A stretch of DNA of 64,000 bases, from assembly GCA_050250895.1 (NCBI GenBank), contig JBFWNU010000004.1, positions 590,934-654,933 of the forward strand. The letters are read 5' to 3'. A model generated the notes under the pieces. The model saw only the letters and a list, made by a program, of their open reading frames with translations. It ran no database searches and was not told where the DNA came from. This DNA is from Vulcanimicrobiota bacterium. GTDB lineage: Bacteria; Vulcanimicrobiota; Xenobia; Xenobiales; JADMJV01. This document shows positions 1 to 64,000 of this stretch, piece after piece. The stretch's first letter is position 1; every line of letters begins with the position of its first letter. The position numbers and the translations under genes are program-made.

Positions 1-15
1 TGGCCGAGAACAAAT

Positions 16-45
16 AAAAAAACCACCCGGAGGCGACCCGGGTGG
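16..45 (-). terminator. Intrinsic terminator of the repeat-protein operon
   Basis: Perfect 8-bp stem CCACCCGG (23-30) / CCGGGTGG (38-45) with a 7-nt loop, followed on the minus strand by T7 (A-run 16-22). Lies just after the stop at 55. Confidence 0.85.
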
Positions 46-54
46 CGAGGAGAT

Positions 55-1188
55 TCACTTCTTGGCGTTGGACCACAAGACTTTGTTGTCTTCGCCAAGG
101 ACTCGGAGGTTTTCCACACCGTTGACCTTGATTTGGCTGCCTCCTTTCCCCTGAGAGTAGAGTACTTTTCCGTCGGCTCCGACCAGGGAAAAGTTCTGGC
201 CGTTGCCGTTGATGTCGGCTGAATCCTTACCAAGCCCGCCATTGAGAGAGACCTTGTCGCGGCCCTGGCTGACGTCGTAGGTCAGATGATCGTTGCCCCA
301 GCCTCCATTCATCTCGATTTTGTCGTTGCCCCGGCCGCCGCCGGCGCGAAGTTCATCGTTACCCAGTCCTCCTTTCTGGACGATATGATCGTTGCCGTTG
401 CCGCCCGAGGCGGCCAGTTTATCATTGCCCCATCCTCCTCTTTGTTCGATGTCGTCGCGGCCGCGGCCGCCGGTAGCCAATTGCTCATCGTTGCCCAGGC
501 CACCGCGCTGGCGGATCCGGTCACTACCGTCGCCACCGTCGGCCACTTGCTGGTCGTTGCCCAGGCCGCCGTGCTGGTCGATGCGATCCCGGCCGCGCCC
601 GCCCAGCCCGACCTGGAAGTCGTCGCCCCAGCCGCCGCGCTGGCTGATGTGGTCGTTGCCGCCATCACCGGAGGCATACTGCTGATCGCGTCCCAGGCCA
701 CCCCGCTGGTGGATGTGGTCGTTGCCGCCGCCAGTCACGGCGGCCTGCAGGTCGTCACCCAGGCCGCCGCGCTGGTGCACACGATCGGCCCCGGCGCTGC
801 CGCCGGCAATCTGGGTGTCGCTGCCCCAACTGCCACCCTGCGAGACCCGCCCGCCGTTGGTGTTGACCTGATAAGGGCCTTTGAACCCCTCGGGGTTGGC
901 CACCGCCAGAGCTGACGAGCCGTTGTGGGCGGTAGCCGCGGCGGTGCCGTCATTGGCCGCCGCCAGGGCGAAGTTGAAGCCGCCCATAATGTCGTTGAGG
1001 TTGCGGTTGAGTAGCTGATTGATGGTGAACTTGCCGTTCTGGTTCCAGCCCAGCGACAGCCCCAGGGCGGTGCCACCCGGGCCGGCCTGGGCCAGGGCCC
1101 CGGCCGAGTTGGCCGTCGACCCGGCCGCGGCCGTGCCCTTGTTCTCGGCCTGGGTGAAGGCCAGCGGAAGTTGGTTAGCGATCAACAT
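55..1188 (-). CDS. RTX-like (GGxGxD) Ca-binding repeat protein with N-terminal Ala-rich repeats
   Basis: About 16 tandem 11-aa units such as QRGGLGNDEQL/ATGGRGRDDIE. C-terminal 'IKVNGVENLRV' resembles RTX-type C-termini. SD TAAGGAG precedes the ATG. Confidence 0.8.
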   Translation of the reverse strand: MLIANQLPLAFTQAENKGTAAAGSTANSAGALAQAGPGGTALGLSLGWNQNGKFTINQLLNRNLNDIMGGFNFALAAANDGTAAATAHNGSSALAVANPEGFKGPYQVNTNGGRVSQGGSWGSDTQIAGGSAGADRVHQRGGLGDDLQAAVTGGGNDHIHQRGGLGRDQQYASGDGGNDHISQRGGWGDDFQVGLGGRGRDRIDQHGGLGNDQQVADGGDGSDRIRQRGGLGNDEQLATGGRGRDDIEQRGGWGNDKLAASGGNGNDHIVQKGGLGNDELRAGGGRGNDKIEMNGGWGNDHLTYDVSQGRDKVSLNGGLGKDSADINGNGQNFSLVGADGKVLYSQGKGGSQIKVNGVENLRVLGEDNKVLWSNAKK

Positions 1189-1198
1189 GGCGTGCTCC

Positions 1199-1357
1199 TT
1201 ACTTGTGACGAATCTCGATGACGATCTCGCCGGGGCCGGCCACCGCCTCGGCTTTGGCTCCCCCTGAAGCCGAGGCGATGGCGATCGATCCCTGGCAGTG
1301 CTCTGGCATGACCAGAGGCCGGCTGGCTAGCAGTTTCTTGATCCACTCGCGATCCAT
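1199..1357 (-). CDS. Unannotated 52-aa protein (MDREWIKKLLASRPLVMPEHCQGSIAIASASGGAKAEAVAGPGEIVIEIRHK)
   Basis: Hand-translated. ATG overlaps the upstream stop (TAATG), GGAGG lies 6-7 nt upstream, and its TAA is part of the next gene's SD. Contains a copy of the neighbours' repeat. Confidence 0.75.
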   Translation of the reverse strand: MDREWIKKLLASRPLVMPEHCQGSIAIASASGGAKAEAVAGPGEIVIEIRHK

Positions 1358-2343
1358 TAGCGACCTCCCGCATTGCTGTCGGCACGACCGAACAAGAGGG
1401 CGTCGGCCACGGCTCCACCGCCCCAGTCGGCCCGGCTGCGGGCTGACGAGAACAGGTCGGCGCGAGCCACCGAGTTGGAGCCGTGGAAAGCGCTGGCATC
1501 GGCACTCGACCAGTCATCGGCCTGAGCGGCGGCCCCGCTCCGATTGGCGGCCAGGGCGTTGGCGCTGGAACGGTCGTCGGCGTCGGCGAAGGCCTGGGAG
1601 TGGAAGTCGGCTCGACTGGTAGCCCGCGAGCCGTCGTCGGCTACCGCATCGGCCCGAGACAGGCCGGTAGCGTGGGCGCGAGCGCTGGAATGGTCGGAGG
1701 CGAAGGCGTTGGCCAGCGAGTCGATGCTGGGGCCGGTCGAGCTGTCGTCGGCGATGGCGGTGGCGTTGGAGTGGTTGATGGCGCCAGCGTTGGCAAACGA
1801 GGCCACGTTGGCGTTCGAGTCCGCCCGGGAATGGTTGATGGCGTTGGCCGTGGCGCCCGAGCCGGCGTTGGCCCTGGCATTGGCCGAGGAGAACCAGTCG
1901 GCGTTGGAGCTGGCGCTGGAGTTGTTGGTGGCGGTCGAGGTGGCCCGCGACAGGTCGTCGGCCCTGGCCGAGGCGCTCGAGTTGTTGCTGGCCGTGGCCC
2001 GCGAGCTGGACAGGTCGGTGGCTCGGGAGACCGCCGTCGAGTTGTTGGAGGCGCTGGCGTTCGAGCTGCTATGATTGGCCGCCGAGGCGACCGAGGTGGA
2101 GCCGTTTCGGGCCGTCGAGGTGGCCGAGCTGCCGCCGCTGGCGCTCGACACGGCCAGGTTGCCGCCGCTCATCGCGTTGCTCAGCACGCTGTTGATGCCA
2201 GAGTTGACGGCCCAGCCCGATTTCCAGGGCAGCCCGGAGCCACCGGCCTGGGTCGAGGCGGCGCCGCCGGTCTGAGTGGGAGCGGCCACGCGAGCGGTGG
2301 GGCGGGCGGTCTGGGCGGGAGAGTTCTGAATTGCTAGAGCCAT
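1357..2343 (-). CDS. Ala/Ser/Asn/Asp-rich decapeptide-repeat protein (predicted beta-solenoid)
   Basis: About 25 repeats of A-x-x-x-S-x-[AS]-x-[AS]-x (ASNNSSASAR, ADDLSRATST, ADWFSSANAR...). Strong SD AAGGAGG. No Sec signal peptide. Confidence 0.8.
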   Translation of the reverse strand: MALAIQNSPAQTARPTARVAAPTQTGGAASTQAGGSGLPWKSGWAVNSGINSVLSNAMSGGNLAVSSASGGSSATSTARNGSTSVASAANHSSSNASASNNSTAVSRATDLSSSRATASNNSSASARADDLSRATSTATNNSSASSNADWFSSANARANAGSGATANAINHSRADSNANVASFANAGAINHSNATAIADDSSTGPSIDSLANAFASDHSSARAHATGLSRADAVADDGSRATSRADFHSQAFADADDRSSANALAANRSGAAAQADDWSSADASAFHGSNSVARADLFSSARSRADWGGGAVADALLFGRADSNAGGR

Positions 2344-2379
2344 TTGTTTGGCCTCCTTCGGTGTTGTTTAACTTGGTCA

Positions 2380-2444
2380 CAGAATAGGCCACCGCATGAC
2401 GTGCTCGATAAAATCGGATCAAAAATTGTAAACGGCATGTAAAC
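2380..2444 (-). promoter_or_regulatory. Promoter with tandem GTTTACA boxes (copy 1 of shared motif)
   Basis: GTTTACA-N4-GTTTACA-N11-GATTTTATCG-N4-CGTC-N9-CCTATTCTG. Same spacing as at 10835-10899. Confidence 0.65.
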
Positions 2445-2658
2445 TTCAGGTGAAACTTGCAGGCGGGGTTGGCTGAGATACCTGAGAAAACGGAGCAGCA
2501 CCCACCGGGGGAGCCCCGGCTTCGATCACCGCAACATTGACCAAACAGGCCGCCACGGCACTTGCCGGGGACCGAGCCTACCACAGGACTCGAGTCGGCT
2601 GGGAAGAAATCAGAGACCGTGTTTGCGAGGTCGGGGCGACGACGCAAACGGGGAGGTC

Positions 2659-3162
2659 ATGGAACTTCAACTGAATGACGCATTGTCTCTATTGGGAGCG
2701 GTGGTAACGGTGGCTCTCACCATTTTCATGATGACGCGCGTGCCGAAGCCGGCCGGCAACGCACCGAGAGCGACCTTTCCGGCCCCGAAGAACATTCGTA
2801 TGGGGCGTCACCCCATCTTGAGGACCCAGGAGGCCGGCCTGGATCTGGTGCGACACAAGCAACAGATGCACTTTGAGTATCAGGGAAAGCGGGTGCAAGT
2901 CGAAGCCAAGGGTAACGCCGAGGTTCTGATCCTGATGCTGTGGAGCGCCATCGAGAGCCAGGGGTCGCCCGCCGTTCCGACCGAAACCGGTCCAGGGATC
3001 TGGCACTGGCGGTGGACCTTCGGAGGCGGGACCAGTGACGTCGGTCCGGAATTGATCCACTATGATACGGGAGAGGCGCAGGTGACTCTCGATGCTTCTG
3101 GAGCCCTCCTGACTCTCGAGACGGTCAAGGAGTCTCGTGCGCGACCGAGTGGGCCGCCGTAG
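2659..3162 (+). CDS. Hypothetical protein with N-terminal TM helix
   Basis: GGAGG before ATG 2659. Hydrophobic stretch LSLLGAVVTVALTIFMM. Confidence 0.6.
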   Translation: MELQLNDALSLLGAVVTVALTIFMMTRVPKPAGNAPRATFPAPKNIRMGRHPILRTQEAGLDLVRHKQQMHFEYQGKRVQVEAKGNAEVLILMLWSAIESQGSPAVPTETGPGIWHWRWTFGGGTSDVGPELIHYDTGEAQVTLDASGALLTLETVKESRARPSGPP

Positions 3163-3170
3163 ACCTGACG

Positions 3171-3277
3171 TGCCCAACCGACTCTGGGCTTGACGTCCAT
3201 CAAGTGGTCTTTTACCGCCGCGGCGGGTCTACCGTGCCAGACAACCTGATCGTGGTCTGTTGGTCTGCCACGCCAAC
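3171..3277 (+). pseudogene. Relic of an HNH endonuclease domain
   Basis: Frameshifted translation CPNRLW/LDVHQVVFYRRGGSTVPDNLIVVC../CHAN matches CPHRLWLDVHHVVFYCRGGPTVPENLVVVCSRCHKN in the intact gene at 5625-6683. Confidence 0.75.
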
Positions 3278-3473
3278 GGGCGCGACCTGGAACGGGAAGA
3301 ACCGGTAGGAGTCATCGATTGGCTAGCGCCCTCGCCCAGGACTGGATGACGGTTCCGAAGGACGGATGGGTTCCGCCCGCAAGCCCGGACGATGATGCGG
3401 GGTTACTCTCTCCCCGCAGAACCGAACGGACGGCTACACGGATACCCTTTGTCAATACAACGGAGGTACTGCG

Positions 3474-3695
3474 ATGATAAAAACGTTAACCAAGCATGGG
3501 AACAGTCACGCCTTGATCCTCGACCGCGCCATAATGGAATTACTCGAGATTGACGGCAATACGCCGATCAAGATCACTACGGACGGGAAACAGCTCATCC
3601 TGACGCCGATTCGCGAGCCTCAAACGGACCTAAAGAAAGCCCTTACCCGGGTGAACCAACGTCACGGTGGAGCCCTCCGGCGTCTGGCCGAGTAG
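3474..3695 (+). CDS. AbrB/MazE-family antitoxin-like DNA-binding protein
   Basis: KHGNSHALIL...ITTDGKQLILTP signature. GGAGG SD. Confidence 0.85.
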   Translation: MIKTLTKHGNSHALILDRAIMELLEIDGNTPIKITTDGKQLILTPIREPQTDLKKALTRVNQRHGGALRRLAE

Positions 3696-3767
3696 TTCGT
3701 CTTCAGGGGTCGATGACTGGCGTTCTACCCTGACGGAGAAAATCGGCCGTGGCAACCTTATCGACCA

Positions 3768-3891
3768 CCCAGGCGACCTGCGGGCTGTAGACGTCCGGCC
3801 CACGGCTCCAACGGCAAGCCTCGCGCAGTGCCCTCGCAACCCGAGCGAGTCCCCACGGCGATCCGCCGTTGAGAATGGGTGCAATGCCTTG
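3768..3891 (+). repeat. Non-coding repeat A, copy 1 (124 bp)
   Basis: Matches 8347-8470 with 3 mismatches. Contains several hairpins, e.g. ACGGCG-ATC-CGCCGT. Confidence 0.9.
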
Positions 3892-3967
3892 GAAACGCCA
3901 ATTTGGAGACTCGGATGCGACCGATGGCATCCTCCTTGGCGCCCTTTTGGAGCTGCAAGACTAAGGG
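3891..3967 (+). repeat. Non-coding repeat B, copy 1
   Basis: GGAAACGCCAATTTGGAGACTC...GCAAGACTAAGGG recurs at 8938-9025 with an 11-nt insertion. Confidence 0.85.
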
Positions 3968-4049
3968 TCTGTCAGTAAGAGTCGCATTCCGGGTGTCGAG
4001 GCGCCCCTGTGGCAAGGCGCGTCTGACCGCGCATATGGCAATATGTAAG

Positions 4050-4820
4050 GGAAGCGCAACGCAGCCCCAGACTGAACTTGTCGAGACGAAAGAATTTTTT
4101 GAGAATCTCAACGGCTTGTGGATAGGACATTTGGCTGGCAAGCAGGGCCATCACTTCTTGAAGGTCAGGTAGGGCGCTGTGCTTGCCGTCTAGGCCCGCA
4201 GAAGGTCGAGAGGAACGGCAGAGTGACCACAATCGCCGTGGTAGGCGCGCTGGATCTGGATCTGGCCGAGTTTGGTCTTCACCGATTTCTTGACATCCCC
4301 CTGGAACTCGAGCTCCTGATCGCAGTCGTGGCAGCACATACGGCTGCGGTAGAACCCTTGATAATGCCCCAAGACGGCCTCCATCAGCCCGCGCCCGAGT
4401 GAGAAGACGACCTCAGGGATGAATTCCTGGAGGAGTCCGGGAAGCTCCTTCTCTTGGTTGCGAACGAGCGCTTCATTAAAGCGAAGGAATACGGTGCGAA
4501 AGCATTCCCCCGCTAGCGAGACTATCTGGTTCCAGAGGCGGTCGGCACGGCGGGGTAGTCCGACGCGCGGACCCGGGCCATTTCACGTTAGATGGGCTGC
4601 GGTTCGGCAGCCATTCGGGACTTACACTGAGTCGACTGTTCCGTAGGATTTTCGGGGATTCGATCGCGAACTTTACCGCTCGGCGTTGCACTGGCAATCG
4701 GGATGATATTCATTGTTGGCCTCCTCTTGAAGTGGGTGTTTTAGTCTACAGTCAACTTCAAGTTCGGAGGCCATTTCCTTGCCCTTCGAGAGGATCAAAC
4801 CCCACAAAATGACGTCCCAG
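4050..4820 (-). mobile_element. Truncated, frameshifted IS transposase relic (ISKra4-like); boundaries approximate
   Basis: Fragments CCHDCDQELEFQGDVKKSVKTKLGQIQIQRAYHGDCGHSAVPLDLL and PDLQEVMALLASQMSYPQAVEILKKF. ATG 4713 with GGAGG SD inside an inverted repeat (4718-4772). Internal stops; no catalytic C-terminal half. Confidence 0.6.
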
Positions 4821-4893
4821 AGGGTTTACCGAGAAATCGGATCAGCAACCAATAGCACTTGACAATACGTGATCGGAAAACTACTATCGCATC

Positions 4894-5367
4894 ATGTCTC
4901 GCAGTGACGTTATCTGTGCGTGTTGCCATCAGGAAGTGTATCGAAGCGATGAAACGTACGCGGGCCTATCCGGTGGTGCTTGCATCGAACTCGACCTCGA
5001 TGAAGATCTTGAGCTATACCGAAGACTTGTGCAAAGGGCCTCAGGTTTTCTCGAAATCTGGTGGCGCTCACCCTATTCCAAGGGCGAAGGGGGCAGTCTT
5101 GAGAAGGCGAAGATTGTTGAAGATGGGCATCACGGTCAATTCGATTTGGCTTTCTGTTCCACGATTTGTCTTCGTTCCTACTTGAATTCACGCGTGGATG
5201 CTCTCGAGGGCGTTGTCCAAAGTTGGTATCTAAGTCGTGTTCGGTTCACCCTGGAGCAAGGGGATGATTCAAAGGCGATCAGCGAATGGCAGAGCTATTT
5301 CGGGTGCTCTCGACAAGAGGCCGAGGAAGTTGTTGCGAATTTGAAAGACGGCAATACTTCACAGTAG
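4894..5367 (+). CDS. Hypothetical protein (Cys motifs; C-terminal L7/L12-CTD-like helix pair)
   Basis: Lower GC than the core genes. CACC and FCSTICLR motifs. KAISEWQSYFGCSRQEAEEVV tail. TACTAT 6 nt before the ATG. Confidence 0.6.
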   Translation: MSRSDVICACCHQEVYRSDETYAGLSGGACIELDLDEDLELYRRLVQRASGFLEIWWRSPYSKGEGGSLEKAKIVEDGHHGQFDLAFCSTICLRSYLNSRVDALEGVVQSWYLSRVRFTLEQGDDSKAISEWQSYFGCSRQEAEEVVANLKDGNTSQ

Positions 5368-5467
5368 CGTTCTCCTTCGTAACTGAACGCACCGTGGCGC
5401 TGGCGCGCCCTTTGCCCCAAGAGCGCTCGTCAGGGCCGCGAGGCAGAGGCAAAGACTGCAACGGAGA

Positions 5468-5496
5468 AGGGCGTGACCGTCGCCGAAAGGCGCTCG
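5468..5496 (+). repeat. 29-bp hairpin repeat C, copy 1
   Basis: AGGGCGTGACCGTCGCCGAAAGGCGCTCG. Copy at 7489-7517 has 2 mismatches. GAAA tetraloop. Confidence 0.75.
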
Positions 5497-5624
5497 GGCG
5501 CAGTTCAGACCACGTTGAACCTGATGGAACTGCGAACGAAACGAGCGCGCCCGGGGGCGACGGCTCAGCGACCCCCACAGCCAGAAAAGGTCTGGTATCG
5601 GGGGTACTTCTCCGTCGCCGCAAC

Positions 5625-6683
5625 TTAGCCAGCTCGAGCCCATTCCAGCAGCCATTCCAATAGCCCGCTCTCTCGCTCGCGTTCAAGCTCGCGCCCGCGA
5701 CGGTCGCGCCAGACCAGCCCCTGGGGAGCAACCCCGCTCACTTGCAGGATGCCTTTGTGGATGTTCTTGTGGCAGCGCGAGCACACCACGACGAGATTCT
5801 CTGGCACCGTCGGTCCGCCCCGACAGTAAAAGACTACGTGATGCACATCGAGCCAGAGTCGGTGCGGGCAACCCGGACAAGAGCAGCGGTAGCCATCCCG
5901 CCGCAGCACGGCCCGGCGCTGGGCGGAAGTCGCCTGCCGCTTGCTGGGATTGAACCTCAACCGACCGGCCAACTGCAACTTCGTCTCGCCCGGACACACG
6001 TGTGTCTGCATTGCCAGCGCCTCGACCGGAGCGACCAGGTCCTGGGCGGCTTCAACCTTGAGTTGCTCCACCTGGCCGCCCAGAAAGTCGGCCAGGATCC
6101 ATTCGAACGCCTCGGCCGGATTGACCGTGCCGCCGTTGTCTCTCGAGATTACGGTCACCGCTCGCGACCACAGCTCGGACACCTCGGGAGCGACCCGAAA
6201 ACGAAGCTCGACCTCTTCTACCATATTCAGGGCCGCCTCGGCCGGAGTGTCACCGCGATTGGCCCCGCTCACTAAACGAGCCAGGCGATGAGGCTTGAGG
6301 CGCACCGCCAGGTCAAGCCAGGCCTCTTCGGTCTCGGGCGTCACGATGCGGGTGACTACGCGCAGGTTGGACCAGCAGATTCGGTTCTCTTCGCAGGCTT
6401 TGGAAAACAGCGGCAGCTCTTCGAGATGGCCGGCGATCCGCATCGAATCTAGTGCCTCGCGCTTCTCTACTTTGATCAGCCGGGCGAAATGGATAGCCGA
6501 GTGGCAGCCGGTCTCGGCGCAAAAATCGGTGCGCTCGATAACCAATAGACATCGTCCCAGCAGGATGCGAGTCAGGGCCAGGGTGTTGGCCAGGCGACGG
6601 ATCACCCTTTCCAGCCGCTCGTGAGGGAGCTTGCTCAAGTTTTCGACGGTCCAGAATTCGCGTTGCTTTTGATCGGTAATCAT
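5625..6683 (-). CDS. DUF222-like / HNH endonuclease
   Basis: RRDGYRCSCPGC...LDVHHVV...GG.T.PENLVVVCSRCHKNIH. Helical N-terminal region. Likely start MITDQ at 6683. Confidence 0.85.
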   Translation of the reverse strand: MITDQKQREFWTVENLSKLPHERLERVIRRLANTLALTRILLGRCLLVIERTDFCAETGCHSAIHFARLIKVEKREALDSMRIAGHLEELPLFSKACEENRICWSNLRVVTRIVTPETEEAWLDLAVRLKPHRLARLVSGANRGDTPAEAALNMVEEVELRFRVAPEVSELWSRAVTVISRDNGGTVNPAEAFEWILADFLGGQVEQLKVEAAQDLVAPVEALAMQTHVCPGETKLQLAGRLRFNPSKRQATSAQRRAVLRRDGYRCSCPGCPHRLWLDVHHVVFYCRGGPTVPENLVVVCSRCHKNIHKGILQVSGVAPQGLVWRDRRGRELERERESGLLEWLLEWARAG

Positions 6684-6689
6684 AAGTCC

Positions 6690-6719
6690 ATGATAGCCTT
6701 TGCCCCCGTTGTTCGTCAA
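6690..6719 (-). promoter_or_regulatory. Sigma70-like promoter of the HNH gene (leaderless)
   Basis: TTGACG-N18-TATCAT-N6-ATG. Confidence 0.55.
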
Positions 6720-7053
6720 AGATTCGATGCGGCCCAAACCCTTATTTTACAGGCAATTGCGCATTTTCTAAACGATGATTATTCGAGCTTTTCGGGGCCG
6801 AAATGAAGTTTTCTTCAAACACGGCTGTTCAAGTGCCTGAGGGGGTCCTGGAGGGGCTATCACGAGCAGTTTAGGGGCGAGGCTCCTCCCGGGCGGTTGG
6901 GCGGCCGCATCTGAAAAAAGTTTGACACACGTGTGCGCGGCGCGGGGTTAGACGATCTGGTGGAGTCGTTAGCCACGACAATGATGGCAACATGATCGCA
7001 CGGGTTCTCGACCCGAGCGGTACGCCAGCGACGACCAACTTCGAGCTGGATGT

Positions 7054-7395
7054 TCATGAGCGTCTCAACATTTCTTCCATGTGATGGCGAGTCAAAAGCG
7101 ATTTTCAGGGCGTCAAGCTCCCGGGTATTCAGCTTGGAAAGCTGCTGTAGAAGGCCGGCTAGCTCTACGTCTTCGACCGCCATCCCAGCGATCACACCTT
7201 TATCATCCAACAGCAGTTGTTCTACGGGACTTCGAGAGCTTCGGCGACCTTTTCCAAAGTGCCCATGCGAGGATTCACACGATCCGTTTCCCAGCTGGCG
7301 ACATAACTCTGCGAAACGCCAACGAGATCAGCCAGTTCCCGCTGCTTGAGGCCTTTCTGCTTGCGGTGTTTCGCGATGATCTGACCGATGCTCAC
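7054..7395 (-). pseudogene. XRE-family HTH regulator, frameshifted
   Basis: GTG 7395 gives SIGQIIAKHRKQKGLKQRELADLVGVSQSYVASWETDRVNPRMGTLEKVAEALEVP*. Continues after a 1-nt shift as EQLLLDDKG...LLQQLSKLNTRELDALK. Confidence 0.75.
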
Positions 7396-7488
7396 CTCTT
7401 AGGAAATCCTGTAAGAATGACGTGACTCCTCGTAGCCTAGTCACTAAACGAAATAAGGTCGCGGTTACTCCAGGAATGTAATTACAAG

Positions 7489-7517
7489 AGGGCGTGAGCG
7501 TCGCTGAAAGGCGCTCG
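7489..7517 (+). repeat. 29-bp hairpin repeat C, copy 2
   Basis: AGGGCGTGAGCGTCGCTGAAAGGCGCTCG. Confidence 0.75.
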
Positions 7518-7615
7518 AGAGAGAGCCAACTCGCCAGATTCACCAACCCTTCCCTTCCTCGCCTTTTGCGGCTCGGCGGCCGAGTGCCGACTCCGGGAAC
7601 TTGGAGCCGCCGTGC

Positions 7616-8506
7616 CTAGATATAGAACCAGCCATCCTCTTCCTTGAGTCCGGGCCCTTCGAAAGTGAGCCGCTCCCGGACCGGTCGACCGTTGGTGTCG
7701 GTTCCGTCGTAGGGCACCGATTGGCCGTAGTGGTCGGCCAGGGTCGTTCCATCCACCCGCTCGACATAGACGGCGTGCCCAAAGCTGCTCACGACCGTGC
7801 TCTCTCCCAACAGTGGATCCTCACCCGCCATCGCTCGCACCCTGGTCTCGCTCCCCACTCCGAGATAATTGGCGCAGTGGCGCGGACGTTGACCCGAGCG
7901 CAGATCCTCGAGAGCTCGCTCGAAGCGCTGGTGCTCACTCAGCCAACCCTCGACCAACCCCATTTTCAGATCAGCCGCCGGCATCAGCTGGGCCCGTCGG
8001 GCGGCGGCCACCGCGTAGGCGAAGATGGCAAAGGTTTTGGTGGGCGAGGCCGCTCCCTTGAGGCAGGCAGAATCGCGAGCCAGGGCCACTTCTTCCTCAG
8101 TAAGACTGACCACCGCCCCGTCGCGTAGAGTGACCCGAAAGCCATCCTCGAGCCGCTTGACCGACTTGAAGAGCTTGCGACCGAACACTTTCATGGCGGC
8201 TTTGACGGTAGCCACCAACGCACAGTTTCCCTGACTGGTCTGAGCGAAGTCGACCACCAGGGCATCGGTCTCGAGAGGCAGTTGGAAGGCCTCGGCGAGC
8301 AGGCGGTCTTCCTGCTCGCTCCAATCGGGTGCAAAAACCCGGCCATCCCAGGCGAACTGCGGGCTGTAGACGTCCGGCCCACGGTTCCAACGGCAAGCCT
8401 CGCGCAGTGCCCTCGCAACCCGAGCGAGTCCCCACGGCGATCCGCCGGTGAGAATGGGTGCAATGCCTTGATACGGCAACGTTTTGAGTGCGACGCCCCC
8501 AACCAT
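7616..8506 (-). CDS. Papain/calpain-like cysteine protease-like protein (5' end runs through repeat A; true start uncertain)
   Basis: FAQTSQGNCALVATVKAAM (Q...C) and GHAVYV (His) motifs. Confidence 0.55.
   Translation of the reverse strand: MVGGVALKTLPYQGIAPILTGGSPWGLARVARALREACRWNRGPDVYSPQFAWDGRVFAPDWSEQEDRLLAEAFQLPLETDALVVDFAQTSQGNCALVATVKAAMKVFGRKLFKSVKRLEDGFRVTLRDGAVVSLTEEEVALARDSACLKGAASPTKTFAIFAYAVAAARRAQLMPAADLKMGLVEGWLSEHQRFERALEDLRSGQRPRHCANYLGVGSETRVRAMAGEDPLLGESTVVSSFGHAVYVERVDGTTLADHYGQSVPYDGTDTNGRPVRERLTFEGPGLKEEDGWFYI
8347..8470 (+). repeat. Non-coding repeat A, copy 2
   Basis: Direct repeat of 3768-3891. Confidence 0.9.
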
Positions 8507-8937
8507 TGTCGGCTATCTCACGAACTTTGCGCAACTTGTCTAGTGGGATTTACCCCCTGGTCTTCGCACGTGCCCATTTAGCGTCAACGACTGGGCGGAC
8601 GCGAGCAGACGGTCCTGCTCAAAGCCGCCGTGGTCCAGATTCTGAACTTCAATACCTCGAACGTCTTCACAAGATGAAATCAAAGTGATCTCAACAGTCG
8701 GGACATCTTTCTGGAGTACACGCACGTCCCCAGCTGGGAAGCGACAGACGAGAGCATCTGTGTGCGAGACGGTCTGGTGATCAGTGCCATTGGGCGCCTT
8801 CGTGTGGAAGCTTGTGAGCTCAAGCCGGGAGAGAACTTTTCGCCAAGTTCTCTGAAGAAGTCGCTCTCTGACATTGGGTGGCAACAGACAGAAGAGGTCT
8901 CTTTTTACAACATCATCCGAACCACCTATCTTTGCCG

Positions 8938-9025
8938 GGAAACGCCAATTTGGAGACTCCAGGTCAACGAGGATGCGACCGCGGGCATCTTCCTTGGCGC
9001 CCTTTTGCAGTTGCAAGACTAAGGG
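8938..9025 (+). repeat. Non-coding repeat B, copy 2
   Basis: Direct repeat of 3891-3967. Confidence 0.85.
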
Positions 9026-9120
9026 CCCCGCGCGCTTGCGGCTGGCACCCTCCGCCAACGTCCAATCCTCCGCGGCCCACCGCGGATCTCCGCGGTTTCC
9101 CCAAGTCGAGCGCCCACGCT

Positions 9121-9516
9121 CTAGCCGACGATACTACCGCCGGTGAAGTCGTTCTCGAGGCGGTCCATGTTGTCTTCGGTGATGCCGATCAGCTCGGCCA
9201 TCACCCGCGAGCCCTCTTCAGCCAGGCGCAACGCCTCGGCCGCTGCCTCGGGGTTGCGGTCGTGAGCGTAGCCACGCAACAGCTCGACCGCCTCATAGAC
9301 TAGCTCGAGCGAATCCTTGGCATCCTCCATCAACTGCTGCTCTTCCGGAGCCTTGTCGCCGACCTGGATCTGATCGAGCTGTTCATACCACCCTTTCACC
9401 TGGGCCTCGAACTGGTCGAGGTTGCTCAGAAAAGTGGGACCGTCGAGGTGACCCTGGTCGAACTGCTGCACCAGCGTGGCGGCGATGTGATAAGGGCTGT
9501 TGGGATACTGCTCCAC
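9121..9516 (-). CDS. Hypothetical acidic alpha-helical protein
   Basis: 131-aa ORF with typical codon usage and amphipathic helices. Confidence 0.7.
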   Translation of the reverse strand: MEQYPNSPYHIAATLVQQFDQGHLDGPTFLSNLDQFEAQVKGWYEQLDQIQVGDKAPEEQQLMEDAKDSLELVYEAVELLRGYAHDRNPEAAAEALRLAEEGSRVMAELIGITEDNMDRLENDFTGGSIVG

Positions 9517-9689
9517 CTGCCAGAACTACGGGGAACGCCCGTGCTTATCCTGGTCTGGTCAGGGCAAGCTGATCTGCCACGAGACGCCGAAGCGGTCGTT
9601 GAGCCACGCATATGGTAAACCACCCGCCAAAACCTTGCAAGCTTGAGCCTCTCGCGGGGTGAAGGGTAGCCGCTCTCGAAGGAGCCAGT

Positions 9690-10820
9690 ATGAGCCTGGA
9701 GGACTTCCTCAAAGAGCAGAGTGGCGGAGGAGGCGAATCGGGCCGATTCACCGTCAACCACGCCCGCGCCCTCGAGCTGATGCGGACCTATCAGCTACCC
9801 GAGCCTCGCGCCTACATCCTGAAGCTGGTGCAATGGGCTGTGGCTTGCCAACCCCGCCTGATCGAAGTCAGCGCGGATCGCGAGCACGTGAGCGTGCGCC
9901 ACGACGGGCAACCGGTGGCCGACGAGGTTCTGGCCGCCATCCTGGATGCCAGAGTCGACTTTCACCACCTTTCGCGAGGGCTCTACGGGGCCCTGGGGCT
10001 GGCGCCGGCCGAGCTCTGCCTGACTACGGCCGGCCGGCGCTACGAGTTGGTTTCGGGCAAGCAAGAGAAGGTGGCGGGGGAACCAGAGACGGTCACGGTC
10101 TTGGGACTGCGAAAGCGCCCTTTAGAAACGAGCCCCATGGTTCGGCGCGCCCTGCGACAGCGTTGGGCAACCATGAGCGTGGAAGGCCCTCTGCAGACCA
10201 TGATTTGGGATGCCACCGGTCTGGCCGGTCTGGAGGCGAGTCTGCTGAGAACCTTTTGTTACTGGTGCAAGGTGCCCTTGCGGTTGAATGGCAAGTTTCT
10301 CAACCGGCCGGGGGACGCCAACTTCGATTACGTCTGGGAGGATGGTGTGCTGGCCATGACCGATCACAACCTCACCCGGGGAAACAGCCTCTTCGTCTGC
10401 CACTTCGGCGAGGGACCTGCCGAGGTGCTGGCAGGCTGCCCCAGCCAAAGACTCAAGCTGGTCTGGGCCGAAGGGGAGCGGGAAATCGAACCCGAGGCCC
10501 GGGAAACGCTGCCCCACATCACCATCAACGGGGGCCCGGTAGCGGCCGCCCTGGGCTACAGCCGGCACTTTGCCGCCGCGGGCCTCGGTCGGCAAATCTA
10601 CTTCCTGAAGGATGGAGTGGTCATCGACAGCTTCAGCGAAACGTCTCGCCGCAGCAGCTTCGCGTTCTTCTCGGCCGGTCCCCTTCGGTGCGGCGCCGAC
10701 GGCTTCGGGTTGCTGCGCAACGCCGAATTCGAGGCCTACGTGGCCGAGCTGCGTCAGCGGTTGGACTTTTTCGACGCCTTCTTCGCCAAGCGCTCCAAGA
10801 CGTGGTTTCTTCCCATGTGA
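9690..10820 (+). CDS. Hypothetical protein with degenerate GHKL/Hsp90-like N-terminal domain
   Basis: GRFTVN..RALELMRTYQLPEP.AYILKLVQWAV...IEV...VSVRHDG. AAGGAG SD. Confidence 0.6.
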   Translation: MSLEDFLKEQSGGGGESGRFTVNHARALELMRTYQLPEPRAYILKLVQWAVACQPRLIEVSADREHVSVRHDGQPVADEVLAAILDARVDFHHLSRGLYGALGLAPAELCLTTAGRRYELVSGKQEKVAGEPETVTVLGLRKRPLETSPMVRRALRQRWATMSVEGPLQTMIWDATGLAGLEASLLRTFCYWCKVPLRLNGKFLNRPGDANFDYVWEDGVLAMTDHNLTRGNSLFVCHFGEGPAEVLAGCPSQRLKLVWAEGEREIEPEARETLPHITINGGPVAAALGYSRHFAAAGLGRQIYFLKDGVVIDSFSETSRRSSFAFFSAGPLRCGADGFGLLRNAEFEAYVAELRQRLDFFDAFFAKRSKTWFLPM

Positions 10821-10834
10821 GAGGGGCTGCCGAG

Positions 10835-10899
10835 GTTAACATCTCGTTCACACCGTGAGGCGTGATTTTATCGGGGGCGTCGAGGCGCGTCCTATCCTG
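10835..10899 (+). promoter_or_regulatory. Promoter with tandem GTTnACA boxes (copy 2 of shared motif)
   Basis: GTTAACA-N4-GTTCACA-N11-GATTTTATCG-N4-CGTC-N9-CCTATCCTG. Confidence 0.65.
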
Positions 10900-10919
10900 G
10901 CTTCAGGAGGACTACCGCA

Positions 10920-11909
10920 ATGATCATCACCAGCAATCCGATTTCCAAGCCCACCCTCACCCGCAAGCCCAACGCCCCCGAGGCCCAGGCGTCGGCGGCC
11001 AGGCCGACCGCGCCGGCGGCTGCGCCTGCCAATCCCATCGAAGAGTTCTTCGCCGGCATCGGCAAGCTACTCTTCGGCGAGCACAAGAGCGACCTTGGCA
11101 ACGACGGGCGCAAGGAGGAGGTCTTCTCGGCCGACCCTAAAGCCGACGATCGCCGCTCGATGATTTTTGTGGGCGGAGCCGGCACCAAGTTCGAAGACTC
11201 CAAGGACGAAGCCAAGTATCTGGCCGATCGGCTGGGTCGCGACGTGACCCTCATCCACAATGCTACCGAGATTCCCGAGATCGAGGGCGGCCTGTTCAGC
11301 TTTCTGACCGCTCCCGCGGCCACTCTCGAGGGGGCTGGCAAGGACCTGGCCCAGGTGGCCGACGACTTCGAAGGCAAAGGCAACGACCCGGCCGTGGATG
11401 CGGTCAAGACCGAAGTGCGCAACCGCCTTCTGCGCGGCGCCGACAAGGTCGACCTGTTGGGCTCGAGCCAGGGCAACGCCATCATCATGCGAGCCCTGCG
11501 CGAACTCAACGAAGAGCCGGGCATGGACGTGCTGATGGACAAGATCAACGTGGTCAACATGATGGGCCCGGTGCGCCAGCAAGATTACCCTGAGGGTGTG
11601 CATTACCAGCACGTCGAGATGGCTACCGATCCGGTCACCCAGCTGCTGGGCGAGAACGTCCCTCAGGCAGAGCTGGCCGATCGTCAGGCTCGCTACCGCG
11701 ACCGCGTCTTCACCCTGCCCCAGCTGATGCTCGCCGGCGGCTGGCCGGGCCATAACCCTCACGCCATCCTGGGACCGGCGCCCGGGGGCAGCAATATCGA
11801 CGACCACGAGTTGGGGACGCTGCACCTGACCCGAGCAGAGCTGTTGGCCCAACAAGCCGAAAACGTACGGCGCATCACCGACCTGTTCGATGGCGCTCAA
11901 CAGGCCTGA
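10920..11909 (+). CDS. Alpha/beta-hydrolase-like (lipase/cutinase-type) protein with low-complexity leader
   Basis: Nucleophile elbow LLGSSQGNAII, then DPV and His motifs. AGGAGG SD. Confidence 0.6.
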   Translation: MIITSNPISKPTLTRKPNAPEAQASAARPTAPAAAPANPIEEFFAGIGKLLFGEHKSDLGNDGRKEEVFSADPKADDRRSMIFVGGAGTKFEDSKDEAKYLADRLGRDVTLIHNATEIPEIEGGLFSFLTAPAATLEGAGKDLAQVADDFEGKGNDPAVDAVKTEVRNRLLRGADKVDLLGSSQGNAIIMRALRELNEEPGMDVLMDKINVVNMMGPVRQQDYPEGVHYQHVEMATDPVTQLLGENVPQAELADRQARYRDRVFTLPQLMLAGGWPGHNPHAILGPAPGGSNIDDHELGTLHLTRAELLAQQAENVRRITDLFDGAQQA

Positions 11910-11936
11910 GCAGCGGCGACTGAGAATTACTCGCCC

Positions 11937-13142
11937 ATGAGGTTCCGCTACTGGGCGTCCGCCGATGGCGGGCAGGCCCGGGATGGGGTCGTGGAAGCCC
12001 GCTCCCTGCTCGAGGCCCGTACCAAACTGTCGCGCCAGGGCTTGACGGTGCTCGTGCTCGAACCTGAGGGCCGGGTCGAGCCCGACCAGCCCGAGGCTCG
12101 CAAGCAAATGGCGGGATTGCTCTCGGCCGACGACCGCATGCTGTTCCACCTCCAGTTGTCGACTCTGCTGGCCAGCGGAGTGCCCATCGTGGAGGGGCTC
12201 GAGGTGCTCAGCCGCAGCGACTCGCCGGCCCTCAACGCGGTGGTCGAGGAGCTGTGCGTCAGGCTCTGCAAAGGTCAGACCATGGCCGCGGCCATGGCGT
12301 CCTGTGGAGCCTTCGGACCGGTCGAGATCAGTCTGGTGCAAGTGGCTGAAGAGACCGGCTCACTGGCCCAGATGTTCTCGCGCCTGGCCAGCCGATTGCG
12401 GGCCCTGGTCACGCGCCGCAATGACCTCGTCTCGGCCCTGGCCTATCCGGCCGTCATCCTGGTGGTGTGCGTGGGGCTGTTGGGGTTGCTGGTGGGCTAT
12501 ATGCTGCCTCAGTTCACCAGCATCTTCCAAAGCCTGGGCAGCGACCTGCCCTGGCTGACCCGAATGCTGTTGGGCCTGACCTCGGGGCCGTGGCTGCCGA
12601 TGGGGGCCCTGCTGGTGCTGATGGCGGGCTTCTCGCTGTGGTATTCGAGTCGCCGCGGAGGAAGCGGCCAACTGCTGCTCGAGAAGTTTCTCTACGAGGC
12701 ACCGCTGGTCGGACCGCTGGCTTTAAAGGCGCTGTTAGCCAGGCTGGGAAGCGATCTGGCCCTGATGGTCTATCTGGGTGTTCCCCTCGACAAGGCGCTG
12801 GGTCTTTTGGGGCGCCCGAGCAGCGGCTATTACTGCATGGACGAGGCCCTGCGTATGACCCGGGTCGAGCTGCAAGCCACCGGCGACCTGGCCCAGGCCT
12901 TTCGACAGTCGCCGCTCTTTCCCGAGGCCTTTGTGCAGATGGTGGTGGTGGGCCTGGAGGTGGGCCGGCTGGGCAATTTTCTCGACCAATATGCCAGGCT
13001 CGCCAACCTCGAGACCGAACTCGCCCTCGAGAACCTGTTGGGGTTGCTCGAGCCGCTCATCCTGGTGATTCTGGGCCTGGGAGTGGGTCTGGTGGTTTTG
13101 TCCGCGTTCTTACCAATGTACCAGGTGTTGTCCCAATTTTGA
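11937..13142 (+). CDS. pilC: Type IV pilus/T2SS platform protein PilC/GspF
   Basis: QLSTLLASGVPIVEGL, AEETGSL, SALAYP, LLEPLIL..., AFLPMY. Two T2SSF domains. Confidence 0.9.
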   Translation: MRFRYWASADGGQARDGVVEARSLLEARTKLSRQGLTVLVLEPEGRVEPDQPEARKQMAGLLSADDRMLFHLQLSTLLASGVPIVEGLEVLSRSDSPALNAVVEELCVRLCKGQTMAAAMASCGAFGPVEISLVQVAEETGSLAQMFSRLASRLRALVTRRNDLVSALAYPAVILVVCVGLLGLLVGYMLPQFTSIFQSLGSDLPWLTRMLLGLTSGPWLPMGALLVLMAGFSLWYSSRRGGSGQLLLEKFLYEAPLVGPLALKALLARLGSDLALMVYLGVPLDKALGLLGRPSSGYYCMDEALRMTRVELQATGDLAQAFRQSPLFPEAFVQMVVVGLEVGRLGNFLDQYARLANLETELALENLLGLLEPLILVILGLGVGLVVLSAFLPMYQVLSQF

Positions 13143-15532
13143 TGCGAGCGGTTCTGGCCACGGTCTGCCTGGCCCTGGGGGTGGTCTGCCTGGTGGGGGG
13201 CCCTGGCCCGCGCGATGGCCCTCTGCTGCTGGTGTTCGCGGTCTTCGCCATGGCCCTCGAGGCCCGGGCCGTGGCCCTGCCGGTGGCCGGAGTGGTGTCG
13301 CTGGCCTGGGTCTTCGTGTTGGGGGCGGCGATCGCTGCCGGCCTGGGCACGGCCGCCGCCGTGCTTTTGCTGCTGGCGGTATTGACCGTTCGTTTCGCCT
13401 TAAGCCCGCGGCGCAGCCTGGAAGACTTCGTGATGGACGCCCTGCCCGCCCTGGCGGCCTCGGCCAGCCTGTTGCTGGTGCCGGGCGAGCTGGTCGGGCG
13501 GATGGTCATGGCGGCGGTGGTCTGGGCCGCCACCATCGTGTTTTTACCGGGGTTGCTGGTGCCCGAGGTCCACCCCGACCTGCAGGTGGCCTGGGGACGG
13601 GCCCGCAACGAAGTGTTGGCAGCCCTGGCCAGCCTGGGGCTGGCGGGCGGCGTGGTCGCCTTGCTGGCTGGCCAGCAGCGCTGGTCAGTGTTGCTGGTGG
13701 GAGTCATCTTGCTGGCTCTGTCCCGACCCTTACGCCTGGCCGCCGAAAGCCCCTTGCCCTCAGAGCTGCGCGCCACCCATCACCACCTCCAGCGGGCCCT
13801 CGACACCAGCCAGGCGCTCGAGAGTTCGCTGCGCCGGGTCGAGAAAGAGAAGGCCACCGCCAGCGCCGAGCTGCGCCTGTTGCGGCGGCTGGGCCAGAAG
13901 GCCGGTCGCAGTCAGAGTTTTGGCGAACTGGCCGCGGCCCTGGTGGAGGTGGCCCAAGAAGTGGCTCCGCTGCGTTCGGCCGCGCTCTTTCTCGAGGACG
14001 GGCGGGCCTGCTATTGCGACAGCCCCGATCGCGAGCGCCTCGAGTCGGCCAGCCTGCTCGAGCTTGACGAGCCTCTGGTGGAGAGGTGCCGGCGCGACGG
14101 CCAGGCCCTCTATGGCAAGCCTCCCGGTGAGAGCATCTTTCGGGGCGATGCGGTGGGGGCGGCCTTGCCGGTGGGGCGAGCTGTGCTCTATCTTGGCCGG
14201 GGCGAGGGCGAGTTCGACGCCAGCCAGCGCCAGCGCCTCGAGCTGCTGGCCGAGTCGGCCGCCGGTTGGATTCAGATGGCCCGCGCCCGCGACGCCGAAC
14301 AGAGCGCCCGCACCGCCACCGAGACGGCCCTCGAGCGCCTGAGCAGCTGGGCTGACCGCCTTTCGGCCCTGCTCAACGGCGCCCGCATTCTGGCTGGCGA
14401 GCTCGAGCCGGCCCGCCTGTTCGAGCATCTCGAGGACATGCTGCGAGCGGTCTTGCCCCACCAGCGCGGTTGTTTCTTGCGCCTGGCCGACGGGCGCCTC
14501 GAGCCCCAGCGGGTCTGGCCCGAGGCGGTCGACCCCGAGGCGGCTCTGGCCCTGGGTGAAGCCATTCTCCAGAACGGCCGTCCGCTGCTCATCGAAGAGG
14601 CCGAGTCGAGCCGGTTTGCTCCCCTGTACGCCGGCCAACAGAGCTTTTTGGGAGTGCCGGCCGAGTCGCAGTACGGTCTGGCCGGGGTACTGATGGTAGC
14701 CGGCAGCCGGCCCGGCCTGTACCAGCGCGAAGATCAGGAGTTTCTCTATCTGGTGGGCCTGCTCACAGCCGTGGCCTATCGGGCCGCCAACACCCACCAT
14801 CGCCTGAAAGAATCGCAGGCGCAACTGGTTCAAGCCGGCAAGATGGCGGCAGTGGGCCAGCTGGCGGCCGGGGTGGCCCACGAGCTGAACACTCCCCTGG
14901 GAGCGGTCATGGTGCAGCTGGGTTCGGCCAGCCTCAACCTCGAGCGCGAACGCTACGACCGGGCCGCGGATAAACTTGCCTCGGCCGAGAAAGCCGCCGA
15001 GAAGGCTCGCGAGATCATCGCCAAGCTGCTGTTCTATTCGCGCGAGGCTCAACGGGGGCGGCGCCGGGTCGACCTCAACCAGGTGGTCAACGACACCCTG
15101 GCCCTGCTGGGCTCGCAGCTGACCCACGACGAAGTCGTGGTGCGCACCGAGCTCAGCGAGCTGCCCAGTGTTCTGGCCAACCAGAACGAGCTGCAGCAGG
15201 TGGTCACCAACCTGTTGCTCAACGCCCGCGACGCCGTGCTCGAGCCTACTGCCAGAGGCAAGGAGATCGTGGTCTCGACCGGCTTTGACGGGCAGGCGGT
15301 GAGGCTGGCCGTGGCCGACCAGGGGCCGGGCCTGGCCCCCGAGGTGGTCGACCGGCTGTTCGAGCCCTTCTTCACCACCAAGCCGGTGGGCAAAGGCACG
15401 GGCCTGGGCCTGTCGGTGAGCCAGCAGATCGTGACCCAGCACGAAGGCAGTCTGAGCGCCGCCAATCGGCCCGAAGGCGGAGCCGTCTTCGAGGTGCGCC
15501 TGGCCCCGGCCCGGGGGGAGGAGCCGCGATGA
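13142..15532 (+). CDS. Membrane sensor histidine kinase with GAF domains
   Basis: Multi-TM N-terminus. AGVAHELNTPL (H box), [31 protein letters not shown] overlaps the pilC stop. Confidence 0.92.
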   Translation: MRAVLATVCLALGVVCLVGGPGPRDGPLLLVFAVFAMALEARAVALPVAGVVSLAWVFVLGAAIAAGLGTAAAVLLLLAVLTVRFALSPRRSLEDFVMDALPALAASASLLLVPGELVGRMVMAAVVWAATIVFLPGLLVPEVHPDLQVAWGRARNEVLAALASLGLAGGVVALLAGQQRWSVLLVGVILLALSRPLRLAAESPLPSELRATHHHLQRALDTSQALESSLRRVEKEKATASAELRLLRRLGQKAGRSQSFGELAAALVEVAQEVAPLRSAALFLEDGRACYCDSPDRERLESASLLELDEPLVERCRRDGQALYGKPPGESIFRGDAVGAALPVGRAVLYLGRGEGEFDASQRQRLELLAESAAGWIQMARARDAEQSARTATETALERLSSWADRLSALLNGARILAGELEPARLFEHLEDMLRAVLPHQRGCFLRLADGRLEPQRVWPEAVDPEAALALGEAILQNGRPLLIEEAESSRFAPLYAGQQSFLGVPAESQYGLAGVLMVAGSRPGLYQREDQEFLYLVGLLTAVAYRAANTHHRLKESQAQLVQAGKMAAVGQLAAGVAHELNTPLGAVMVQLGSASLNLERERYDRAADKLASAEKAAEKAREIIAKLLFYSREAQRGRRRVDLNQVVNDTLALLGSQLTHDEVVVRTELSELPSVLANQNELQQVVTNLLLNARDAVLEPTARGKEIVVSTGFDGQAVRLAVADQGPGLAPEVVDRLFEPFFTTKPVGKGTGLGLSVSQQIVTQHEGSLSAANRPEGGAVFEVRLAPARGEEPR

Positions 15533-16431
15533 CTGCGAAAACCCGAATTCTGGTGCTCGAAGACGACCGCGATTTCCTCCAGGTGTTAGTCGAGAACCTC
15601 GAGGAAGAGGACTTTCCGGTGTGGGGGGCTGCCTCCAATGCCGAGGCCCTGGCCGTGGCTCAGCAGCAGACCCTCGACCTGGTCATCACCGACGTGCGCA
15701 TGGCCGGCAAGGACGGCATCGACACCCTGGCCGAACTGCGAGCCTTGCAACCCATGCTGCGCAGCATCGTCATCACCGGGTTTGCCAGCGAAGAGGCTCC
15801 CGGCCGGGCCATCCGCCAACAGGCCAGCGATTATCTCTACAAGCCGTTTCGCCTGGTCGAGCTGCTCAAGTCGATCGAGCGCACCATGCAGCACGAGCAG
15901 CAGCGCAGTCGGGCTCAAGACCTGCTGGCGCCGGTGGTAGAAGGCTATCGCAAGCTGGTGGCCGCGCTCGCCACCCTGGTCAGCAACCGCCAACTGGCGG
16001 CGGTGGAGAAGATTCGCGAGCACGCCTACAACGGCTTCTATGTCTCGGTTCGCTCCCAGGCCCTCGACGACGAACAGGCTCTGCGGGTCTGGGACGCGCT
16101 CGAAGAGCTCGAGCGCGACCGCCAGCAACTCAAGGAGGGACGCCTCGATCTGGCCTTGTGCCAGCGGCTGGTCGAGGGTTATCAGTGGACCCTCGACCTG
16201 ATGGTCGCCTACGCGCGCCAGCCTCTGGCCGCCGCCCGACCCACCGGTCCGGGCCAGGTCAGCCGCCGCCAATTCAAGCATTTCTACCAGCAGATCCAGC
16301 AGGGATGGGTGCCCATCGGGCACATGAGTCTGGCTCCCTTTCTACGCTCGCTCAATCGCTTGACCCTGAGCCAATCCCAGCAACTGGCCGCTCTCTATCA
16401 GCAGTGCTGGGGCCAACCGGAGGAGGCGTGA
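15529..16431 (+). CDS. Response regulator (REC + unknown helical output)
   Basis: ILVLEDD, ITDVRMAGKDG, VITG, YLYKPF. Confidence 0.9.
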   Translation: MTAKTRILVLEDDRDFLQVLVENLEEEDFPVWGAASNAEALAVAQQQTLDLVITDVRMAGKDGIDTLAELRALQPMLRSIVITGFASEEAPGRAIRQQASDYLYKPFRLVELLKSIERTMQHEQQRSRAQDLLAPVVEGYRKLVAALATLVSNRQLAAVEKIREHAYNGFYVSVRSQALDDEQALRVWDALEELERDRQQLKEGRLDLALCQRLVEGYQWTLDLMVAYARQPLAAARPTGPGQVSRRQFKHFYQQIQQGWVPIGHMSLAPFLRSLNRLTLSQSQQLAALYQQCWGQPEEA

Positions 16432-18803
16432 CCGAAGAGAAGATTCGCATCCTGGTGCTCGAGGACCAGGCCGAAATGCGCACTGCCCTGGCCGAAGCCC
16501 TCGAGGACGAAGGCTACGAGGTGACGGTAGCCAGCCGGGGGGCCGAGGCGGTGGCCATGGCTAGCGCCTCGCCCTATGACCTGCTGGTCACGGATATTCG
16601 CATGGACGGCATGGACGGGCTTGAGGCCCTGCGCCGGGTGCGCGAAGAACAACCCGAAATCCACAGCATGGTGGTCACCGGCTACTCCACCGAAGAGGAC
16701 TCGATTCGGGCCATCCGCCTGGGAGCAGGGGACTATCTGAAAAAGCCCTTCAAGCTCAGCGACTTTCTCGACCGGGTCAGCCGGCTGGTGGCCGAGCGCC
16801 GAGGCCAGATCGAGCGCCTCGAGAGCGAGCAGGGCCTGCGCGAGACGACCCTGTGCCTGGGCTGGGGACTGGCCGAAGGGCTGGACCCCACCGCCTGCCT
16901 GGCCGGACGGCTGGCCGCCTGGCTGAGCCGCGAGGTAGGCCTGGCCGACCAGGAGCCGCTGGCAGCGGCCGTAGCCGCCAGCTTGAGCGCCTCGGGCAAG
17001 GCCCCTCCGGCCCTGGCCCGGTTGGGCCAGCTGAGCAAGCCGATGGAGCGATTATTACGCCAGTATGACAGCTGGAAGAAAGCCCCCCTGGGGGCCCGGG
17101 TAGTAAGCCTGGCGGTAGCCGCGGCGGCCCGCTGGGAACAGCTTGAAGACGACCCCTCGGTCAGCCGGGCCGAGGTGCTCGAGGCCGAACAGCCCGGGCG
17201 TCACGACCCCTTCTTGCTGCAACTGGTCAATCGCTTTCCCGATTCGACCGGCGATTTTCTGGCCGAGCGCCTCGACCGGGCTCCGCCCCGGGAGCGTGGC
17301 CTGCTGAGTCTGGCCCTGACCCTGGAAGAGTCGGGCGACCTGGCCGGAGCCGAGCGAGCCTACCAGCTGATCACCAGCCCCGAGCGGCGTGAGGCCGTCA
17401 GCGCCTGGCTGGGTCTGGCCCGCCTGGCCCGCCGTCAGGACCAGCTCGAGACGGCCCACCAGGCCGTGGACCGAGCCGTGCAACTGGCCCGCCGCCACGG
17501 GCCCGGAGCCAGCGGAGAGGCTCTGCTCGAAGCCGGCTTGATGGGCCTGCACTGGGGCCTGGACGCGGCCGCGCCCATGCTCGAAGAGGCCGAGACCTTG
17601 CTGGCCAGAGTTGGCTCGCAGACGGGACGAGCGCGGGCGCGACTAGCCCGTTTCGGGTTGGGCCAGGTCGAGCCCGAAGTGGCCTTGGAAGCCCTCAAGA
17701 CGCTGGGCAACCCGGGCAATTTTGGCGAGCTGATCGGGGCCGCCCAGTGGCTCTTCCCCATCTTGCTCGAAGCCCGAGCCCGCCAGCCTCATGCGCTATT
17801 AGACGGGGCCCTGAGCCGGCTGGTGCGCGAGGTTCCTCGAGTGCTCGAAGGAGCTCTCGCCAGGGGCCTTTCCGAACCGGCCCGCGAGGTGGCCTTGAAC
17901 CTGGTGGCCTCGACCGGCTTGCTGAGCCTCAAGCCGGCCGTGACCCGAATGCTGGCCGACCCCAGCCCGGCCCTGCGCGAGCGGGCCGCCGAGCTGCTCA
18001 ACCGGCTGGCCGACCAGGATGGCCCGCCCTGTCTGATGCTCTACTCGATGGGCTCGTTCGAGGTCATGCTGGGTAGCGAGCGAGTCAAAGAATCGGGCTG
18101 GAAGACGGCTAAGGTCAAGTATCTGCTGGCCTATCTGGCCTCGCGCGCAGGCCGAGCGGTGGCTGACGATCGCCTCATCGAGCTGTTCTGGCCCGGCCCT
18201 GCGGCCAAGGGCAAGCGCAACCTCAACACCGCCGTCTCGCGCCTGCGCAAGTGCCTGCGCCCAGCCGATTGGGACGACGAACTCGACTATGTGCTGCGCT
18301 CTACCGGCCAGCTCTTGATGAATCCCCAACTGGCTCGCTGGCACGACCTCGAAGAGCTAGAAAAAGCGGCCAGTCGAGCGGCCCAGCTCGAGGCGACCGG
18401 GCAAGCGGCCGAGGGCATTGCCCACCACGCCCGGGTGGCCCAGCTCTATCGCGGCCCTTATCTCGAGGAATGCTATATGGACTGGGCTTCGGCTTATCGC
18501 ACCCGACTCGAGCAGACGGCTATGCTGAGCTTTCAGAAGCTGGCCGACCACTATCTCGAGAGCCAGCCCCAACAGGCCCTGGAATACGCCCAGCGCCAGC
18601 TCGAAATCGACCCCTGCAGCCAGGAGGCTTACGCCAACATCATCCAGGCGAACATCAAGCTGGGCGCCTATCAAGAGGCGGTTCGAGCCTTCAAGACCTG
18701 CGAAAAGGTGCTCGACCGCGAACTCGGCATGGAACCCTCGGTCGAGCTGTTTCGCCTCTACCAGATGGCTCTGGTCAGCCAGAGCGGCGGCCTGATCGGG
18801 TGA
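16428..18803 (+). CDS. Response regulator: REC - degenerate HD-GYP - TPR/HEAT - wHTH - BTAD (SARP-like)
   Basis: GTG 16428 after AGGAGG. REC motifs; KVKYLLAYL, LIELFWP, NLNTAVSRLRK, LYRGPYLE, DPCSQEA, RELGMEPS. Confidence 0.88.
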   Translation: MTEEKIRILVLEDQAEMRTALAEALEDEGYEVTVASRGAEAVAMASASPYDLLVTDIRMDGMDGLEALRRVREEQPEIHSMVVTGYSTEEDSIRAIRLGAGDYLKKPFKLSDFLDRVSRLVAERRGQIERLESEQGLRETTLCLGWGLAEGLDPTACLAGRLAAWLSREVGLADQEPLAAAVAASLSASGKAPPALARLGQLSKPMERLLRQYDSWKKAPLGARVVSLAVAAAARWEQLEDDPSVSRAEVLEAEQPGRHDPFLLQLVNRFPDSTGDFLAERLDRAPPRERGLLSLALTLEESGDLAGAERAYQLITSPERREAVSAWLGLARLARRQDQLETAHQAVDRAVQLARRHGPGASGEALLEAGLMGLHWGLDAAAPMLEEAETLLARVGSQTGRARARLARFGLGQVEPEVALEALKTLGNPGNFGELIGAAQWLFPILLEARARQPHALLDGALSRLVREVPRVLEGALARGLSEPAREVALNLVASTGLLSLKPAVTRMLADPSPALRERAAELLNRLADQDGPPCLMLYSMGSFEVMLGSERVKESGWKTAKVKYLLAYLASRAGRAVADDRLIELFWPGPAAKGKRNLNTAVSRLRKCLRPADWDDELDYVLRSTGQLLMNPQLARWHDLEELEKAASRAAQLEATGQAAEGIAHHARVAQLYRGPYLEECYMDWASAYRTRLEQTAMLSFQKLADHYLESQPQQALEYAQRQLEIDPCSQEAYANIIQANIKLGAYQEAVRAFKTCEKVLDRELGMEPSVELFRLYQMALVSQSGGLIG

Positions 18804-18843
18804 GCCCCCAGGCTAAGCTGGCCAGGAGCTAGAAAGAGCCGGA

Positions 18844-21800
18844 ATGACCTTTCGCCGGCTACTGACTTGCCTGGCTCTGTTGTGCTTGGCGGTCTTTCCG
18901 GCCCGGGCCGAAGCTCCCGAACTGGTGCTGCAGCTGGGGCACTCCAGACCTCTCACCACGGCTGCCTTCAGCCCCGACGGCACCAGCCTGCTGACCGGCA
19001 GCAACGACGGCAGCGCCCGCCTGTGGGACCTGGCCAGCGGCCGCTCGTTGCTGGCCGTCTATCCCGGCGCGCTCGAGGCCAAGCAGGACCTGACTCCGGA
19101 GGAAGTCCTGGGACAATACTCGGAAGGTGTGACCGGAGTCGCCTTTCGGCCCGATGGACGAGCCTTTGCCACCGCCACCCGACCGGGTCAGATTCAGGTC
19201 TGGGACGCGGCCAACGGCCGCCAGCTGGCCTCTTGGACCAGTCAACCCAACCTGATCTCGCTTGATTTTAGCCGCCAGGGCGACAGCCTGGCGGTGGCCA
19301 ACTCCCACGGGCAGATCACCGTCTTCGATGCGGCTACCGGCAAACAGCGCTTCCAGCTGAGCCACGGCAAAGCGGCGCTGCGGGCCATCTATACTCCCGA
19401 CGGACAGCTGGCCAGCTTCGGTCTGGATCGCGAGGTCAAGCTGTGGGACCCGGCCACGGGCGCTCCGGCCGAGACCTTCGCCGCGCCTGGGCTTTACGTC
19501 ACGGCGGCAGCCTTTTCCAAGGCCGGCCGCCTGGCCGTGGCCGGCCCACGCAGCCTCATTGTCTATCCCGACAAGAAGGTTCTGCGTCTGAGCAAAGTCG
19601 AGGGGTTGGCCTTTGCCCCCGACGGCAAAACGCTGCTGGTCACCAGCCAGGAGCGCCTGCAACGCGTGGATGTGGCCACCGGCTCGGTGTTGGGTCAGGC
19701 CCCCAGTAGCCCGGTCGCCAAAGGCCTGGTGGTCAGCCCTGACGGTAGCCGGGCGGCGACCTCGACCAGGACTCCCGACGTGCTGGTCTGGGACACCCGT
19801 CAATTCGGGCTGGTCGGCACCTTCCAGGGGCGCGAATCGAGCTGGCCGGCTCCGCTGGCCTTCTCGGCTGACGGGCGCAGGCTGGCCGCCGGCTCGGGTT
19901 CGGTTCTTTCTGTGTTTAACCTCGATGGCGGCCGACTCGAACTGGTCCACGACCTGCCCGGCGCGATCTCGGCCGTAGACCTCTCCAAAAACGGGCGCTG
20001 GCTGGCCGCGGCCACCCGCCAGGGAGCTGTCTGGCTGTGGTCCATCGAAGACGACAAACAAGTGGCCATGGTTGCCCCCGATGCCAGTTATCGCGAAAAG
20101 GATCAGGCCCTCAGCGGGTTGAGCTTTAGCCCCGACGACTCGCTGTTGGCTGTCCATGGCGCCCACGGCATTCGCCTGCTCGAGGTGCCCACTGGTGCTA
20201 CCCGCCTCAAATTCTCGGCCCACCACGGTCTGATCACCGGCCTCTGCGTCACTCCCCGAGGCTTTGCCAGCTGCGACCTCGAGGGGCGAGTCCTCCATTG
20301 GGACAAGACCGGAAAAATCCTCGAAGAGTTCAAGCTCGACGGCCCGGCGCTCTCGGTAGCCGCTGACAAAGACGGCCAGCTGGCAGTCGCCGGCCCCGAT
20401 AAGATCACCTTTCCCGGCAGCAACCGCTCGGCTCTGCCCGGCTCTTTTCCTGTCCAACTGCGATTCTCCGACGACGGCAAGCTCGGCTGGGTCGAGGGCA
20501 AGACGGTCGTGCACGATGGCCAACGACTAGAGCATGCCAGCCCGGTGAGCGGCTTTGCCACCCAGCCCGGGGGTGGCCTGCTGGTCACCCACGCCAAGGA
20601 CGAGCAATTCCGCTTCTGGTCGGCCGGCGGTCAGCTGCTGGCCACCCTGGCCACGCCGTCCTCGACAGAATGGGTGGCCTTCGACCCTCAGGGCCGATTC
20701 GACGGCTCGACGGCCGGCCAACAGCGCCTCGAATGGCGCATCAAAGACCGCCTTTTCGCCCTCGAGCAGTTCTACAACCAGTTCTTCACCCCCGGCTTGC
20801 TGGGGCAACTGGGCGCCCAAAGGCCGGCTCCCGAACGCTCGGTCGAGGGGCTGGCCCCGCCCCCGCGCGTTCGCATCCTCTCGCCAGAACCCGGTCAGAA
20901 GATCGACGCGCCCAAAGTGACCGTCAGGGTCGAATTCACGGACCAGGGCGGCGGCATCGCTTCTCCGAGCCTGTATCTCAACGACAGCCGCGCCCCGGCG
21001 CCATACAATCAGGGCCAGTTCGAGGTGCAACTGGTGCCCGGCAGCAATGTCATTCGGGTCACGGCCACCAATCGCGACGGCACCGTCGAGAGCCGCCCCG
21101 ACCGCATTCGGCTCGAGTGCACCTCGGCTGCGGCCGCCCCTCGCCTGCATGTGCTGGCGGTGGGTATCGATCGCTACCAGGCCGGGATGAACCTCTCCTT
21201 CGCCCGGGCCGACGCCCTGGCCATCGGCAGCTTTTTCAAGCCCGGTCTGTTCGCGGCCGTCCAGGCCGACGCCCTCACCGATGAGCAGGCCACCCGCCAG
21301 GCGGTGCTGTCAGCCCTGGCCCGGCTCAAAGCGACAGCCCCCCAGGACACCGTGCTGGTCTATCTGGCCGGCCACGGAACCACCATCGGAGACGTGTTCT
21401 ACTTCATGCCTTCAGACGCCCGAGTGGACACTGACCAGAGCCTGCGCCAGACTTGCCTGTCCTCGACCGAACTCGGCCAGGCGCTCGACGACATCCCGGC
21501 TACCAAGCAGATCCTGGTGCTCGACGCCTGCCACTCGGGGGCTAGCAATAAGGCCCTCTCGCGCCTGGTCGGCGCCCGCGACCCCATGACCCGCATTCGC
21601 GCCCAGCAAAGACTGGCCCGCAGCAGCGGGGTCTTTCTCATCGCCGCCTCCACCGCCGAGCAGGCCGCCAAGGAATACCCCGAATTGGGCCACGGAGTGC
21701 TCACCTACGCCATCCTGCGAGCCCTGGGCGAAGGCGGCCGGCCCGAGGCCCTCGATGACGAAGGTGTGGTCACGGCCAATTCGCTTTTGACCTACGTGGC

Positions 21801-21897
21801 CCGCGAGGTGCCCCGGCTGACCCGCAAGTTCCAGGGCAGCGAGCAGATTCCCGTGCAGTTTAGCACCGGCCAGGACTTCCCCCTGATCACACCGTGA
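18844..21897 (+). CDS. Exported WD40-repeat protein with C-terminal caspase-like peptidase C14 domain
   Basis: Signal peptide. GH...AFSPDG...LWD repeats. YLAGHG and LDACHSG catalytic dyad. Confidence 0.9.
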   Translation: MTFRRLLTCLALLCLAVFPARAEAPELVLQLGHSRPLTTAAFSPDGTSLLTGSNDGSARLWDLASGRSLLAVYPGALEAKQDLTPEEVLGQYSEGVTGVAFRPDGRAFATATRPGQIQVWDAANGRQLASWTSQPNLISLDFSRQGDSLAVANSHGQITVFDAATGKQRFQLSHGKAALRAIYTPDGQLASFGLDREVKLWDPATGAPAETFAAPGLYVTAAAFSKAGRLAVAGPRSLIVYPDKKVLRLSKVEGLAFAPDGKTLLVTSQERLQRVDVATGSVLGQAPSSPVAKGLVVSPDGSRAATSTRTPDVLVWDTRQFGLVGTFQGRESSWPAPLAFSADGRRLAAGSGSVLSVFNLDGGRLELVHDLPGAISAVDLSKNGRWLAAATRQGAVWLWSIEDDKQVAMVAPDASYREKDQALSGLSFSPDDSLLAVHGAHGIRLLEVPTGATRLKFSAHHGLITGLCVTPRGFASCDLEGRVLHWDKTGKILEEFKLDGPALSVAADKDGQLAVAGPDKITFPGSNRSALPGSFPVQLRFSDDGKLGWVEGKTVVHDGQRLEHASPVSGFATQPGGGLLVTHAKDEQFRFWSAGGQLLATLATPSSTEWVAFDPQGRFDGSTAGQQRLEWRIKDRLFALEQFYNQFFTPGLLGQLGAQRPAPERSVEGLAPPPRVRILSPEPGQKIDAPKVTVRVEFTDQGGGIASPSLYLNDSRAPAPYNQGQFEVQLVPGSNVIRVTATNRDGTVESRPDRIRLECTSAAAAPRLHVLAVGIDRYQAGMNLSFARADALAIGSFFKPGLFAAVQADALTDEQATRQAVLSALARLKATAPQDTVLVYLAGHGTTIGDVFYFMPSDARVDTDQSLRQTCLSSTELGQALDDIPATKQILVLDACHSGASNKALSRLVGARDPMTRIRAQQRLARSSGVFLIAASTAEQAAKEYPELGHGVLTYAILRALGEGGRPEALDDEGVVTANSLLTYVAREVPRLTRKFQGSEQIPVQFSTGQDFPLITP

Positions 21898-21921
21898 ACC
21901 CGGCTTCGGCCCCTTCACACC
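21893..21921 (+). repeat. 29-bp direct repeat left of the TA module
   Basis: CGTGAACCCGGCTTCGGCCCCTTCACACC. 26/29 identical to 22818-22846. Confidence 0.75.
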
Positions 21922-21926
21922 TAGCC

Positions 21927-21955
21927 TTGACACAGAATATGTGCGCACGTATCAT
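21927..21955 (+). promoter_or_regulatory. Sigma70 promoter of the TA operon (leaderless)
   Basis: TTGACA-N17-TATCAT-N6-ATG. Overlapping short palindrome GTGCGCAC. Confidence 0.8.
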
Positions 21956-21961
21956 GTGTGC

Positions 21962-22177
21962 ATGAATATCACCCTCTCCGTCGACGAAGGGCTGCTAAAA
22001 CGGGCTCGCGTGGCGGCCAAGGCCATGGGAAAGAGCCTCAACCAGTTGATTCGAGAGTACCTCGAGGAAATTTCAGGGACCGACGATCGGCAAGCGCTAG
22101 TCGACGAATTGAACGAGTTGAGGGCTAAGGGAGACTCGGGCGGTTGGCAGTTCAACCGCGAGGAACTCTATGACTGA
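21962..22177 (+). CDS. Ribbon-helix-helix antitoxin
   Basis: MNITLSVDEGLLKRAR..A...GKSLNQLIREYL. Overlaps the PIN gene. Confidence 0.85.
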   Translation: MNITLSVDEGLLKRARVAAKAMGKSLNQLIREYLEEISGTDDRQALVDELNELRAKGDSGGWQFNREELYD

Positions 22178-22583
22178 GCGCTCCTTCGTCGACACGAATG
22201 TCCTGGTCTACGCCGCCGACCGCTCGGCCGGGGCAAAGCAAAGAGTCGCGGCTGAGCTGTTAGACTCGGGAATCTTGTCGGGAAAGATCGTGTTCTCGAT
22301 TCAAGTTTTCCAAGAATACTTCTCTGCCTGCATCAAGAAACTCCAAGTCGACCCCGCCATCGCCAGAAGAACCATCGAACTCTATGGTCAGCAGTCGGTC
22401 GTGCTTCCCGATGTCGATGACATCCTACAGGCCATCGATCTTCACCGGCTCCATCAACTATCGGTCTGGGACGCCCTGATCGTGCGCGCCGCCATCCGAG
22501 GACAGTGCAAGGTCCTGTATACTGAAGACCTTCAGCATCGCCAGGTCTTTCAGGGCCTGAGAGTAGTCAACCCATTCGTCTAG
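22170..22583 (+). CDS. vapC: PIN-domain VapC toxin
   Basis: FVDTNVLVYA, QE, LSVWDALI, LYTEDL, VNPF. Confidence 0.9.
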   Translation: MTERSFVDTNVLVYAADRSAGAKQRVAAELLDSGILSGKIVFSIQVFQEYFSACIKKLQVDPAIARRTIELYGQQSVVLPDVDDILQAIDLHRLHQLSVWDALIVRAAIRGQCKVLYTEDLQHRQVFQGLRVVNPFV

Positions 22584-22817
22584 CCTCGGCCCAGGGACAG
22601 CCTCCGATCGGTGGTGTGCGTCTTGGGATGGGACTCATCGACATTGGGCGCCGAGATGCTGGGTCGGCGTGGCGAGTTGTGCGCCGCACAAATCGATTCG
22701 ATGGTGGGTACGGCGCACATCGGGCAGGCCCGGCATTACCTACTCCGTGTTCTCCTGATCTCCGTGTTCCATTCGTCAAACACCAACGTCGCCAGTCTCA
22801 GACAACCCTTCACCCTG

Positions 22818-22846
22818 CGTGAACCCGGCTTTGGTCACTTCACACC
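22818..22846 (+). repeat. 29-bp direct repeat right of the TA module
   Basis: CGTGAACCCGGCTTTGGTCACTTCACACC. Confidence 0.75.
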
Positions 22847-23022
22847 GTGAAAATCGCGGCGTACTCGCCTGGCCAGGTCACTTCCAGCTGGAAGCACCAC
22901 CGGCTGCACTACCCCTGCCAACACGACCCCCTCGGCGCCTTCCCGTCTCGGCGGTTTTCACGGAGAGCGCCCACCTCGCAGTATACTGTGCCCTACCGGG
23001 TCCTCCGCGTAGTGCGAACCGC

Positions 23023-25191
23023 TCATAGTTCGTGGGTGGAGAGATTGGTCATCTGGACGCTGACCGGGGCGGACGGCATCCACGAGGTGAGATAAGCCGG
23101 ATCGAAGGTCAGGTCGACCGAATCGGCGGTCAGGTAGATGTTGCCCTGGCCAGCCACCGGGGGGGCCGAGGGGTCGCCGCCGTAGGCCACCATCGCCCCC
23201 CGCAGGTCAAATTTGCGACCCGCGTGCTTCTCGCCACCGACCTGGACGGTGATGTTCTTCCAGCTGTAGACGATGCCCTTGAGCTTGACGTCGACATAGT
23301 CATAGAGGGTGGGATCGTCGTCGTGGGGGCGCAGGGTGGAAATGAAGATGTCGTCGCGGGCATAGAGGCTGACGCCCGCGCGCTCGGCATCAGGATCGGC
23401 CGAGAGGTCGACTCCCACACCCACGATGCGAATCTGGCCACCGGCCTTGATCGAAGCGTTCTCGCCCGAGAGGTCGGCCCCGAAGCGGATGTCGCCATTG
23501 CCACTGGTCGAGAGCGAGGCCGGCCCGCCATCGGCACCCTCGAAGCGCACCTCGAAATCCTGGGGGGCTAACGAGTCGGTGGCCGCCCCCAGATTGAGTG
23601 TCTCCATGGTGCGTCCCGTGCCCGGGTTGGCCACGAAGTCGTCAAAGGCGGCCGGATCGATGGCATACCAGTCCGAACCCTGCGGGTTGAGAAGGTGACC
23701 GTTCGGCGCCGTGGTCGAGTGCAGCTTGCCGCCGCCGAAGAGATAGGTCACGGCTTGATCACCACTGCCGTAGACGGTCATGGTGTTCTTATCCCAATGG
23801 ATGCCGTTGCCGCCTGGGCCCGAGAAATCGCCAACAGGGGCAAGGGTCTTGAGCATCTCGTGAATCTCGGAGCCGTCGTTCCAGTCATTGATGCCGATAT
23901 AGTTAGCGGCGGCGGTGGCATAATCGTTGGGTGCGCCGTAGGGCAGCGGCGGACGACTGGGGTTAGAGGCATCCTCGGCCACTCCGCTGCGGGGAATGAT
24001 CGTCAGATCCTCGACCGGGTGGTTGGGGTCGCCCACCGGCGTCACGTCGACCTCGGTGGTGACCGCGAAGACCTTCTTGCCGTCGGCCTCGTGAAACGAG
24101 ACGGCCCCGGTCAGGTTGACGATGGTGCCCTCGTCGCTGGGATCGGCCTGGATGCGGGCCTCGTAGTCTTCCCAATTGTCGGGATAGTAGTGGACCTGCC
24201 CGTCGGCCTCCCAAAAGACATAGACGCCGGCCGGCAGCGTGCCGTCACCCGGTTCGTCGAGGTCATCCCAGGCCAGTTGATAAAAGGCGTCGCCGGCCTC
24301 TTCCAGAGCCTTGCTGATGTGGTCGGTGTCGAAGTTCGCCTTGACGGTGCCGCCAGCCAACACCTCGGCGCTGGCGGCCGTACGCAAGTTTTCTCCTGGC
24401 CCATCCACGGTGAGGTCGTTCTTGACCCGCACCCGGGTGGGCTGGTCACTGCCGACGCTGGCCAGGTTCAAAGGAGCGGTCCCCGTCAGGTCGGTTACAA
24501 AGTCTCCGGCCGACATCAACACGGCTCCGTTCACGTCTCCCTCGAGCTCGAGATCGCCCACGCCACACAAGGACTCGATGGTCAGGTGAGCGCGAATCGC
24601 CTGCAGAGGGGGATTTGGGTTGGCGGCGTCGGCCACCGAAAGCTGGGGCGAGACCCGGCCTTCGATCAGCAGCGCTACGCAGTGCTCGGGCACCTCGTGA
24701 TCGGCTGTGCCGTTGACGGAATAGTTCGCGCCGTTGGCGATGGGCAGAACCACCGGCCCGCTGCCCAACAGGTTGTTGACCGAGACATAAGGGGTATCGA
24801 AGCGCAATTCGGCCGGAGGGTCGTCAAGATCGTCGCCCCCACCGCCGCCGTCTTGATGGTTGAAGCGAATCCGAAACTGTGCGGTGCGGCCCGAACCGTC
24901 GCGCAACAGACCAACCACGTTACCGTCTCGCTCGACCACCACCAGGTCGGGGGTGTCGACCACGGTGCCGTTGCCGTCGCCGCGCCAGGTCGGATTTTCT
25001 TCGAGCCGGGTCATGGCGTAGGCCAGTCCCGAACGGGCCGCCCCTCGGGCCGCTTTGTAGTCGGCCTCATTGCGAATAAGGCCCAACTGGCCCGGGTTGA
25101 GAGAGGCCGCCGCGCCGACGAACATTGCGATCAAGAGAGTCAGCAAGAGAACGGCGACGATGACGATGCCACGAGATCCAGACCTAATCAC
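23023..25191 (-). CDS. Large PilX-like minor pilin / pilus-tip protein
   Basis: RG|IVIVAVLLLTLLIAMFV class III signal without E5. AARSGLAYA motif. Acidic beta-rich body. Confidence 0.75.
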   Translation of the reverse strand: MIRSGSRGIVIVAVLLLTLLIAMFVGAAASLNPGQLGLIRNEADYKAARGAARSGLAYAMTRLEENPTWRGDGNGTVVDTPDLVVVERDGNVVGLLRDGSGRTAQFRIRFNHQDGGGGGDDLDDPPAELRFDTPYVSVNNLLGSGPVVLPIANGANYSVNGTADHEVPEHCVALLIEGRVSPQLSVADAANPNPPLQAIRAHLTIESLCGVGDLELEGDVNGAVLMSAGDFVTDLTGTAPLNLASVGSDQPTRVRVKNDLTVDGPGENLRTAASAEVLAGGTVKANFDTDHISKALEEAGDAFYQLAWDDLDEPGDGTLPAGVYVFWEADGQVHYYPDNWEDYEARIQADPSDEGTIVNLTGAVSFHEADGKKVFAVTTEVDVTPVGDPNHPVEDLTIIPRSGVAEDASNPSRPPLPYGAPNDYATAAANYIGINDWNDGSEIHEMLKTLAPVGDFSGPGGNGIHWDKNTMTVYGSGDQAVTYLFGGGKLHSTTAPNGHLLNPQGSDWYAIDPAAFDDFVANPGTGRTMETLNLGAATDSLAPQDFEVRFEGADGGPASLSTSGNGDIRFGADLSGENASIKAGGQIRIVGVGVDLSADPDAERAGVSLYARDDIFISTLRPHDDDPTLYDYVDVKLKGIVYSWKNITVQVGGEKHAGRKFDLRGAMVAYGGDPSAPPVAGQGNIYLTADSVDLTFDPAYLTSWMPSAPVSVQMTNLSTHEL

Positions 25192-25197
25192 CCCAAT

Positions 25198-25230
25198 AGT
25201 ATAACCCCTGAAAGTCGAATCTGCTATAAT
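25198..25230. promoter_or_regulatory. Back-to-back -10 boxes for divergent leaderless pilin transcripts
   Basis: TATACT (minus, 25198-25203) is 6 nt from GTG 25191. TATAAT (plus, 25225-25230) is 6 nt from ATG 25237. Confidence 0.65.
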
Positions 25231-25236
25231 TTGGCG

Positions 25237-25746
25237 ATGAAGGTGGGGACGCGCGGGTTCACTCTGTTGGAGGTCCTGCTGGCCATTGGCTTAGCGGCCG
25301 TGGTCGTGCTTACCCTTTTGGCCCTGGGGGCTCAATCGCTCCGGGCCTCACAAAAGAGTGGCGATAGCGACAAGGCGCTGATGGTGGCCGACAACGTGCT
25401 CGAACGGGTGGTGGCCCACGTCAAAGCCGACGACCCCGCGGGTTGCCGCGATAGTTTTTGGAACGACGCGGGCACGGCGCCCTGGATCCCACCCTGGGAC
25501 GCCAACACATCGGTAACCGTCGAGGGAACCGAATACCGCTACACCATTTTTACCTCGAGGGTCACCAACCAGCTCAATGGCCAGGTCTTGGGAACCGGAC
25601 CGGCCGGTAGCGAGGTGCCTGACAATGGTCTCAAGAAGGTCGACATCGTGGTGGAATGGTGGGACGAACCCAACGGCAGTCATCAGGGCTACGGCCTGCT
25701 CGAGGTACGGCTGACGCGCCTGGTGAAGCGGCCCCGTGAAAGCTAG
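25237..25746 (+). CDS. PilV-like minor pilin (prepilin N-methylation motif)
   Basis: MKVGTRG|FTLLEVLLAIGL; LKKVDIVVEW. Confidence 0.85.
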   Translation: MKVGTRGFTLLEVLLAIGLAAVVVLTLLALGAQSLRASQKSGDSDKALMVADNVLERVVAHVKADDPAGCRDSFWNDAGTAPWIPPWDANTSVTVEGTEYRYTIFTSRVTNQLNGQVLGTGPAGSEVPDNGLKKVDIVVEWWDEPNGSHQGYGLLEVRLTRLVKRPRES

Positions 25747-26518
25747 AGCGGGAGGCTTCACCCAGATCGAGCTATTGGTGGCCGTCGGGCTCTTCGCCAT
25801 CATCATGACCGTGCTGGCCTTTGCCCTGGGCCAGACGGTGAAAGTGTGGAATCACTCCTGGGGCGACGACGAGTCGATCCGCGAGCTACGCCGAGGCCGC
25901 CAACGCCTGGATCAGGAACTGTCAGCCACCGGGTTCAGCTTCTTGAGTCGAGCCGACGGGCCCACCACCCTGGTCGGCAAGGATGGCGACGCCCTCTGGT
26001 TTTTGTCGGCCCACGACCCCGCCACCGGTGAGTTTCTGGTCAAGTCTGACGGAACCCCTGACTGGTCGTGCAACGTGCTCTACTATGCCGTCTGCCCCAC
26101 CAATCTCGCCAGCTTCGGTTTCACTGGTCCCGGTCTTGCCAGCGGAGGCTACGAGGTTGCTTGTCCTTACAAGGTGCTGGTACGCAAGGTGATTGACAGC
26201 CAGCCGGGCCCGGGCGAGACGCTGTTGACCGATGTCGCCCCCTATCTCGACGCACCGGCCGGCGTCGACACGAGCAGCCTGGGCGGGCCCGGTCTGGTGC
26301 GGGCCGAGATCGTTTGCTCACGACTGTTGAGCTTTCGCGTAGCGACGGACGACGTGGTGGGCGAGGTCTCGGTCGACCTGCGCGGGGTGGCTCTGCGACG
26401 AGCCTTGCGCGAAGTGGCCGTGGGCAGCCTTTCGCTCGAGAGCGGAGCCTACACCTCGCAGTTGCAGTTTTCGGTCTTTCCTGCCAATGGCGGCCCGCTG
26501 GCGACGCCTACCCCGTGA
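25736..26518 (+). CDS. PilW/GspJ-like minor pilin
   Basis: GG|FTQIELLVAVGLFAIIM. Confidence 0.8.
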   Translation: MKARAGGFTQIELLVAVGLFAIIMTVLAFALGQTVKVWNHSWGDDESIRELRRGRQRLDQELSATGFSFLSRADGPTTLVGKDGDALWFLSAHDPATGEFLVKSDGTPDWSCNVLYYAVCPTNLASFGFTGPGLASGGYEVACPYKVLVRKVIDSQPGPGETLLTDVAPYLDAPAGVDTSSLGGPGLVRAEIVCSRLLSFRVATDDVVGEVSVDLRGVALRRALREVAVGSLSLESGAYTSQLQFSVFPANGGPLATPTP

Positions 26519-27467
26519 CCAGGGCCCGGTAGAGCACGTAGCCGAGCGGAGCCACCACCGGCATGGCCAGAAGGGGATGAATACCCACCGCCGTGCGCGC
26601 CAGGTGGTAGTAGCCAAAACCGGCCGCGCCCAGCAGCACGGCGGTTTCGCCGTGAGTGCGAGCCACGTGGCCGAGGCCGCCATAGATGGCGGCGTCGAGG
26701 GCCGTGTCCAGGCGCGGCACCGTGGCCGTGGCGTAGGCCTGGCTGAAGGCCTCGAGGGTTTGGCCCAGGCGCTGGCGATAGAGGTCGAGGTCGCGCGATT
26801 TGCGACCGAACAGGCCGGTGGTGTGGAAGGCCGACTGCTCGAAGCGCGAGTAGGCGGTGGTTTCCATGGGTCGCACCAGCTGGTCGAAGGCCGATTTTCG
26901 GTCTTGCTCGGTCAGACCGGCGAGAAAAGGCTTGAGTTCGGCCAGGTTGGCCGGCTGGCGTCCGTAAGCCCGGCGGAAGTGGTCGGCGGCCACAGTGCCC
27001 AGGGCGGCCGCCCCGCCAAGCACGCATTGGAGGCCGTGGACCAGCTCGTGAAAGGCCGAAGGCCCGCCGCTCTCGCGAATCTCGAGGCGCCCGTCACCCG
27101 ACCAGTTGACGGTGGGGGTGCCTCGTTCGAAGTCGATGGCCAGACCAAACTCGCGAGCGACGCCTTCGAGCCCGCTCTTGAAACTGTCCAGGCCATCCAG
27201 ACCCTCGACCACACCGGCCAGCCGAGCGCTGAGATGGGCCATCACCATCGGGTTGGCCGGACGCCCACCGGGAATGGGCGAGCCGCCCGGGGTAGGGCGG
27301 TCGACGGTCAGGCGGCGGGCCATGGCCACGGGATGAATGCCAAAATCGCGCCACAGGCGCTCACCGCTGTCGGCCAGCCCCGAAGACGTAAAGACATCTA
27401 CCGGCTGGGCGGCAGGACGCGGCCGCGGCGGAGGGGCCAGAGTGAGCGGTCGACCTTGAATTCTCAC
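26508..27467 (-). CDS. HExxH zinc-metalloprotease-like protein with C-terminal TM helices
   Basis: AFHELVHGLQ with a downstream E (METTAY). Pro-rich leader. Confidence 0.6.
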   Translation of the reverse strand: MRIQGRPLTLAPPPRPRPAAQPVDVFTSSGLADSGERLWRDFGIHPVAMARRLTVDRPTPGGSPIPGGRPANPMVMAHLSARLAGVVEGLDGLDSFKSGLEGVAREFGLAIDFERGTPTVNWSGDGRLEIRESGGPSAFHELVHGLQCVLGGAAALGTVAADHFRRAYGRQPANLAELKPFLAGLTEQDRKSAFDQLVRPMETTAYSRFEQSAFHTTGLFGRKSRDLDLYRQRLGQTLEAFSQAYATATVPRLDTALDAAIYGGLGHVARTHGETAVLLGAAGFGYYHLARTAVGIHPLLAMPVVAPLGYVLYRALVTG

Positions 27468-27516
27468 TCTGGCAATCTAGCCCGGCCGGAGTGTTCGATA
27501 GTGACCGAAGTGTTAA

Positions 27517-27555
27517 AACCCAGATGATGCTGTCTTGCGACGCATCACCTGGGTT
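27517..27555 (-). terminator. Probable intrinsic terminator
   Basis: 14-bp inverted repeat AACCCAGATGATGC / GCATCACCTGGGTT (one G-U pair on the minus strand) ending in TTTT, directly after the hydrolase stop. Confidence 0.7.
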
Positions 27556-27558
27556 AAA

Positions 27559-28248
27559 TCAAAGATACTTATCGAACCAGTCGAGGGTGCGTTCCCACAG
27601 CACCCTCCAGTCTTGCTCGCGCATGAAGTGGTCGCTGTCAGGATAAACGTGATAGGCCAGGCGCTCAGGGTCCTGCTGGTAGCGAGGGCGTAGCTGGTCG
27701 ACCAGCTGGCGAGACTGGTCCGGCGGCACGTTGCGATCCTGGCCGGCGTTCTGGGCCAGCAGGGCCACCGGCCAGAAGCGGTCGAGCTGGCGATGGGGCG
27801 AGTCGTCGCCTCCCCATTGGGGCGAGCCGAGAATCGGCACGGCCGCTTTCAGGCTGGGTTCGAGCTGTAGGGCTCCATAGCAAATGTAGCCCCCCATGGA
27901 GATGCCGGTGATGCCGAAGTTGGTGGGCTTGTCGAGCAGAGCGCGAATCAAGCGCACCAGCCGGGGCACCTCCCCCACCGTGGCCCGCACCAGCTCGAGA
28001 AAGGCCTTCTTCGAATCCGGCCCGGCCATCTTCTCGCGCAGCTGCGGGTCGCGGCGCTCGCCGTGACCGAAGGCGTCTACCCCCACGGCCAGGTAGCCGC
28101 GCCGACCCAGCGTCTCGAGTTCTTTACGCTGGGTCTCTTTGTCGGCAAACAGGCCGTGATAAACCAGAACGACTCCGCGAAAGTCGGTGTCGCGGTCACT
28201 GATACACAGAGCCGGGGTCGCTCCGAAGTGCCGCCAGCGCTCATGCAC
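27559..28248 (-). CDS. Alpha/beta hydrolase (esterase / dienelactone hydrolase-like)
   Basis: YHG, HGER, GISMGG, D.NVP, SDH. Confidence 0.85.
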   Translation of the reverse strand: MHERWRHFGATPALCISDRDTDFRGVVLVYHGLFADKETQRKELETLGRRGYLAVGVDAFGHGERRDPQLREKMAGPDSKKAFLELVRATVGEVPRLVRLIRALLDKPTNFGITGISMGGYICYGALQLEPSLKAAVPILGSPQWGGDDSPHRQLDRFWPVALLAQNAGQDRNVPPDQSRQLVDQLRPRYQQDPERLAYHVYPDSDHFMREQDWRVLWERTLDWFDKYL

Positions 28249-30539
28249 TACTGGGTTTCCAGGCCGGTCATGCCGTTGTAGAGCGGTCGGTTGGGGGGAA
28301 GCTCCTGGTGGTGGTGGCCCGAGCAGAAGAAAGTGTACATGTCAGGGTCCGTCGCCATCTGATAGCTTTGACTGTAAGTATCCTCACCCGCCGACGGACA
28401 GGTCGGGATCATGCGCAGATAGTTGGGGGTCAGGGTGTTGAGGTCTTGAGGGTAACGACCGGAATAGTCGGTGCTGTACATCTCGCAGGCCGTTCCAATG
28501 TTCTTGAGGTTCGACTTGCAAGCCGTGCTCTGACCCTGTCCGCGCGCCTTGATGAAGTTTGGCACCAAAATGGCGGCGCCGATACCGGCCACGCCGGCCA
28601 GCTTCATCAGCTCGGCCCCCTCTGAACGGGTGTAGATGCCGTCGGCCCGAACGGCCGCCACAGTCACGCCACGACCTTGTGGATGCTGCTTCACCAGGGT
28701 TGCCGCCGGGTGGTCGCCGATACTCTTCTCGAGCTTGTCGAAGAACGGCCCGAAGTTGATGAATTGTAGCGACAACAGGTCGTCGCCGGCCCACTTGAGT
28801 CCCGACTTTACCAGCTCGTCATCGGCCAGGCTCGACCCGCCCGAGACGGCTGTCTGAAACATCTCGTCACTCTTGTCACCAAATCCGACGATCAGGCAGG
28901 GCAGCGGCTTGTCGATCACCGTCACCAGGTCTTGCCCGGTGAACGAATAGACCTCGTGCTCGCCCACCTGGCGCGTGGGCGGCTTGCGGCCGGCCTGGCC
29001 CATGACCTTGTCAAGCAGGCCCTCGATCTTGGCTTTGTCCTTGCCTGGCACATAGACCATGGCAGTGAACCTCGACGCGGGCGCGGGAGTGCTCGAGCCC
29101 GCTTCGGCCATCAGGCCCTGGTCCGAAGTGTAGTAGGGGTCTTCGGAGGCGACTTCGGAGTGATGGTTGCCTTCGCAGGCAAACCGGTAGCTGTCAGGAG
29201 AGGTGCCCATTTGATACGTGCCCGTGTAGGTGTCTTTCTGGGCCGCGGGGCAGCTGGGAATGGTCTTGAGATAGTTGGGGGTGAGCAGGGCTAGCTCGGT
29301 CGGATAGCGACCTGACCAGTCGGTGCTATACATCTCGCAAGCCGTGGCGATGTTCTTGAGATTCGATTTACAGGCCGTGTACTGGCCCTGCGCCCTGGCC
29401 CCGCCAAAGCCGCCGGCGAAGCTGGCCCACATCGAGTCGAGAAAGTCTGAACTGTAGGCGAGTTCGCCGTCGAGGATCTCCCACAACCCCTTTTCGGGGT
29501 CAACGCCCAATACGCTCGAGACGCCAAAACTGGCCATTCCTACCTGACCGCGAACCTGGGTGTTCAAGCGAGCCACTTCGAGGAGCAGATGGTAGCCATA
29601 GTTGAGGCCGAACACGGCATAAGTCTGAGCGTCGGCCGAAACCAGCTGGGCCGAGCGGCCCTGGATGCCTGGCTTGGCCAATAGAGCTTTGGCCAGCGGA
29701 GCCTGGCTGGTCTCGTCGACCCGCAACAGCCCATAGGCAGTGCCGTCGGACCAATTGCCGGCATAGGCCGTATAGAGCAGCGCCTTGAGACCTTCGCTGC
29801 TCTGGCTATCGACCACTCCGGCCGCCTGGGGTAGCTCGCACAGCCCCACCAGGGTCTCGCTGAGGTTCAGGAACACGAAAGTATCGGGGTTGTCCTCGGA
29901 GAGCTTCTGACGGGCCTCTTGAAAGCGAGGTTTGCTGGTCACATTGGGGCCGCCCCGCATGGTCTTGATGCTGGCAGCGGCAGCGCGCTGGCTCGAGACC
30001 ATCAGCAACCATCCGTTCTCGATGGCGTAGCCGGCGTTGTCAGTCGTGAAACGAAAGTCCACACCCTCGACGGCCTGGGCCGGCGTCTCGCCTGCCTTCT
30101 TTTCGATCCAGGCCTTGACCAGCTCGGGCTCGCGCAGGCGCAGAGCCACGATAGCATCCACCTCGACCTGTTGTTGGGCGGGCAATAAGCCTTTGCCGCC
30201 ATTAGGTGCCAGCACGGCAAAGTAGCCCACCGGGTCGAACCAGCTGGCGAACTCTTCCGGCTTGGCCCCCAATTCTGCCTCGACCTGATCGGCCTTGTAG
30301 TCGGGCAACTGCTCGGCCATGGCTACCAGGTCGCGAGCCATGGTGACCAGGTCTACCTGACCCTCGAGCGAGGTGGCGGCCACCAGTTCGGCCTCGGCCG
30401 GCACCAGGGCCAATACCGGGTCGAGCCCACCAGCCGGTTTGCTAAACCACCGATAGGCAAAGAACCCACCCGCCAGCACAATGACTGCCAGCACCAAAAG
30501 GACTACAATAGTGTTTCCAAGACGTCCCCGATTTCGCAT
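28248..30539 (-). CDS. Membrane-anchored DUF3352-like protein with two internal pilin/GspG-like domains
   Basis: N-terminal TM. Two copies of GQ.TACKSNLKNI.TACEMYSTD.SGRYP..L..LTPNYL..IP.CP.A..DTY. Confidence 0.75.
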   Translation of the reverse strand: MRNRGRLGNTIVVLLVLAVIVLAGGFFAYRWFSKPAGGLDPVLALVPAEAELVAATSLEGQVDLVTMARDLVAMAEQLPDYKADQVEAELGAKPEEFASWFDPVGYFAVLAPNGGKGLLPAQQQVEVDAIVALRLREPELVKAWIEKKAGETPAQAVEGVDFRFTTDNAGYAIENGWLLMVSSQRAAAASIKTMRGGPNVTSKPRFQEARQKLSEDNPDTFVFLNLSETLVGLCELPQAAGVVDSQSSEGLKALLYTAYAGNWSDGTAYGLLRVDETSQAPLAKALLAKPGIQGRSAQLVSADAQTYAVFGLNYGYHLLLEVARLNTQVRGQVGMASFGVSSVLGVDPEKGLWEILDGELAYSSDFLDSMWASFAGGFGGARAQGQYTACKSNLKNIATACEMYSTDWSGRYPTELALLTPNYLKTIPSCPAAQKDTYTGTYQMGTSPDSYRFACEGNHHSEVASEDPYYTSDQGLMAEAGSSTPAPASRFTAMVYVPGKDKAKIEGLLDKVMGQAGRKPPTRQVGEHEVYSFTGQDLVTVIDKPLPCLIVGFGDKSDEMFQTAVSGGSSLADDELVKSGLKWAGDDLLSLQFINFGPFFDKLEKSIGDHPAATLVKQHPQGRGVTVAAVRADGIYTRSEGAELMKLAGVAGIGAAILVPNFIKARGQGQSTACKSNLKNIGTACEMYSTDYSGRYPQDLNTLTPNYLRMIPTCPSAGEDTYSQSYQMATDPDMYTFFCSGHHHQELPPNRPLYNGMTGLETQ

Positions 30540-30589
30540 TGCGCAACTTTCTAGCCCGACGCGCGAGGACCTTCTAGCCAGACAGGCTT

Positions 30590-33500
30590 CTAGTGCCGCC
30601 CACGCCCGCGGCCTCGACCGTGGCCACGCCCCCCACCAACAGGATTGGGGATGCTGACGCGAACCTGGGGCAGGCGGACCTCGACCCGAGGGGCGGGGGG
30701 AATATAGCTCGGTTGTGGGGGAGGACGATAGGTCGGCTGCGGGGGCGGTGAGTAGGAGGAACGACCCCCGCTGTAGGACGGAGTCGAGCTATAACTGGGC
30801 GCGTAGTAGACCGGGGCCGGAGGCGGCGGGGGTGGCGGGATCTTGTCGAGGGCTAGCTCGAGGTTCTGGAGTTGCCCGGCCACCACCTCGACCGTCCCGG
30901 TCTTCTTCTTGTAGCCTTCTTTGACCAGACTGTACTCGTATTTCTGAGGAGCCAGTTCGCCCACCTTGAGAGGCGTTACCCCCCGCGGCTTGCCGGCCAG
31001 AAACAACTTGGCCCCGGCCGGCTTGGAGACCAGTTTGATGGTCCCGGTGGCCGGCTCGAGCTTGGCCGCAATCTTGTAGGTGCCGCCGGCCTCGAGGTTG
31101 ACGGTTTCGAAGTGCTCTTTGAAGCCCTTCTTGAAAAACTTGACTTTATACTCGCCCGGGGGCAGTTCCAGACTGGCGGGGGCGGGATGGCGGTCGGTGT
31201 CGTTGAGTTTGACCACCGCGCCGGCCGGCTCGCAACGGATTTCGAGCTTGCCGGAGCGAGGCTGCATGGCCCAGGCCCCCAGGGCCAAGAGGACCAGCAA
31301 GCTCACCAGCGCCAGTGGCCAGCGCGGAAGCTTCGCACCGTTCGTCGCCACCGCTACGGGCGGAGGCTGAGTGCGAGCAACCGTCTTGGCTCGGGTCTCG
31401 CCCGGTTGCTTGCGGGTTTGGGCCCCTAGCAGACCCGTCTCGCGAGCCTGCAGGCCCTGGGCCAATTGCTCGAAGCGCTCGGCCTCGGCCAGACTCAAGC
31501 CAGGATACTCTTTCTGGCTGCCCTGGCGATGGAGTTCGGCCAGGGCCAGATTGAGCCGCACCTGACCACTTCGGTCGGCCGAGGGTATCAGTGTTCGCGC
31601 CTCTTGCAGAGCGTCGAGCCCGCTCTTCCACATGCCGCGATCGACACAGATCTCGGCCAGGGCCACCAGAGCCATTCCCAACACCGCGGGGCGATCGGCT
31701 TTGCGGGCCAGCGCCACCGCCTGTTGGGCCGACATCAGCCCGCCCTGAGTATCACCCTCACGACGCCTGGCCGTGGCCAACTGCGCCAGCGACTCGGCCA
31801 TCAGCACCTGACTGCCCGAAGTCTCGGCCAGGGCCACCGCTTGCTCGAGGGTGGCCACCGCTTCGCCAGATTGCTCGTCTTCCAGGCGCAGCCTGCCCAG
31901 GCCCAGTCGAGAACGGGCCTGAATGTCACTACTGTCGGTGAGGTCGCCCACCTCGACGCTCTCGCGAAAGAAGTCGGCCGCCTCCCGGCGCAACCCCAAC
32001 CCGCGATAGATTTCGCCCACCGCTACCAGGGCCTCGGCCAGCTGTCGACTCTCGCCCGCCGGCCGTAACTCGGCCAGGGCTCGTTCACAGGCCGCGCGAG
32101 CCTCGTCGCCGCTGAGCAAGGTAGCTAGCCTGAGTTCGAGACTGGCGCGGCGGGCCGGCCAGGCGGCGGCCAGTTCGATGCCTCTGCGCAAAGCTGCCTG
32201 GGCGTTCTCGTTGCGACCTCGACTCTCATGCAGGTCGGCCAGGCACACGAGGCGCTCGAGCTGCTGGGCGAGCGAGGGCGAGTCGGGTTCGGGTTCGAGC
32301 AAGGCGGCCGCCGGATCGGGCTGGCCAGTGGCTAGATAGAGCCGAGCCAGCTGCAGCTTCTCGGCCAGGTCCACTGGCCCCGGGTCAGCCAGAGTCGCAA
32401 TGGCCTCTTTGAGATGGCCCTGTCCCTCGAGGACCCGGGCCAGACGCGGGCGTAGCTCGGGTCCTTCGGCCTCACGGCACAAGTTATAAGCGTTGGCCAG
32501 GTCGCCCATAGCCAGCGCTGCGTCAAGGCGCAGCAACTGTGCCTCGGGACTGTCAAGGCCGGCCAGTTCTTCTAGAACGCGAGCCGGTTCACCCAGCCGA
32601 CAAAAGGTTCGAGCCCGCCCCAGTCGCGGTCGAGGGTCGGCCGGACCCAGCGCCTGACCGGCCAGGTCGTAGCGGTCAAGGGCCTCGCTCAACAGGCCCC
32701 GGTTCCGAAAATCATCACCCTCGTCCAGGCAGGTGGCGAAAGCCTGCGCATCGCCCGCCAGGAACAGATGCGGGCCGCGCTGGCCCGCCGGCAAGCACTC
32801 ACCCAGGCGAGCGTGGCGACGCCGCAACACGCGCTCGGAGATCGCGCTCGTGACGGCCTCGCGCAACTCGACGTCGAACACCTGATAGCGCTCACCTGCC
32901 ACCTCTTCGACCAGGCCCGCCGTCATCAGTCGCTCCAAAGCCTGGTCGGTCTGATCTTCCCCCAGCTCAGAGGCGGTCTGGAGCCAGCCGAAGTCGAGGG
33001 GGCGGTCCACCAGGCAGAGGGCTCTCAAAAGGGTCAGGGAGTCTTCTTCGAGACTGCCGAGAAGCGCGGGTAAAAGCTCGGTGGGCCGGGCCGGCAAAGC
33101 GGCCGGCTCGGGCACTTCGCCCTCGACCAGCAGCTTTGAGGCCGTCAGCAGAGTAGTGTAAAGCTTGGCCCGCCGTGGCGAGCCGGCACAGCGAGGCACG
33201 AGCCATCCGGTCAGCTCGGGCCCAGGCGGGCAACCCAACTGCCGTTCCACCAATTCTACCACCGCCCCCTCGGTGAGCGCCTCGAGATTGCGGCGTAAGC
33301 AGCCGGGGCCATCCACAAAGTCGTAGGCACGGGCCCGAGTCGAGGAGATGAGCCAACCGGCCCCGGTGGGGGGCGTCAGCCGGGCGAGCCGCTCGAGCAC
33401 CTTCTGGCTCAAGGAGTCGAGACGCTCGAAGTCGTCAACCAGGATCAGGTGCTTCTTCTGCAGAGCCCGGCGCAGACCGCCGGCCAGTTGTTCGGGCTCT

Positions 33501-34588
33501 GCCAGGTGGGTGGTGTCGACTCTGAGCGAGGCCAACAAACCGGCCAGAGGTTGGCCGGGATGAAGGCTGTGAACGGTGTGTCCGGCCGTCACCAGGCGCA
33601 CTCTTAGCTCTTCAAGAAAAGCGCTGCGTCCGATGCCCGAAGTCGCCTCGAGCAGACACCCCAGTCCCGTCTCGGACAGTCCGGATGTCAGCAACTCAAG
33701 CCAGGTATTCAGGTCGTCCTGGCGCCCCACCAGGAGGCTGCCAGCCGTCGCTTCGTTGGCCGCCGCCAGGGTCTGCCGACAGGCTTCTAGTTCGGTCCGA
33801 ATCTGCTGAGCGGTAGCTGGCCGCCGCCGTGGCTCTTTCTCTAGCAACCTGGCCAGCAAGGTGTCGAGCTTAGGAGGCAACCCGGGTCTGATCGAACTGG
33901 CCAGGGGAGCCTTCTGATCGAGATGAGCTCGCAGCATGGCCATCGAATTCTCGGCCTGGAAGGGGTGGTGACCGGTCACGGCCTCGAAGAGGCAGACCCC
34001 CAGAGCATAGAGGTCGGCTGCCGGCCCGACTTCGCTCGAGAGAATCTGCTCGGGAGCAAGATACGAACAGGTCCCCAGCACCATGCCGTCCTGGGTTAGC
34101 TTGCTGCGCTGTTCGATGCGGCGGGCCAACCCCAGATCGCTGATTTTGGGCACCCCGTCTCGGGTGACCAGCACATTGGCAGGCTTGAGGTCGCGGTGCA
34201 CGATGCCGCGATTGTGGATGTGGGCCAGTCCATCACAGATCCCGGTGAAGACGGTGAGGATCTCGGCCAGAGTGCGACCTCGCAGATAGGCCGCCAGGCC
34301 TCCCCCATCCACGTATTCCATCTCGATATATTCGCGTCCCTGGTACTCCCCCACGGCATAGAAATCGACGATGTTGTCGTGAAAGACGGCGGCCAAATCG
34401 GCGGCCTCGCGGCGAAAACGTTTGAGTGCGTTCTCGTCGTCGGTCGGGGGCAGAAACTTGATAGCCACATGGCGCTTGCTGGTAGTGTCGAAAGCGTGGT
34501 AGACCACGGCCATGCCACCACGCCCCAACTCTTTGACCACCTCGTATCGCGGGGGCAGCAAGTCGATAGCAGGGCTGACCTTGTCCAT
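30590..34588 (-). CDS. Hanks-type Ser/Thr kinase - degenerate AAA ATPase - TPR - TM - PEGA
   Basis: LGRGGMA, VAIK, HRDLKPAN, DLG, YLAPE. SGIGRS Walker-A-like motif. PEGA repeats (P.GAKLF..G...G.TP). Start MDKVSP at 34588. Confidence 0.88.
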   Translation of the reverse strand: MDKVSPAIDLLPPRYEVVKELGRGGMAVVYHAFDTTSKRHVAIKFLPPTDDENALKRFRREAADLAAVFHDNIVDFYAVGEYQGREYIEMEYVDGGGLAAYLRGRTLAEILTVFTGICDGLAHIHNRGIVHRDLKPANVLVTRDGVPKISDLGLARRIEQRSKLTQDGMVLGTCSYLAPEQILSSEVGPAADLYALGVCLFEAVTGHHPFQAENSMAMLRAHLDQKAPLASSIRPGLPPKLDTLLARLLEKEPRRRPATAQQIRTELEACRQTLAAANEATAGSLLVGRQDDLNTWLELLTSGLSETGLGCLLEATSGIGRSAFLEELRVRLVTAGHTVHSLHPGQPLAGLLASLRVDTTHLAEPEQLAGGLRRALQKKHLILVDDFERLDSLSQKVLERLARLTPPTGAGWLISSTRARAYDFVDGPGCLRRNLEALTEGAVVELVERQLGCPPGPELTGWLVPRCAGSPRRAKLYTTLLTASKLLVEGEVPEPAALPARPTELLPALLGSLEEDSLTLLRALCLVDRPLDFGWLQTASELGEDQTDQALERLMTAGLVEEVAGERYQVFDVELREAVTSAISERVLRRRHARLGECLPAGQRGPHLFLAGDAQAFATCLDEGDDFRNRGLLSEALDRYDLAGQALGPADPRPRLGRARTFCRLGEPARVLEELAGLDSPEAQLLRLDAALAMGDLANAYNLCREAEGPELRPRLARVLEGQGHLKEAIATLADPGPVDLAEKLQLARLYLATGQPDPAAALLEPEPDSPSLAQQLERLVCLADLHESRGRNENAQAALRRGIELAAAWPARRASLELRLATLLSGDEARAACERALAELRPAGESRQLAEALVAVGEIYRGLGLRREAADFFRESVEVGDLTDSSDIQARSRLGLGRLRLEDEQSGEAVATLEQAVALAETSGSQVLMAESLAQLATARRREGDTQGGLMSAQQAVALARKADRPAVLGMALVALAEICVDRGMWKSGLDALQEARTLIPSADRSGQVRLNLALAELHRQGSQKEYPGLSLAEAERFEQLAQGLQARETGLLGAQTRKQPGETRAKTVARTQPPPVAVATNGAKLPRWPLALVSLLVLLALGAWAMQPRSGKLEIRCEPAGAVVKLNDTDRHPAPASLELPPGEYKVKFFKKGFKEHFETVNLEAGGTYKIAAKLEPATGTIKLVSKPAGAKLFLAGKPRGVTPLKVGELAPQKYEYSLVKEGYKKKTGTVEVVAGQLQNLELALDKIPPPPPPPAPVYYAPSYSSTPSYSGGRSSYSPPPQPTYRPPPQPSYIPPAPRVEVRLPQVRVSIPNPVGGGRGHGRGRGRGRH

Positions 34589-34660
34589 GTCCGCTAGCTT
34601 CCCCGAGCCGAGCCTCTTTCCCTGGAGGCATTTGGCCTCCCCAACTGGAATTGGCTCAGC

Positions 34661-34984
34661 ATGAACTGCCCAGAATGCAACCAGCCGGTGGGCGGATTGG
34701 CCACCAAGTGCCACCATTGCGGGGCCCCCATCGACGAGAAAACCTTCTTTCTGTCCGAGGCCGACGTTATGGAAGAGATCCAGGCGGCGCGAGCGGCCAA
34801 GGCCGCCGAGGACAACAAACTATCCAATCGTATAAAGATCGGGCAGGTCCTCACCCTGGTCGGAGCGCTGGCCTGTGTGGCCACGATTTTTGTGCCGACC
34901 GCGGCCAAACTGGCCACGATCGTCGTGGGGGTGGTGGTCGCTGGCGGCGGTCTCGGCCTTTGGTGGGCCTCGGCTAAAGCTTGA
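34661..34984 (+). CDS. Zinc-ribbon protein with two TM helices
   Basis: CPEC...CHHCG and two hydrophobic segments. Confidence 0.75.
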   Translation: MNCPECNQPVGGLATKCHHCGAPIDEKTFFLSEADVMEEIQAARAAKAAEDNKLSNRIKIGQVLTLVGALACVATIFVPTAAKLATIVVGVVVAGGGLGLWWASAKA

Positions 34985-35834
34985 TCGACTTCTTGCCCTC
35001 GCCCGAGGGACGCTCGAGAGTGAAGATCGTCGAACCCACGGTAAAACGATCACCCTCGCGCACGACCACACCCTGGTCGCTGAGCCAGGCGTGCCACTCG
35101 AACCCGTCCTGACGACGCACGAAAGCCACCGGTGCCTGGCCGGGCCGTTTCCACAGATCGAAGGCTTGCTGGGTCTCCTTCCAGCGAAAGATGAAGTGGT
35201 TGGGCCCTAGCTGGGGCTCTTGAAGTTCGATCAGACGGTCGAAGACCAGCGGATTGGGGTCTGCCTCGCTGGGTTCTGGCTGCTGATTTCCCCGTCCGAT
35301 GGTCAGGACCAGCCCCTCGAGGGCGACGGTGGTCGAGCCGTCGGGACCACCCTCGAGGCGGAGCTGAAATCCTCCCCCCACCTGCAGACCCATCGTCTTA
35401 CGCATCGGCTTCTGACTCTCGACGGTGGCGCTGACGTGAGCCGGCGTGGGCGGTGCGGCCGGAGCGGCAACTACCGGGGCGGGCGCGGTGGCTGGATCGA
35501 CCGGCAAAACCTCGAGCAGCACCAAGCCCATCTTGATCTGGTCGCCGGCCTGGATGGGCTGGGTCTCGACCACGTCGCCATTGAGCCAGGTCAGGTTGGT
35601 GTCGCTATTATGGAACAGCAGAAAGCGTTCTTCGGCCGTCTGCCAGAGCAAAGTGGCATGATGGCGCGAGACGGCGCGGTCGGGCAGCAGAACCCAACCC
35701 GGCACGGTGGCCCCCTCGGCGCGAGCCCGCCCGACCATCAGCTTCTCTTCGTTGAGGTGAAAGATCTGCCCGAGCCCGGGACCTTCGATGACCCGCAAAC
35801 CCAGTCCTGAGTGCCATGGCTTCGACTGTTTCAT
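34974..35834 (-). CDS. Tandem FHA-domain protein
   Basis: VGR, VSRHHA, TNLTWLNG, GDQIKMG; second FHA with IGRG and GDRFTVG. Start MKQSKP at 35834. Confidence 0.85.
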   Translation of the reverse strand: MKQSKPWHSGLGLRVIEGPGLGQIFHLNEEKLMVGRARAEGATVPGWVLLPDRAVSRHHATLLWQTAEERFLLFHNSDTNLTWLNGDVVETQPIQAGDQIKMGLVLLEVLPVDPATAPAPVVAAPAAPPTPAHVSATVESQKPMRKTMGLQVGGGFQLRLEGGPDGSTTVALEGLVLTIGRGNQQPEPSEADPNPLVFDRLIELQEPQLGPNHFIFRWKETQQAFDLWKRPGQAPVAFVRRQDGFEWHAWLSDQGVVVREGDRFTVGSTIFTLERPSGEGKKSIKL

Positions 35835-35842
35835 GCCAGGGC

Positions 35843-36472
35843 TTACGTCGGCGGCGAATTCGATTCCTGGCGGGCCCGACCGCGCCGAACGTACCAAACC
35901 GTCCAGGCGGCGCAGATACCGGTCACACCATAGACCATGACCGGACCGAGGGCCAGCACGGTAGCGATGTCGAGGGTGTAGACCATCCAGACCTTGAGAG
36001 CGAACTCGACCACAAAAGTCACCCCCCAGACCCAGGTGATCAGGGTGAGCCGCCGCTTGACCTCGGGATGGTCCATCATCCGCACCTGCTCGGGCTGGGT
36101 CGCCTGGGCCCGGGCCAGCCACAGCAAGACCGGCCTTCTCAGCAGACAACTGACGAAGAAGATCAAGCCGATGAAGCCGGTCAAATAGGACTCGCGCAGC
36201 TGCAATAGGCGGGTGTCCGAGGTGGCCGCCGTCATGGCCAGGCTGATGAGAATGGCCACCAACGAGATGGTGGCTACCGGATCGAGTTTGCCCTTGCGGA
36301 CCAGACCCACCAGCGCCCACACACCCGGAATGACGGTCACCGCCAACAAGCCGTGAAACTCGGTCCAGCCCAACTGGTTGACCAGCAGGAGATAGCCCAG
36401 CCATGGCCCCAGGCCGTTGACCAGCAGGTCGATGATGATCTCTTTGCGGCCGGGCGGCTGCGGCTGGCTCAC
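35843..36472 (-). CDS. VC0807-like integral membrane protein
   Basis: About 6 TM helices; DTRLLQLRES, RRP, ITWVWG. GTG start overlaps the upstream stop. Confidence 0.75.
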   Translation of the reverse strand: MSQPQPPGRKEIIIDLLVNGLGPWLGYLLLVNQLGWTEFHGLLAVTVIPGVWALVGLVRKGKLDPVATISLVAILISLAMTAATSDTRLLQLRESYLTGFIGLIFFVSCLLRRPVLLWLARAQATQPEQVRMMDHPEVKRRLTLITWVWGVTFVVEFALKVWMVYTLDIATVLALGPVMVYGVTGICAAWTVWYVRRGRARQESNSPPT

Positions 36473-36951
36473 CGAGGCAGCAACACCCGAAAGCGCTTCT
36501 GGTCGATGAGTTGACCCTGATCGTCGATGAGCTGGATGGCCCAGTCGCCCTCGACCAGCTCCCAGTCGTTTTCGAAGAGCCAGCCGGTAAAGTGACTGAT
36601 GCCGACCTGAGCCTCGGCCGGCCACTGGTCAGCCGTGGTCAACTTGCCGGTCTTAGGATTCTTCATGGGCGGATGCAACACCCGCACGACGATGCCCTTG
36701 CGGTCAAAGCCCTCGCCTTCGCCCACGAACTGAACGCCAAAGCGAGTGCCTTTGCGGGCCACCACCTCTTGAGTGCGGCGCTGCAGCCGCACCCCTTCGA
36801 CGGCGTGAATGGTCCCACTGGTGGTGAACTCGGAGTCCACCTGCTCGCGCCCGTCAGGCTTGCCGTATAGCCCCCACTCGACGATCTTGATCGAGGTCAC
36901 GTCGGCCCAGCCGGGGGCGACCAGCAACAACAACAGCAAAAGACGGCGCAT
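36469..36951 (-). CDS. Exported DUF3859-like protein
   Basis: Signal peptide; EWGLY, GTRFG, HPP, WELVEGDW. Confidence 0.7.
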   Translation of the reverse strand: MRRLLLLLLLVAPGWADVTSIKIVEWGLYGKPDGREQVDSEFTTSGTIHAVEGVRLQRRTQEVVARKGTRFGVQFVGEGEGFDRKGIVVRVLHPPMKNPKTGKLTTADQWPAEAQVGISHFTGWLFENDWELVEGDWAIQLIDDQGQLIDQKRFRVLLPR

Positions 36952-37030
36952 GCCCGGCCATTTCCCGTTAGCCCCAGCCGAGTCCTGGGTTTCATCATTC
37001 TTTGAGGCCGCTGGGGTGAAATCGGCCCGT

Positions 37031-38362
37031 ATGGAAGTCGCACGCGCCTCGAGTGGGCATTCCGCGCCCAGTTTCCTTCGTCGCTCGGCGGCCGAGCCGC
37101 CGCTCGACGACTACCGCTCTTTTCGAGCCGAAGGCCTGCCGCTCAAGAAAGCCATCTGGTCCGGCCTAGCCTATGTTCGCAAGTACCTCTTCAAGAGCGA
37201 CCACGCCCCGGCCGCGACGGTCGACTATTTCGACCAGCAAAGAGCCACCTTTCGCCACCTGCGCGACCAGCAGGTCGACCTGGCCGGTAAGACCGCAGCC
37301 AGTCTCGCCATGGTGGGCGATCTCATGTGGATTCGTGACGGTTGGTCGGATTTTCTCACCCCTGAGGTGCGCGACCGTTTGAACCAGCACGAGGTGGTGC
37401 TGGGCAACCTCGAGACCCATGTCTCCGAGGCCCATAGCTGCCCCTGGATGCTGCCCGACGCGGTGGCCTTCAACTCCAAGCCAGAACTGGTCACCAGCTT
37501 TGCCCGCCCCGACCAGAGCAGCACCTTTACGGCCCTGGCCGTGGCCAATAACCACTGTCTCGACATGGGCCCCGAGGCGGCCCGCAACACCCTGGCCTTT
37601 CTCGACAGCCAGGGCATCGCCCATAGCGGCATTCGTTTCGACGAAACGACCCCGCGCTACACCACCTTCGAGAAGAACGGCATCAAGTTCGGCTTCTACG
37701 CGGCCACCTGGGGACTCAACGACCCGTCCCAGGAGAAGTCGACCGAGGCCGATCTGAACCTGCTGCCGGGCCTGGCTCCGGCTCCCCAATCGGTGGCCGA
37801 GGTCAAGCTCGACGAGGTCGCCTCGGTGCTCGGTCAGATGGAGGCTGACGGCGTCGACTTCAAGATTGTCAGCCTGCACTGGGGCTACGAGTTCGAGCGC
37901 TACCCGGACGCCAAAGTGATGCAGGTGGGACGGGAGGTGGTCAAACTGGGAGCTGACGTCATCATGGGGCACCATCCCCACGTGCAACAGCCCTCAGAAG
38001 TCCTCTTCCTCGACGGCTACGAGAAAGACCTCGACCAATCGGTGCCCGCCGACGCCTGCCTGACCACCGGCGGCAAACCGCGCAAGGCGATGATTTGCTA
38101 CTCGCTGGGCAATTTCACCACCAACATGTACACCTTCACCTGCGAAGCCGGCATGCTGGCTTCGATGAACGTGACTAAAGAAGAGGCCAGTGGTCGGGTC
38201 GACTGGTTCAACCCCGACTACGACTTCGTCTTCAACTCGCGCTGGGAGAACGAAGGTCGCCGACTGATGCGCATGGATGACTTTCTGGCTCGGGGCAACT
38301 CGGACCAGGATCAGCGCCAGCAGGCGGCCGAGTTGCGCCGCCACATGACGGGGGCAGTCTGA
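37031..38362 (+). CDS. CapA-family (PGA_cap) metallophosphoesterase
   Basis: GD, NLE, ANNHCLD, LHWGYE, GHHPHV, YSLGNF. Confidence 0.88.
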   Translation: MEVARASSGHSAPSFLRRSAAEPPLDDYRSFRAEGLPLKKAIWSGLAYVRKYLFKSDHAPAATVDYFDQQRATFRHLRDQQVDLAGKTAASLAMVGDLMWIRDGWSDFLTPEVRDRLNQHEVVLGNLETHVSEAHSCPWMLPDAVAFNSKPELVTSFARPDQSSTFTALAVANNHCLDMGPEAARNTLAFLDSQGIAHSGIRFDETTPRYTTFEKNGIKFGFYAATWGLNDPSQEKSTEADLNLLPGLAPAPQSVAEVKLDEVASVLGQMEADGVDFKIVSLHWGYEFERYPDAKVMQVGREVVKLGADVIMGHHPHVQQPSEVLFLDGYEKDLDQSVPADACLTTGGKPRKAMICYSLGNFTTNMYTFTCEAGMLASMNVTKEEASGRVDWFNPDYDFVFNSRWENEGRRLMRMDDFLARGNSDQDQRQQAAELRRHMTGAV

Positions 38363-38425
38363 TGCCGAACTGGTCGAGCGCGTGAAATTGCTCGAGGTGC
38401 GGGTAAATCGGCTCGAAGAGGCGTC

Positions 38426-39670
38426 CTAAGAACTCTCGGCCCGAGGTCGACGGAAGAACTCGAGCATCTCTTCCCAGCGCGAACGCTGGTCCTCGTCCCC
38501 GCCCCAAACTCGCAACCCCTTGCGGTGAGCCTCGCGGGCAGCCTGGTACACCTGAATCAACTTCAGCGCCTGACTCTCCATGCTAAACTCGCTGGCGCGC
38601 TGCCGAGAGGCCTCGGCGAACTCCTTGCGCCTCTGGTCGTTGGCCAACAGCCCCTCGATCTGGTCAGCCAGCGGCTCGGCCTCTACCGCCGTCAAATATC
38701 CCGTCTGGCCTTCCACCACCACATCGCGGGTTCCGCTGGCGTCGACCGCCACCACCGGCAGACCGCTGGCCATGGCTTCGAGCGTCACCAGGCCCTGGGT
38801 CTCGGTCACCGAGGCGAACACGAACAGGTCGGCCGCCGACAGATAGAGCGGCACCTGCTGATGGCTGACCACTCCCATCAGTTCGACGCGTTCTTCTATC
38901 CCGAGGTCGCGGGTCAACTTCTCGAGACCCTTGCGCTCTTCACCCTCGCCCAGAATGACCAGCCGGGTCGGCAGCTTCACCCGGGCCACCGCTTTGAGCA
39001 GCAGATCGAAGTTCTTCTCTTTGGCCAGTCTCCCTGACGAAATCAGAATCTTCTGGTCGGGATCCCAACCCAGCAGCTTGCGCGCCTCCTGACGGGTCAA
39101 ACCGCCAAAACGCTGGGGGTCGACCCCGGTGGCCACTACCGAGACGCGCTCTGACACGCCATAGGTAGACTCGACCAGGTTCTTGATGCTCTGGCTCGGA
39201 ACCACCACGTGGTGACAACTGGTCATAAAGACTCCCAGCCAGTGCTCGATAAACTCCTTGAGGGTATCCTGGGGCAAGAAACTGGCGTAGTGCGAGTAAT
39301 CACGGTACCGAGTGTGATAGGTGAATACCAGCGGCAGGTTCAGTTCGCGCGCTTTGTCTGAGGCCGCCTTGCCCAGCAGAGCGGGGTGATTGGCGTGCAG
39401 CACGTGCGGTTTGAGCAAGGGCAGCAATTTGTCGATAAAGGGCGAGACGGGCAGGGCCAGAGGGTACTTCTGGGTGGGAAGCTCGACGGCGGGGTAGCGA
39501 AAGATGAAGGGCTCTTCGTCCCGAAAGTCCGAGGCGTAGGGAGCAAAGACAAAGACATTGTGACCCAGCTCAGTCAGGGCCTTGCGGAAGGATGTAACCG
39601 AGGTAACCACTCCGTTGACGGTAGGCAGGTAGACGTTGGTGAACTTGGCGATGTGAAGGCGCTCACTCAT
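38426..39670 (-). CDS. Glycosyltransferase family 4 (DAG glucosyltransferase-like)
   Basis: YLPTVNGV, TYHT, GRLAKEKN, ETQGLVTLEAMA. Confidence 0.9.
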   Translation of the reverse strand: MSERLHIAKFTNVYLPTVNGVVTSVTSFRKALTELGHNVFVFAPYASDFRDEEPFIFRYPAVELPTQKYPLALPVSPFIDKLLPLLKPHVLHANHPALLGKAASDKARELNLPLVFTYHTRYRDYSHYASFLPQDTLKEFIEHWLGVFMTSCHHVVVPSQSIKNLVESTYGVSERVSVVATGVDPQRFGGLTRQEARKLLGWDPDQKILISSGRLAKEKNFDLLLKAVARVKLPTRLVILGEGEERKGLEKLTRDLGIEERVELMGVVSHQQVPLYLSAADLFVFASVTETQGLVTLEAMASGLPVVAVDASGTRDVVVEGQTGYLTAVEAEPLADQIEGLLANDQRRKEFAEASRQRASEFSMESQALKLIQVYQAAREAHRKGLRVWGGDEDQRSRWEEMLEFFRRPRAESS

Positions 39671-40934
39671 CGAAGCCGCCCATCACACAATGGGCGTAAA
39701 GCACCATGGCCGCATTCCATGACAGCGGGGCCTCGGCGGCATAAAACAGAGTCTGCAAGGGTGTGCCCTGAGGGTCGTGGACCTCATAGACGACTCCGTC
39801 TTTCTCGATGACCTGGTCGATTTTGGCCAACAGTTGGCGGGCCTGCTCGACCCGCCCAGCGCGGGCCAAAGCCACCACATGCCAGCCACCCAGCCATAGC
39901 CAGGCGCAGTCCATGTGGTAATTCGGGATGCCGGCCAGGCGCATCTCGATACCCACCAGGTGCAAGGGGTAGCGGCGCGCCGTCACCCGGGTGGGAACCG
40001 GATGAGAGAGACTGTCGAGGCGGTCGAGGATTCGGCCCGAGAGGGTCTCGTCGGTCAATCCCCAGGCCACCGCCAGTAAATTGGCGTCAGAACTAACGAA
40101 GCGCAGGTCGCGTGAGGTCACCAGCGCACCCCGCTCTTCGTCCCAGAATTGCTCTACCACTCGAGCCGCGATGGCAGGGGCACGCAGCTCGGCGGGCGGC
40201 TGGTCCAGCCGGGTCTCGATGCGTTCGAGGCTCTCCACCGCCTTCCAGTAGAGCACGTTGGTATAAGAGATCTTGCCCGAGCGGGCGATGCTGTCGGCCC
40301 AGTCAGAGAAAGGTGCCTGACGAATCAGGCCGTCATCGAGACTGCGCTCGATAAATTGCAGGGCCCGACGCCACTGGTCGAGAGTCTGGCGGCCGAAGTC
40401 CCAATCTTCGGATTTCTCCAGGTACTCGGCCCAGACGATCAAAAGCAGCAGACTGCCGTCGCAAGACAAGGTGCGGTGAGCCGTCTCCCATTTGGGGCGA
40501 AGGGGCTGGTCGGTGGGTTGAACCCGGCCGAAGAGTTGGTGCATGTAGCGATCGAGCACATGGGTGGAATGGAGCTTGAGGGGCAACTGGCCATCCGGCC
40601 GTTGAAATTCCAAGAAGGTCTCGAGCCCCTCTTTGACCACCTCTTGACGCTCGAGCCCTAGTAGGCCGAAGGCGGCAAAGCCGAAGTCACGGGCCCACGG
40701 CTCGCGAAAATTCCGATAGCCGGCGCAAACCACGTGGCGAGTCTTGCCTCCCGGCAGGACCCGCTTCTCGATGCAGTTATCAAGATCACGCAGGGCAATC
40801 TGGGCGGCGGCGTCGCCCACCGTGAAGGCCACCGGTCGCAGCGGTCGGGCCAGCAGATTTCGCAGATAGGTGGCAAAACGCAGCACGACAACAGGAAACA
40901 GCCAGCGCAAAAAGGTCAGAATCGAGGCTAACAT
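39663..40934 (-). CDS. (alpha/alpha)6 glycoside hydrolase (amylo-1,6-glucosidase / invertase-like)
   Basis: WARD, DWAD, YTNVLY, YH...W.W.GG, LSWNA. Likely start MLASIL at 40934. Confidence 0.75.
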   Translation of the reverse strand: MLASILTFLRWLFPVVVLRFATYLRNLLARPLRPVAFTVGDAAAQIALRDLDNCIEKRVLPGGKTRHVVCAGYRNFREPWARDFGFAAFGLLGLERQEVVKEGLETFLEFQRPDGQLPLKLHSTHVLDRYMHQLFGRVQPTDQPLRPKWETAHRTLSCDGSLLLLIVWAEYLEKSEDWDFGRQTLDQWRRALQFIERSLDDGLIRQAPFSDWADSIARSGKISYTNVLYWKAVESLERIETRLDQPPAELRAPAIAARVVEQFWDEERGALVTSRDLRFVSSDANLLAVAWGLTDETLSGRILDRLDSLSHPVPTRVTARRYPLHLVGIEMRLAGIPNYHMDCAWLWLGGWHVVALARAGRVEQARQLLAKIDQVIEKDGVVYEVHDPQGTPLQTLFYAAEAPLSWNAAMVLYAHCVMGGFDE

Positions 40935-41034
40935 ACCCGATTCTATACGGGATGAGGGACCTGAGCGCCTTTTCAAGTTTTTTTTGGAGCGCCGTGGCAC
41001 ACTCGAGGGAACACAGGAAGGTCATCAGAGAAAA

Positions 41035-42468
41035 GTGCGCATCGCCAACATCACCACGCCAACCAGAACCTCAGCGCCGACCCGCGCGGCGGCGGCCAAG
41101 CCCGAGACTGCCGAAGAGCCGGTCGAGAACTTCGGCGAAGGAATTCCCGGCTACACCGGGCCAGCCGATGGGCTTTCCCATCCTAAATTTCGCTGGCTCA
41201 CCGGTCCCCTCAACAAGGCACTGGTGGCCGGCTGTTTCCGCATGGAGGTCGAGGGCCAGGAGAACTTCCCCCACGAAGGGCCCCAGGTCTATTGCCCGAC
41301 CCATCCCAGCATGTTCGACCCGCCCCTGGTGGCCGCGCTCAGTTCACGTGACTTGCGTTACCTGGCCAACATCTACGTTTTCGACGGAGCTCGTGGCAAA
41401 TTGATGACCTGGGGCGGCGCTTTCCCGCTGCATCGCGACAATCCAAAGTTCAAGACCGTCCGCCACAGCGTCGACGTCATCAGGCAGGGCAAAGGCTTTG
41501 TCATCTTCCCCGAGGGGGGCATCGCCTCGGAGCAAGAAGCCGGCCAGGTCGGCCCCCTCAAAAAGGGAGCGGCCAAACTGGCGATTCTGGGCGGAGCCGA
41601 AGCCATCACCCCCATCGCCACCGACTATCAGCCCAACACCAAATCCCGGCCGCTCGAGACGGCTGTGGGGGCGCTCGCCTCGGCCGGCATCGCGGTGGGC
41701 GGAGCCCTCTCGGCCTTCGGCGGCCCGGTAACCCGCATTGTGGGCGGAACCATCTCGGGCGCCCTGACCGGCATGTTCGTGGCCGGCAAAATCAACCGCA
41801 ACATTACCTACAATCCCGAATGGTATGACCCTTTCCCGAAGTATTTCGCCACCGTCAACGGCGGCTTGCTCGGAGCCGCTATCGGCGGCCTGACGGGCGG
41901 ATTGGCCTCGGCCTTGCTACCCCCGGGCGGCGCTCAGTTGGCCGGCGTGGCGATGGGCCTGGGGGCCGGCGCGGGTGCCTGGAACATCGCCCAGGGTTGG
42001 CGCGACCGCGATGTCGCCCGGGTCCGTATCGGCAAGCCGATCCCGGTAGCTCCCTATGTCGAAAAATACGGCAACACCCGCGCAGCCGCCGACGCCCTGA
42101 CCATCGACCTGCACAAGGCCCTGGCCGTGGAAAAGAATGCCCTCAACGGAGTGGCCCAGGCCGAGCCGAGCTTCCGCGGCAAAGTCCAGGAGACCCTGGC
42201 GGTCGACGAAAACGGCAATCCGCCCCCTCCGCCGGCCTGCGGCCCCGACAAACTCAAAGCAACCCTGAATTATGCCGCCGTTCCCCTGGCCACCGGCACC
42301 GCCGGCACCCTGTTGGGCCTGGGCGCCAGCCAGCTCTTAGGCTTGCCTCCGGCCATCGCGGCTACGGCCGGTTTGGTGGGCGGAGTGGCGGTGGGCGCCC
42401 AAAGCGCCATCAACTATGCCTGCGAGAAGGGAATGAACTGGCTCAAGGAGCAACAGTCCTCCCACTAG
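41035..42468 (+). CDS. PlsC-type acyltransferase with inserted Gly-zipper membrane segment
   Basis: HPSMFD, IFPEG, KKGAA. Likely GTG start at 41035. Confidence 0.8.
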   Translation: MRIANITTPTRTSAPTRAAAAKPETAEEPVENFGEGIPGYTGPADGLSHPKFRWLTGPLNKALVAGCFRMEVEGQENFPHEGPQVYCPTHPSMFDPPLVAALSSRDLRYLANIYVFDGARGKLMTWGGAFPLHRDNPKFKTVRHSVDVIRQGKGFVIFPEGGIASEQEAGQVGPLKKGAAKLAILGGAEAITPIATDYQPNTKSRPLETAVGALASAGIAVGGALSAFGGPVTRIVGGTISGALTGMFVAGKINRNITYNPEWYDPFPKYFATVNGGLLGAAIGGLTGGLASALLPPGGAQLAGVAMGLGAGAGAWNIAQGWRDRDVARVRIGKPIPVAPYVEKYGNTRAAADALTIDLHKALAVEKNALNGVAQAEPSFRGKVQETLAVDENGNPPPPPACGPDKLKATLNYAAVPLATGTAGTLLGLGASQLLGLPPAIAATAGLVGGVAVGAQSAINYACEKGMNWLKEQQSSH

Positions 42469-42477
42469 GAGGGGTCT

Positions 42478-43524
42478 ATCAGCGTAGAACCGGTTCATCT
42501 TTGTCATCTCGTCACGGCCTATCTGAGCGACGCCAAACCGGGCCCGCTTGGCGAACTGGTCGAGCAGGTCGGGGAGGAAGCCTTGCTGCGAGCGGCCGCT
42601 GGCGAGGGCTTGCGCGGGCTGGTGGCCTATGTCTTGACCAACTCGCTGGGCTCGCGCCGTGCCCCTCTCTGCCTGCAGGCTTTTCAAGAGGAGTTCGCCC
42701 GCAACGGCCTCTACATCGGCGAAATGATGCGCCTCGACGAGGCCCTGGCCAGGCGGGGGATGGAGGCCATCGTCCTCAAAGGCGGGGCCCTGATCCATCA
42801 TGGATACGCCCAGTTGGGTGTGCGCTTTCTCTCGGACATCGATGTCATGGTGCATCAACATGAGCTTCCTCAAATGCGGGATTTGCTTGAGGAACTCGGT
42901 TTTCGCTCGCACGACGGCATCAACTTTCGCCGCGAGATGCTGGCTGTCGATCTGCACCACGAACCGATCAAGCGCCTGGCCACGGCCTTCGTCTTTGCGA
43001 CCGAGGACCTCTGGAGCAATTCCCTGCCGCTCGACCCCGCCCGCTACCAGGCCCTGCGCCGGTTGGGCCCCTACGATCAGTTCCTGCACCATTCCATTCA
43101 CGGGTTGGGCCATGCCTACCACCGCCTGAACTGGCTGGTCGATCTCGCCGTCGCCCTCGAGCACCTCGACCCCGAGGCGCTTTGGCGGCGGGCCCGCGAG
43201 ACCCACTCCGAACGCGCTCTGACCTATGCCCTGACCCTCATTCGCGATCTCTTCGGGGTGGCCGTGGCCCCCGCCCTCGAAGCTCGACTATGCCGCCCCA
43301 ATCGCTGGGAGCGCTGGTTTCTAGCCCGGGTCAAGGAGCGAGGCCATCCCGAGACGATCGGCAAGGTCATCGCCGTGTTCTCTATTCGCAATTGGCTGAA
43401 ACGGGCCGTCCACCTCTGGCGCATCGGGCGCCCCCAGGCCGGAGCCACCTGGAAGCAACGAATCACCGAACTCTACGCGATGTTGGTCAGGGTCTGGAAG
43501 GTCTACCGCTCGGCCTCCTCCTAA
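42478..43524 (+). CDS. Nucleotidyltransferase family protein (NTP_transf_5-like); start uncertain (ATC 42478 or TTG 42583)
   Basis: LKGGAL, RFLSDIDVMV, VDLH, WLVDL. Frame open from 42469. Confidence 0.8.
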   Translation: MSVEPVHLCHLVTAYLSDAKPGPLGELVEQVGEEALLRAAAGEGLRGLVAYVLTNSLGSRRAPLCLQAFQEEFARNGLYIGEMMRLDEALARRGMEAIVLKGGALIHHGYAQLGVRFLSDIDVMVHQHELPQMRDLLEELGFRSHDGINFRREMLAVDLHHEPIKRLATAFVFATEDLWSNSLPLDPARYQALRRLGPYDQFLHHSIHGLGHAYHRLNWLVDLAVALEHLDPEALWRRARETHSERALTYALTLIRDLFGVAVAPALEARLCRPNRWERWFLARVKERGHPETIGKVIAVFSIRNWLKRAVHLWRIGRPQAGATWKQRITELYAMLVRVWKVYRSASS

Positions 43525-43600
43525 ATCCGGCCTGGCAGGGAATTGTTCTCGCCCGCGCCGAAAGAATTCGGCCTTTCATTTCTTGCATCCGGGGGGGACT

Positions 43601-45502
43601 ATGAGACAAGCCTTACACCTGATCGTTTTCGGCCTGCTGGCCGCGGTGTTGTTGAGTTGCAACGTCGAAAGCGGGCTCAACGAGGGCGACGGATCGACCA
43701 GCGGCGGCGGTCAGGCGGTCTTCTCTGGCCGTCTTTTGACCCGGCCGGTCCTGTTCATCCCCGAAGCCGGAAGGGCTTCTGTCCTCACCGTGCGTGACCA
43801 GCTCCTTGCCGCCGGCCGGCAGGTGTCCGAAGACGGCGCAGTGATTCTCTGGCCCGATGCCCCGGCGGCCGGCTGGCTGGCCCAGGTGGGCAACCAGATC
43901 GTGCGGGCCGACGAAAACGGCGTCTTTATCTTTCAGGGCTTGCCGAGTGGAGTCACCGAGGGCACTCTGACCCATCCTGCCGACTCGCGGGTGGTGCTGA
44001 CCTTCCCGGTTGACCGCCTCACTCCCGGTACCACGCCGGCCAGCGGCTTCGTCTATCCCCAGGGCTTCGACGGAGCGTGCGGCATGAGCCCCGGCGAAGA
44101 CGACGCGTTCTGTGCCAATGTCACCCGCACTGTGCAGGCGCAAACCGAGACGATCCTGGCCCAGCTCGCCCCCGTTCCAACCGCCGTCACCACCGGGCCC
44201 CGGGGCACCTATCCTCTGGGCAAGGCCACCCTGTGCGCCGACAAGGACGGATTCTTCCCCAGCGCCAGCCTGCCGAAAGAAGTTCGCTACATCGGCAGCA
44301 CCTGCGACGGCTACGTGCGAGTAGGCTGCTGTCCCAATGAAAACCCCTTTTCCGACGTCCAGTACAACCTGCGCCTGGCGGCTGCTTCCATCCCCGGAGT
44401 GAGCCTGATCCGCGGCGCCATCGGTAACGATTTCTACCTCTCGCCCCCCAGCGACTTCTCTATCGACATCGGCTGCTCGGACAATCACAAGGGACGATTC
44501 TGCCAGCAAGTCTCGATCAGCGACCTGTCCATCGACCTGACCAACCGAGGCCAGATCGTCAAGCCGGCGGACCGCCAGGTCACGGTGGACGTGCTGCCCG
44601 GCTCGGTCGAACCCGTGACGGTGCACAACAACGGCTGCTTCGGTATCACCCTGGTGCGCAATGGGCGCCTCGAGATCGTCGGTGGTTTCTCGGGTCCCGG
44701 TTTCAAGGTCGATGTCCCCTCGGCTTCGCTGCAACCCAAGCCGCCCCAGGTGCTGACTCCGAGGGTCGAACACTTTCAACCGCTCGGCAATAGCGTAGTT
44801 CAGGTCCCGGCCATCGACCGTGACCTGATGTACACCATTCCCGCCGACGCTCAGCCAGGCAGCGTCGACGAGTGGCTCTTCTCCACCGACACCGTCTCGA
44901 TTCTGGTGATCTTCCGGGTGGTCGCTCCCAACGTGAGCACGCCCCAGGTGACCCTCGACAACAGCAGCGTGCTCTTCCAGCACGAGGTCGGCACCACCCC
45001 CTGCAATCAAGGCTTGCCCGCGCTCAGCCTGAGCAGTCAGGACGCCGAAGACATGATGGTATCGGTGACCTTCGGGGCCAACTCGGCCCTGCGCATCACC
45101 GGGGGTGGGTCCTCGACCTTCACGCTCCCGGCTGGCGGCAATCTCAACATCCCCATCGAGTTCGACTGCAGCCGCGACAACTCTTACTCCACCTCGATCA
45201 TGGTGACCGTGTCCGGCAAGGACAATCCCACCCGGACCCGTACCTTCAACCTCCCGGTCACGGCCATCTTGCTGCACCGGGCCGTGCGCCTCGACTTCCC
45301 CCTTGGCCCCTTCGCGCCCGGCACCGAGATCCGGTTGAGCCGCATCGTCGGTGGTCATGTGGCCGGCGCCGAAGGAGGATGCCCAGCCCAGCACTATCAC
45401 GGCGGCCCGATCTCCGTCGACGGTATCCATGTAGCTGATGATCCTAATCCCAGCGGGTGCGGCTATGGCCGCATCGTGCTCACCGAAGGCGGAGGACTCT
45501 AG
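43601..45502 (+). CDS. Cys-rich lipoprotein with Ig-like domains
   Basis: Lipobox LLSC, many Cys, beta-sandwich-like C-terminal part. Confidence 0.7.
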   Translation: MRQALHLIVFGLLAAVLLSCNVESGLNEGDGSTSGGGQAVFSGRLLTRPVLFIPEAGRASVLTVRDQLLAAGRQVSEDGAVILWPDAPAAGWLAQVGNQIVRADENGVFIFQGLPSGVTEGTLTHPADSRVVLTFPVDRLTPGTTPASGFVYPQGFDGACGMSPGEDDAFCANVTRTVQAQTETILAQLAPVPTAVTTGPRGTYPLGKATLCADKDGFFPSASLPKEVRYIGSTCDGYVRVGCCPNENPFSDVQYNLRLAAASIPGVSLIRGAIGNDFYLSPPSDFSIDIGCSDNHKGRFCQQVSISDLSIDLTNRGQIVKPADRQVTVDVLPGSVEPVTVHNNGCFGITLVRNGRLEIVGGFSGPGFKVDVPSASLQPKPPQVLTPRVEHFQPLGNSVVQVPAIDRDLMYTIPADAQPGSVDEWLFSTDTVSILVIFRVVAPNVSTPQVTLDNSSVLFQHEVGTTPCNQGLPALSLSSQDAEDMMVSVTFGANSALRITGGGSSTFTLPAGGNLNIPIEFDCSRDNSYSTSIMVTVSGKDNPTRTRTFNLPVTAILLHRAVRLDFPLGPFAPGTEIRLSRIVGGHVAGAEGGCPAQHYHGGPISVDGIHVADDPNPSGCGYGRIVLTEGGGL

Positions 45503-45521
45503 GCTTTTCCGCCCGCGCCTC

Positions 45522-45570
45522 TTGACAAGGGAAGCACCCCTGTGTATTAATTAAATTAAATATTAAGATT
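45522..45570 (+). promoter_or_regulatory. Promoter plus AT-only operator-like tract
   Basis: TTGACA at 45522 and tract TATTAATTAAATTAAATATTAA (45545-45566) in a GC-rich background. Confidence 0.55.
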
Positions 45571-45582
45571 GAGAGTCGCACC

Positions 45583-46341
45583 GTGGCCTCCTTCCAACAT
45601 CGCAGCTTGATCCAGCAAGGCTATAAGGAGCTCAATGAGAGGGAGTTTCGTGAACTGGAGTGGGGGCTGCGCTTCACCCCCACCGCCTGTTCCCTGCTCA
45701 CCCTGATCGGGTTGATCTATCAGCAGCCCCTGCTGCTGGCCGCGGTGGCAACCCTCGGAATCTGGGCCTTTCTGGCGCCGGCCGCTCATCCGATGGACCT
45801 GCTTTACAACCACGTCGTCCGCCACCTGTTCGGGGCCACACCCCTGCCGCCGAATCCCTTCCAGCGGCGTCTGGCTTGCCTGGCTGCAGGAGTGATGAAT
45901 TTCTCCGCCGCCATCCTCTTCTGGCAGGGTCTACCGAAGGTGGCCCTGGCGGTCGGAGGGGTCTTGCTGGTGCTCCAGGCGATCGTCATCACCACCCACT
46001 TCTGCACCCTGAGCTGGCTCTACGAGCTCGCCCTGAAGGCGATCGGACAATGGGACCGCCCCCTCGACGAGACCCAGGCGCGCGAGCTGGTCAAGATGGG
46101 CGCGGTGGTGGTGGATGTGCGCGAGCCCAACGAGTTTCACGCCGGCCATCTCGAGGGAGCCATCAACGTCCCGCTGAGCCAACTCGACAAGCAGTGGCCG
46201 GGCACCCCGGACCGGGCCTATCTGCTCTACTGCGCCAGCGGCATGCGAAGTCAGCTGGCCACCAAAAAGCTCCGGGCCCGAGGCGTCGAGCAAGCCCACA
46301 ATCTGGGCGGCATGGCCCGGGCTCGCAAGCTGCTCGCCTGA
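45583..46341 (+). CDS. DUF4395 membrane domain - rhodanese fusion
   Basis: TM region with H.FC; VDVREPNEF..GHLEGAINVP, YCASGMRS, NLGG. Confidence 0.8.
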   Translation: MASFQHRSLIQQGYKELNEREFRELEWGLRFTPTACSLLTLIGLIYQQPLLLAAVATLGIWAFLAPAAHPMDLLYNHVVRHLFGATPLPPNPFQRRLACLAAGVMNFSAAILFWQGLPKVALAVGGVLLVLQAIVITTHFCTLSWLYELALKAIGQWDRPLDETQARELVKMGAVVVDVREPNEFHAGHLEGAINVPLSQLDKQWPGTPDRAYLLYCASGMRSQLATKKLRARGVEQAHNLGGMARARKLLA

Positions 46342-46378
46342 AGGCAGGGTCGGCAACCGGGGCTGCGAAGTCTCAGGG

Positions 46379-46822
46379 GTGAAGATCCGCCTGCACGTCA
46401 ACGGCACCCCCCATGAATGCGAAGTCGAAGGACGGACCCTGCTGGTCGAAGCGCTGCGCGAGCAGCTGGGCTTGACCGGCACCCACCGGGGTTGCGAGTC
46501 GGTAGTCTGCGGCGCCTGCACCGTGCTGCTCGACGGCCGGGCCGTCAAATCGTGCTCGGTGCTGGCGGCCCAGGCCGAAGGGCACGAAGTGGTCACCATC
46601 GAGGGGGTCGAGTTCGGGCCGATCCAGCAGGCCCTGTGGGAAGAACACGGCCTGCAGTGCGGCTTTTGCACCCCCGGGGTGGTGATGACTCTGCATGAGC
46701 TGCTCCACCAGGCCCGAGACCTCGACGAGGCCGGCCTGCGCGAGGCGCTCAAAGGCAATATCTGCCGCTGCACCGGCTATCAAAACATCGTCCGGGCGGC
46801 TCTCAAGGCGGCTGGCAAATGA
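46379..46822 (+). CDS. coxS: Molybdenum hydroxylase small 2Fe-2S subunit
   Basis: GCESVVCGACTV, QCGFCTPG, GNICRCTGY. Confidence 0.9.
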   Translation: MKIRLHVNGTPHECEVEGRTLLVEALREQLGLTGTHRGCESVVCGACTVLLDGRAVKSCSVLAAQAEGHEVVTIEGVEFGPIQQALWEEHGLQCGFCTPGVVMTLHELLHQARDLDEAGLREALKGNICRCTGYQNIVRAALKAAGK

Positions 46823-49032
46823 TCGGCCAACGGGTTGCCCGCAAAGAAGATCCCAGGCTGCTCCAGGGGCAGGGCCAGTTTGTGGACGATCTCCGCCTGC
46901 CCGGCACCCTGCACGCGGTGTTTCTGCGAAGCCCGGTGGCCCATGCGCGCCTTGCCCGCCTCGACACCAGCAAAGCCTTTGGCAGTCCCGGGGTGGCGGT
47001 GGTGCTGACCGGGGCCGACCTGCCTCCCTATCCGCTGCCGGTGGCCCCGGCCGTCGAGGGAATGGTCATTCCCGAACAGCCGATGATGGCCGTCGACCAG
47101 GTGCACTACGTGGGCGAGCGCATCGCTGTCGTGGTGGCCGGCAGCCGGGCCCAGGCTCTGGACGCCTGCACCGCCATCGAGGTCGAGTTCGAAGAGTTGC
47201 CGGTGGTCACCGACCCCCTCAAGGCCCTGGACAAAGATAGTCCGCCCGTCCACCAGGGGTTAAAATCGAATTTGTCTTACGTGTGGGCCTGCCCAGGCGG
47301 CCCGCCGCCCGAAGGAGAGTGGCTGGTCGAACAGGTGCGCCTGGAAGTGCCACGGGTGGCTCCCATGCCTCTCGAAGGTCGGGCGGTGCTGGCCAGCTTC
47401 GAGCCCGGCCGGCAAGAGCTGACCGTCTGGTGCAGCCACCAACGACCCCATCTGCTGCGCGACATTCTGGCTCGCCAGACCCAGTTGTCGGACCGCCAGG
47501 TGCGCGTCATCGCGCCGGATGTGGGTGGCGCCTTCGGGTGCAAGGTCAACGTCTATGGCGAAGAGGCCATCGTGGCCAACCTGGCTCGCCAACTGGGCAA
47601 GCCGGTCAAGTGGGTCGAAGGTCGGCGCGAGCACTTCGTCTCGACCAGCCACGGGCGGGGCCAGGTGGCCGACCTCGAGGCTCGCTTTGACCAGCAAGGC
47701 AAAGTGGCCTCGCTGGTCGTCCGCATCGTGGTCGATCTGGGGGCCTTTCACCAATTTCTCTCGGCGGCCATCCCGCCCCTGACCGGCATGATGATGTCGG
47801 GGCCTTACCAGATCGGCCATCTCGACATCGAGGTCAAAGGGGTCTTCACTCACAAGACTCCCACCGACGCCTATCGTGGAGCCGGCAAGCCCGAAGCCAC
47901 CTACTATCTCGAACGCCTGATGGACCGCATCGCCCGCCGGCTTGACCTTGACCCGGCCGAGGTCAGGCGACGCAACTTCATCACCAACTTCCCCTACCCC
48001 GCTCCCACACGCCTTTTCTACGACTCGGGCAACTACGCCCAGTGCCTCGACAAAGCCCTCGAGATGGTAGGCTATCAAGACTTTCGCCGGCGCCAGCGAG
48101 AGGCCCGCCAGAGCGGCAAGCTACTGGGGTTGGGCTTGTCGAGCTATGTCGAAGTGGCCGGGGTGGGTCCTTCGTTTATCATTCCGGGTGGCGGTTGGGA
48201 GTCGGCCACGGTTCGCCTGGAACGAGGCGGCGGCGTCACCGTGCTGACCGGCATCTCACCTCACGGGCAGGGCCAACAAACGACCTTTGCTCAATTGGTG
48301 CGCGAACATCTGCCGGTGCCCATGGATCAGATCACGGTGCGCCACGGAGACACCGGGCAAATCCCGGCCGGAATCGGGACCTTCGGCTCGCGCGGCACCA
48401 CCCTGGGCGGTACCGCCGTGGTCATGGCCCTCGAGAAGCTCAAAGCCAAGATCGAGGCCATCTCGCAAGCCCTGGGAGGGGCCGAACTGGCCCAGGTGAT
48501 CGAGGCGGCCTATCACGCCCGCGGCTTACCCGAGGGGATGGAGCCAGGCCTCGAGGCCACCGCCTACTATGACCCCGCCAACTTCGTGTTTCCCTTCGGC
48601 ACCCACGTGGCCGTGGTCGAAGTCGAGGCCGCCACCGGCGACTGGCGCGTCGTGCGCTATATCGCCGTCGACGACTGTGGCCGGATCATCAATCCCATGC
48701 TGGTGGAAGGACAGGTTCACGGCGGGGTGGCCCAGGGCATCGGCCAGGTGCTTTGCGAAGGCCCCGCCTATGGGGCCGACGGACGGCTGCGAAACGGCCA
48801 CCTGGGGGCCTATGGTGTGGTTCGGGCAGCGGATTTACCCACCATCGAGACGGCTCACTTCGAGACCTTGAGCCCGGTCAATCCCCTGGGGGTGAAGGGC
48901 GTCGGCGAGGCCGGAGCGGTGGCCAGCCCGCCGGCCGTGGTCAACGCTCTCAGCGACGCGCTGGCCCACTTCGACCCGCCGGAATGGATCATGCCGATTC
49001 GGCCCGAGCAGGTGTGGAAGGCGATGCAATGA
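46819..49032 (+). CDS. coxL: Molybdenum hydroxylase large subunit (form II CODH-like)
   Basis: DVGGAFGCK, AYRGAGKPE, HGQG, GTFGSR, GQVHGG, KGVGE. Confidence 0.88.
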   Translation: MIGQRVARKEDPRLLQGQGQFVDDLRLPGTLHAVFLRSPVAHARLARLDTSKAFGSPGVAVVLTGADLPPYPLPVAPAVEGMVIPEQPMMAVDQVHYVGERIAVVVAGSRAQALDACTAIEVEFEELPVVTDPLKALDKDSPPVHQGLKSNLSYVWACPGGPPPEGEWLVEQVRLEVPRVAPMPLEGRAVLASFEPGRQELTVWCSHQRPHLLRDILARQTQLSDRQVRVIAPDVGGAFGCKVNVYGEEAIVANLARQLGKPVKWVEGRREHFVSTSHGRGQVADLEARFDQQGKVASLVVRIVVDLGAFHQFLSAAIPPLTGMMMSGPYQIGHLDIEVKGVFTHKTPTDAYRGAGKPEATYYLERLMDRIARRLDLDPAEVRRRNFITNFPYPAPTRLFYDSGNYAQCLDKALEMVGYQDFRRRQREARQSGKLLGLGLSSYVEVAGVGPSFIIPGGGWESATVRLERGGGVTVLTGISPHGQGQQTTFAQLVREHLPVPMDQITVRHGDTGQIPAGIGTFGSRGTTLGGTAVVMALEKLKAKIEAISQALGGAELAQVIEAAYHARGLPEGMEPGLEATAYYDPANFVFPFGTHVAVVEVEAATGDWRVVRYIAVDDCGRIINPMLVEGQVHGGVAQGIGQVLCEGPAYGADGRLRNGHLGAYGVVRAADLPTIETAHFETLSPVNPLGVKGVGEAGAVASPPAVVNALSDALAHFDPPEWIMPIRPEQVWKAMQ

Positions 49033-49739
49033 GGCCGGTCGAGTATGTGCGCCCCGAGACGCTGGAACAGGCCCTGAGCGCCGGCGGCACCTGGCTGGCT
49101 GGCGGCCAGAGCCTGTTGCCCGCATTGTGGGCAGGCGGCCGGGCCGAGAAATTGGTCGACCTGGGCGGCCTGGAGGAACTCAAGCGACTGGAGGTTACCG
49201 AGCGCGGGCTTTGGGTCGGGGCCATGGTCACCCACGCTCGGCTGGCGGCCCACGGCGGCCTGCTGGGCGGCGTGGCCGCGCAACTCGCCGATCTGCAGGT
49301 GCGCAATCGAGGGACCATGGGTGGCGTGCTGGGGCAGGCCGACCCGCGAGCCGATTATCCGGCCGTGCTACTGGCCTGCCAGGCGCAGGTCGTCGTAAGG
49401 GGCCGCGAAGTAGCCCTGGAAGAGTTTTTGGAATCCCCGGGCGGCTTGATCGAGGCGGTCATCGTGCCCGAATGCCAGGGACGCTACCTGCGCCGGTCGG
49501 ACCGAGCTGCCGGCTGGCCGGTGGCCGGGGTCTGCCTGATCGACGGCCGCCTCGGCGTGACGGCGGTGGCAGCCCGGCCGTATCGGGCCCGGGCCAGCGA
49601 GGCGGCCCTGGCGGCGGGGGATGTCGAGGGGGCCATAGCCGCCCTCACCGAGGGGGTCGAGGTGCGCAGTGATCTCGAGGCCGGAGCCGAGTATCGCAGC
49701 CATCTGGCCCGCTGCCTGTTGAGAGAATTGCTGGCGTGA
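49029..49739 (+). CDS. coxM: Molybdenum hydroxylase FAD subunit
   Basis: LAGGQSL, QVRNRGTMGG, ADP.ADYP. Confidence 0.88.
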   Translation: MRPVEYVRPETLEQALSAGGTWLAGGQSLLPALWAGGRAEKLVDLGGLEELKRLEVTERGLWVGAMVTHARLAAHGGLLGGVAAQLADLQVRNRGTMGGVLGQADPRADYPAVLLACQAQVVVRGREVALEEFLESPGGLIEAVIVPECQGRYLRRSDRAAGWPVAGVCLIDGRLGVTAVAARPYRARASEAALAAGDVEGAIAALTEGVEVRSDLEAGAEYRSHLARCLLRELLA

Positions 49740-50683
49740 AGCGAATCTGGCTGGTGTTCTTGTTGCTCACCGGGCTGGGCTGGGCCAAGCCCATTCCCGA
49801 TCGTCCGCCCGATCAAGACTTGTGGGACGGCATGCAGGTGCTCGACGATGACGAGCGGGCCAAGGTCGTCGACATGGCCCGGCTTTGCCGGTCGGAGTAT
49901 GGGGCTCCCCTGGCGGTGGTGACCATTCGAAAGATGGCCGACTATGACAAGACCTATCCCAGCATCGAGAGCTTTGCGGCCAGCTGGTTCAACCACTGGG
50001 CCCTGGGCACGGTCGAAGACAACTATGGCATCCTGTTGTTGGTCAGTGTCGAGGACCGCAAGGCTCGCATCGAGCTGGGGGCCGGCTGGGGCCAGACCTG
50101 GAATTCGGAATGCAACCATATCATGCAGTCGGTGATCGTGCCCCGCTTCAAGAGCGGCAGCTATGACGCCGGCATCGTGGATGGCTGCACGGCCTTGACC
50201 CAGATGGCCCAGGACCGCACCAATCCCTATTCGATGCAAGGTTTTGAAGCGACCCTGAAACGGCTTCGCTACTGGGTCGACGATTACGGAGACTACATCT
50301 CTGTCCTGTCGCTCTTCCCCGCCATCGTAGCGGTGGTCGGTCTGGTGGTGGGGATGCTGTTGCTGCTCACTTCGCTGGTGGTCCCTCCGCTGCGCGACCC
50401 ATTGGCCCTCGGGGGTGGGGCCATCATGGGCGTCTGCACCTTTACCATCATCAGCCTGGTGGTCCTGGTGATCTATGCTTTGATGCAGCTGCCCACCGGC
50501 TCGATTTCAGACTTTTCGAGTGGGAGTTGGGACTCTGGCAGTAGCTGGGATTCGAGCAGCAGCTGGGATTCTGGCAGTAGTTGGAGTTCGAGCAGCTTCT
50601 CGAGCGGCGGCGGGGGCGGAGGTTTCGACTTCGGCGGCGGGGGCGGATTTTCGGGTGGAGGGGGGGCCACCGGCAGTTGGTAG
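49736..50683 (+). CDS. TPM-domain (YgcG-like) protein with Gly/Ser tail
   Basis: Signal peptide; GILLLVS..DRKARIELG.G; GGGGFSGGGGATGSW. Confidence 0.88.
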   Translation: MKRIWLVFLLLTGLGWAKPIPDRPPDQDLWDGMQVLDDDERAKVVDMARLCRSEYGAPLAVVTIRKMADYDKTYPSIESFAASWFNHWALGTVEDNYGILLLVSVEDRKARIELGAGWGQTWNSECNHIMQSVIVPRFKSGSYDAGIVDGCTALTQMAQDRTNPYSMQGFEATLKRLRYWVDDYGDYISVLSLFPAIVAVVGLVVGMLLLLTSLVVPPLRDPLALGGGAIMGVCTFTIISLVVLVIYALMQLPTGSISDFSSGSWDSGSSWDSSSSWDSGSSWSSSSFSSGGGGGGFDFGGGGGFSGGGGATGSW

Positions 50684-51363
50684 ACGCGCGCAAATGGCTC
50701 GAGCCTGATCAGGCCAAGCAGGTCGCGGCCGCCATCACCGAGGCCGAGCGACGAACGCAGGCCGAATTTCTCTGGGTCGTGGCCAGCCAATCGGGACGCT
50801 ACGACCGGGCCGAATCGATCGTGGGACTTGCCTTCGGGGTGGCCGGCCTCTTGCTCAGTCAGAGCCTCGGCGCCCTGGTGCTAGCGCCGGGCCCGGGATC
50901 CTGGGTCACCCCCGGGATGGTCGGCAACGGTTGGCTGCTGGTCGGCCTGGTGTTGGGTTTCGTGGTCGGCAATACCGTGGCCACCCTTTGGCCGAGCTTG
51001 GCCCGACCGTTCGTGCCCCGGCGCGAGTTCGAGCAAGAGGTCGAGCGCTCGGCCGCCTATGTCTTTTCCCTGCACAAGGTCAGCCATACCGCGCGCGGTG
51101 TGGGTGTCTTGCTGTATCTGTCACTGCTCGAGCGGCGGGTGGTCGTGCTGGCCGATCGCGCCGCCTTCGAGGTCCTGGGACAGACGGGGGTGGATGGCTT
51201 GCGGGATCTGGCCATCGAAAAACTCAAGGGCGGTCAGAGAGTCGAAGCCCTGACCGCCACCGTGGCCCAAGCCGCCGACACACTGGCCGAGCGCTTTCCC
51301 TGCCCTGACGACGACGTCGACGAGCTACCCAACCACCTGGTGGTCATTCACCCCCGGCCTTAG
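50677..51363 (+). CDS. TPM-domain membrane partner (DUF477-like)
   Basis: AITEAE..T.AE, GVLLYLS..ERRVVVLAD, DELPN. TTG start overlaps the previous gene. Confidence 0.82.
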   Translation: MVDARKWLEPDQAKQVAAAITEAERRTQAEFLWVVASQSGRYDRAESIVGLAFGVAGLLLSQSLGALVLAPGPGSWVTPGMVGNGWLLVGLVLGFVVGNTVATLWPSLARPFVPRREFEQEVERSAAYVFSLHKVSHTARGVGVLLYLSLLERRVVVLADRAAFEVLGQTGVDGLRDLAIEKLKGGQRVEALTATVAQAADTLAERFPCPDDDVDELPNHLVVIHPRP

Positions 51364-51733
51364 CCACCCGCAGCGGGGGCATGGGCACGCCCAGCGCGTC
51401 GGCCACGGCCTCGAGTTCGGCTTCTTCCACCTCGACCACGACATTGTCGGCGCTGGCGATGGCGGCTAGATAGTCCATGATGGTGTCTTTGCTCTCGGCA
51501 TCGAGCTCGTCGTGCAGGGACGAGGCCAGTTCGTAAGCCGAGGGCAGGTCGTCGAGGTCGGCCAGGACCTTCTCGAAGGTCTCGGCCGAAAAGCCCGGCA
51601 GCATTCGATGGCCCATGCGAACGGCCACTTCTTTCTCCTCTGCTTCGATGACTCCATCGGAAGCGATCAGGGATACGGCCAGGGCAGCGGCGATGTAAGG
51701 AACGTCGGCTCCGGTATCATCGTTGACAAACAC
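51344..51733 (-). CDS. TerB-like protein
   Basis: IASDGVIEAEE and IASADNVV.EVE...L..VA.ALG. AGGAGG before GTG 51733. Confidence 0.8.
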   Translation of the reverse strand: MFVNDDTGADVPYIAAALAVSLIASDGVIEAEEKEVAVRMGHRMLPGFSAETFEKVLADLDDLPSAYELASSLHDELDAESKDTIMDYLAAIASADNVVVEVEEAELEAVADALGVPMPPLRVAKAGGE

Positions 51734-51859
51734 GGTCTTCAACCTCCTGAATTTCTTGTCCGCCCAGCTTTCTCGGGCGCGCCGATGTCCCTGCCAATCG
51801 GCCGAAAAGAGCAGGATTTCACGGGCCCGTCTGGCAGTGAAGAGAAGAGGAGGTTCATT

Positions 51860-52732
51860 ATGTTTCGAGCTTGGATCGTGGTCCTGCTGTTGGTCTCGCC
51901 AGCCTGGGCCCTCGAGATCTACGTCAACAACCGGCCCTATCAGGGCCCCACCCAGGGAGCGGCCGACGCGATTCAACTGGAAGCTGCTCGTCTGTTCGAG
52001 TTGCTCGGGGGTGACTATCAGGTCAAAAACGACCGCATCCTCTTCGGGGGCGAGACCCTGACCCTCTATACCAGCCAGGGCCAACCGATGGTTTCGGCCC
52101 GCGAACTGGTCGACAAGATCGGAGGCCGCTACAACTACAACACCGAGTTGGGAGTGCTCGACATCTATGCTTTCGACCCCGCCGAGGCAGCCCGAAAGTC
52201 GCTACAACGGGTCATGTCGCTTCGGACCATCGAAAACGAGACCGATCTGGCCATCCTCTCCCGGCTGACCCGCCAGACGCTCGAGCAAAAGCTCGGACTG
52301 GATCTGGCCGACCGGGTCAACAGCATTCACCTGGCCACGGCTGATGAGATTCGCCAGGCCGGTGGGCCGGCCCGGGCGGCTTGCTATCTCAACCTGCAAG
52401 CTCAAATCGGAGGCGGCGGCAGCTATGAGATCCTGGTCCTCAAAGGGATGGCTCCCGACGACACCATCCGGGCCTTGAGTTGGGCCTGGGGAGTGGGGTG
52501 GGCTCGCGGCCGGGGGGCCGATCGCAACGACGACCTGCTGCGAGGCTTCGGAGAGTGGACGGCCTATCGAGTCTTGCGCGCCCTCACCGAGGTGCGCTCG
52601 TCCGAGACCGTCTTTCGGCGCTACGAACAGGTCGACCCGCGGGCCATCGCGGCCGCTCGTAGACTGGTCGAGGTCGAGTCGTTGGACGGGCCTCCGGCGG
52701 TATTGGAGTACATGCTCTCGCACGGTCGCTGA
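51860..52732 (+). CDS. Hypothetical exported protein
   Basis: AGGAGG SD; signal peptide MFRAWIVVLLLVSPAWA. Confidence 0.7.
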   Translation: MFRAWIVVLLLVSPAWALEIYVNNRPYQGPTQGAADAIQLEAARLFELLGGDYQVKNDRILFGGETLTLYTSQGQPMVSARELVDKIGGRYNYNTELGVLDIYAFDPAEAARKSLQRVMSLRTIENETDLAILSRLTRQTLEQKLGLDLADRVNSIHLATADEIRQAGGPARAACYLNLQAQIGGGGSYEILVLKGMAPDDTIRALSWAWGVGWARGRGADRNDDLLRGFGEWTAYRVLRALTEVRSSETVFRRYEQVDPRAIAAARRLVEVESLDGPPAVLEYMLSHGR

Positions 52733-52819
52733 GCTTTTTCGGGGATATTTTAGGACGATGGCTTAGGTTGGAAGCAGGGTCCGGTCTCCACGCCAAAGAC
52801 TGCTCTTTTGGAGATAAGT

Positions 52820-53269
52820 ATGAAAGCGCAATGGAAACCCGTGGCCGGTCAGAACGAGACCGGCATCACCCGTTATCAGGCCGGCCGGGCCAAAGCCACC
52901 ATCCACCGCGAAGAGAACCATCTCTGCGCCGAGGCCACGGACGGCTGGCTGGGCCTGGGACGCAAAGTCGGCATCGCGTTTCGCGAGCACGACCTGTCCG
53001 ACGAGGTCGTGCTCGGTCGCATCGAAGACGCCCTGCACCCTCCTCGCTTCGGCGACTGGCAGCCGGTCGACGATCAGAAAGCCCTGGGTGTGACCCACTA
53101 TCGTGGCCGCGAGACCGAAGGCTTGATCCGCTCGAAGGTCGATGCCTACATCACCCGGGTCGGGGACGAGGCTCGGGTGATAGCTCAGGTGGGTCGTTTC
53201 GGCGAAGAGATTCAAGGCAACTTCTCCGCTCCGGTGCCCAGCGACCAGGAGATCCTCAGAGACCTCTAA
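52820..53269 (+). CDS. Hypothetical protein with internal duplication
   Basis: WKPVAGQNETGITRY vs WQPVDDQKALGVTHY. GGAG SD. Confidence 0.65.
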   Translation: MKAQWKPVAGQNETGITRYQAGRAKATIHREENHLCAEATDGWLGLGRKVGIAFREHDLSDEVVLGRIEDALHPPRFGDWQPVDDQKALGVTHYRGRETEGLIRSKVDAYITRVGDEARVIAQVGRFGEEIQGNFSAPVPSDQEILRDL

Positions 53270-54054
53270 GGAACCGTGTAGGTTACTCCCTGCTCGAGCT
53301 GCACTCGACCCTGGGCGGTCTGGAACTTCACGGCCAGGCTCTGGCGATGGCGCGCGTCGGCGGTGGGTCGGTAGACCTCGAAGTGCAGATGGGGCGCCGT
53401 GGCATAGCCGGTGGCCCCCGACAGACCGAGCAGTTGGCCGGTCTCGACCCGCTGGCCGACTTTCACCCGAGCCCCGCCCGGGCTCAGGTGCACATAGTCA
53501 GCCAGGCTGCCGTCGTCATGCACCACCGCGATGAGGTTGGCCTGGCTTTTGAGGCCGGGGTCGTTGCCCCCTTCGGTAAAGTGGTCGATGACGGCCACCA
53601 CCAGTCCCCCCCGGGCGGCCAGCACCGGAGTCTGCGGTGGGCACTCGAAGTCGAGAGCATAGGTGTCCTGGTGCGTGAACGTGCCCAGGTAGCCCTGAAT
53701 CACCAACACGGATTCGCCCCGGGCAAAGGGAATGCGATAGGTGACGGCATCGCTGGGCTTGACCCGATAATCCCCCAGCTGCCACCAGTGCTTATAGTTG
53801 TAGCGTCCGGGCTGGTCACCTCGCCAACGCAGCGTGGTCACCCGAAGGGTGTGGCCGGCCGGCACCACCACTGTGCGGGGTAGAGGGGGAATGGCCTTGA
53901 GGTGCTCGAGTTGGGCCTCGACCCAGACGGTGGTCGGGACCCTCTCTTCGTTGATGGCCACGAAGACGACGTCGTTTCCCTGGCGCACCGCCTCGACTCG
54001 GACCCCGTCGGCCCAGGCCGAAGTCATCACTAGGAGCAGCAGAAGCCATCGCAC
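53266..54054 (-). CDS. M23 metallopeptidase, exported
   Basis: H...YALDF, YVHL, SGATG.ATAPHLHFEV. Signal peptide from GTG 54054. Confidence 0.88.
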   Translation of the reverse strand: MRWLLLLLVMTSAWADGVRVEAVRQGNDVVFVAINEERVPTTVWVEAQLEHLKAIPPLPRTVVVPAGHTLRVTTLRWRGDQPGRYNYKHWWQLGDYRVKPSDAVTYRIPFARGESVLVIQGYLGTFTHQDTYALDFECPPQTPVLAARGGLVVAVIDHFTEGGNDPGLKSQANLIAVVHDDGSLADYVHLSPGGARVKVGQRVETGQLLGLSGATGYATAPHLHFEVYRPTADARHRQSLAVKFQTAQGRVQLEQGVTYTVP

Positions 54055-54134
54055 CCGATGTTCTTCGCGCGGGGCTCGGGTCGACCTGTCGGCAGGGATC
54101 ACACACCGCCGACCCAGAACATGGCTACTCGGAA

Positions 54135-54443
54135 ATGTTGCGTCTACGCCATAGCTTGTGTGCCTTGCTGGTAGCTTTCGCCTTTGTCGGCTATAGCTTT
54201 GACGTGGAATGCCTGCTGGGCCATGGAGTCTGCCCCGATAGTTGCCAGACGCAGGTGTCCGATGCCTGCGCTCAGCCTGTCATCGCGGTGACCCCTCAAT
54301 CTGTCGCCCTGCCGTTCGCGCTGGTCGACTACGTCGGCCTGGCCACCAGCTGCCTCACCGGCCGGCTCCCGGGCCAACCCACGCCCAGCTTGTTGCGGCC
54401 CCCACTGATTTGTCAGATCAGTTCGCGCGGCCCCCCTGCCTGA
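54135..54443 (+). CDS. Cys-rich exported leader protein with C-terminal RGPP (DUF2946/CzcI-like)
   Basis: N-terminal hydrophobic signal; C..GH..C...C; Pro-rich linker; ends SRGPPA*. Confidence 0.7.
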   Translation: MLRLRHSLCALLVAFAFVGYSFDVECLLGHGVCPDSCQTQVSDACAQPVIAVTPQSVALPFALVDYVGLATSCLTGRLPGQPTPSLLRPPLICQISSRGPPA

Positions 54444-54484
54444 CGACCTGTAGACGGTAACAAAACTACCTCAGGAGGTGCGCT

Positions 54485-55681
54485 TTGGCATTTCGCCTTC
54501 TCCTGATGGTGTTGGTCCTTAACGCGCCCCCAGATCAGGCCCTCACCTTATCCGAGGCTCTGCGCCTGTGCCTGGCCACCCACCCGGCCGTTAGCGAGGC
54601 CCGGGCTCAGGTGGGGGGCCTTCAGGGCTATACCAACTCCATCGGTTCACAACCTAATCCAGTCTTGACTCTGTCGGGCACCGCTGGTGAGCCCGGTGAG
54701 GACGCCAATTCCCTGGTGCAAACCCTGGAAATCTCGGGACAGCCTCGCCTGCGCCGGCTGGCTTCTGCGCAGGAACTGGCCGCGGCCGAGTTCGGGCTAG
54801 AGGCTCTGCGTCGGCGCCTGGCCCTGGAGCTGGCCCGAGCCTATTTCACGCTTTGGGAGCAGAGCCAGACCGAGCAACTGGCGGCCACTCAGCTCGAGCT
54901 GGCTCGAGGGCTGGTGCGGGCTTCCCAACGACGCCTGGAAGAAGGCGCCATCTCGCGCAACCAGCATCTTCGCAGCCAATTGGCCGAAGCCGCCGCCAGC
55001 GCGCGATTGGCCGAACTCAAAGGTCAGGTCGACGCGGCCAGCGCCGATCTCAACCTGTTGCTCGGTCGTGCACCCCAGCAGCCGCTGCGGCTGGACACTC
55101 CCGGTCTTGCTCCGCTCGAGACCGGGCTCGACGACCTCGACGCTCGCCTGGCCGAGCAGCCCGAACTGGCGGCCGCTCACCAAACCCTGCTGGCTCGCCA
55201 AACCGACCTCGAGCTGGCCCAAAAGGGAAACGCACCCCGGCTGCAGCTGTCAGCCTATTCTTCGCGACTCTACGGCAATCCGACCCAGGGAGCCCAGTTG
55301 TCGCTGGTGATCCCGCTGTGGGACTGGGGCCAGCAACAGGCGGCCGAGCGCAGAGCGGCCGGACAAGCCGAGGCTCAGGCCGCCCAGGTCGACCGGGTGC
55401 GGCTAGAGTTGCGACGCCGGCTGGCCCAGAGTTACGCCCTGTACCAGAGTTCTCAAGCACGGGTGGCAGCGCTGGAAGAACAAGCATCCCACTACCGCGA
55501 GCTATCCGAGATGGCCCATCGGGGATACCAGGCCGGCCTGCTCGATCTCGTCGAGGTGCTCGAGACCGAGAAAGCCTACCGCAACAGCGCCGAACAAACC
55601 GTGCAGGCCCGCGCTCAAGCCGCCCTGAGCGGCCTCGAGCTACGCCTACTAAGCGGCGAAAAGCCCTGGGAGTCACCATGA
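54485..55681 (+). CDS. czcC: TolC-family outer-membrane efflux protein
   Basis: OEP repeats (PNP.L.L, IPLWD, Y.AG..DL.EVL). AGGAGG SD. Confidence 0.85.
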   Translation: MAFRLLLMVLVLNAPPDQALTLSEALRLCLATHPAVSEARAQVGGLQGYTNSIGSQPNPVLTLSGTAGEPGEDANSLVQTLEISGQPRLRRLASAQELAAAEFGLEALRRRLALELARAYFTLWEQSQTEQLAATQLELARGLVRASQRRLEEGAISRNQHLRSQLAEAAASARLAELKGQVDAASADLNLLLGRAPQQPLRLDTPGLAPLETGLDDLDARLAEQPELAAAHQTLLARQTDLELAQKGNAPRLQLSAYSSRLYGNPTQGAQLSLVIPLWDWGQQQAAERRAAGQAEAQAAQVDRVRLELRRRLAQSYALYQSSQARVAALEEQASHYRELSEMAHRGYQAGLLDLVEVLETEKAYRNSAEQTVQARAQAALSGLELRLLSGEKPWESP

Positions 55682-57084
55682 AGAAACTCTTGCTCATCAC
55701 CGTCAGCCTGCTGTGCCTGATCGCTTGCGGTCAGCCGCCCCAGCCGGCCGAAGAAGAACACCATCACGAGGAAGAGGCCGAAGCCGGCCTGCACCTCGAG
55801 CCAGCTCAGCAAAAAGAGGCCGGTATTGCTCTGGCCTCTCCCACCATGGCCGAGGTGGCTCGAGGCATCGAGCTGAGCGCCGTGCTGGTGCCCGACCCCG
55901 ACCGTCAGGTCATCATTTCATCGCAGCTCGACGGCCGGGTCCACAAACTGTTCGTCCAGCTGGGCGAGCGAGTCCAGGTGGGTCAGGCCCTGGTGGCCGT
56001 CGACAGCACCGAGCTGGCCCGGCTCAAAGCCGAGTATCATCAATCCCGGGTCGAGTCGAGTCTGGCCGAGAACAACCTCGAGACGAGCCGCCAACTGGCC
56101 GCATTGGGCGACGAGACACGACGCCCCCTAGAAGAGGCGAGCGCCGAGGTGATCGCCGCCCAGGCAGCCGAGGCCCGCGCCCTGGCCGATCTGGAGGCTC
56201 ATCAGAAAGCCCTGGCCAGACTCGAACGGTTGCTCGACGACGGCATCGCCTCACGCCAGCAGGCCGAGGCCGCCCGAGCCGAGGTGGCCGCCGATCAGGC
56301 AGCCCTTACCCGAGCCCGGGCCGACCTGCAACTGGCCCGCAAACATCAGGCTCGGGAATCCGAGATTGCCAACCGCCGTCTGCGCCAACGCCGCGAGGTG
56401 TGGCAGGCCCAGGCCAGCGCCAGTCGCTCGCGCGAAGAGCTGCGCCACAGCGAAGAGCTACTCGAGCTACTGGGGGCCAGCCCCGAGACCCACGAGAGCC
56501 TGCTCGAACTCCGGGCACCGATCGGGGGCCTGGTGACCTCGCGCCCGGCCCGTCGCGGTCAAACCGTCAAATCCGGCGAGGAACTGCTGACGGTTACCGA
56601 TCTCTCGGAGTTGTGGGTGTGGGTCGATCTTTACGACCGTGACCTGCCTCGCGTGAGCGAGGGCATGCAAGCCATGATCCGGGTGCAGGCCTATCCCGAT
56701 CGCACCTTTCACGGCCGACTCGATCTGATCGATACTCGAGTAGACAGCGAGACCCGCACGGCCCGCGGGCTGGTCAAGCTGCGCAACCGTGAGGCCCTGC
56801 TCAAGCCTGGCATGTACGCTGGCGTCGAACTGCTGTCGCAACAGGCCGAACCCGGCTTGACCGTGCCGGCCGACGCGGTGACCACGGTAGAAGGAACCGA
56901 AGTGGTCTATGTGCAGGTCGAGCCAGATCATTTCGAGCGTCGGCTGGTACGCCTGGGCAACCGCCGCGAGGGGCGGGTGGAAGTGCTCGAGGGGCTGAAC
57001 CTGAGCGATCGGGTGGTTATCAGCGGGGTCTTCGCGCTCAAATCGGTCGACCTCAGAAGCAGCATCGGAGGACACCACCATTGA
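55678..57084 (+). CDS. czcB: RND membrane-fusion protein
   Basis: Lipobox LIAC; EEEHHHEEE; LRAPIGG, DLSELWV, LKPGMY; ends GGHHH. Confidence 0.88.
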   Translation: MKKLLLITVSLLCLIACGQPPQPAEEEHHHEEEAEAGLHLEPAQQKEAGIALASPTMAEVARGIELSAVLVPDPDRQVIISSQLDGRVHKLFVQLGERVQVGQALVAVDSTELARLKAEYHQSRVESSLAENNLETSRQLAALGDETRRPLEEASAEVIAAQAAEARALADLEAHQKALARLERLLDDGIASRQQAEAARAEVAADQAALTRARADLQLARKHQARESEIANRRLRQRREVWQAQASASRSREELRHSEELLELLGASPETHESLLELRAPIGGLVTSRPARRGQTVKSGEELLTVTDLSELWVWVDLYDRDLPRVSEGMQAMIRVQAYPDRTFHGRLDLIDTRVDSETRTARGLVKLRNREALLKPGMYAGVELLSQQAEPGLTVPADAVTTVEGTEVVYVQVEPDHFERRLVRLGNRREGRVEVLEGLNLSDRVVISGVFALKSVDLRSSIGGHHH

Positions 57085-60000
57085 TCGATCGCTGTCTGAG
57101 CTGGGCTCTCGAGAACCGGGCCGTGGTCCTGTTGCTGACCCTGTTGATGGCCGGACTGGGCCTGCGTTCACTGGGCCAGCTGCCCATCGATGCCGTGCCC
57201 GATGTCACCGACGTGCAAGTCCAGATCAACACCAACAGCCCGGGTCTTTCGCCGCCCGAGGTGGAGCGTCTCATTACCTTTCCCGTCGAGCAGGCCATGG
57301 CCGGTTTGCCCGACCTGCGCCAGGTTCGGTCTTTGTCCAAGTACGGGTTGTCTCAGGTGACGGTGGTTTTCGCCGACGGAACCGACCTCTATTTCGCCCG
57401 CCAGCTGGTGCTGGAACGACTGCAGGTGGCCCGCGCCGAGATCCCTCCCGACCTGGGCGAGCCCGAGATGGGGCCCATCTCGACGGGTCTGGGCGAGATC
57501 TATCAGTACGAACTACGGGGCCAGGGCCAGAGCCTGACCGAGTTGCGTGCTTTGCAGGACTGGTTCGTCAAGCGCCAGCTGTTGACCGTGGACGGGGTGA
57601 CCGAGGTCAACTCGTTCGGCGGTCTCGAGAAGCAATATCAAGTGGTGGCCGACCCTTTTCGTCTGCGCGCCTACAACCTCACCCTGGTCGACCTCTATCG
57701 GGCCATCGAAGAGAACAACCGCAACGCTGGCGCCGGCTTCATGGAATATCGAGACGAGCAATATCTGATTCGGGGCGTCGGCCTGGTGCGGGGCATCCCG
57801 GACATCGAGTCGATCGTCCTGGCTGAAGAGAACGGCACCGCCGTCACCGTGGCCGACGTGGCCCAGGTGACCACGGGACCGGCCCTGCGCCAGGGAGCCG
57901 TCTCGCGCGATGGTCGAGGCGAGGCGGTGACCGGCATCGTCATGATGCTGGTGGGAGAAAATAGCCGGGCGGTAGCCCGTCGGGTCGATGCCCGCCTGCA
58001 AGAGATCCAGGCTCAATTGCCCGAGGGAGTCACCATCGAGCCATTCTACGACCGCACCGAACTGGTCGACCGGACCATCCATACCGTGGCCCGTAACCTG
58101 GCCGAGGGAGCGGTGCTGGTCATCGTGGTGCTGTTCGTGATGGTGGGCAATTTTCGGGCCGCCCTCATCACGGCTCTGGCCATTCCCTTGTCGATGCTGT
58201 TCGCCTCGACCCTCATGCTCAAAGCCGGAGTGAGTGGGAATTTGATGAGTCTGGGCGCCATCGACTTCGGTTTGCTGGTAGACGGCAGTGTGGTGATGGT
58301 CGAGAACGCCTTGCGGCGCCTCTCGCAGGCGGGGGACCGACCTCGCCAGCAGGTGCTGCTCGAGTCGGCCCAGGAGGTGGGACGGCCCATCGCCTTCGGC
58401 ATCGGGATCATCATCGTGGTCTACCTGCCCGTGATGAGTCTCACCGGCATGGAAGGCAAGATGTTCCACCCCATGGCTTTCACGGTCGTCTTCGCGCTGC
58501 TGGGCTCGCTGTTGTTAGCCCTGACTACCACTCCGGTGCTGGTCAGCCTGTTGGTGCGAGAGGCCGGCCACAGCTCTCGACTCGACCGCCTCAAAGCCCG
58601 CTATCGCAGCCTGCTCGAGAGCACGTTGCCGCGACCGCTGCCGATCGCCCTGGCGGCCATCGCCCTCTTCGCTATAAGCCTGGTCGCCTTCTCGCGGCTG
58701 GGGGCCGAATTCATCCCCGAGCTTGACGAAGGAGCCCTGGCTGTGCAGGCCATTCGCCTTCCCAGCGTGTCTTTGACCAAGTCGCTCGAGCAGGCCCAGC
58801 TCATCGAGAAGGCCCTGCTCGAGTTTGACGAGGTGACCGGCGTGGTGTCGAAGACGGGGCGTCCCGATCTGGCCACCGACCCGATGGGGGTCGAGATCTC
58901 GGACGTGCTGGTCAGCCTTCGGCCTGACCATCAAACCCCGAAAGCCGAACTGGTGGCTGCCATGGAAGAACGTCTGGAAAAGATCCCCGGCATCGCCTTT
59001 TCGTTCTCGCAGCCTATCGAACTCAGAGTCGAAGAGCTCGTTTCGGGGGTTCGCTCCGATGTCGCATTGAAAATCTTCGGAGACGACCTGCCGGCCCTGC
59101 GTCAGGCGGCCGAGCGAGCGGCCGCCCGGATCAGGACCATTCCCGGGGCCCGTGACGTGGCCGTCGAGCAGACCACCGGGCTACCCTATCTCGACGTCGA
59201 GGTAGATCGTAGAGCCCTGGCCCGCCACGGGATCAACGTGGCCGACCTGACCGCCATGCTTGAAGTCGGTTTGGGTGAAGCCTCTCCCGGCACGGTGGTC
59301 GAAGGCGATCGTCGCTTCCCCATCGTGATCAAACTCGACCCGCGCTTTACCCTCGAACCCGAGGCTCTGGGAGCTATTCCCGTCCCCGGCCCGCGAGGGC
59401 ATACCATCCCGCTCGATCAGCTGGCCCGCCTCGAGGTCGAAACCGGCCTGGCTCAGATCAGCCGCGAGAACGGCCAGCGGCGGGTGGTGGTCGAGGCCAA
59501 CGTGCGCGGCCGCGATCTGGTCAGCTTCGTCCATCAAGCCCGCGAAGAGGTCGCCGAGGTCATCGGCCCCGGAATGTTCCCGGTCTGGGGAGGCGAGTTC
59601 GAGAACTTCGAGCGGGCGCGCTCGCGCCTGCTGGTCGTGGTACCCCTCACGTTGGCCGTCATTCTGGTGTTGTTGTTTGCCCACTCGGGCTCGGCCGAGC
59701 AAGCGATGTTGGTCTTTCTCAACGTGCCTTTCGCGGTCACCGGCGGAGTGGCCGCCCTGGTCCTGCGCGGGATGCCGTTCTCGATTTCGGCTGGAGTAGG
59801 CTTCATCGCACTCTTTGGCATCGCCGTCCTCAACGGGTTGGTGCTGCTAAGCCGGGTAAGCCAGCTGCGCGCGCAGTTGCCCCTCTACCAGGCGGTGATC
59901 GAGGGCTCGCTCGATCGTCTGCGGCCGGTGCTCACCACCGCCCTGGTGGCTGGCCTGGGCTTTCTGCCCATGGCGTTCGGCCACGGGGCCGGCGCCGAGG

Positions 60001-60134
60001 TGCAGCGACCGTTGGCCACGGTGGTCATCGGCGGTCTCGTCACCAGCACCGTCTTGACGCTGCTGGTGATTCCCACGCTCTATCACTGGTGGGAAAAGGA
60101 CTTCAAAGCCGATTCAGCCAAGCTCGAGGCTTGA
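57081..60134 (+). CDS. czcA: Heavy-metal RND efflux permease
   Basis: LPIDAVPDVT, NLMSLGAIDFGLLVDGSVVMVEN, RLRPVLTTA, EVQRPLATVV. Confidence 0.93.
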   Translation: MIDRCLSWALENRAVVLLLTLLMAGLGLRSLGQLPIDAVPDVTDVQVQINTNSPGLSPPEVERLITFPVEQAMAGLPDLRQVRSLSKYGLSQVTVVFADGTDLYFARQLVLERLQVARAEIPPDLGEPEMGPISTGLGEIYQYELRGQGQSLTELRALQDWFVKRQLLTVDGVTEVNSFGGLEKQYQVVADPFRLRAYNLTLVDLYRAIEENNRNAGAGFMEYRDEQYLIRGVGLVRGIPDIESIVLAEENGTAVTVADVAQVTTGPALRQGAVSRDGRGEAVTGIVMMLVGENSRAVARRVDARLQEIQAQLPEGVTIEPFYDRTELVDRTIHTVARNLAEGAVLVIVVLFVMVGNFRAALITALAIPLSMLFASTLMLKAGVSGNLMSLGAIDFGLLVDGSVVMVENALRRLSQAGDRPRQQVLLESAQEVGRPIAFGIGIIIVVYLPVMSLTGMEGKMFHPMAFTVVFALLGSLLLALTTTPVLVSLLVREAGHSSRLDRLKARYRSLLESTLPRPLPIALAAIALFAISLVAFSRLGAEFIPELDEGALAVQAIRLPSVSLTKSLEQAQLIEKALLEFDEVTGVVSKTGRPDLATDPMGVEISDVLVSLRPDHQTPKAELVAAMEERLEKIPGIAFSFSQPIELRVEELVSGVRSDVALKIFGDDLPALRQAAERAAARIRTIPGARDVAVEQTTGLPYLDVEVDRRALARHGINVADLTAMLEVGLGEASPGTVVEGDRRFPIVIKLDPRFTLEPEALGAIPVPGPRGHTIPLDQLARLEVETGLAQISRENGQRRVVVEANVRGRDLVSFVHQAREEVAEVIGPGMFPVWGGEFENFERARSRLLVVVPLTLAVILVLLFAHSGSAEQAMLVFLNVPFAVTGGVAALVLRGMPFSISAGVGFIALFGIAVLNGLVLLSRVSQLRAQLPLYQAVIEGSLDRLRPVLTTALVAGLGFLPMAFGHGAGAEVQRPLATVVIGGLVTSTVLTLLVIPTLYHWWEKDFKADSAKLEA

Positions 60135-60766
60135 TTGGTTGGTTTCTCAGGCAGGCACGCACCATTCTGGCCGGTTACCGCCGTGTCCGCGGCTGGCTCC
60201 GGTCCCAGGCCGTGCGCCGCGAACTCTCGACTCTGGCCGGTCTCAGCTTCACCCAGGACTATCTCAAGCCGTGGCTACCCAACTGGGATGTCCACTTACG
60301 CCCCCTCCAGCCGCGGCACATCCTGGAGATCGGCTCTTTTGAGGGACGCTCCGCTTGCTGGTTTCTCGAGGCCTTTCCGCACAGTCACCTGACCTGTGTC
60401 GACCCGTTCTACGACGACATCTACGAGCAGCGATTCGAGCATAACGTCAGACGGGCCGGCGGCGAAGGTCGCGTGACCAGGTGCAAAGGTCGCTCCGAGG
60501 CCATCTTGCCCACTCTGGCGCCCGAGAGCTACGACCTCATCTATATCGACGGGTCACACAAGGCCGTGCATGTTCTCTTCGACGCCTTGATGGGCCTGGA
60601 GTTGCTGCGGCCCGGCGGCGTGATGGTGTTTGACGACTACCTTTGGTGCCTTCAATTGCCCAGCGAAGACCGGCCTCAGCTGGCCATCGACTTCTTCCTC
60701 AAGCAGCACCCCGAACTCCAGGTCCTCTACCACGGCTATCAAGTGATGGTGCGCAAGCCGAATTAG
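60131..60766 (+). CDS. Class I SAM methyltransferase (Methyltransf_24-like)
   Basis: LEIGSFEGRS, DLIYIDGSH, GGVMVFDDY. Confidence 0.85.
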   Translation: MIGWFLRQARTILAGYRRVRGWLRSQAVRRELSTLAGLSFTQDYLKPWLPNWDVHLRPLQPRHILEIGSFEGRSACWFLEAFPHSHLTCVDPFYDDIYEQRFEHNVRRAGGEGRVTRCKGRSEAILPTLAPESYDLIYIDGSHKAVHVLFDALMGLELLRPGGVMVFDDYLWCLQLPSEDRPQLAIDFFLKQHPELQVLYHGYQVMVRKPN

Positions 60767-61710
60767 ACCGGCAGATCTCGCCAACCACGCAGCTCGCGCC
60801 CGGTGCGAAATCGCCGAATGGCCTGGCCGACCGCGCCGAAGTCGTGAGTCTCGAGCAGATCCTCGAGGTAAAGGCAACGTTGGGCCACGGCCGGTAGTTC
60901 GAAGGTCCAGTAAAGGCTCATCAAAGGATTGATGAAGAGTTCGCTGCCCTGAGTCCGGGTGGTCGAGTGGACATCCCCAAATCGGCCCACCGCCGCCGAC
61001 AGAATCGACGAGGCCACGATGCTGGGATGGTCAGGCATCTGTCCGTGGACATAATCGAGGACTTGCTTGAACCGGTAGCTCTCGGCAAACTCGGGCAAGA
61101 GCGAAAATGCTCCGAGAAAGGCTCCGGCCCGCGTCAGGTCGGCCACGGCTTCGAGAAAATAGTGATGGCAAACCCCGTGGAAGGTATCCACCCCGAAGCC
61201 GATGCAGGTCAACAAGCGGGTGGGTAGCTCGAGTTGATAGGCGGCGGCGATGCTGGCCAGGTCCTCGGACGGGGTGCCGAGACCTTCTTCGTCACCGCGC
61301 ATCAGGCTGTCGGTGCCCCCGTCGACGAGGACCAATGCCTCGACTCCGAGTTTGTCGACGAGGGCCTGGTAGGCCTGGCGCAACGGCACCACCCCGGCCT
61401 TCTCGAAGCAATAGACTCGAGCCTCGGGGTCTTCGTGCTGGCATAACCACTGGCACAGGTAACGCTCGGGAAAGTAGAAATCCGGCCCGTCGGTGTCCGG
61501 GCCGACCTCGACCAGCACTGGAGTCAGTCGCGGGGCCGAGCAAGTCTCGAGCCGCGAAAAGGAAAGATTGGCTAGATAGACCTGCTTGCCTCGAGCTCGC
61601 AGCCAAAAATAGAGAGGCAGCCCCGAGAAGATGTCAAAACCGCCTCCCGCCCCGGCCAGCAGAATGCGCTGGTGTCCATCGAGCCGCTTGAGGAGCAGGA
61701 CCTCGAGCAT
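60763..61710 (-). CDS. DUF1152 family protein
   Basis: AGAGGGFDIF, YFPE, VDGGTDSLMRGDE..LGTP.ED, GFGVD, FINPLM. Confidence 0.85.
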   Translation of the reverse strand: MLEVLLLKRLDGHQRILLAGAGGGFDIFSGLPLYFWLRARGKQVYLANLSFSRLETCSAPRLTPVLVEVGPDTDGPDFYFPERYLCQWLCQHEDPEARVYCFEKAGVVPLRQAYQALVDKLGVEALVLVDGGTDSLMRGDEEGLGTPSEDLASIAAAYQLELPTRLLTCIGFGVDTFHGVCHHYFLEAVADLTRAGAFLGAFSLLPEFAESYRFKQVLDYVHGQMPDHPSIVASSILSAAVGRFGDVHSTTRTQGSELFINPLMSLYWTFELPAVAQRCLYLEDLLETHDFGAVGQAIRRFRTGRELRGWRDLPV

Positions 61711-63365
61711 CAGATCCGCCAGCTCTGGCGCCGCATTCCCACGATTCCGTCCATTTCGACCGGCGCCGAGAACAGGTTGCCCACTGCCAGATCGCAACCC
61801 TGGGCCCGCAAGAAATGGGCTTGCTGCTTGGTGCCCACCCCGTCCACGATCAGTTTCATCTCGAGCGCCCGGGCCATGGCGATGACGGCCTTGCTGACCG
61901 CTGTCGACCGGTCGTCGTGAGGCACCCCTTGCATCAGACCGGCATCAAGCTTCAGATAGTCGACGGGGCTGGTCTTGAGACTCCAGACACTGCATTGGGC
62001 GGTGCCGACCTCGGGGATAGCCAACCCCATCCCCCAGCGATTGAGCTGTCCGGCCACCTGGTAAGTTCGCTCGGGGTCGGCCACCAGGGCTTGGGGTGAA
62101 AGTTCGGCCACCAGTTGATCGGCCCGAGTGGCTCGGTGGGTGACCTTCTTGAGCATCTCTTCGGCCAGCCGGGCCAGGCGGATCTGGCGCAGCGATGTCG
62201 GAAAAAAGACTGGCACCGTCCGCAGCTTCTTGGACAGCTGGCAAGCCCGGTCGAACGCCCGGTCGAGAATCTCGACGCTGGTGCCGGTCTTTTCGGCCGT
62301 GGCCAGAAACTGCGCGAGATAGAGCGTGCCCTCGATGGGATGGTCCCACAGCACCAGCATGTCGGCCGCAACCATGACGCCCCTGTCAATGCTGACGATG
62401 GGTCGAAAGAGATAGCGCAGCTTGTCGGCCTCGACCGCCACCCGCAGTTCAGCTTCCCAGGCGGCCTCGGTCTCGAGACGGGCCTGCAGCTTGGGGTCGA
62501 ATTGGCAGCAACGGTCGCGGCCCTGGTCTTTAGCCTCGGCGAGGGCCGCCTGGGCGTGGCTCTGCATCTCGGCCGCGGTATCGGCATCGCCGGGACTCAC
62601 GCTCACACCCACCGAGGCCGACAAATGAACCGGATTGCCATCGAGTTCGAAAGGTCGCTTGAGCAGTTCGAGCACCGAGTTGGCCACCTGACGCCAGCGC
62701 TGGGTGGCGCTATCCTTGCCCAGGGGGCCGGCGGGTCCCACCGGCACGGTGATGACCAGGATAAACTCGTCTTCACCCCGGCGTCCCAGGGCCACTTGTT
62801 CGCCGGCCAGATGCTTTTGCAGACGCTCGCCAACCTGGCGCAGCAACTGATTGCCGCCATCCCAACCGACCAGCTCGTTGACGGTGCGAAAGCGATCCAG
62901 ATCGATGGCCAGGAGGGCGGCTGTCTCCTTCCCCTGAGCCACGCGCTCGGCGGTCATGCTCAAAAAGCGCTCGAGAATGTTGTGGTTGGGCAACCCCGTG
63001 ATTGGGTCCTGGTAGGCCAGCCGTTGCAGCTGGGGATTGCCCCCCTCGAACTGCTCGACCAGCCCGGCCAGGCTGGCTTCGGCTTCAAAGGCTCGTAGTT
63101 CGGCCTGGAAGAAGTTTTGCTTCCAGATGTCGAGCCGCTCCTTGAGAGCGCCGTGCGAGAACTCGAGAGCCCGGCTTTCACGCTGGAGGTTGTCGTAGGC
63201 CTCGGTCACCTGAGTCAGGCGCTGCTGCAGCTCTTCGGCGTTGATACCACCCGCCCCCGACAAGATAGAGACCATCTCTTTCTTGGCGCGCTCGACCATC
63301 TCTTCAGCGGCCAGCGCGCGCGACTCGGCAGCTTCGAGCTTGAGTTGTAATTCTTCCAGTTCCAC
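61710..63365 (-). CDS. Coiled-coil GGDEF-EAL protein, degenerate
   Basis: D.ITGLPN, DLDRF..VN, GEDEF. EAL replaced by DML and DDFGTG by PEVGTA. Confidence 0.85.
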   Translation of the reverse strand: MELEELQLKLEAAESRALAAEEMVERAKKEMVSILSGAGGINAEELQQRLTQVTEAYDNLQRESRALEFSHGALKERLDIWKQNFFQAELRAFEAEASLAGLVEQFEGGNPQLQRLAYQDPITGLPNHNILERFLSMTAERVAQGKETAALLAIDLDRFRTVNELVGWDGGNQLLRQVGERLQKHLAGEQVALGRRGEDEFILVITVPVGPAGPLGKDSATQRWRQVANSVLELLKRPFELDGNPVHLSASVGVSVSPGDADTAAEMQSHAQAALAEAKDQGRDRCCQFDPKLQARLETEAAWEAELRVAVEADKLRYLFRPIVSIDRGVMVAADMLVLWDHPIEGTLYLAQFLATAEKTGTSVEILDRAFDRACQLSKKLRTVPVFFPTSLRQIRLARLAEEMLKKVTHRATRADQLVAELSPQALVADPERTYQVAGQLNRWGMGLAIPEVGTAQCSVWSLKTSPVDYLKLDAGLMQGVPHDDRSTAVSKAVIAMARALEMKLIVDGVGTKQQAHFLRAQGCDLAVGNLFSAPVEMDGIVGMRRQSWRI

Positions 63366-63400
63366 CTCGGGCAGTTCGCGCCTGACCCAAGAGAATCTTT

Positions 63401-64000
63401 CTAGACCAAAATGCCCTGAATGCGCCGGGTTAGAACGCGCCAGTCAAATGGCTTGAGCAGTACCTTCTCGCGCGGAATAGCGAAGCGCTCCAGCACGTCG
63501 TCAGTGTAGCCCGACATGAAGAGGTGCTGCGCCCGGGGGCATAGAGGTCGAAGGTGCTCCATCAATTCACACCCGTTCATTCCGGGTAGGATGACATCAC
63601 TCAAGATCAGGTCAAAGGAGTCGTTAGCCTCCTGAGCCAGGGTCAGGGCCTCTTCCGAGTCGGCCGCTAAAGAGACCTCGAAGCCGGCCGTCTGTAAAAC
63701 CCGCTTGAGCACCGAACGCAAAGCGGCTTCATCTTCGATCACCATGATCCGCTTGCTGCCGACACTGGTCGGCGCGATCGGTTCGACGGCGGGTTCAGCC
63801 TCCTGTGGTGGTTGGTGGGCCGGCAGATAGACATCGATGGTGGTGCCTCGTCCGAGCCGGCTCGAGACTTCGATCCCGCCCCCGCCTTGCTGCACGATGC
63901 CATAGACGGTGGCCAGGCCGAGTCCGGTACCTTTGCCGAGACCTTTGGTGGTAAAGAAGGGCTCGAACATTTTCTGGCGCGTCTCTTCATCCATTCCGCA
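63401..64000 (-). CDS. Hybrid histidine kinase, C-terminal HATPase + REC (5' end outside window)
   Basis: [38 protein letters not shown]. Confidence 0.88.

What the first reader, a model, noticed from the sequence alone, without database searches (positions are those of the whole stretch)
55..2343. Three-gene operon of paralogous repeat proteins: candidate new beta-solenoid/amyloid fibre system
Seen: gene 1 (328 aa) consists of about 25 decapeptides A-x-x-x-S-x-[AS]-x-[AS]-x, with one 7-aa insertion. Gene 3 (377 aa) has a homologous N-terminal block (LNRNLNDIMGGFNFALAAANDGTAAATAHNGSSALAVA vs INSVLSNAMSGGNLAVSSASGGSSATSTARNGSTSVASA) fused to RTX-like repeats. The 52-aa gene 2 carries the same unit (GSIAIASASGGAKAEAVAGPG). 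The three genes are tightly coupled and end in a clean terminator. None has a Sec signal. Established: curli (CsgA/CsgB) and Fap fibres use paralogous major and minor repeat subunits, and alternating small residues form flat beta-solenoids, as in some ice-binding proteins. Inference: this could be a major subunit, a cap/nucleator and a Ca-binding adhesin tip that co-polymerise. The repeat is not the curli motif.
Basis: partly seen in the sequence, partly recalled or inferred. Interest (0 to 1): 0.82.

Follow-up and report, generated by a model that had tools for sequence, protein, structure and literature searches.

The report
New curli-like solenoid repeat operon
Three co-transcribed genes encode a previously undescribed, lineage-restricted family of alanine/serine repeat proteins predicted to fold like curli fibre subunits, but with none of the curli export machinery, so their role as a fibre remains unproven.

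Summary
Three minus-strand genes (328, 52 and 377 aa) have their own ribosome-binding sites, overlapping or near-abutting ends and one clean terminator.

- **Gene 1:** it has 26 decapeptides A-x-[A/S]-x-A-x-[N/D]-x-S-x. Self-similarity is strongest at lag 20.
- **Fold:** AlphaFold2 (pLDDT 79.7) gives a 7-residue strand per decapeptide. The nearest solved fold is a curli CsgA (Z 22.1).
- **Family:** there is no Pfam, NCBIfam or PDB sequence match. The N-terminal block was found in only 10 of 401 genomes of the phylum sample.
- **Gene 3:** it carries that family N-terminal domain (34.8 bits against 10.1 or less for shuffles). This is fused to a widespread 11/22-residue GGxGxD module, which is not the 9-residue RTX repeat. 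No such fusion was seen in the 10 relatives' loci.
- **Gene 2:** a gene 2-like ORF follows the gene 1 homologue in 4 of 10 loci.
- **New partner:** a ~130-aa four-helix-bundle gene sits beside the gene 1 homologue in 10 of 10 loci. Here it lies 6.8 kb away, behind inserted mobile DNA.

No protein has a Sec signal, and CsgG was not found in the genome.

Verdict: a real, new beta-solenoid-type family. The architecture is curli-like but curli membership fails. Fibre or amyloid behaviour and export are untested.

The parts
2425..2454 (-). Promoter-like site (TTCACC-18-TACAAT) about 80 nt upstream of the gene 1 start
   Evidence: Consensus scan, (2 sites found against 0.4 expected). This is a pattern match only.
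1357..2343 (-). Gene 1, 328 aa: family N-terminal block followed by a decapeptide-repeat solenoid
   Evidence: ORF. Codon score and GC3 of 0.863. Homologues in 10 of 61 relatives' genomes. AF2 model.
2155..2343 (-). Gene 1 residues 1-63: disordered N-terminus plus the family N-terminal block (predicted helix at residues 50-58)
   Evidence: Alignments A1 and A4. The HMM scores it at 19.4 bits against a shuffle maximum of 9.0. pLDDT is 32-56 for residues 1-60.
1360..2154 (-). Gene 1 residues 64-328: 26 decapeptides A-x-[AS]-x-A-x-[ND]-x-S-x (about 13 twenty-residue coils). The conserved 7-aa insertion lies at 1720-1740.
   Evidence: AF2 gives a 7-residue strand plus a 3-residue turn per unit.
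1199..1357 (-). Gene 2, 52 aa: a shortened member of the small partner family conserved downstream of gene 1 homologues. The core has 2-3 strand-turn units.
   Evidence: ORF. The start overlaps the gene 1 stop. Homologues follow gene 1-like genes in L015, L016, L017 and L019, which is 4 of 10 loci.
895..1188 (-). Gene 3 residues 1-98: the same family N-terminal block and the first rungs
   Evidence: The HMM scores it at 34.8 bits against a shuffle maximum of 10.1. It matches gene 1-like proteins of G001, G014 and G004.
208..768 (-). Gene 3 residues 141-327: 17 units of 11 residues (22-residue super-repeat) with 14 exact GGxGxD motifs
   Evidence: The module is found in 44 of 61 relatives' genomes. 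One homologue is named 'calcium-binding protein' by NCBI.
55..207 (-). Gene 3 residues 328-377 plus the stop codon: conserved C-terminal domain of the GGxGxD module
   Evidence: It is conserved with the module in paralogs and relatives. There is only a sub-threshold DUF3060 hit (E 0.029).
12..46 (-). Intrinsic terminator: 10-bp stem, 5-nt loop and T-run
   Evidence: centroid -18.6 kcal/mol.
9121..9516 (-). Helper: a 131-aa four-helix-bundle protein of the type found beside gene 1 homologues elsewhere
   Evidence: An HMM of 11 helpers gives E 4.5e-27, the second-best hit in the genome. AF2 pLDDT is 86.3 with four helices. It is adjacent to the gene 1 homologue in 10 of 10 relatives' loci.
3768..9025 (.). 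Probable inserted mobile DNA that separates gene 1 from the helper, bounded by direct repeats (3768-3891/8347-8470 at 98%; 3913-3967/8971-9025 at 91%)
   Evidence: Repeats. An HNH endonuclease (5625-6737) and a Cro/C1 HTH (7222-7395) lie inside. GC content is lower here.

Best explanation
**Shown**
- The three genes form one transcription unit.
- They belong to a small family without any Pfam, NCBIfam or PDB relative. In the genomes searched, the family is confined to one large-genome lineage, probably Eremiobacterota-like.
- Gene 1 is an N-terminal family domain followed by 26 decapeptides. Positions 1, 3, 5 and 9 are almost invariably Ala/Ser. Position 7 is Asn or Asp in 15 of the 26 units. 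The even positions vary.

**Predicted**
- Each decapeptide forms a 7-residue strand plus a 3-residue turn.
- Two decapeptides make one 20-residue coil of a flat two-sheet beta-solenoid, with an Ala/Ser steric-zipper core and Ser and Asn/Asp at the arcs.
- This is the architecture of curli, built from a different and shorter motif.

**Inferred**
- Gene 2, the small gene conserved downstream in part of the family, imitates the first three rungs and then ends in a Gly-Pro-Gly breaker. It probably acts as an end-cap or primer that controls end-to-end stacking.
- Gene 3 is a local chimera. It joins the family N-domain and first rungs to a common 11/22-residue GGxGxD (calcium-binding type) module. 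It can therefore share whatever the N-domain does (partner recognition, docking or export) while displaying a different body.
- The four-helix-bundle helper found beside every examined relative probably holds or escorts the N-domain before assembly. Here it has been displaced by inserted mobile DNA.
- Nothing has a Sec signal, so I take the proteins to leave the cell by a non-classical route and to serve as structural surface or matrix material.
- True amyloid-like polymerisation is possible but not shown.
For: - **Operon anatomy:**
- **Periodicity and in/out conservation pattern:**
- **Structure:** AF2 model with pLDDT 79.7, pTM 0.74 and a regular strand per decapeptide. The Atlas holds its own predicted model of the same protein with pTM 0.65.
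- **Fold comparison:** the best solved match is curli CsgA 8c50_A (Z 22.1, rmsd 8.2, 281 aligned). It stands above two-sheet beta-roll adhesin heads (Z 17.7 and 16.8).
- **No sequence relative:** Pfam and NCBIfam, PDB sequences, 1.84 billion representatives (3 hits, one a near-identical fragment).
- **Narrow distribution:** 10 of 61 genomes and 10 of 401.
- **Extracellular context elsewhere:** the same decapeptide type sits inside giant proteins with Big_9, cadherin-like or Calx-beta domains.
- **Gene 3 N-domain membership:**
- **Gene 3 module:** widespread (44 of 61 genomes) and named calcium-binding by one source.
- **Gene 2 conservation:** 4 of 10 loci. Its best profile alignment falls on the first rungs.
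- **Helper:** adjacent in 10 of 10 loci. A copy lies in the window, and direct repeats bound the intervening mobile DNA.
- **No Cys** in genes 1 and 3.
Against: - AF2 is known to give confident but unreal beta-solenoids for repeat sequences (PMC11795689, abstract read). The alignment had only 8 rows, and rmsd to CsgA is high (8.2 A).
- Foldseek found no significant match (best E 0.24).
- No signal peptide occurs in any of the proteins. There is no CsgG. No secretion genes are conserved next to the short forms. A cytoplasmic role therefore fits equally well.
- The gene 2 to gene 1 similarity is not significant. Gene 2-like ORFs are missing from 6 of 10 loci.
- The helper belongs to a broad family present in 58 of 61 genomes in several copies. 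It has a generic bundle fold, so a dedicated chaperone role is only an inference from adjacency.
- Relatives have non-repeat ends that look like caps, which argues against open-ended polymerisation.
- There are no expression data.
Confidence: 0.5

Rival explanations
1. This is a true curli-like functional amyloid system. Gene 1 is the major fibre subunit and polymerises outside the cell. Gene 2 nucleates or caps it. Gene 3 joins the fibre through the shared N-terminal rungs and presents a calcium-binding adhesive tip.
For: - The best solved fold match is curli CsgA.
- The core is a centrosymmetric small-residue zipper with polar ladders.
- Genes 1 and 3 share the N-block.
- Gene 2 aligns best to the first rungs.
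- The genes are translationally coupled.
- In this genome, gene 1 lacks the C-terminal non-repeat tail of its relatives. That could leave an open end.
Against: - There is no Curlin_rpt match.
- No Sec signal and no CsgG.
- Only 2% of CsgA-bearing genomes lack CsgG (PMC10192328, passages read).
- No gene 3 fusion was seen in the 10 relatives' loci.
- Relatives have cap-like ends.
- Nothing run here shows stacking between subunits.
Confidence: 0.2
2. These are cytoplasmic beta-solenoid proteins. They could be a bactofilin-like scaffold or filament, or a pentapeptide-repeat-like binding surface. The helper and gene 2 would be cytoplasmic assembly factors, and nothing is exported.
For: - None of the 11 family members, gene 2 or the helper has a signal peptide or membrane segment.
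- No export genes are conserved beside the short forms.
- Known cytoplasmic solenoids exist (recalled knowledge, not tested here).
Against: - There is no Pfam match to Bactofilin or Pentapeptide.
- The same repeat type sits in giant proteins with extracellular-type Ig, cadherin or Calx-beta domains.
- Gene 3 carries GGxGxD calcium-type repeats. These are typical of proteins that fold outside the cell (established for RTX proteins; an inference here).
- Genes 1 and 3 have no Cys.
Confidence: 0.15
3. These are low-complexity, largely disordered proteins. They would be young or fast-evolving repeat ORFs, and the solenoid would be an artefact of the structure predictor.
For: - The AF2 bias is documented (PMC11795689, abstract read).
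- A and S together make up 45% of gene 1.
- Word-indexed and HMMER library searches find almost nothing.
- None of the 8 gene 1-family and gene 3 sequences asked about is in the protein collection as an exact sequence.
Against: - There is strict in/out periodic conservation (A 26/26 at position 5, S 23/25 at position 9) with variable even positions.
- The conserved 7-aa insertion and the N-block are shared with relatives at 34-42% identity.
- Codon score is positive and GC3 is high.
- Partners are conserved.
- A second predicted model (the Atlas's own) has pTM 0.65.
Confidence: 0.1
4. This is an ice-binding or ice-nucleating (or otherwise crystal-binding) flat solenoid face.
For: - The predicted solenoid is flat and regular.
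- Antifreeze and ice-binding solenoids appear among weaker fold matches: 3p4g with Z 13.8, and several.
- Ice-nucleation proteins also lack classical signals (recalled, not tested).
Against: - No TxT or TxN ladder is present.
- The outward positions are variable and often charged.
- The only sequence hit to an antifreeze protein is chance-level (E 0.83).
Confidence: 0.03

Closest known systems
Curli subunits CsgA/CsgB (type VIII secretion functional amyloid), e.g. Pontibacter korlensis CsgA, PDB 8c50
   Same: - The predicted architecture matches: stacked strand-arc-strand coils forming two sheets.
- The core is a near-centrosymmetric zipper of small residues flanked by polar (Ser, Asn) ladders.
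- Paralogous proteins are encoded side by side.
- It is the best solved fold match (Z 22.1).
   Different: - The coil is 20 residues, against 23 +/- 5 for curli.
- The motif is A-x-[AS]-x-A-x-[ND]-x-S-x, not N-$-Psi-$-Psi-$-Q with X-G-X-X arcs (PMC10192328, passages read).
- There is no Curlin_rpt hit, no Sec signal and no CsgG.
- The family has its own N-terminal domain, a four-helix partner and a small partner that curli lacks.
RTX calcium-binding beta-roll proteins (type I secretion substrates)
   Same: - Gene 3 has 14 GGxGxD turns in tandem.
- It has no N-terminal signal and no Cys.
- A homologue is named calcium-binding protein by NCBI.
   Different: - The period is 11/22 residues, not 9/18.
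- There is no HemolysinCabind hit.
- The NCBIfam Ca_rpt_SMc04171 hit scores only 17.9 bits against a cut-off of 625.
- No ABC, MFP or TolC genes lie beside it.
Two-sheet beta-roll heads of trimeric autotransporter adhesins (YadA, UspA1, BpaC) and the Marinomonas Ca-dependent antifreeze beta-helix
   Same: They are the next-best fold matches (Z 17.7, 16.8, 13.1 and 13.8). They also have short repeats that form two-sheet rolls.
   Different: - There is no sequence relation.
- Those proteins are Sec-dependent, and the adhesins are trimeric with coiled-coil stalks and membrane anchors.
- None of these features is present here.
Silk-like Ala-rich beta-rolls (designed (GAGAGAGQ)n; fibroin-like proteins)
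   Same: - The buried face is an alternating small residue.
- A 'fibroin heavy chain-like' cluster is among the structural neighbours of the Atlas model (TM 0.65).
   Different: - That comparison is with eukaryotic or designed proteins, and no homology is implied.
- The designed-roll paper was seen only as a search listing (PMC5388506).

Membership tests
Curli (CsgA/CsgB) | Curlin repeat sequence (Pfam Curlin_rpt; N-$-Psi-$-Psi-$-Q motifs, about 23 aa per repeat) | tested here: not met
   No Pfam family matched gene 1 at E<=1. The period is 10/20 with a different motif. The PDB sequence profile search finds no curli chain.
Curli (CsgA/CsgB) | Beta-solenoid of stacked strand-arc-strand units | tested here: met
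   This rests on prediction only. AF2 gives pLDDT 79.7, and the best solved match is CsgA 8c50_A at Z 22.1. The caveat of AF2 solenoid bias applies (PMC11795689).
Curli (CsgA/CsgB) | Sec signal peptide on the subunits | tested here: not met
   No hydrophobic N-terminal segment is present (maximum 10-residue Kyte-Doolittle score <=1.51, against 2.6-2.8 in controls). No dedicated signal predictor was available.
Curli (CsgA/CsgB) | CsgG secretion channel (with CsgE and CsgF) in the genome | tested here: not met
   PF03783 gave no match in the 99.6%-complete genome. The control search rang in 4 of 14 reference genomes. CsgE and CsgF were not searched.
Curli (CsgA/CsgB) | Amyloid properties (ThT/Congo red binding, detergent-resistant fibres) | not testable with these tools
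   This needs recombinant protein.
RTX / type I secretion calcium-binding repeats (gene 3) | Tandem nonapeptides GGxGxDxUx (Pfam HemolysinCabind) | tested here: not met
   No Pfam hit at E<=1. The spacing is exactly 11 residues.
RTX / type I secretion calcium-binding repeats (gene 3) | GGxGxD calcium-binding turn | tested here: met
   There are 14 exact GGxGxD motifs. Calcium binding itself was not tested.
RTX / type I secretion calcium-binding repeats (gene 3) | Linked ABC transporter, membrane fusion protein and outer-membrane factor | tested here: not met
   None is among the genes from about 16 kb before the window to about 22 kb into it. The rest of the genome was not searched for them.
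Pentapeptide repeat proteins | Tandem A(D/N)LXX pentapeptides (Pfam Pentapeptide) | tested here: not met
   No Pfam hit. There is no excess self-similarity at lag 5 (z -3.4).
Flagellin-type export with FliS chaperone (considered for the helper) | Helper related to FliS | tested here: not met
   hhalign of the helper profile against the genome's own FliS gives probability 0.06% and E 0.74. There is no Pfam FliS hit on the helpers.
New family defined here (N-block plus A/S/N decapeptide solenoid) | N-terminal block (..F/W..DFN..L...L..I[ML]N..NLAVAVA.NGS..) | tested here: met
   Gene 3 scores 34.8 bits and gene 1 scores 19.4 bits. Shuffles score at most 10.1 and 9.0.
New family defined here (N-block plus A/S/N decapeptide solenoid) | Adjacent four-helix-bundle helper gene | tested here: inconclusive
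   The helper is adjacent in 10 of 10 relatives' loci. In the window, the helper-type gene is 6.8 kb away, behind DNA bounded by direct repeats.

The most novel reading that the evidence does not exclude
This is a CsgG-independent, Sec-independent functional-amyloid or beta-solenoid fibre system of an uncultured large-genome lineage. It would comprise an all-alanine-core 20-residue-coil subunit, a three-rung capping or priming peptide, a swappable calcium-binding body on the same docking domain, and a dedicated four-helix-bundle escort. That would make it a third bacterial fibre pathway beside curli and Fap.
Probability: 0.2. Interest if true: 0.8.

Novelty: new variant of a known kind. Interest (0 to 1): 0.55.

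Why it matters
If the prediction holds, this is a natural two-sheet solenoid with the tightest coil and simplest core yet seen in a curli-like architecture (20 residues, Ala/Ser zipper). That would interest people who work on functional amyloids and protein materials.

It also comes with partners that no known fibre pathway uses: a four-helix bundle and a three-rung mini-protein. No recognisable export route is present. That raises the question of how such aggregation-prone proteins are handled in a phylum with almost no cultured members.

The family has escaped annotation. It has no Pfam family, and none of the 8 sequences asked about was in the large protein collection as an exact sequence.

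Tried and rejected
- **Complex prediction:** gene 1 plus gene 2, with own alignments, gave no verdict (score 0.16, mark 0.32, controls not run). This is evidence for nothing.
- **Protein searches:**
  - The word-indexed search with gene 1 found none.
  - With the N-block profile and longer proteins, it found 3 giant adhesin-like proteins only.
- **Pattern-based locus searches:** in genome contigs, searches with gene 1 and with gene 3 found no relative.
- **Sequencing runs:** no RNA holder was listed, and 5 DNA runs held only small shares of 0.05-0.06.
- **Earlier findings of the scan:** four look-ups returned nothing.
- **Helper identity:**
  - Foldseek's best E was 0.23.
  - VIA's best Z was 10.1, to designed bundles, which is below the level that means anything for helical bundles.
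  - The PDB sequence profile hit only designed proteins.
  - Comparison with FliS was negative.
- **Flagellin-like N-terminus:** relatives start 'MSINTN/MSIISN' and the genome's flagellin starts MGFRINQN. I dropped this as a mere resemblance.
- **Gene 2 as a relative of SHOCT-like/toastrack proteins:** one such protein lies beside the G046 homologue. The gene 2 HMM did not hit it at E<=1.
- **Literature:** searches for a described family with this repeat found none. This covers only the open-access library searched.
- **Caveat on gene calls:** calls in relatives' loci come from my own codon-score ORF picker, not from an annotation.


Full report
**What is there**

The gene 1 stop overlaps the gene 2 start (TAATG). 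Ten bases separate gene 2 from gene 3, and each start has a GGAGG-like motif 6-8 nt upstream.

A 10-bp GC-rich hairpin with a T7 tail follows gene 3. A promoter-like site lies about 80 nt before gene 1.

All three frames score positive in a codon model trained on long ORFs of the same genome. Gene 1 has GC3 of 0.863, while the long antisense ORF over it has 0.551. So the repeat frame is the coding one.

**The repeats**

From residue 64, gene 1 is 26 decapeptides with one 7-residue insertion (residues 202-208). Position counts are as follows:

| Position | Residues |
|---|---|
| 1 | Ala 22, Ser 4 |
| 3 | Ala 17, Ser 9 |
| 5 | Ala 26 of 26 |
| 7 | Asn 8, Asp 7 |
| 9 | Ser 23 of 25 |
| Even positions | variable |

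Self-similarity exceeds 500 shuffles at lag 10 (z 11.1) and even more at lag 20 (z 13.5). So the true unit is a pair of decapeptides with two different turns: N-x-S and D-Phi-x-S.

Gene 3 has 17 units of exactly 11 residues (residues 141-327) with 14 exact GGxGxD motifs. The z score is 10.3 at lag 11 and 19.1 at lag 22. This is RTX-like in its turn motif but not in its period. Neither Pfam HemolysinCabind nor any other family matches above threshold.

**Relatives**

Library searches almost fail.
- The word-indexed search found nothing.
- An exhaustive HMMER pass over 1.84 billion representatives found three proteins. One is a 90%-identical fragment. Two are giant proteins (1054 and 1678 aa) whose central region is the same A-x-A-x-A-x-[DN]-x-S-x repeat, flanked by Big_9/cadherin-like or Calx-beta domains.
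- None of the 8 gene 1-family and gene 3 sequences asked about is in the big protein collection as an exact sequence. This helps explain the silence.

Six-frame searches of genomes do better.
- Gene 1 matches 10 of 61 relatives' genomes, counting its own genome. That includes 7 of 15 in the same family.
- A profile of the N-terminal block matches 10 of 401 genomes sampled across the phylum. One large family gave 0 of 297.
- Homologues range from 374 to 1321 aa.
- They share the N-terminal block, the decapeptides and even the 'DDR..P.IDS' insertion.

By RpoB similarity and by the taxa of helper look-alikes, the organism is probably Eremiobacterota-like (an inference). It has Omp85, flagellin and FliS but no CsgG.

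**How the three genes relate**

Pairwise, genes 1 and 3 are not significantly alike (E 0.31). A profile of the N-terminal block from ten relatives, built without genes 1 and 3, tells a different story:
- gene 3 residues 1-80 score 34.8 bits (500 shuffles: at most 10.1);
- gene 1 residues 1-70 score 19.4 bits (shuffles: at most 9.0).

Gene 3 is therefore a genuine carrier of the family domain. The rest of gene 3 (residues ~125-375) is a module found in 44 of 61 relatives' genomes, behind many different, often low-complexity, N-termini. One homologue is named 'calcium-binding protein' by NCBI. In the ten relatives' loci, the only matches to gene 3 that fell in the gene 1 homologue's own reading frame covered its N-terminal block. 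No downstream gene of the gene 3 type was seen there. So this fusion looks local.

Gene 2 has homologues directly after the gene 1 homologue in 4 of 10 loci, all short forms. Those are 75-93 aa, with a helical N-terminal part and a core of three strand-turn units ending in GPGE. The window's copy is shortened. Its similarity to gene 1 is not significant (E 0.014 and 0.021). The best profile alignment does fall on the first three rungs of the family.

In 10 of 10 relatives' loci, a 121-156-aa gene without any Pfam family lies next to the gene 1 homologue. In three loci it overlaps or abuts it. A profile of these finds a copy inside the window at 9121-9516 on the same strand (E 4.5e-27), the second-best hit in the genome.

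Between that copy and gene 1 lie an HNH endonuclease, a Cro/C1 regulator and small ORFs of lower GC content. Direct repeats of 124 nt (98%) and 55 nt (91%) bound this stretch. Without that segment, the two genes would be about 2 kb apart.

AF2 folds the helper as a four-helix bundle (pLDDT 86.3). Fold searches give only generic bundles, and it is unrelated to the genome's FliS. The domain is common: 58 of 61 genomes carry it in several copies. Its role as escort or chaperone rests on adjacency alone.

**Fold**

With an 8-row alignment, AF2 gives pLDDT 79.7 and pTM 0.74. It predicts a disordered N-terminus, a short helix (residues 50-58), and then one 7-residue strand plus a 3-residue turn per decapeptide. 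The only break is at the insertion.

Foldseek finds nothing significant (best E 0.24). An exhaustive structural alignment against 48,161 chains puts a curli subunit first: Pontibacter korlensis CsgA, 8c50_A, with Z 22.1, rmsd 8.2 A and 281 residues aligned. Next come two-sheet beta-roll adhesin heads (Z 17.7, 16.8) and other beta-helices. The Atlas's own model of the same protein has pTM 0.65, with solenoid and fibroin-like neighbours.

The caveat is serious. AF2 is documented to produce confident, unrealistic solenoids for repeat sequences (PMC11795689, abstract read). Against that stands evidence that does not depend on any predictor. It is the strict alternation of invariant small residues with variable polar ones, which is the expected signature of strands with one buried face.

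**Comparison with curli**

From passages read in PMC10192328:
- curlin repeats average 23 +/- 5 residues;
- they carry N-$-Psi-$-Psi-$-Q motifs joined by X-G-X-X arcs;
- only 2% of CsgA-bearing genomes lack CsgG.

Here the coil is 20 residues, the motif differs, there is no Sec signal and no CsgG. So it works like curli in predicted architecture but is not a member.

**What I think it does**

My best reading (about 0.5) is a new family of non-Sec beta-solenoid structural proteins.
- The N-domain is the common handle. It could serve the helper, export or docking.
- Gene 2 is an end-cap or primer.
- Gene 3 is the same handle carrying a calcium-type repeat body.

An extracellular or surface location is favoured by three points. 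The repeat occurs in giant adhesin-like proteins. Gene 3 has GGxGxD repeats. Genes 1 and 3 lack Cys.

A cytoplasmic role is not excluded, because signals and export genes are completely absent. Relatives carry non-repeat C-terminal tails that look like caps. Gene 1 of this genome lacks such a tail. This is the one feature that hints at an open, stackable end.

Rival readings and their weights:

| Reading | Weight |
|---|---|
| Full curli-like amyloid model | 0.2 |
| Cytoplasmic scaffold | 0.15 |
| Disordered low-complexity protein with artefactual fold | 0.1 |
| Ice or crystal binding | 0.03 |

**Limits**

- There are no expression data: no RNA run was listed.
- There is no usable complex prediction.
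- Gene calls in relatives come from my own ORF picker.
- Helper subfamily scores are partly circular, because the profile was built from those sequences.
- The literature searches cover only the open library.

Noticed in passing
window 3768-3967 and 8347-9025 (segment between: ~4.6 kb): Direct repeats of 124 nt (98%) and 55 nt (91%) bound a lower-GC segment. The segment holds an HNH endonuclease (5625-6737, minus strand) and a Cro/C1 HTH (7222-7395, minus strand). An AbrB-like small ORF (3474-3695, plus strand) lies just outside it. It looks like an integrated element that split the helper from the operon. A 75-aa ORF at 3703-3930 repeats the N-terminus of the 296-aa gene at 7616-8506.
   Followed up: partly
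G000:C4:589631-590950 (ends at window 17, plus strand) and window 9690-10820 (plus strand): Two paralogous genes without any Pfam family (439 and 376 aa; BLASTP E 4e-6 over the N-terminal 136 aa) flank the locus. One is convergent with gene 3. The other is divergent from the helper. A third protein with a similar-looking N-terminus (615 aa, C2:945074-946921; judged by eye, not compared) sits beside a G/N/Q-rich protein. Next to that is a 532-aa protein made of several helper domains.
   Followed up: partly
G000:C13:71096-71965, C1:3751810-3752442, C2:86198-87127 and the operon itself: Genes with the gene 3-type GGxGxD module tend to lie near prepilin-type (N_methyl) genes. In two cases they also lie beside a ~770-aa protein with a receiver-like N-terminus (not scanned). 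Of 7 loci, 3 lie within 4 kb of one of the genome's 127 N_methyl matches, against 8.7% for random positions (binomial tail 0.017). The threshold was chosen post hoc and n is small.
   Followed up: partly
L022 (G000:C7), L023 (G013:C4), L024 (G009:C215): The long forms of the gene 1 family (994-1321 aa) sit in a different, partly conserved neighbourhood. It holds an M16 peptidase-like gene in all three loci. Gamma-glutamyltranspeptidase occurs in L023 and L024, and a T2SS protein F gene in L022 and L023. The helper follows immediately downstream. No gene 2-like ORF is present.
   Followed up: partly
window 1483-2337 (plus strand) and 286-915 (plus strand): Long antisense ORFs (284 and 209 aa) run over genes 1 and 3. 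None of the 8 gene 1-family and gene 3 sequences asked about is in the large protein collection as an exact sequence. Gene callers may mis-start or mis-strand these repeat genes.
   Followed up: partly
window 18844-21897 (plus strand): A 1017-aa protein with N-terminal WD40 propellers and a C-terminal caspase (Peptidase_C14) domain. Upstream lie a GAF histidine kinase (12467-15532) and a 1060-aa receiver/BTAD/TPR regulator (15621-18803).
   Followed up: no
L020:7793-8770 (minus strand); L021:7164-12206 (minus strand): Two neighbours of gene 1 homologues in other genomes stand out. One is a 325-aa protein with a Pfam ATLF (lethal-factor-type metalloprotease) domain hit (E 3.9e-7, 30.4 bits, cut-off 27.4). 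The other is a 1680-aa protein with RHS repeats and an annexin domain.
   Followed up: no
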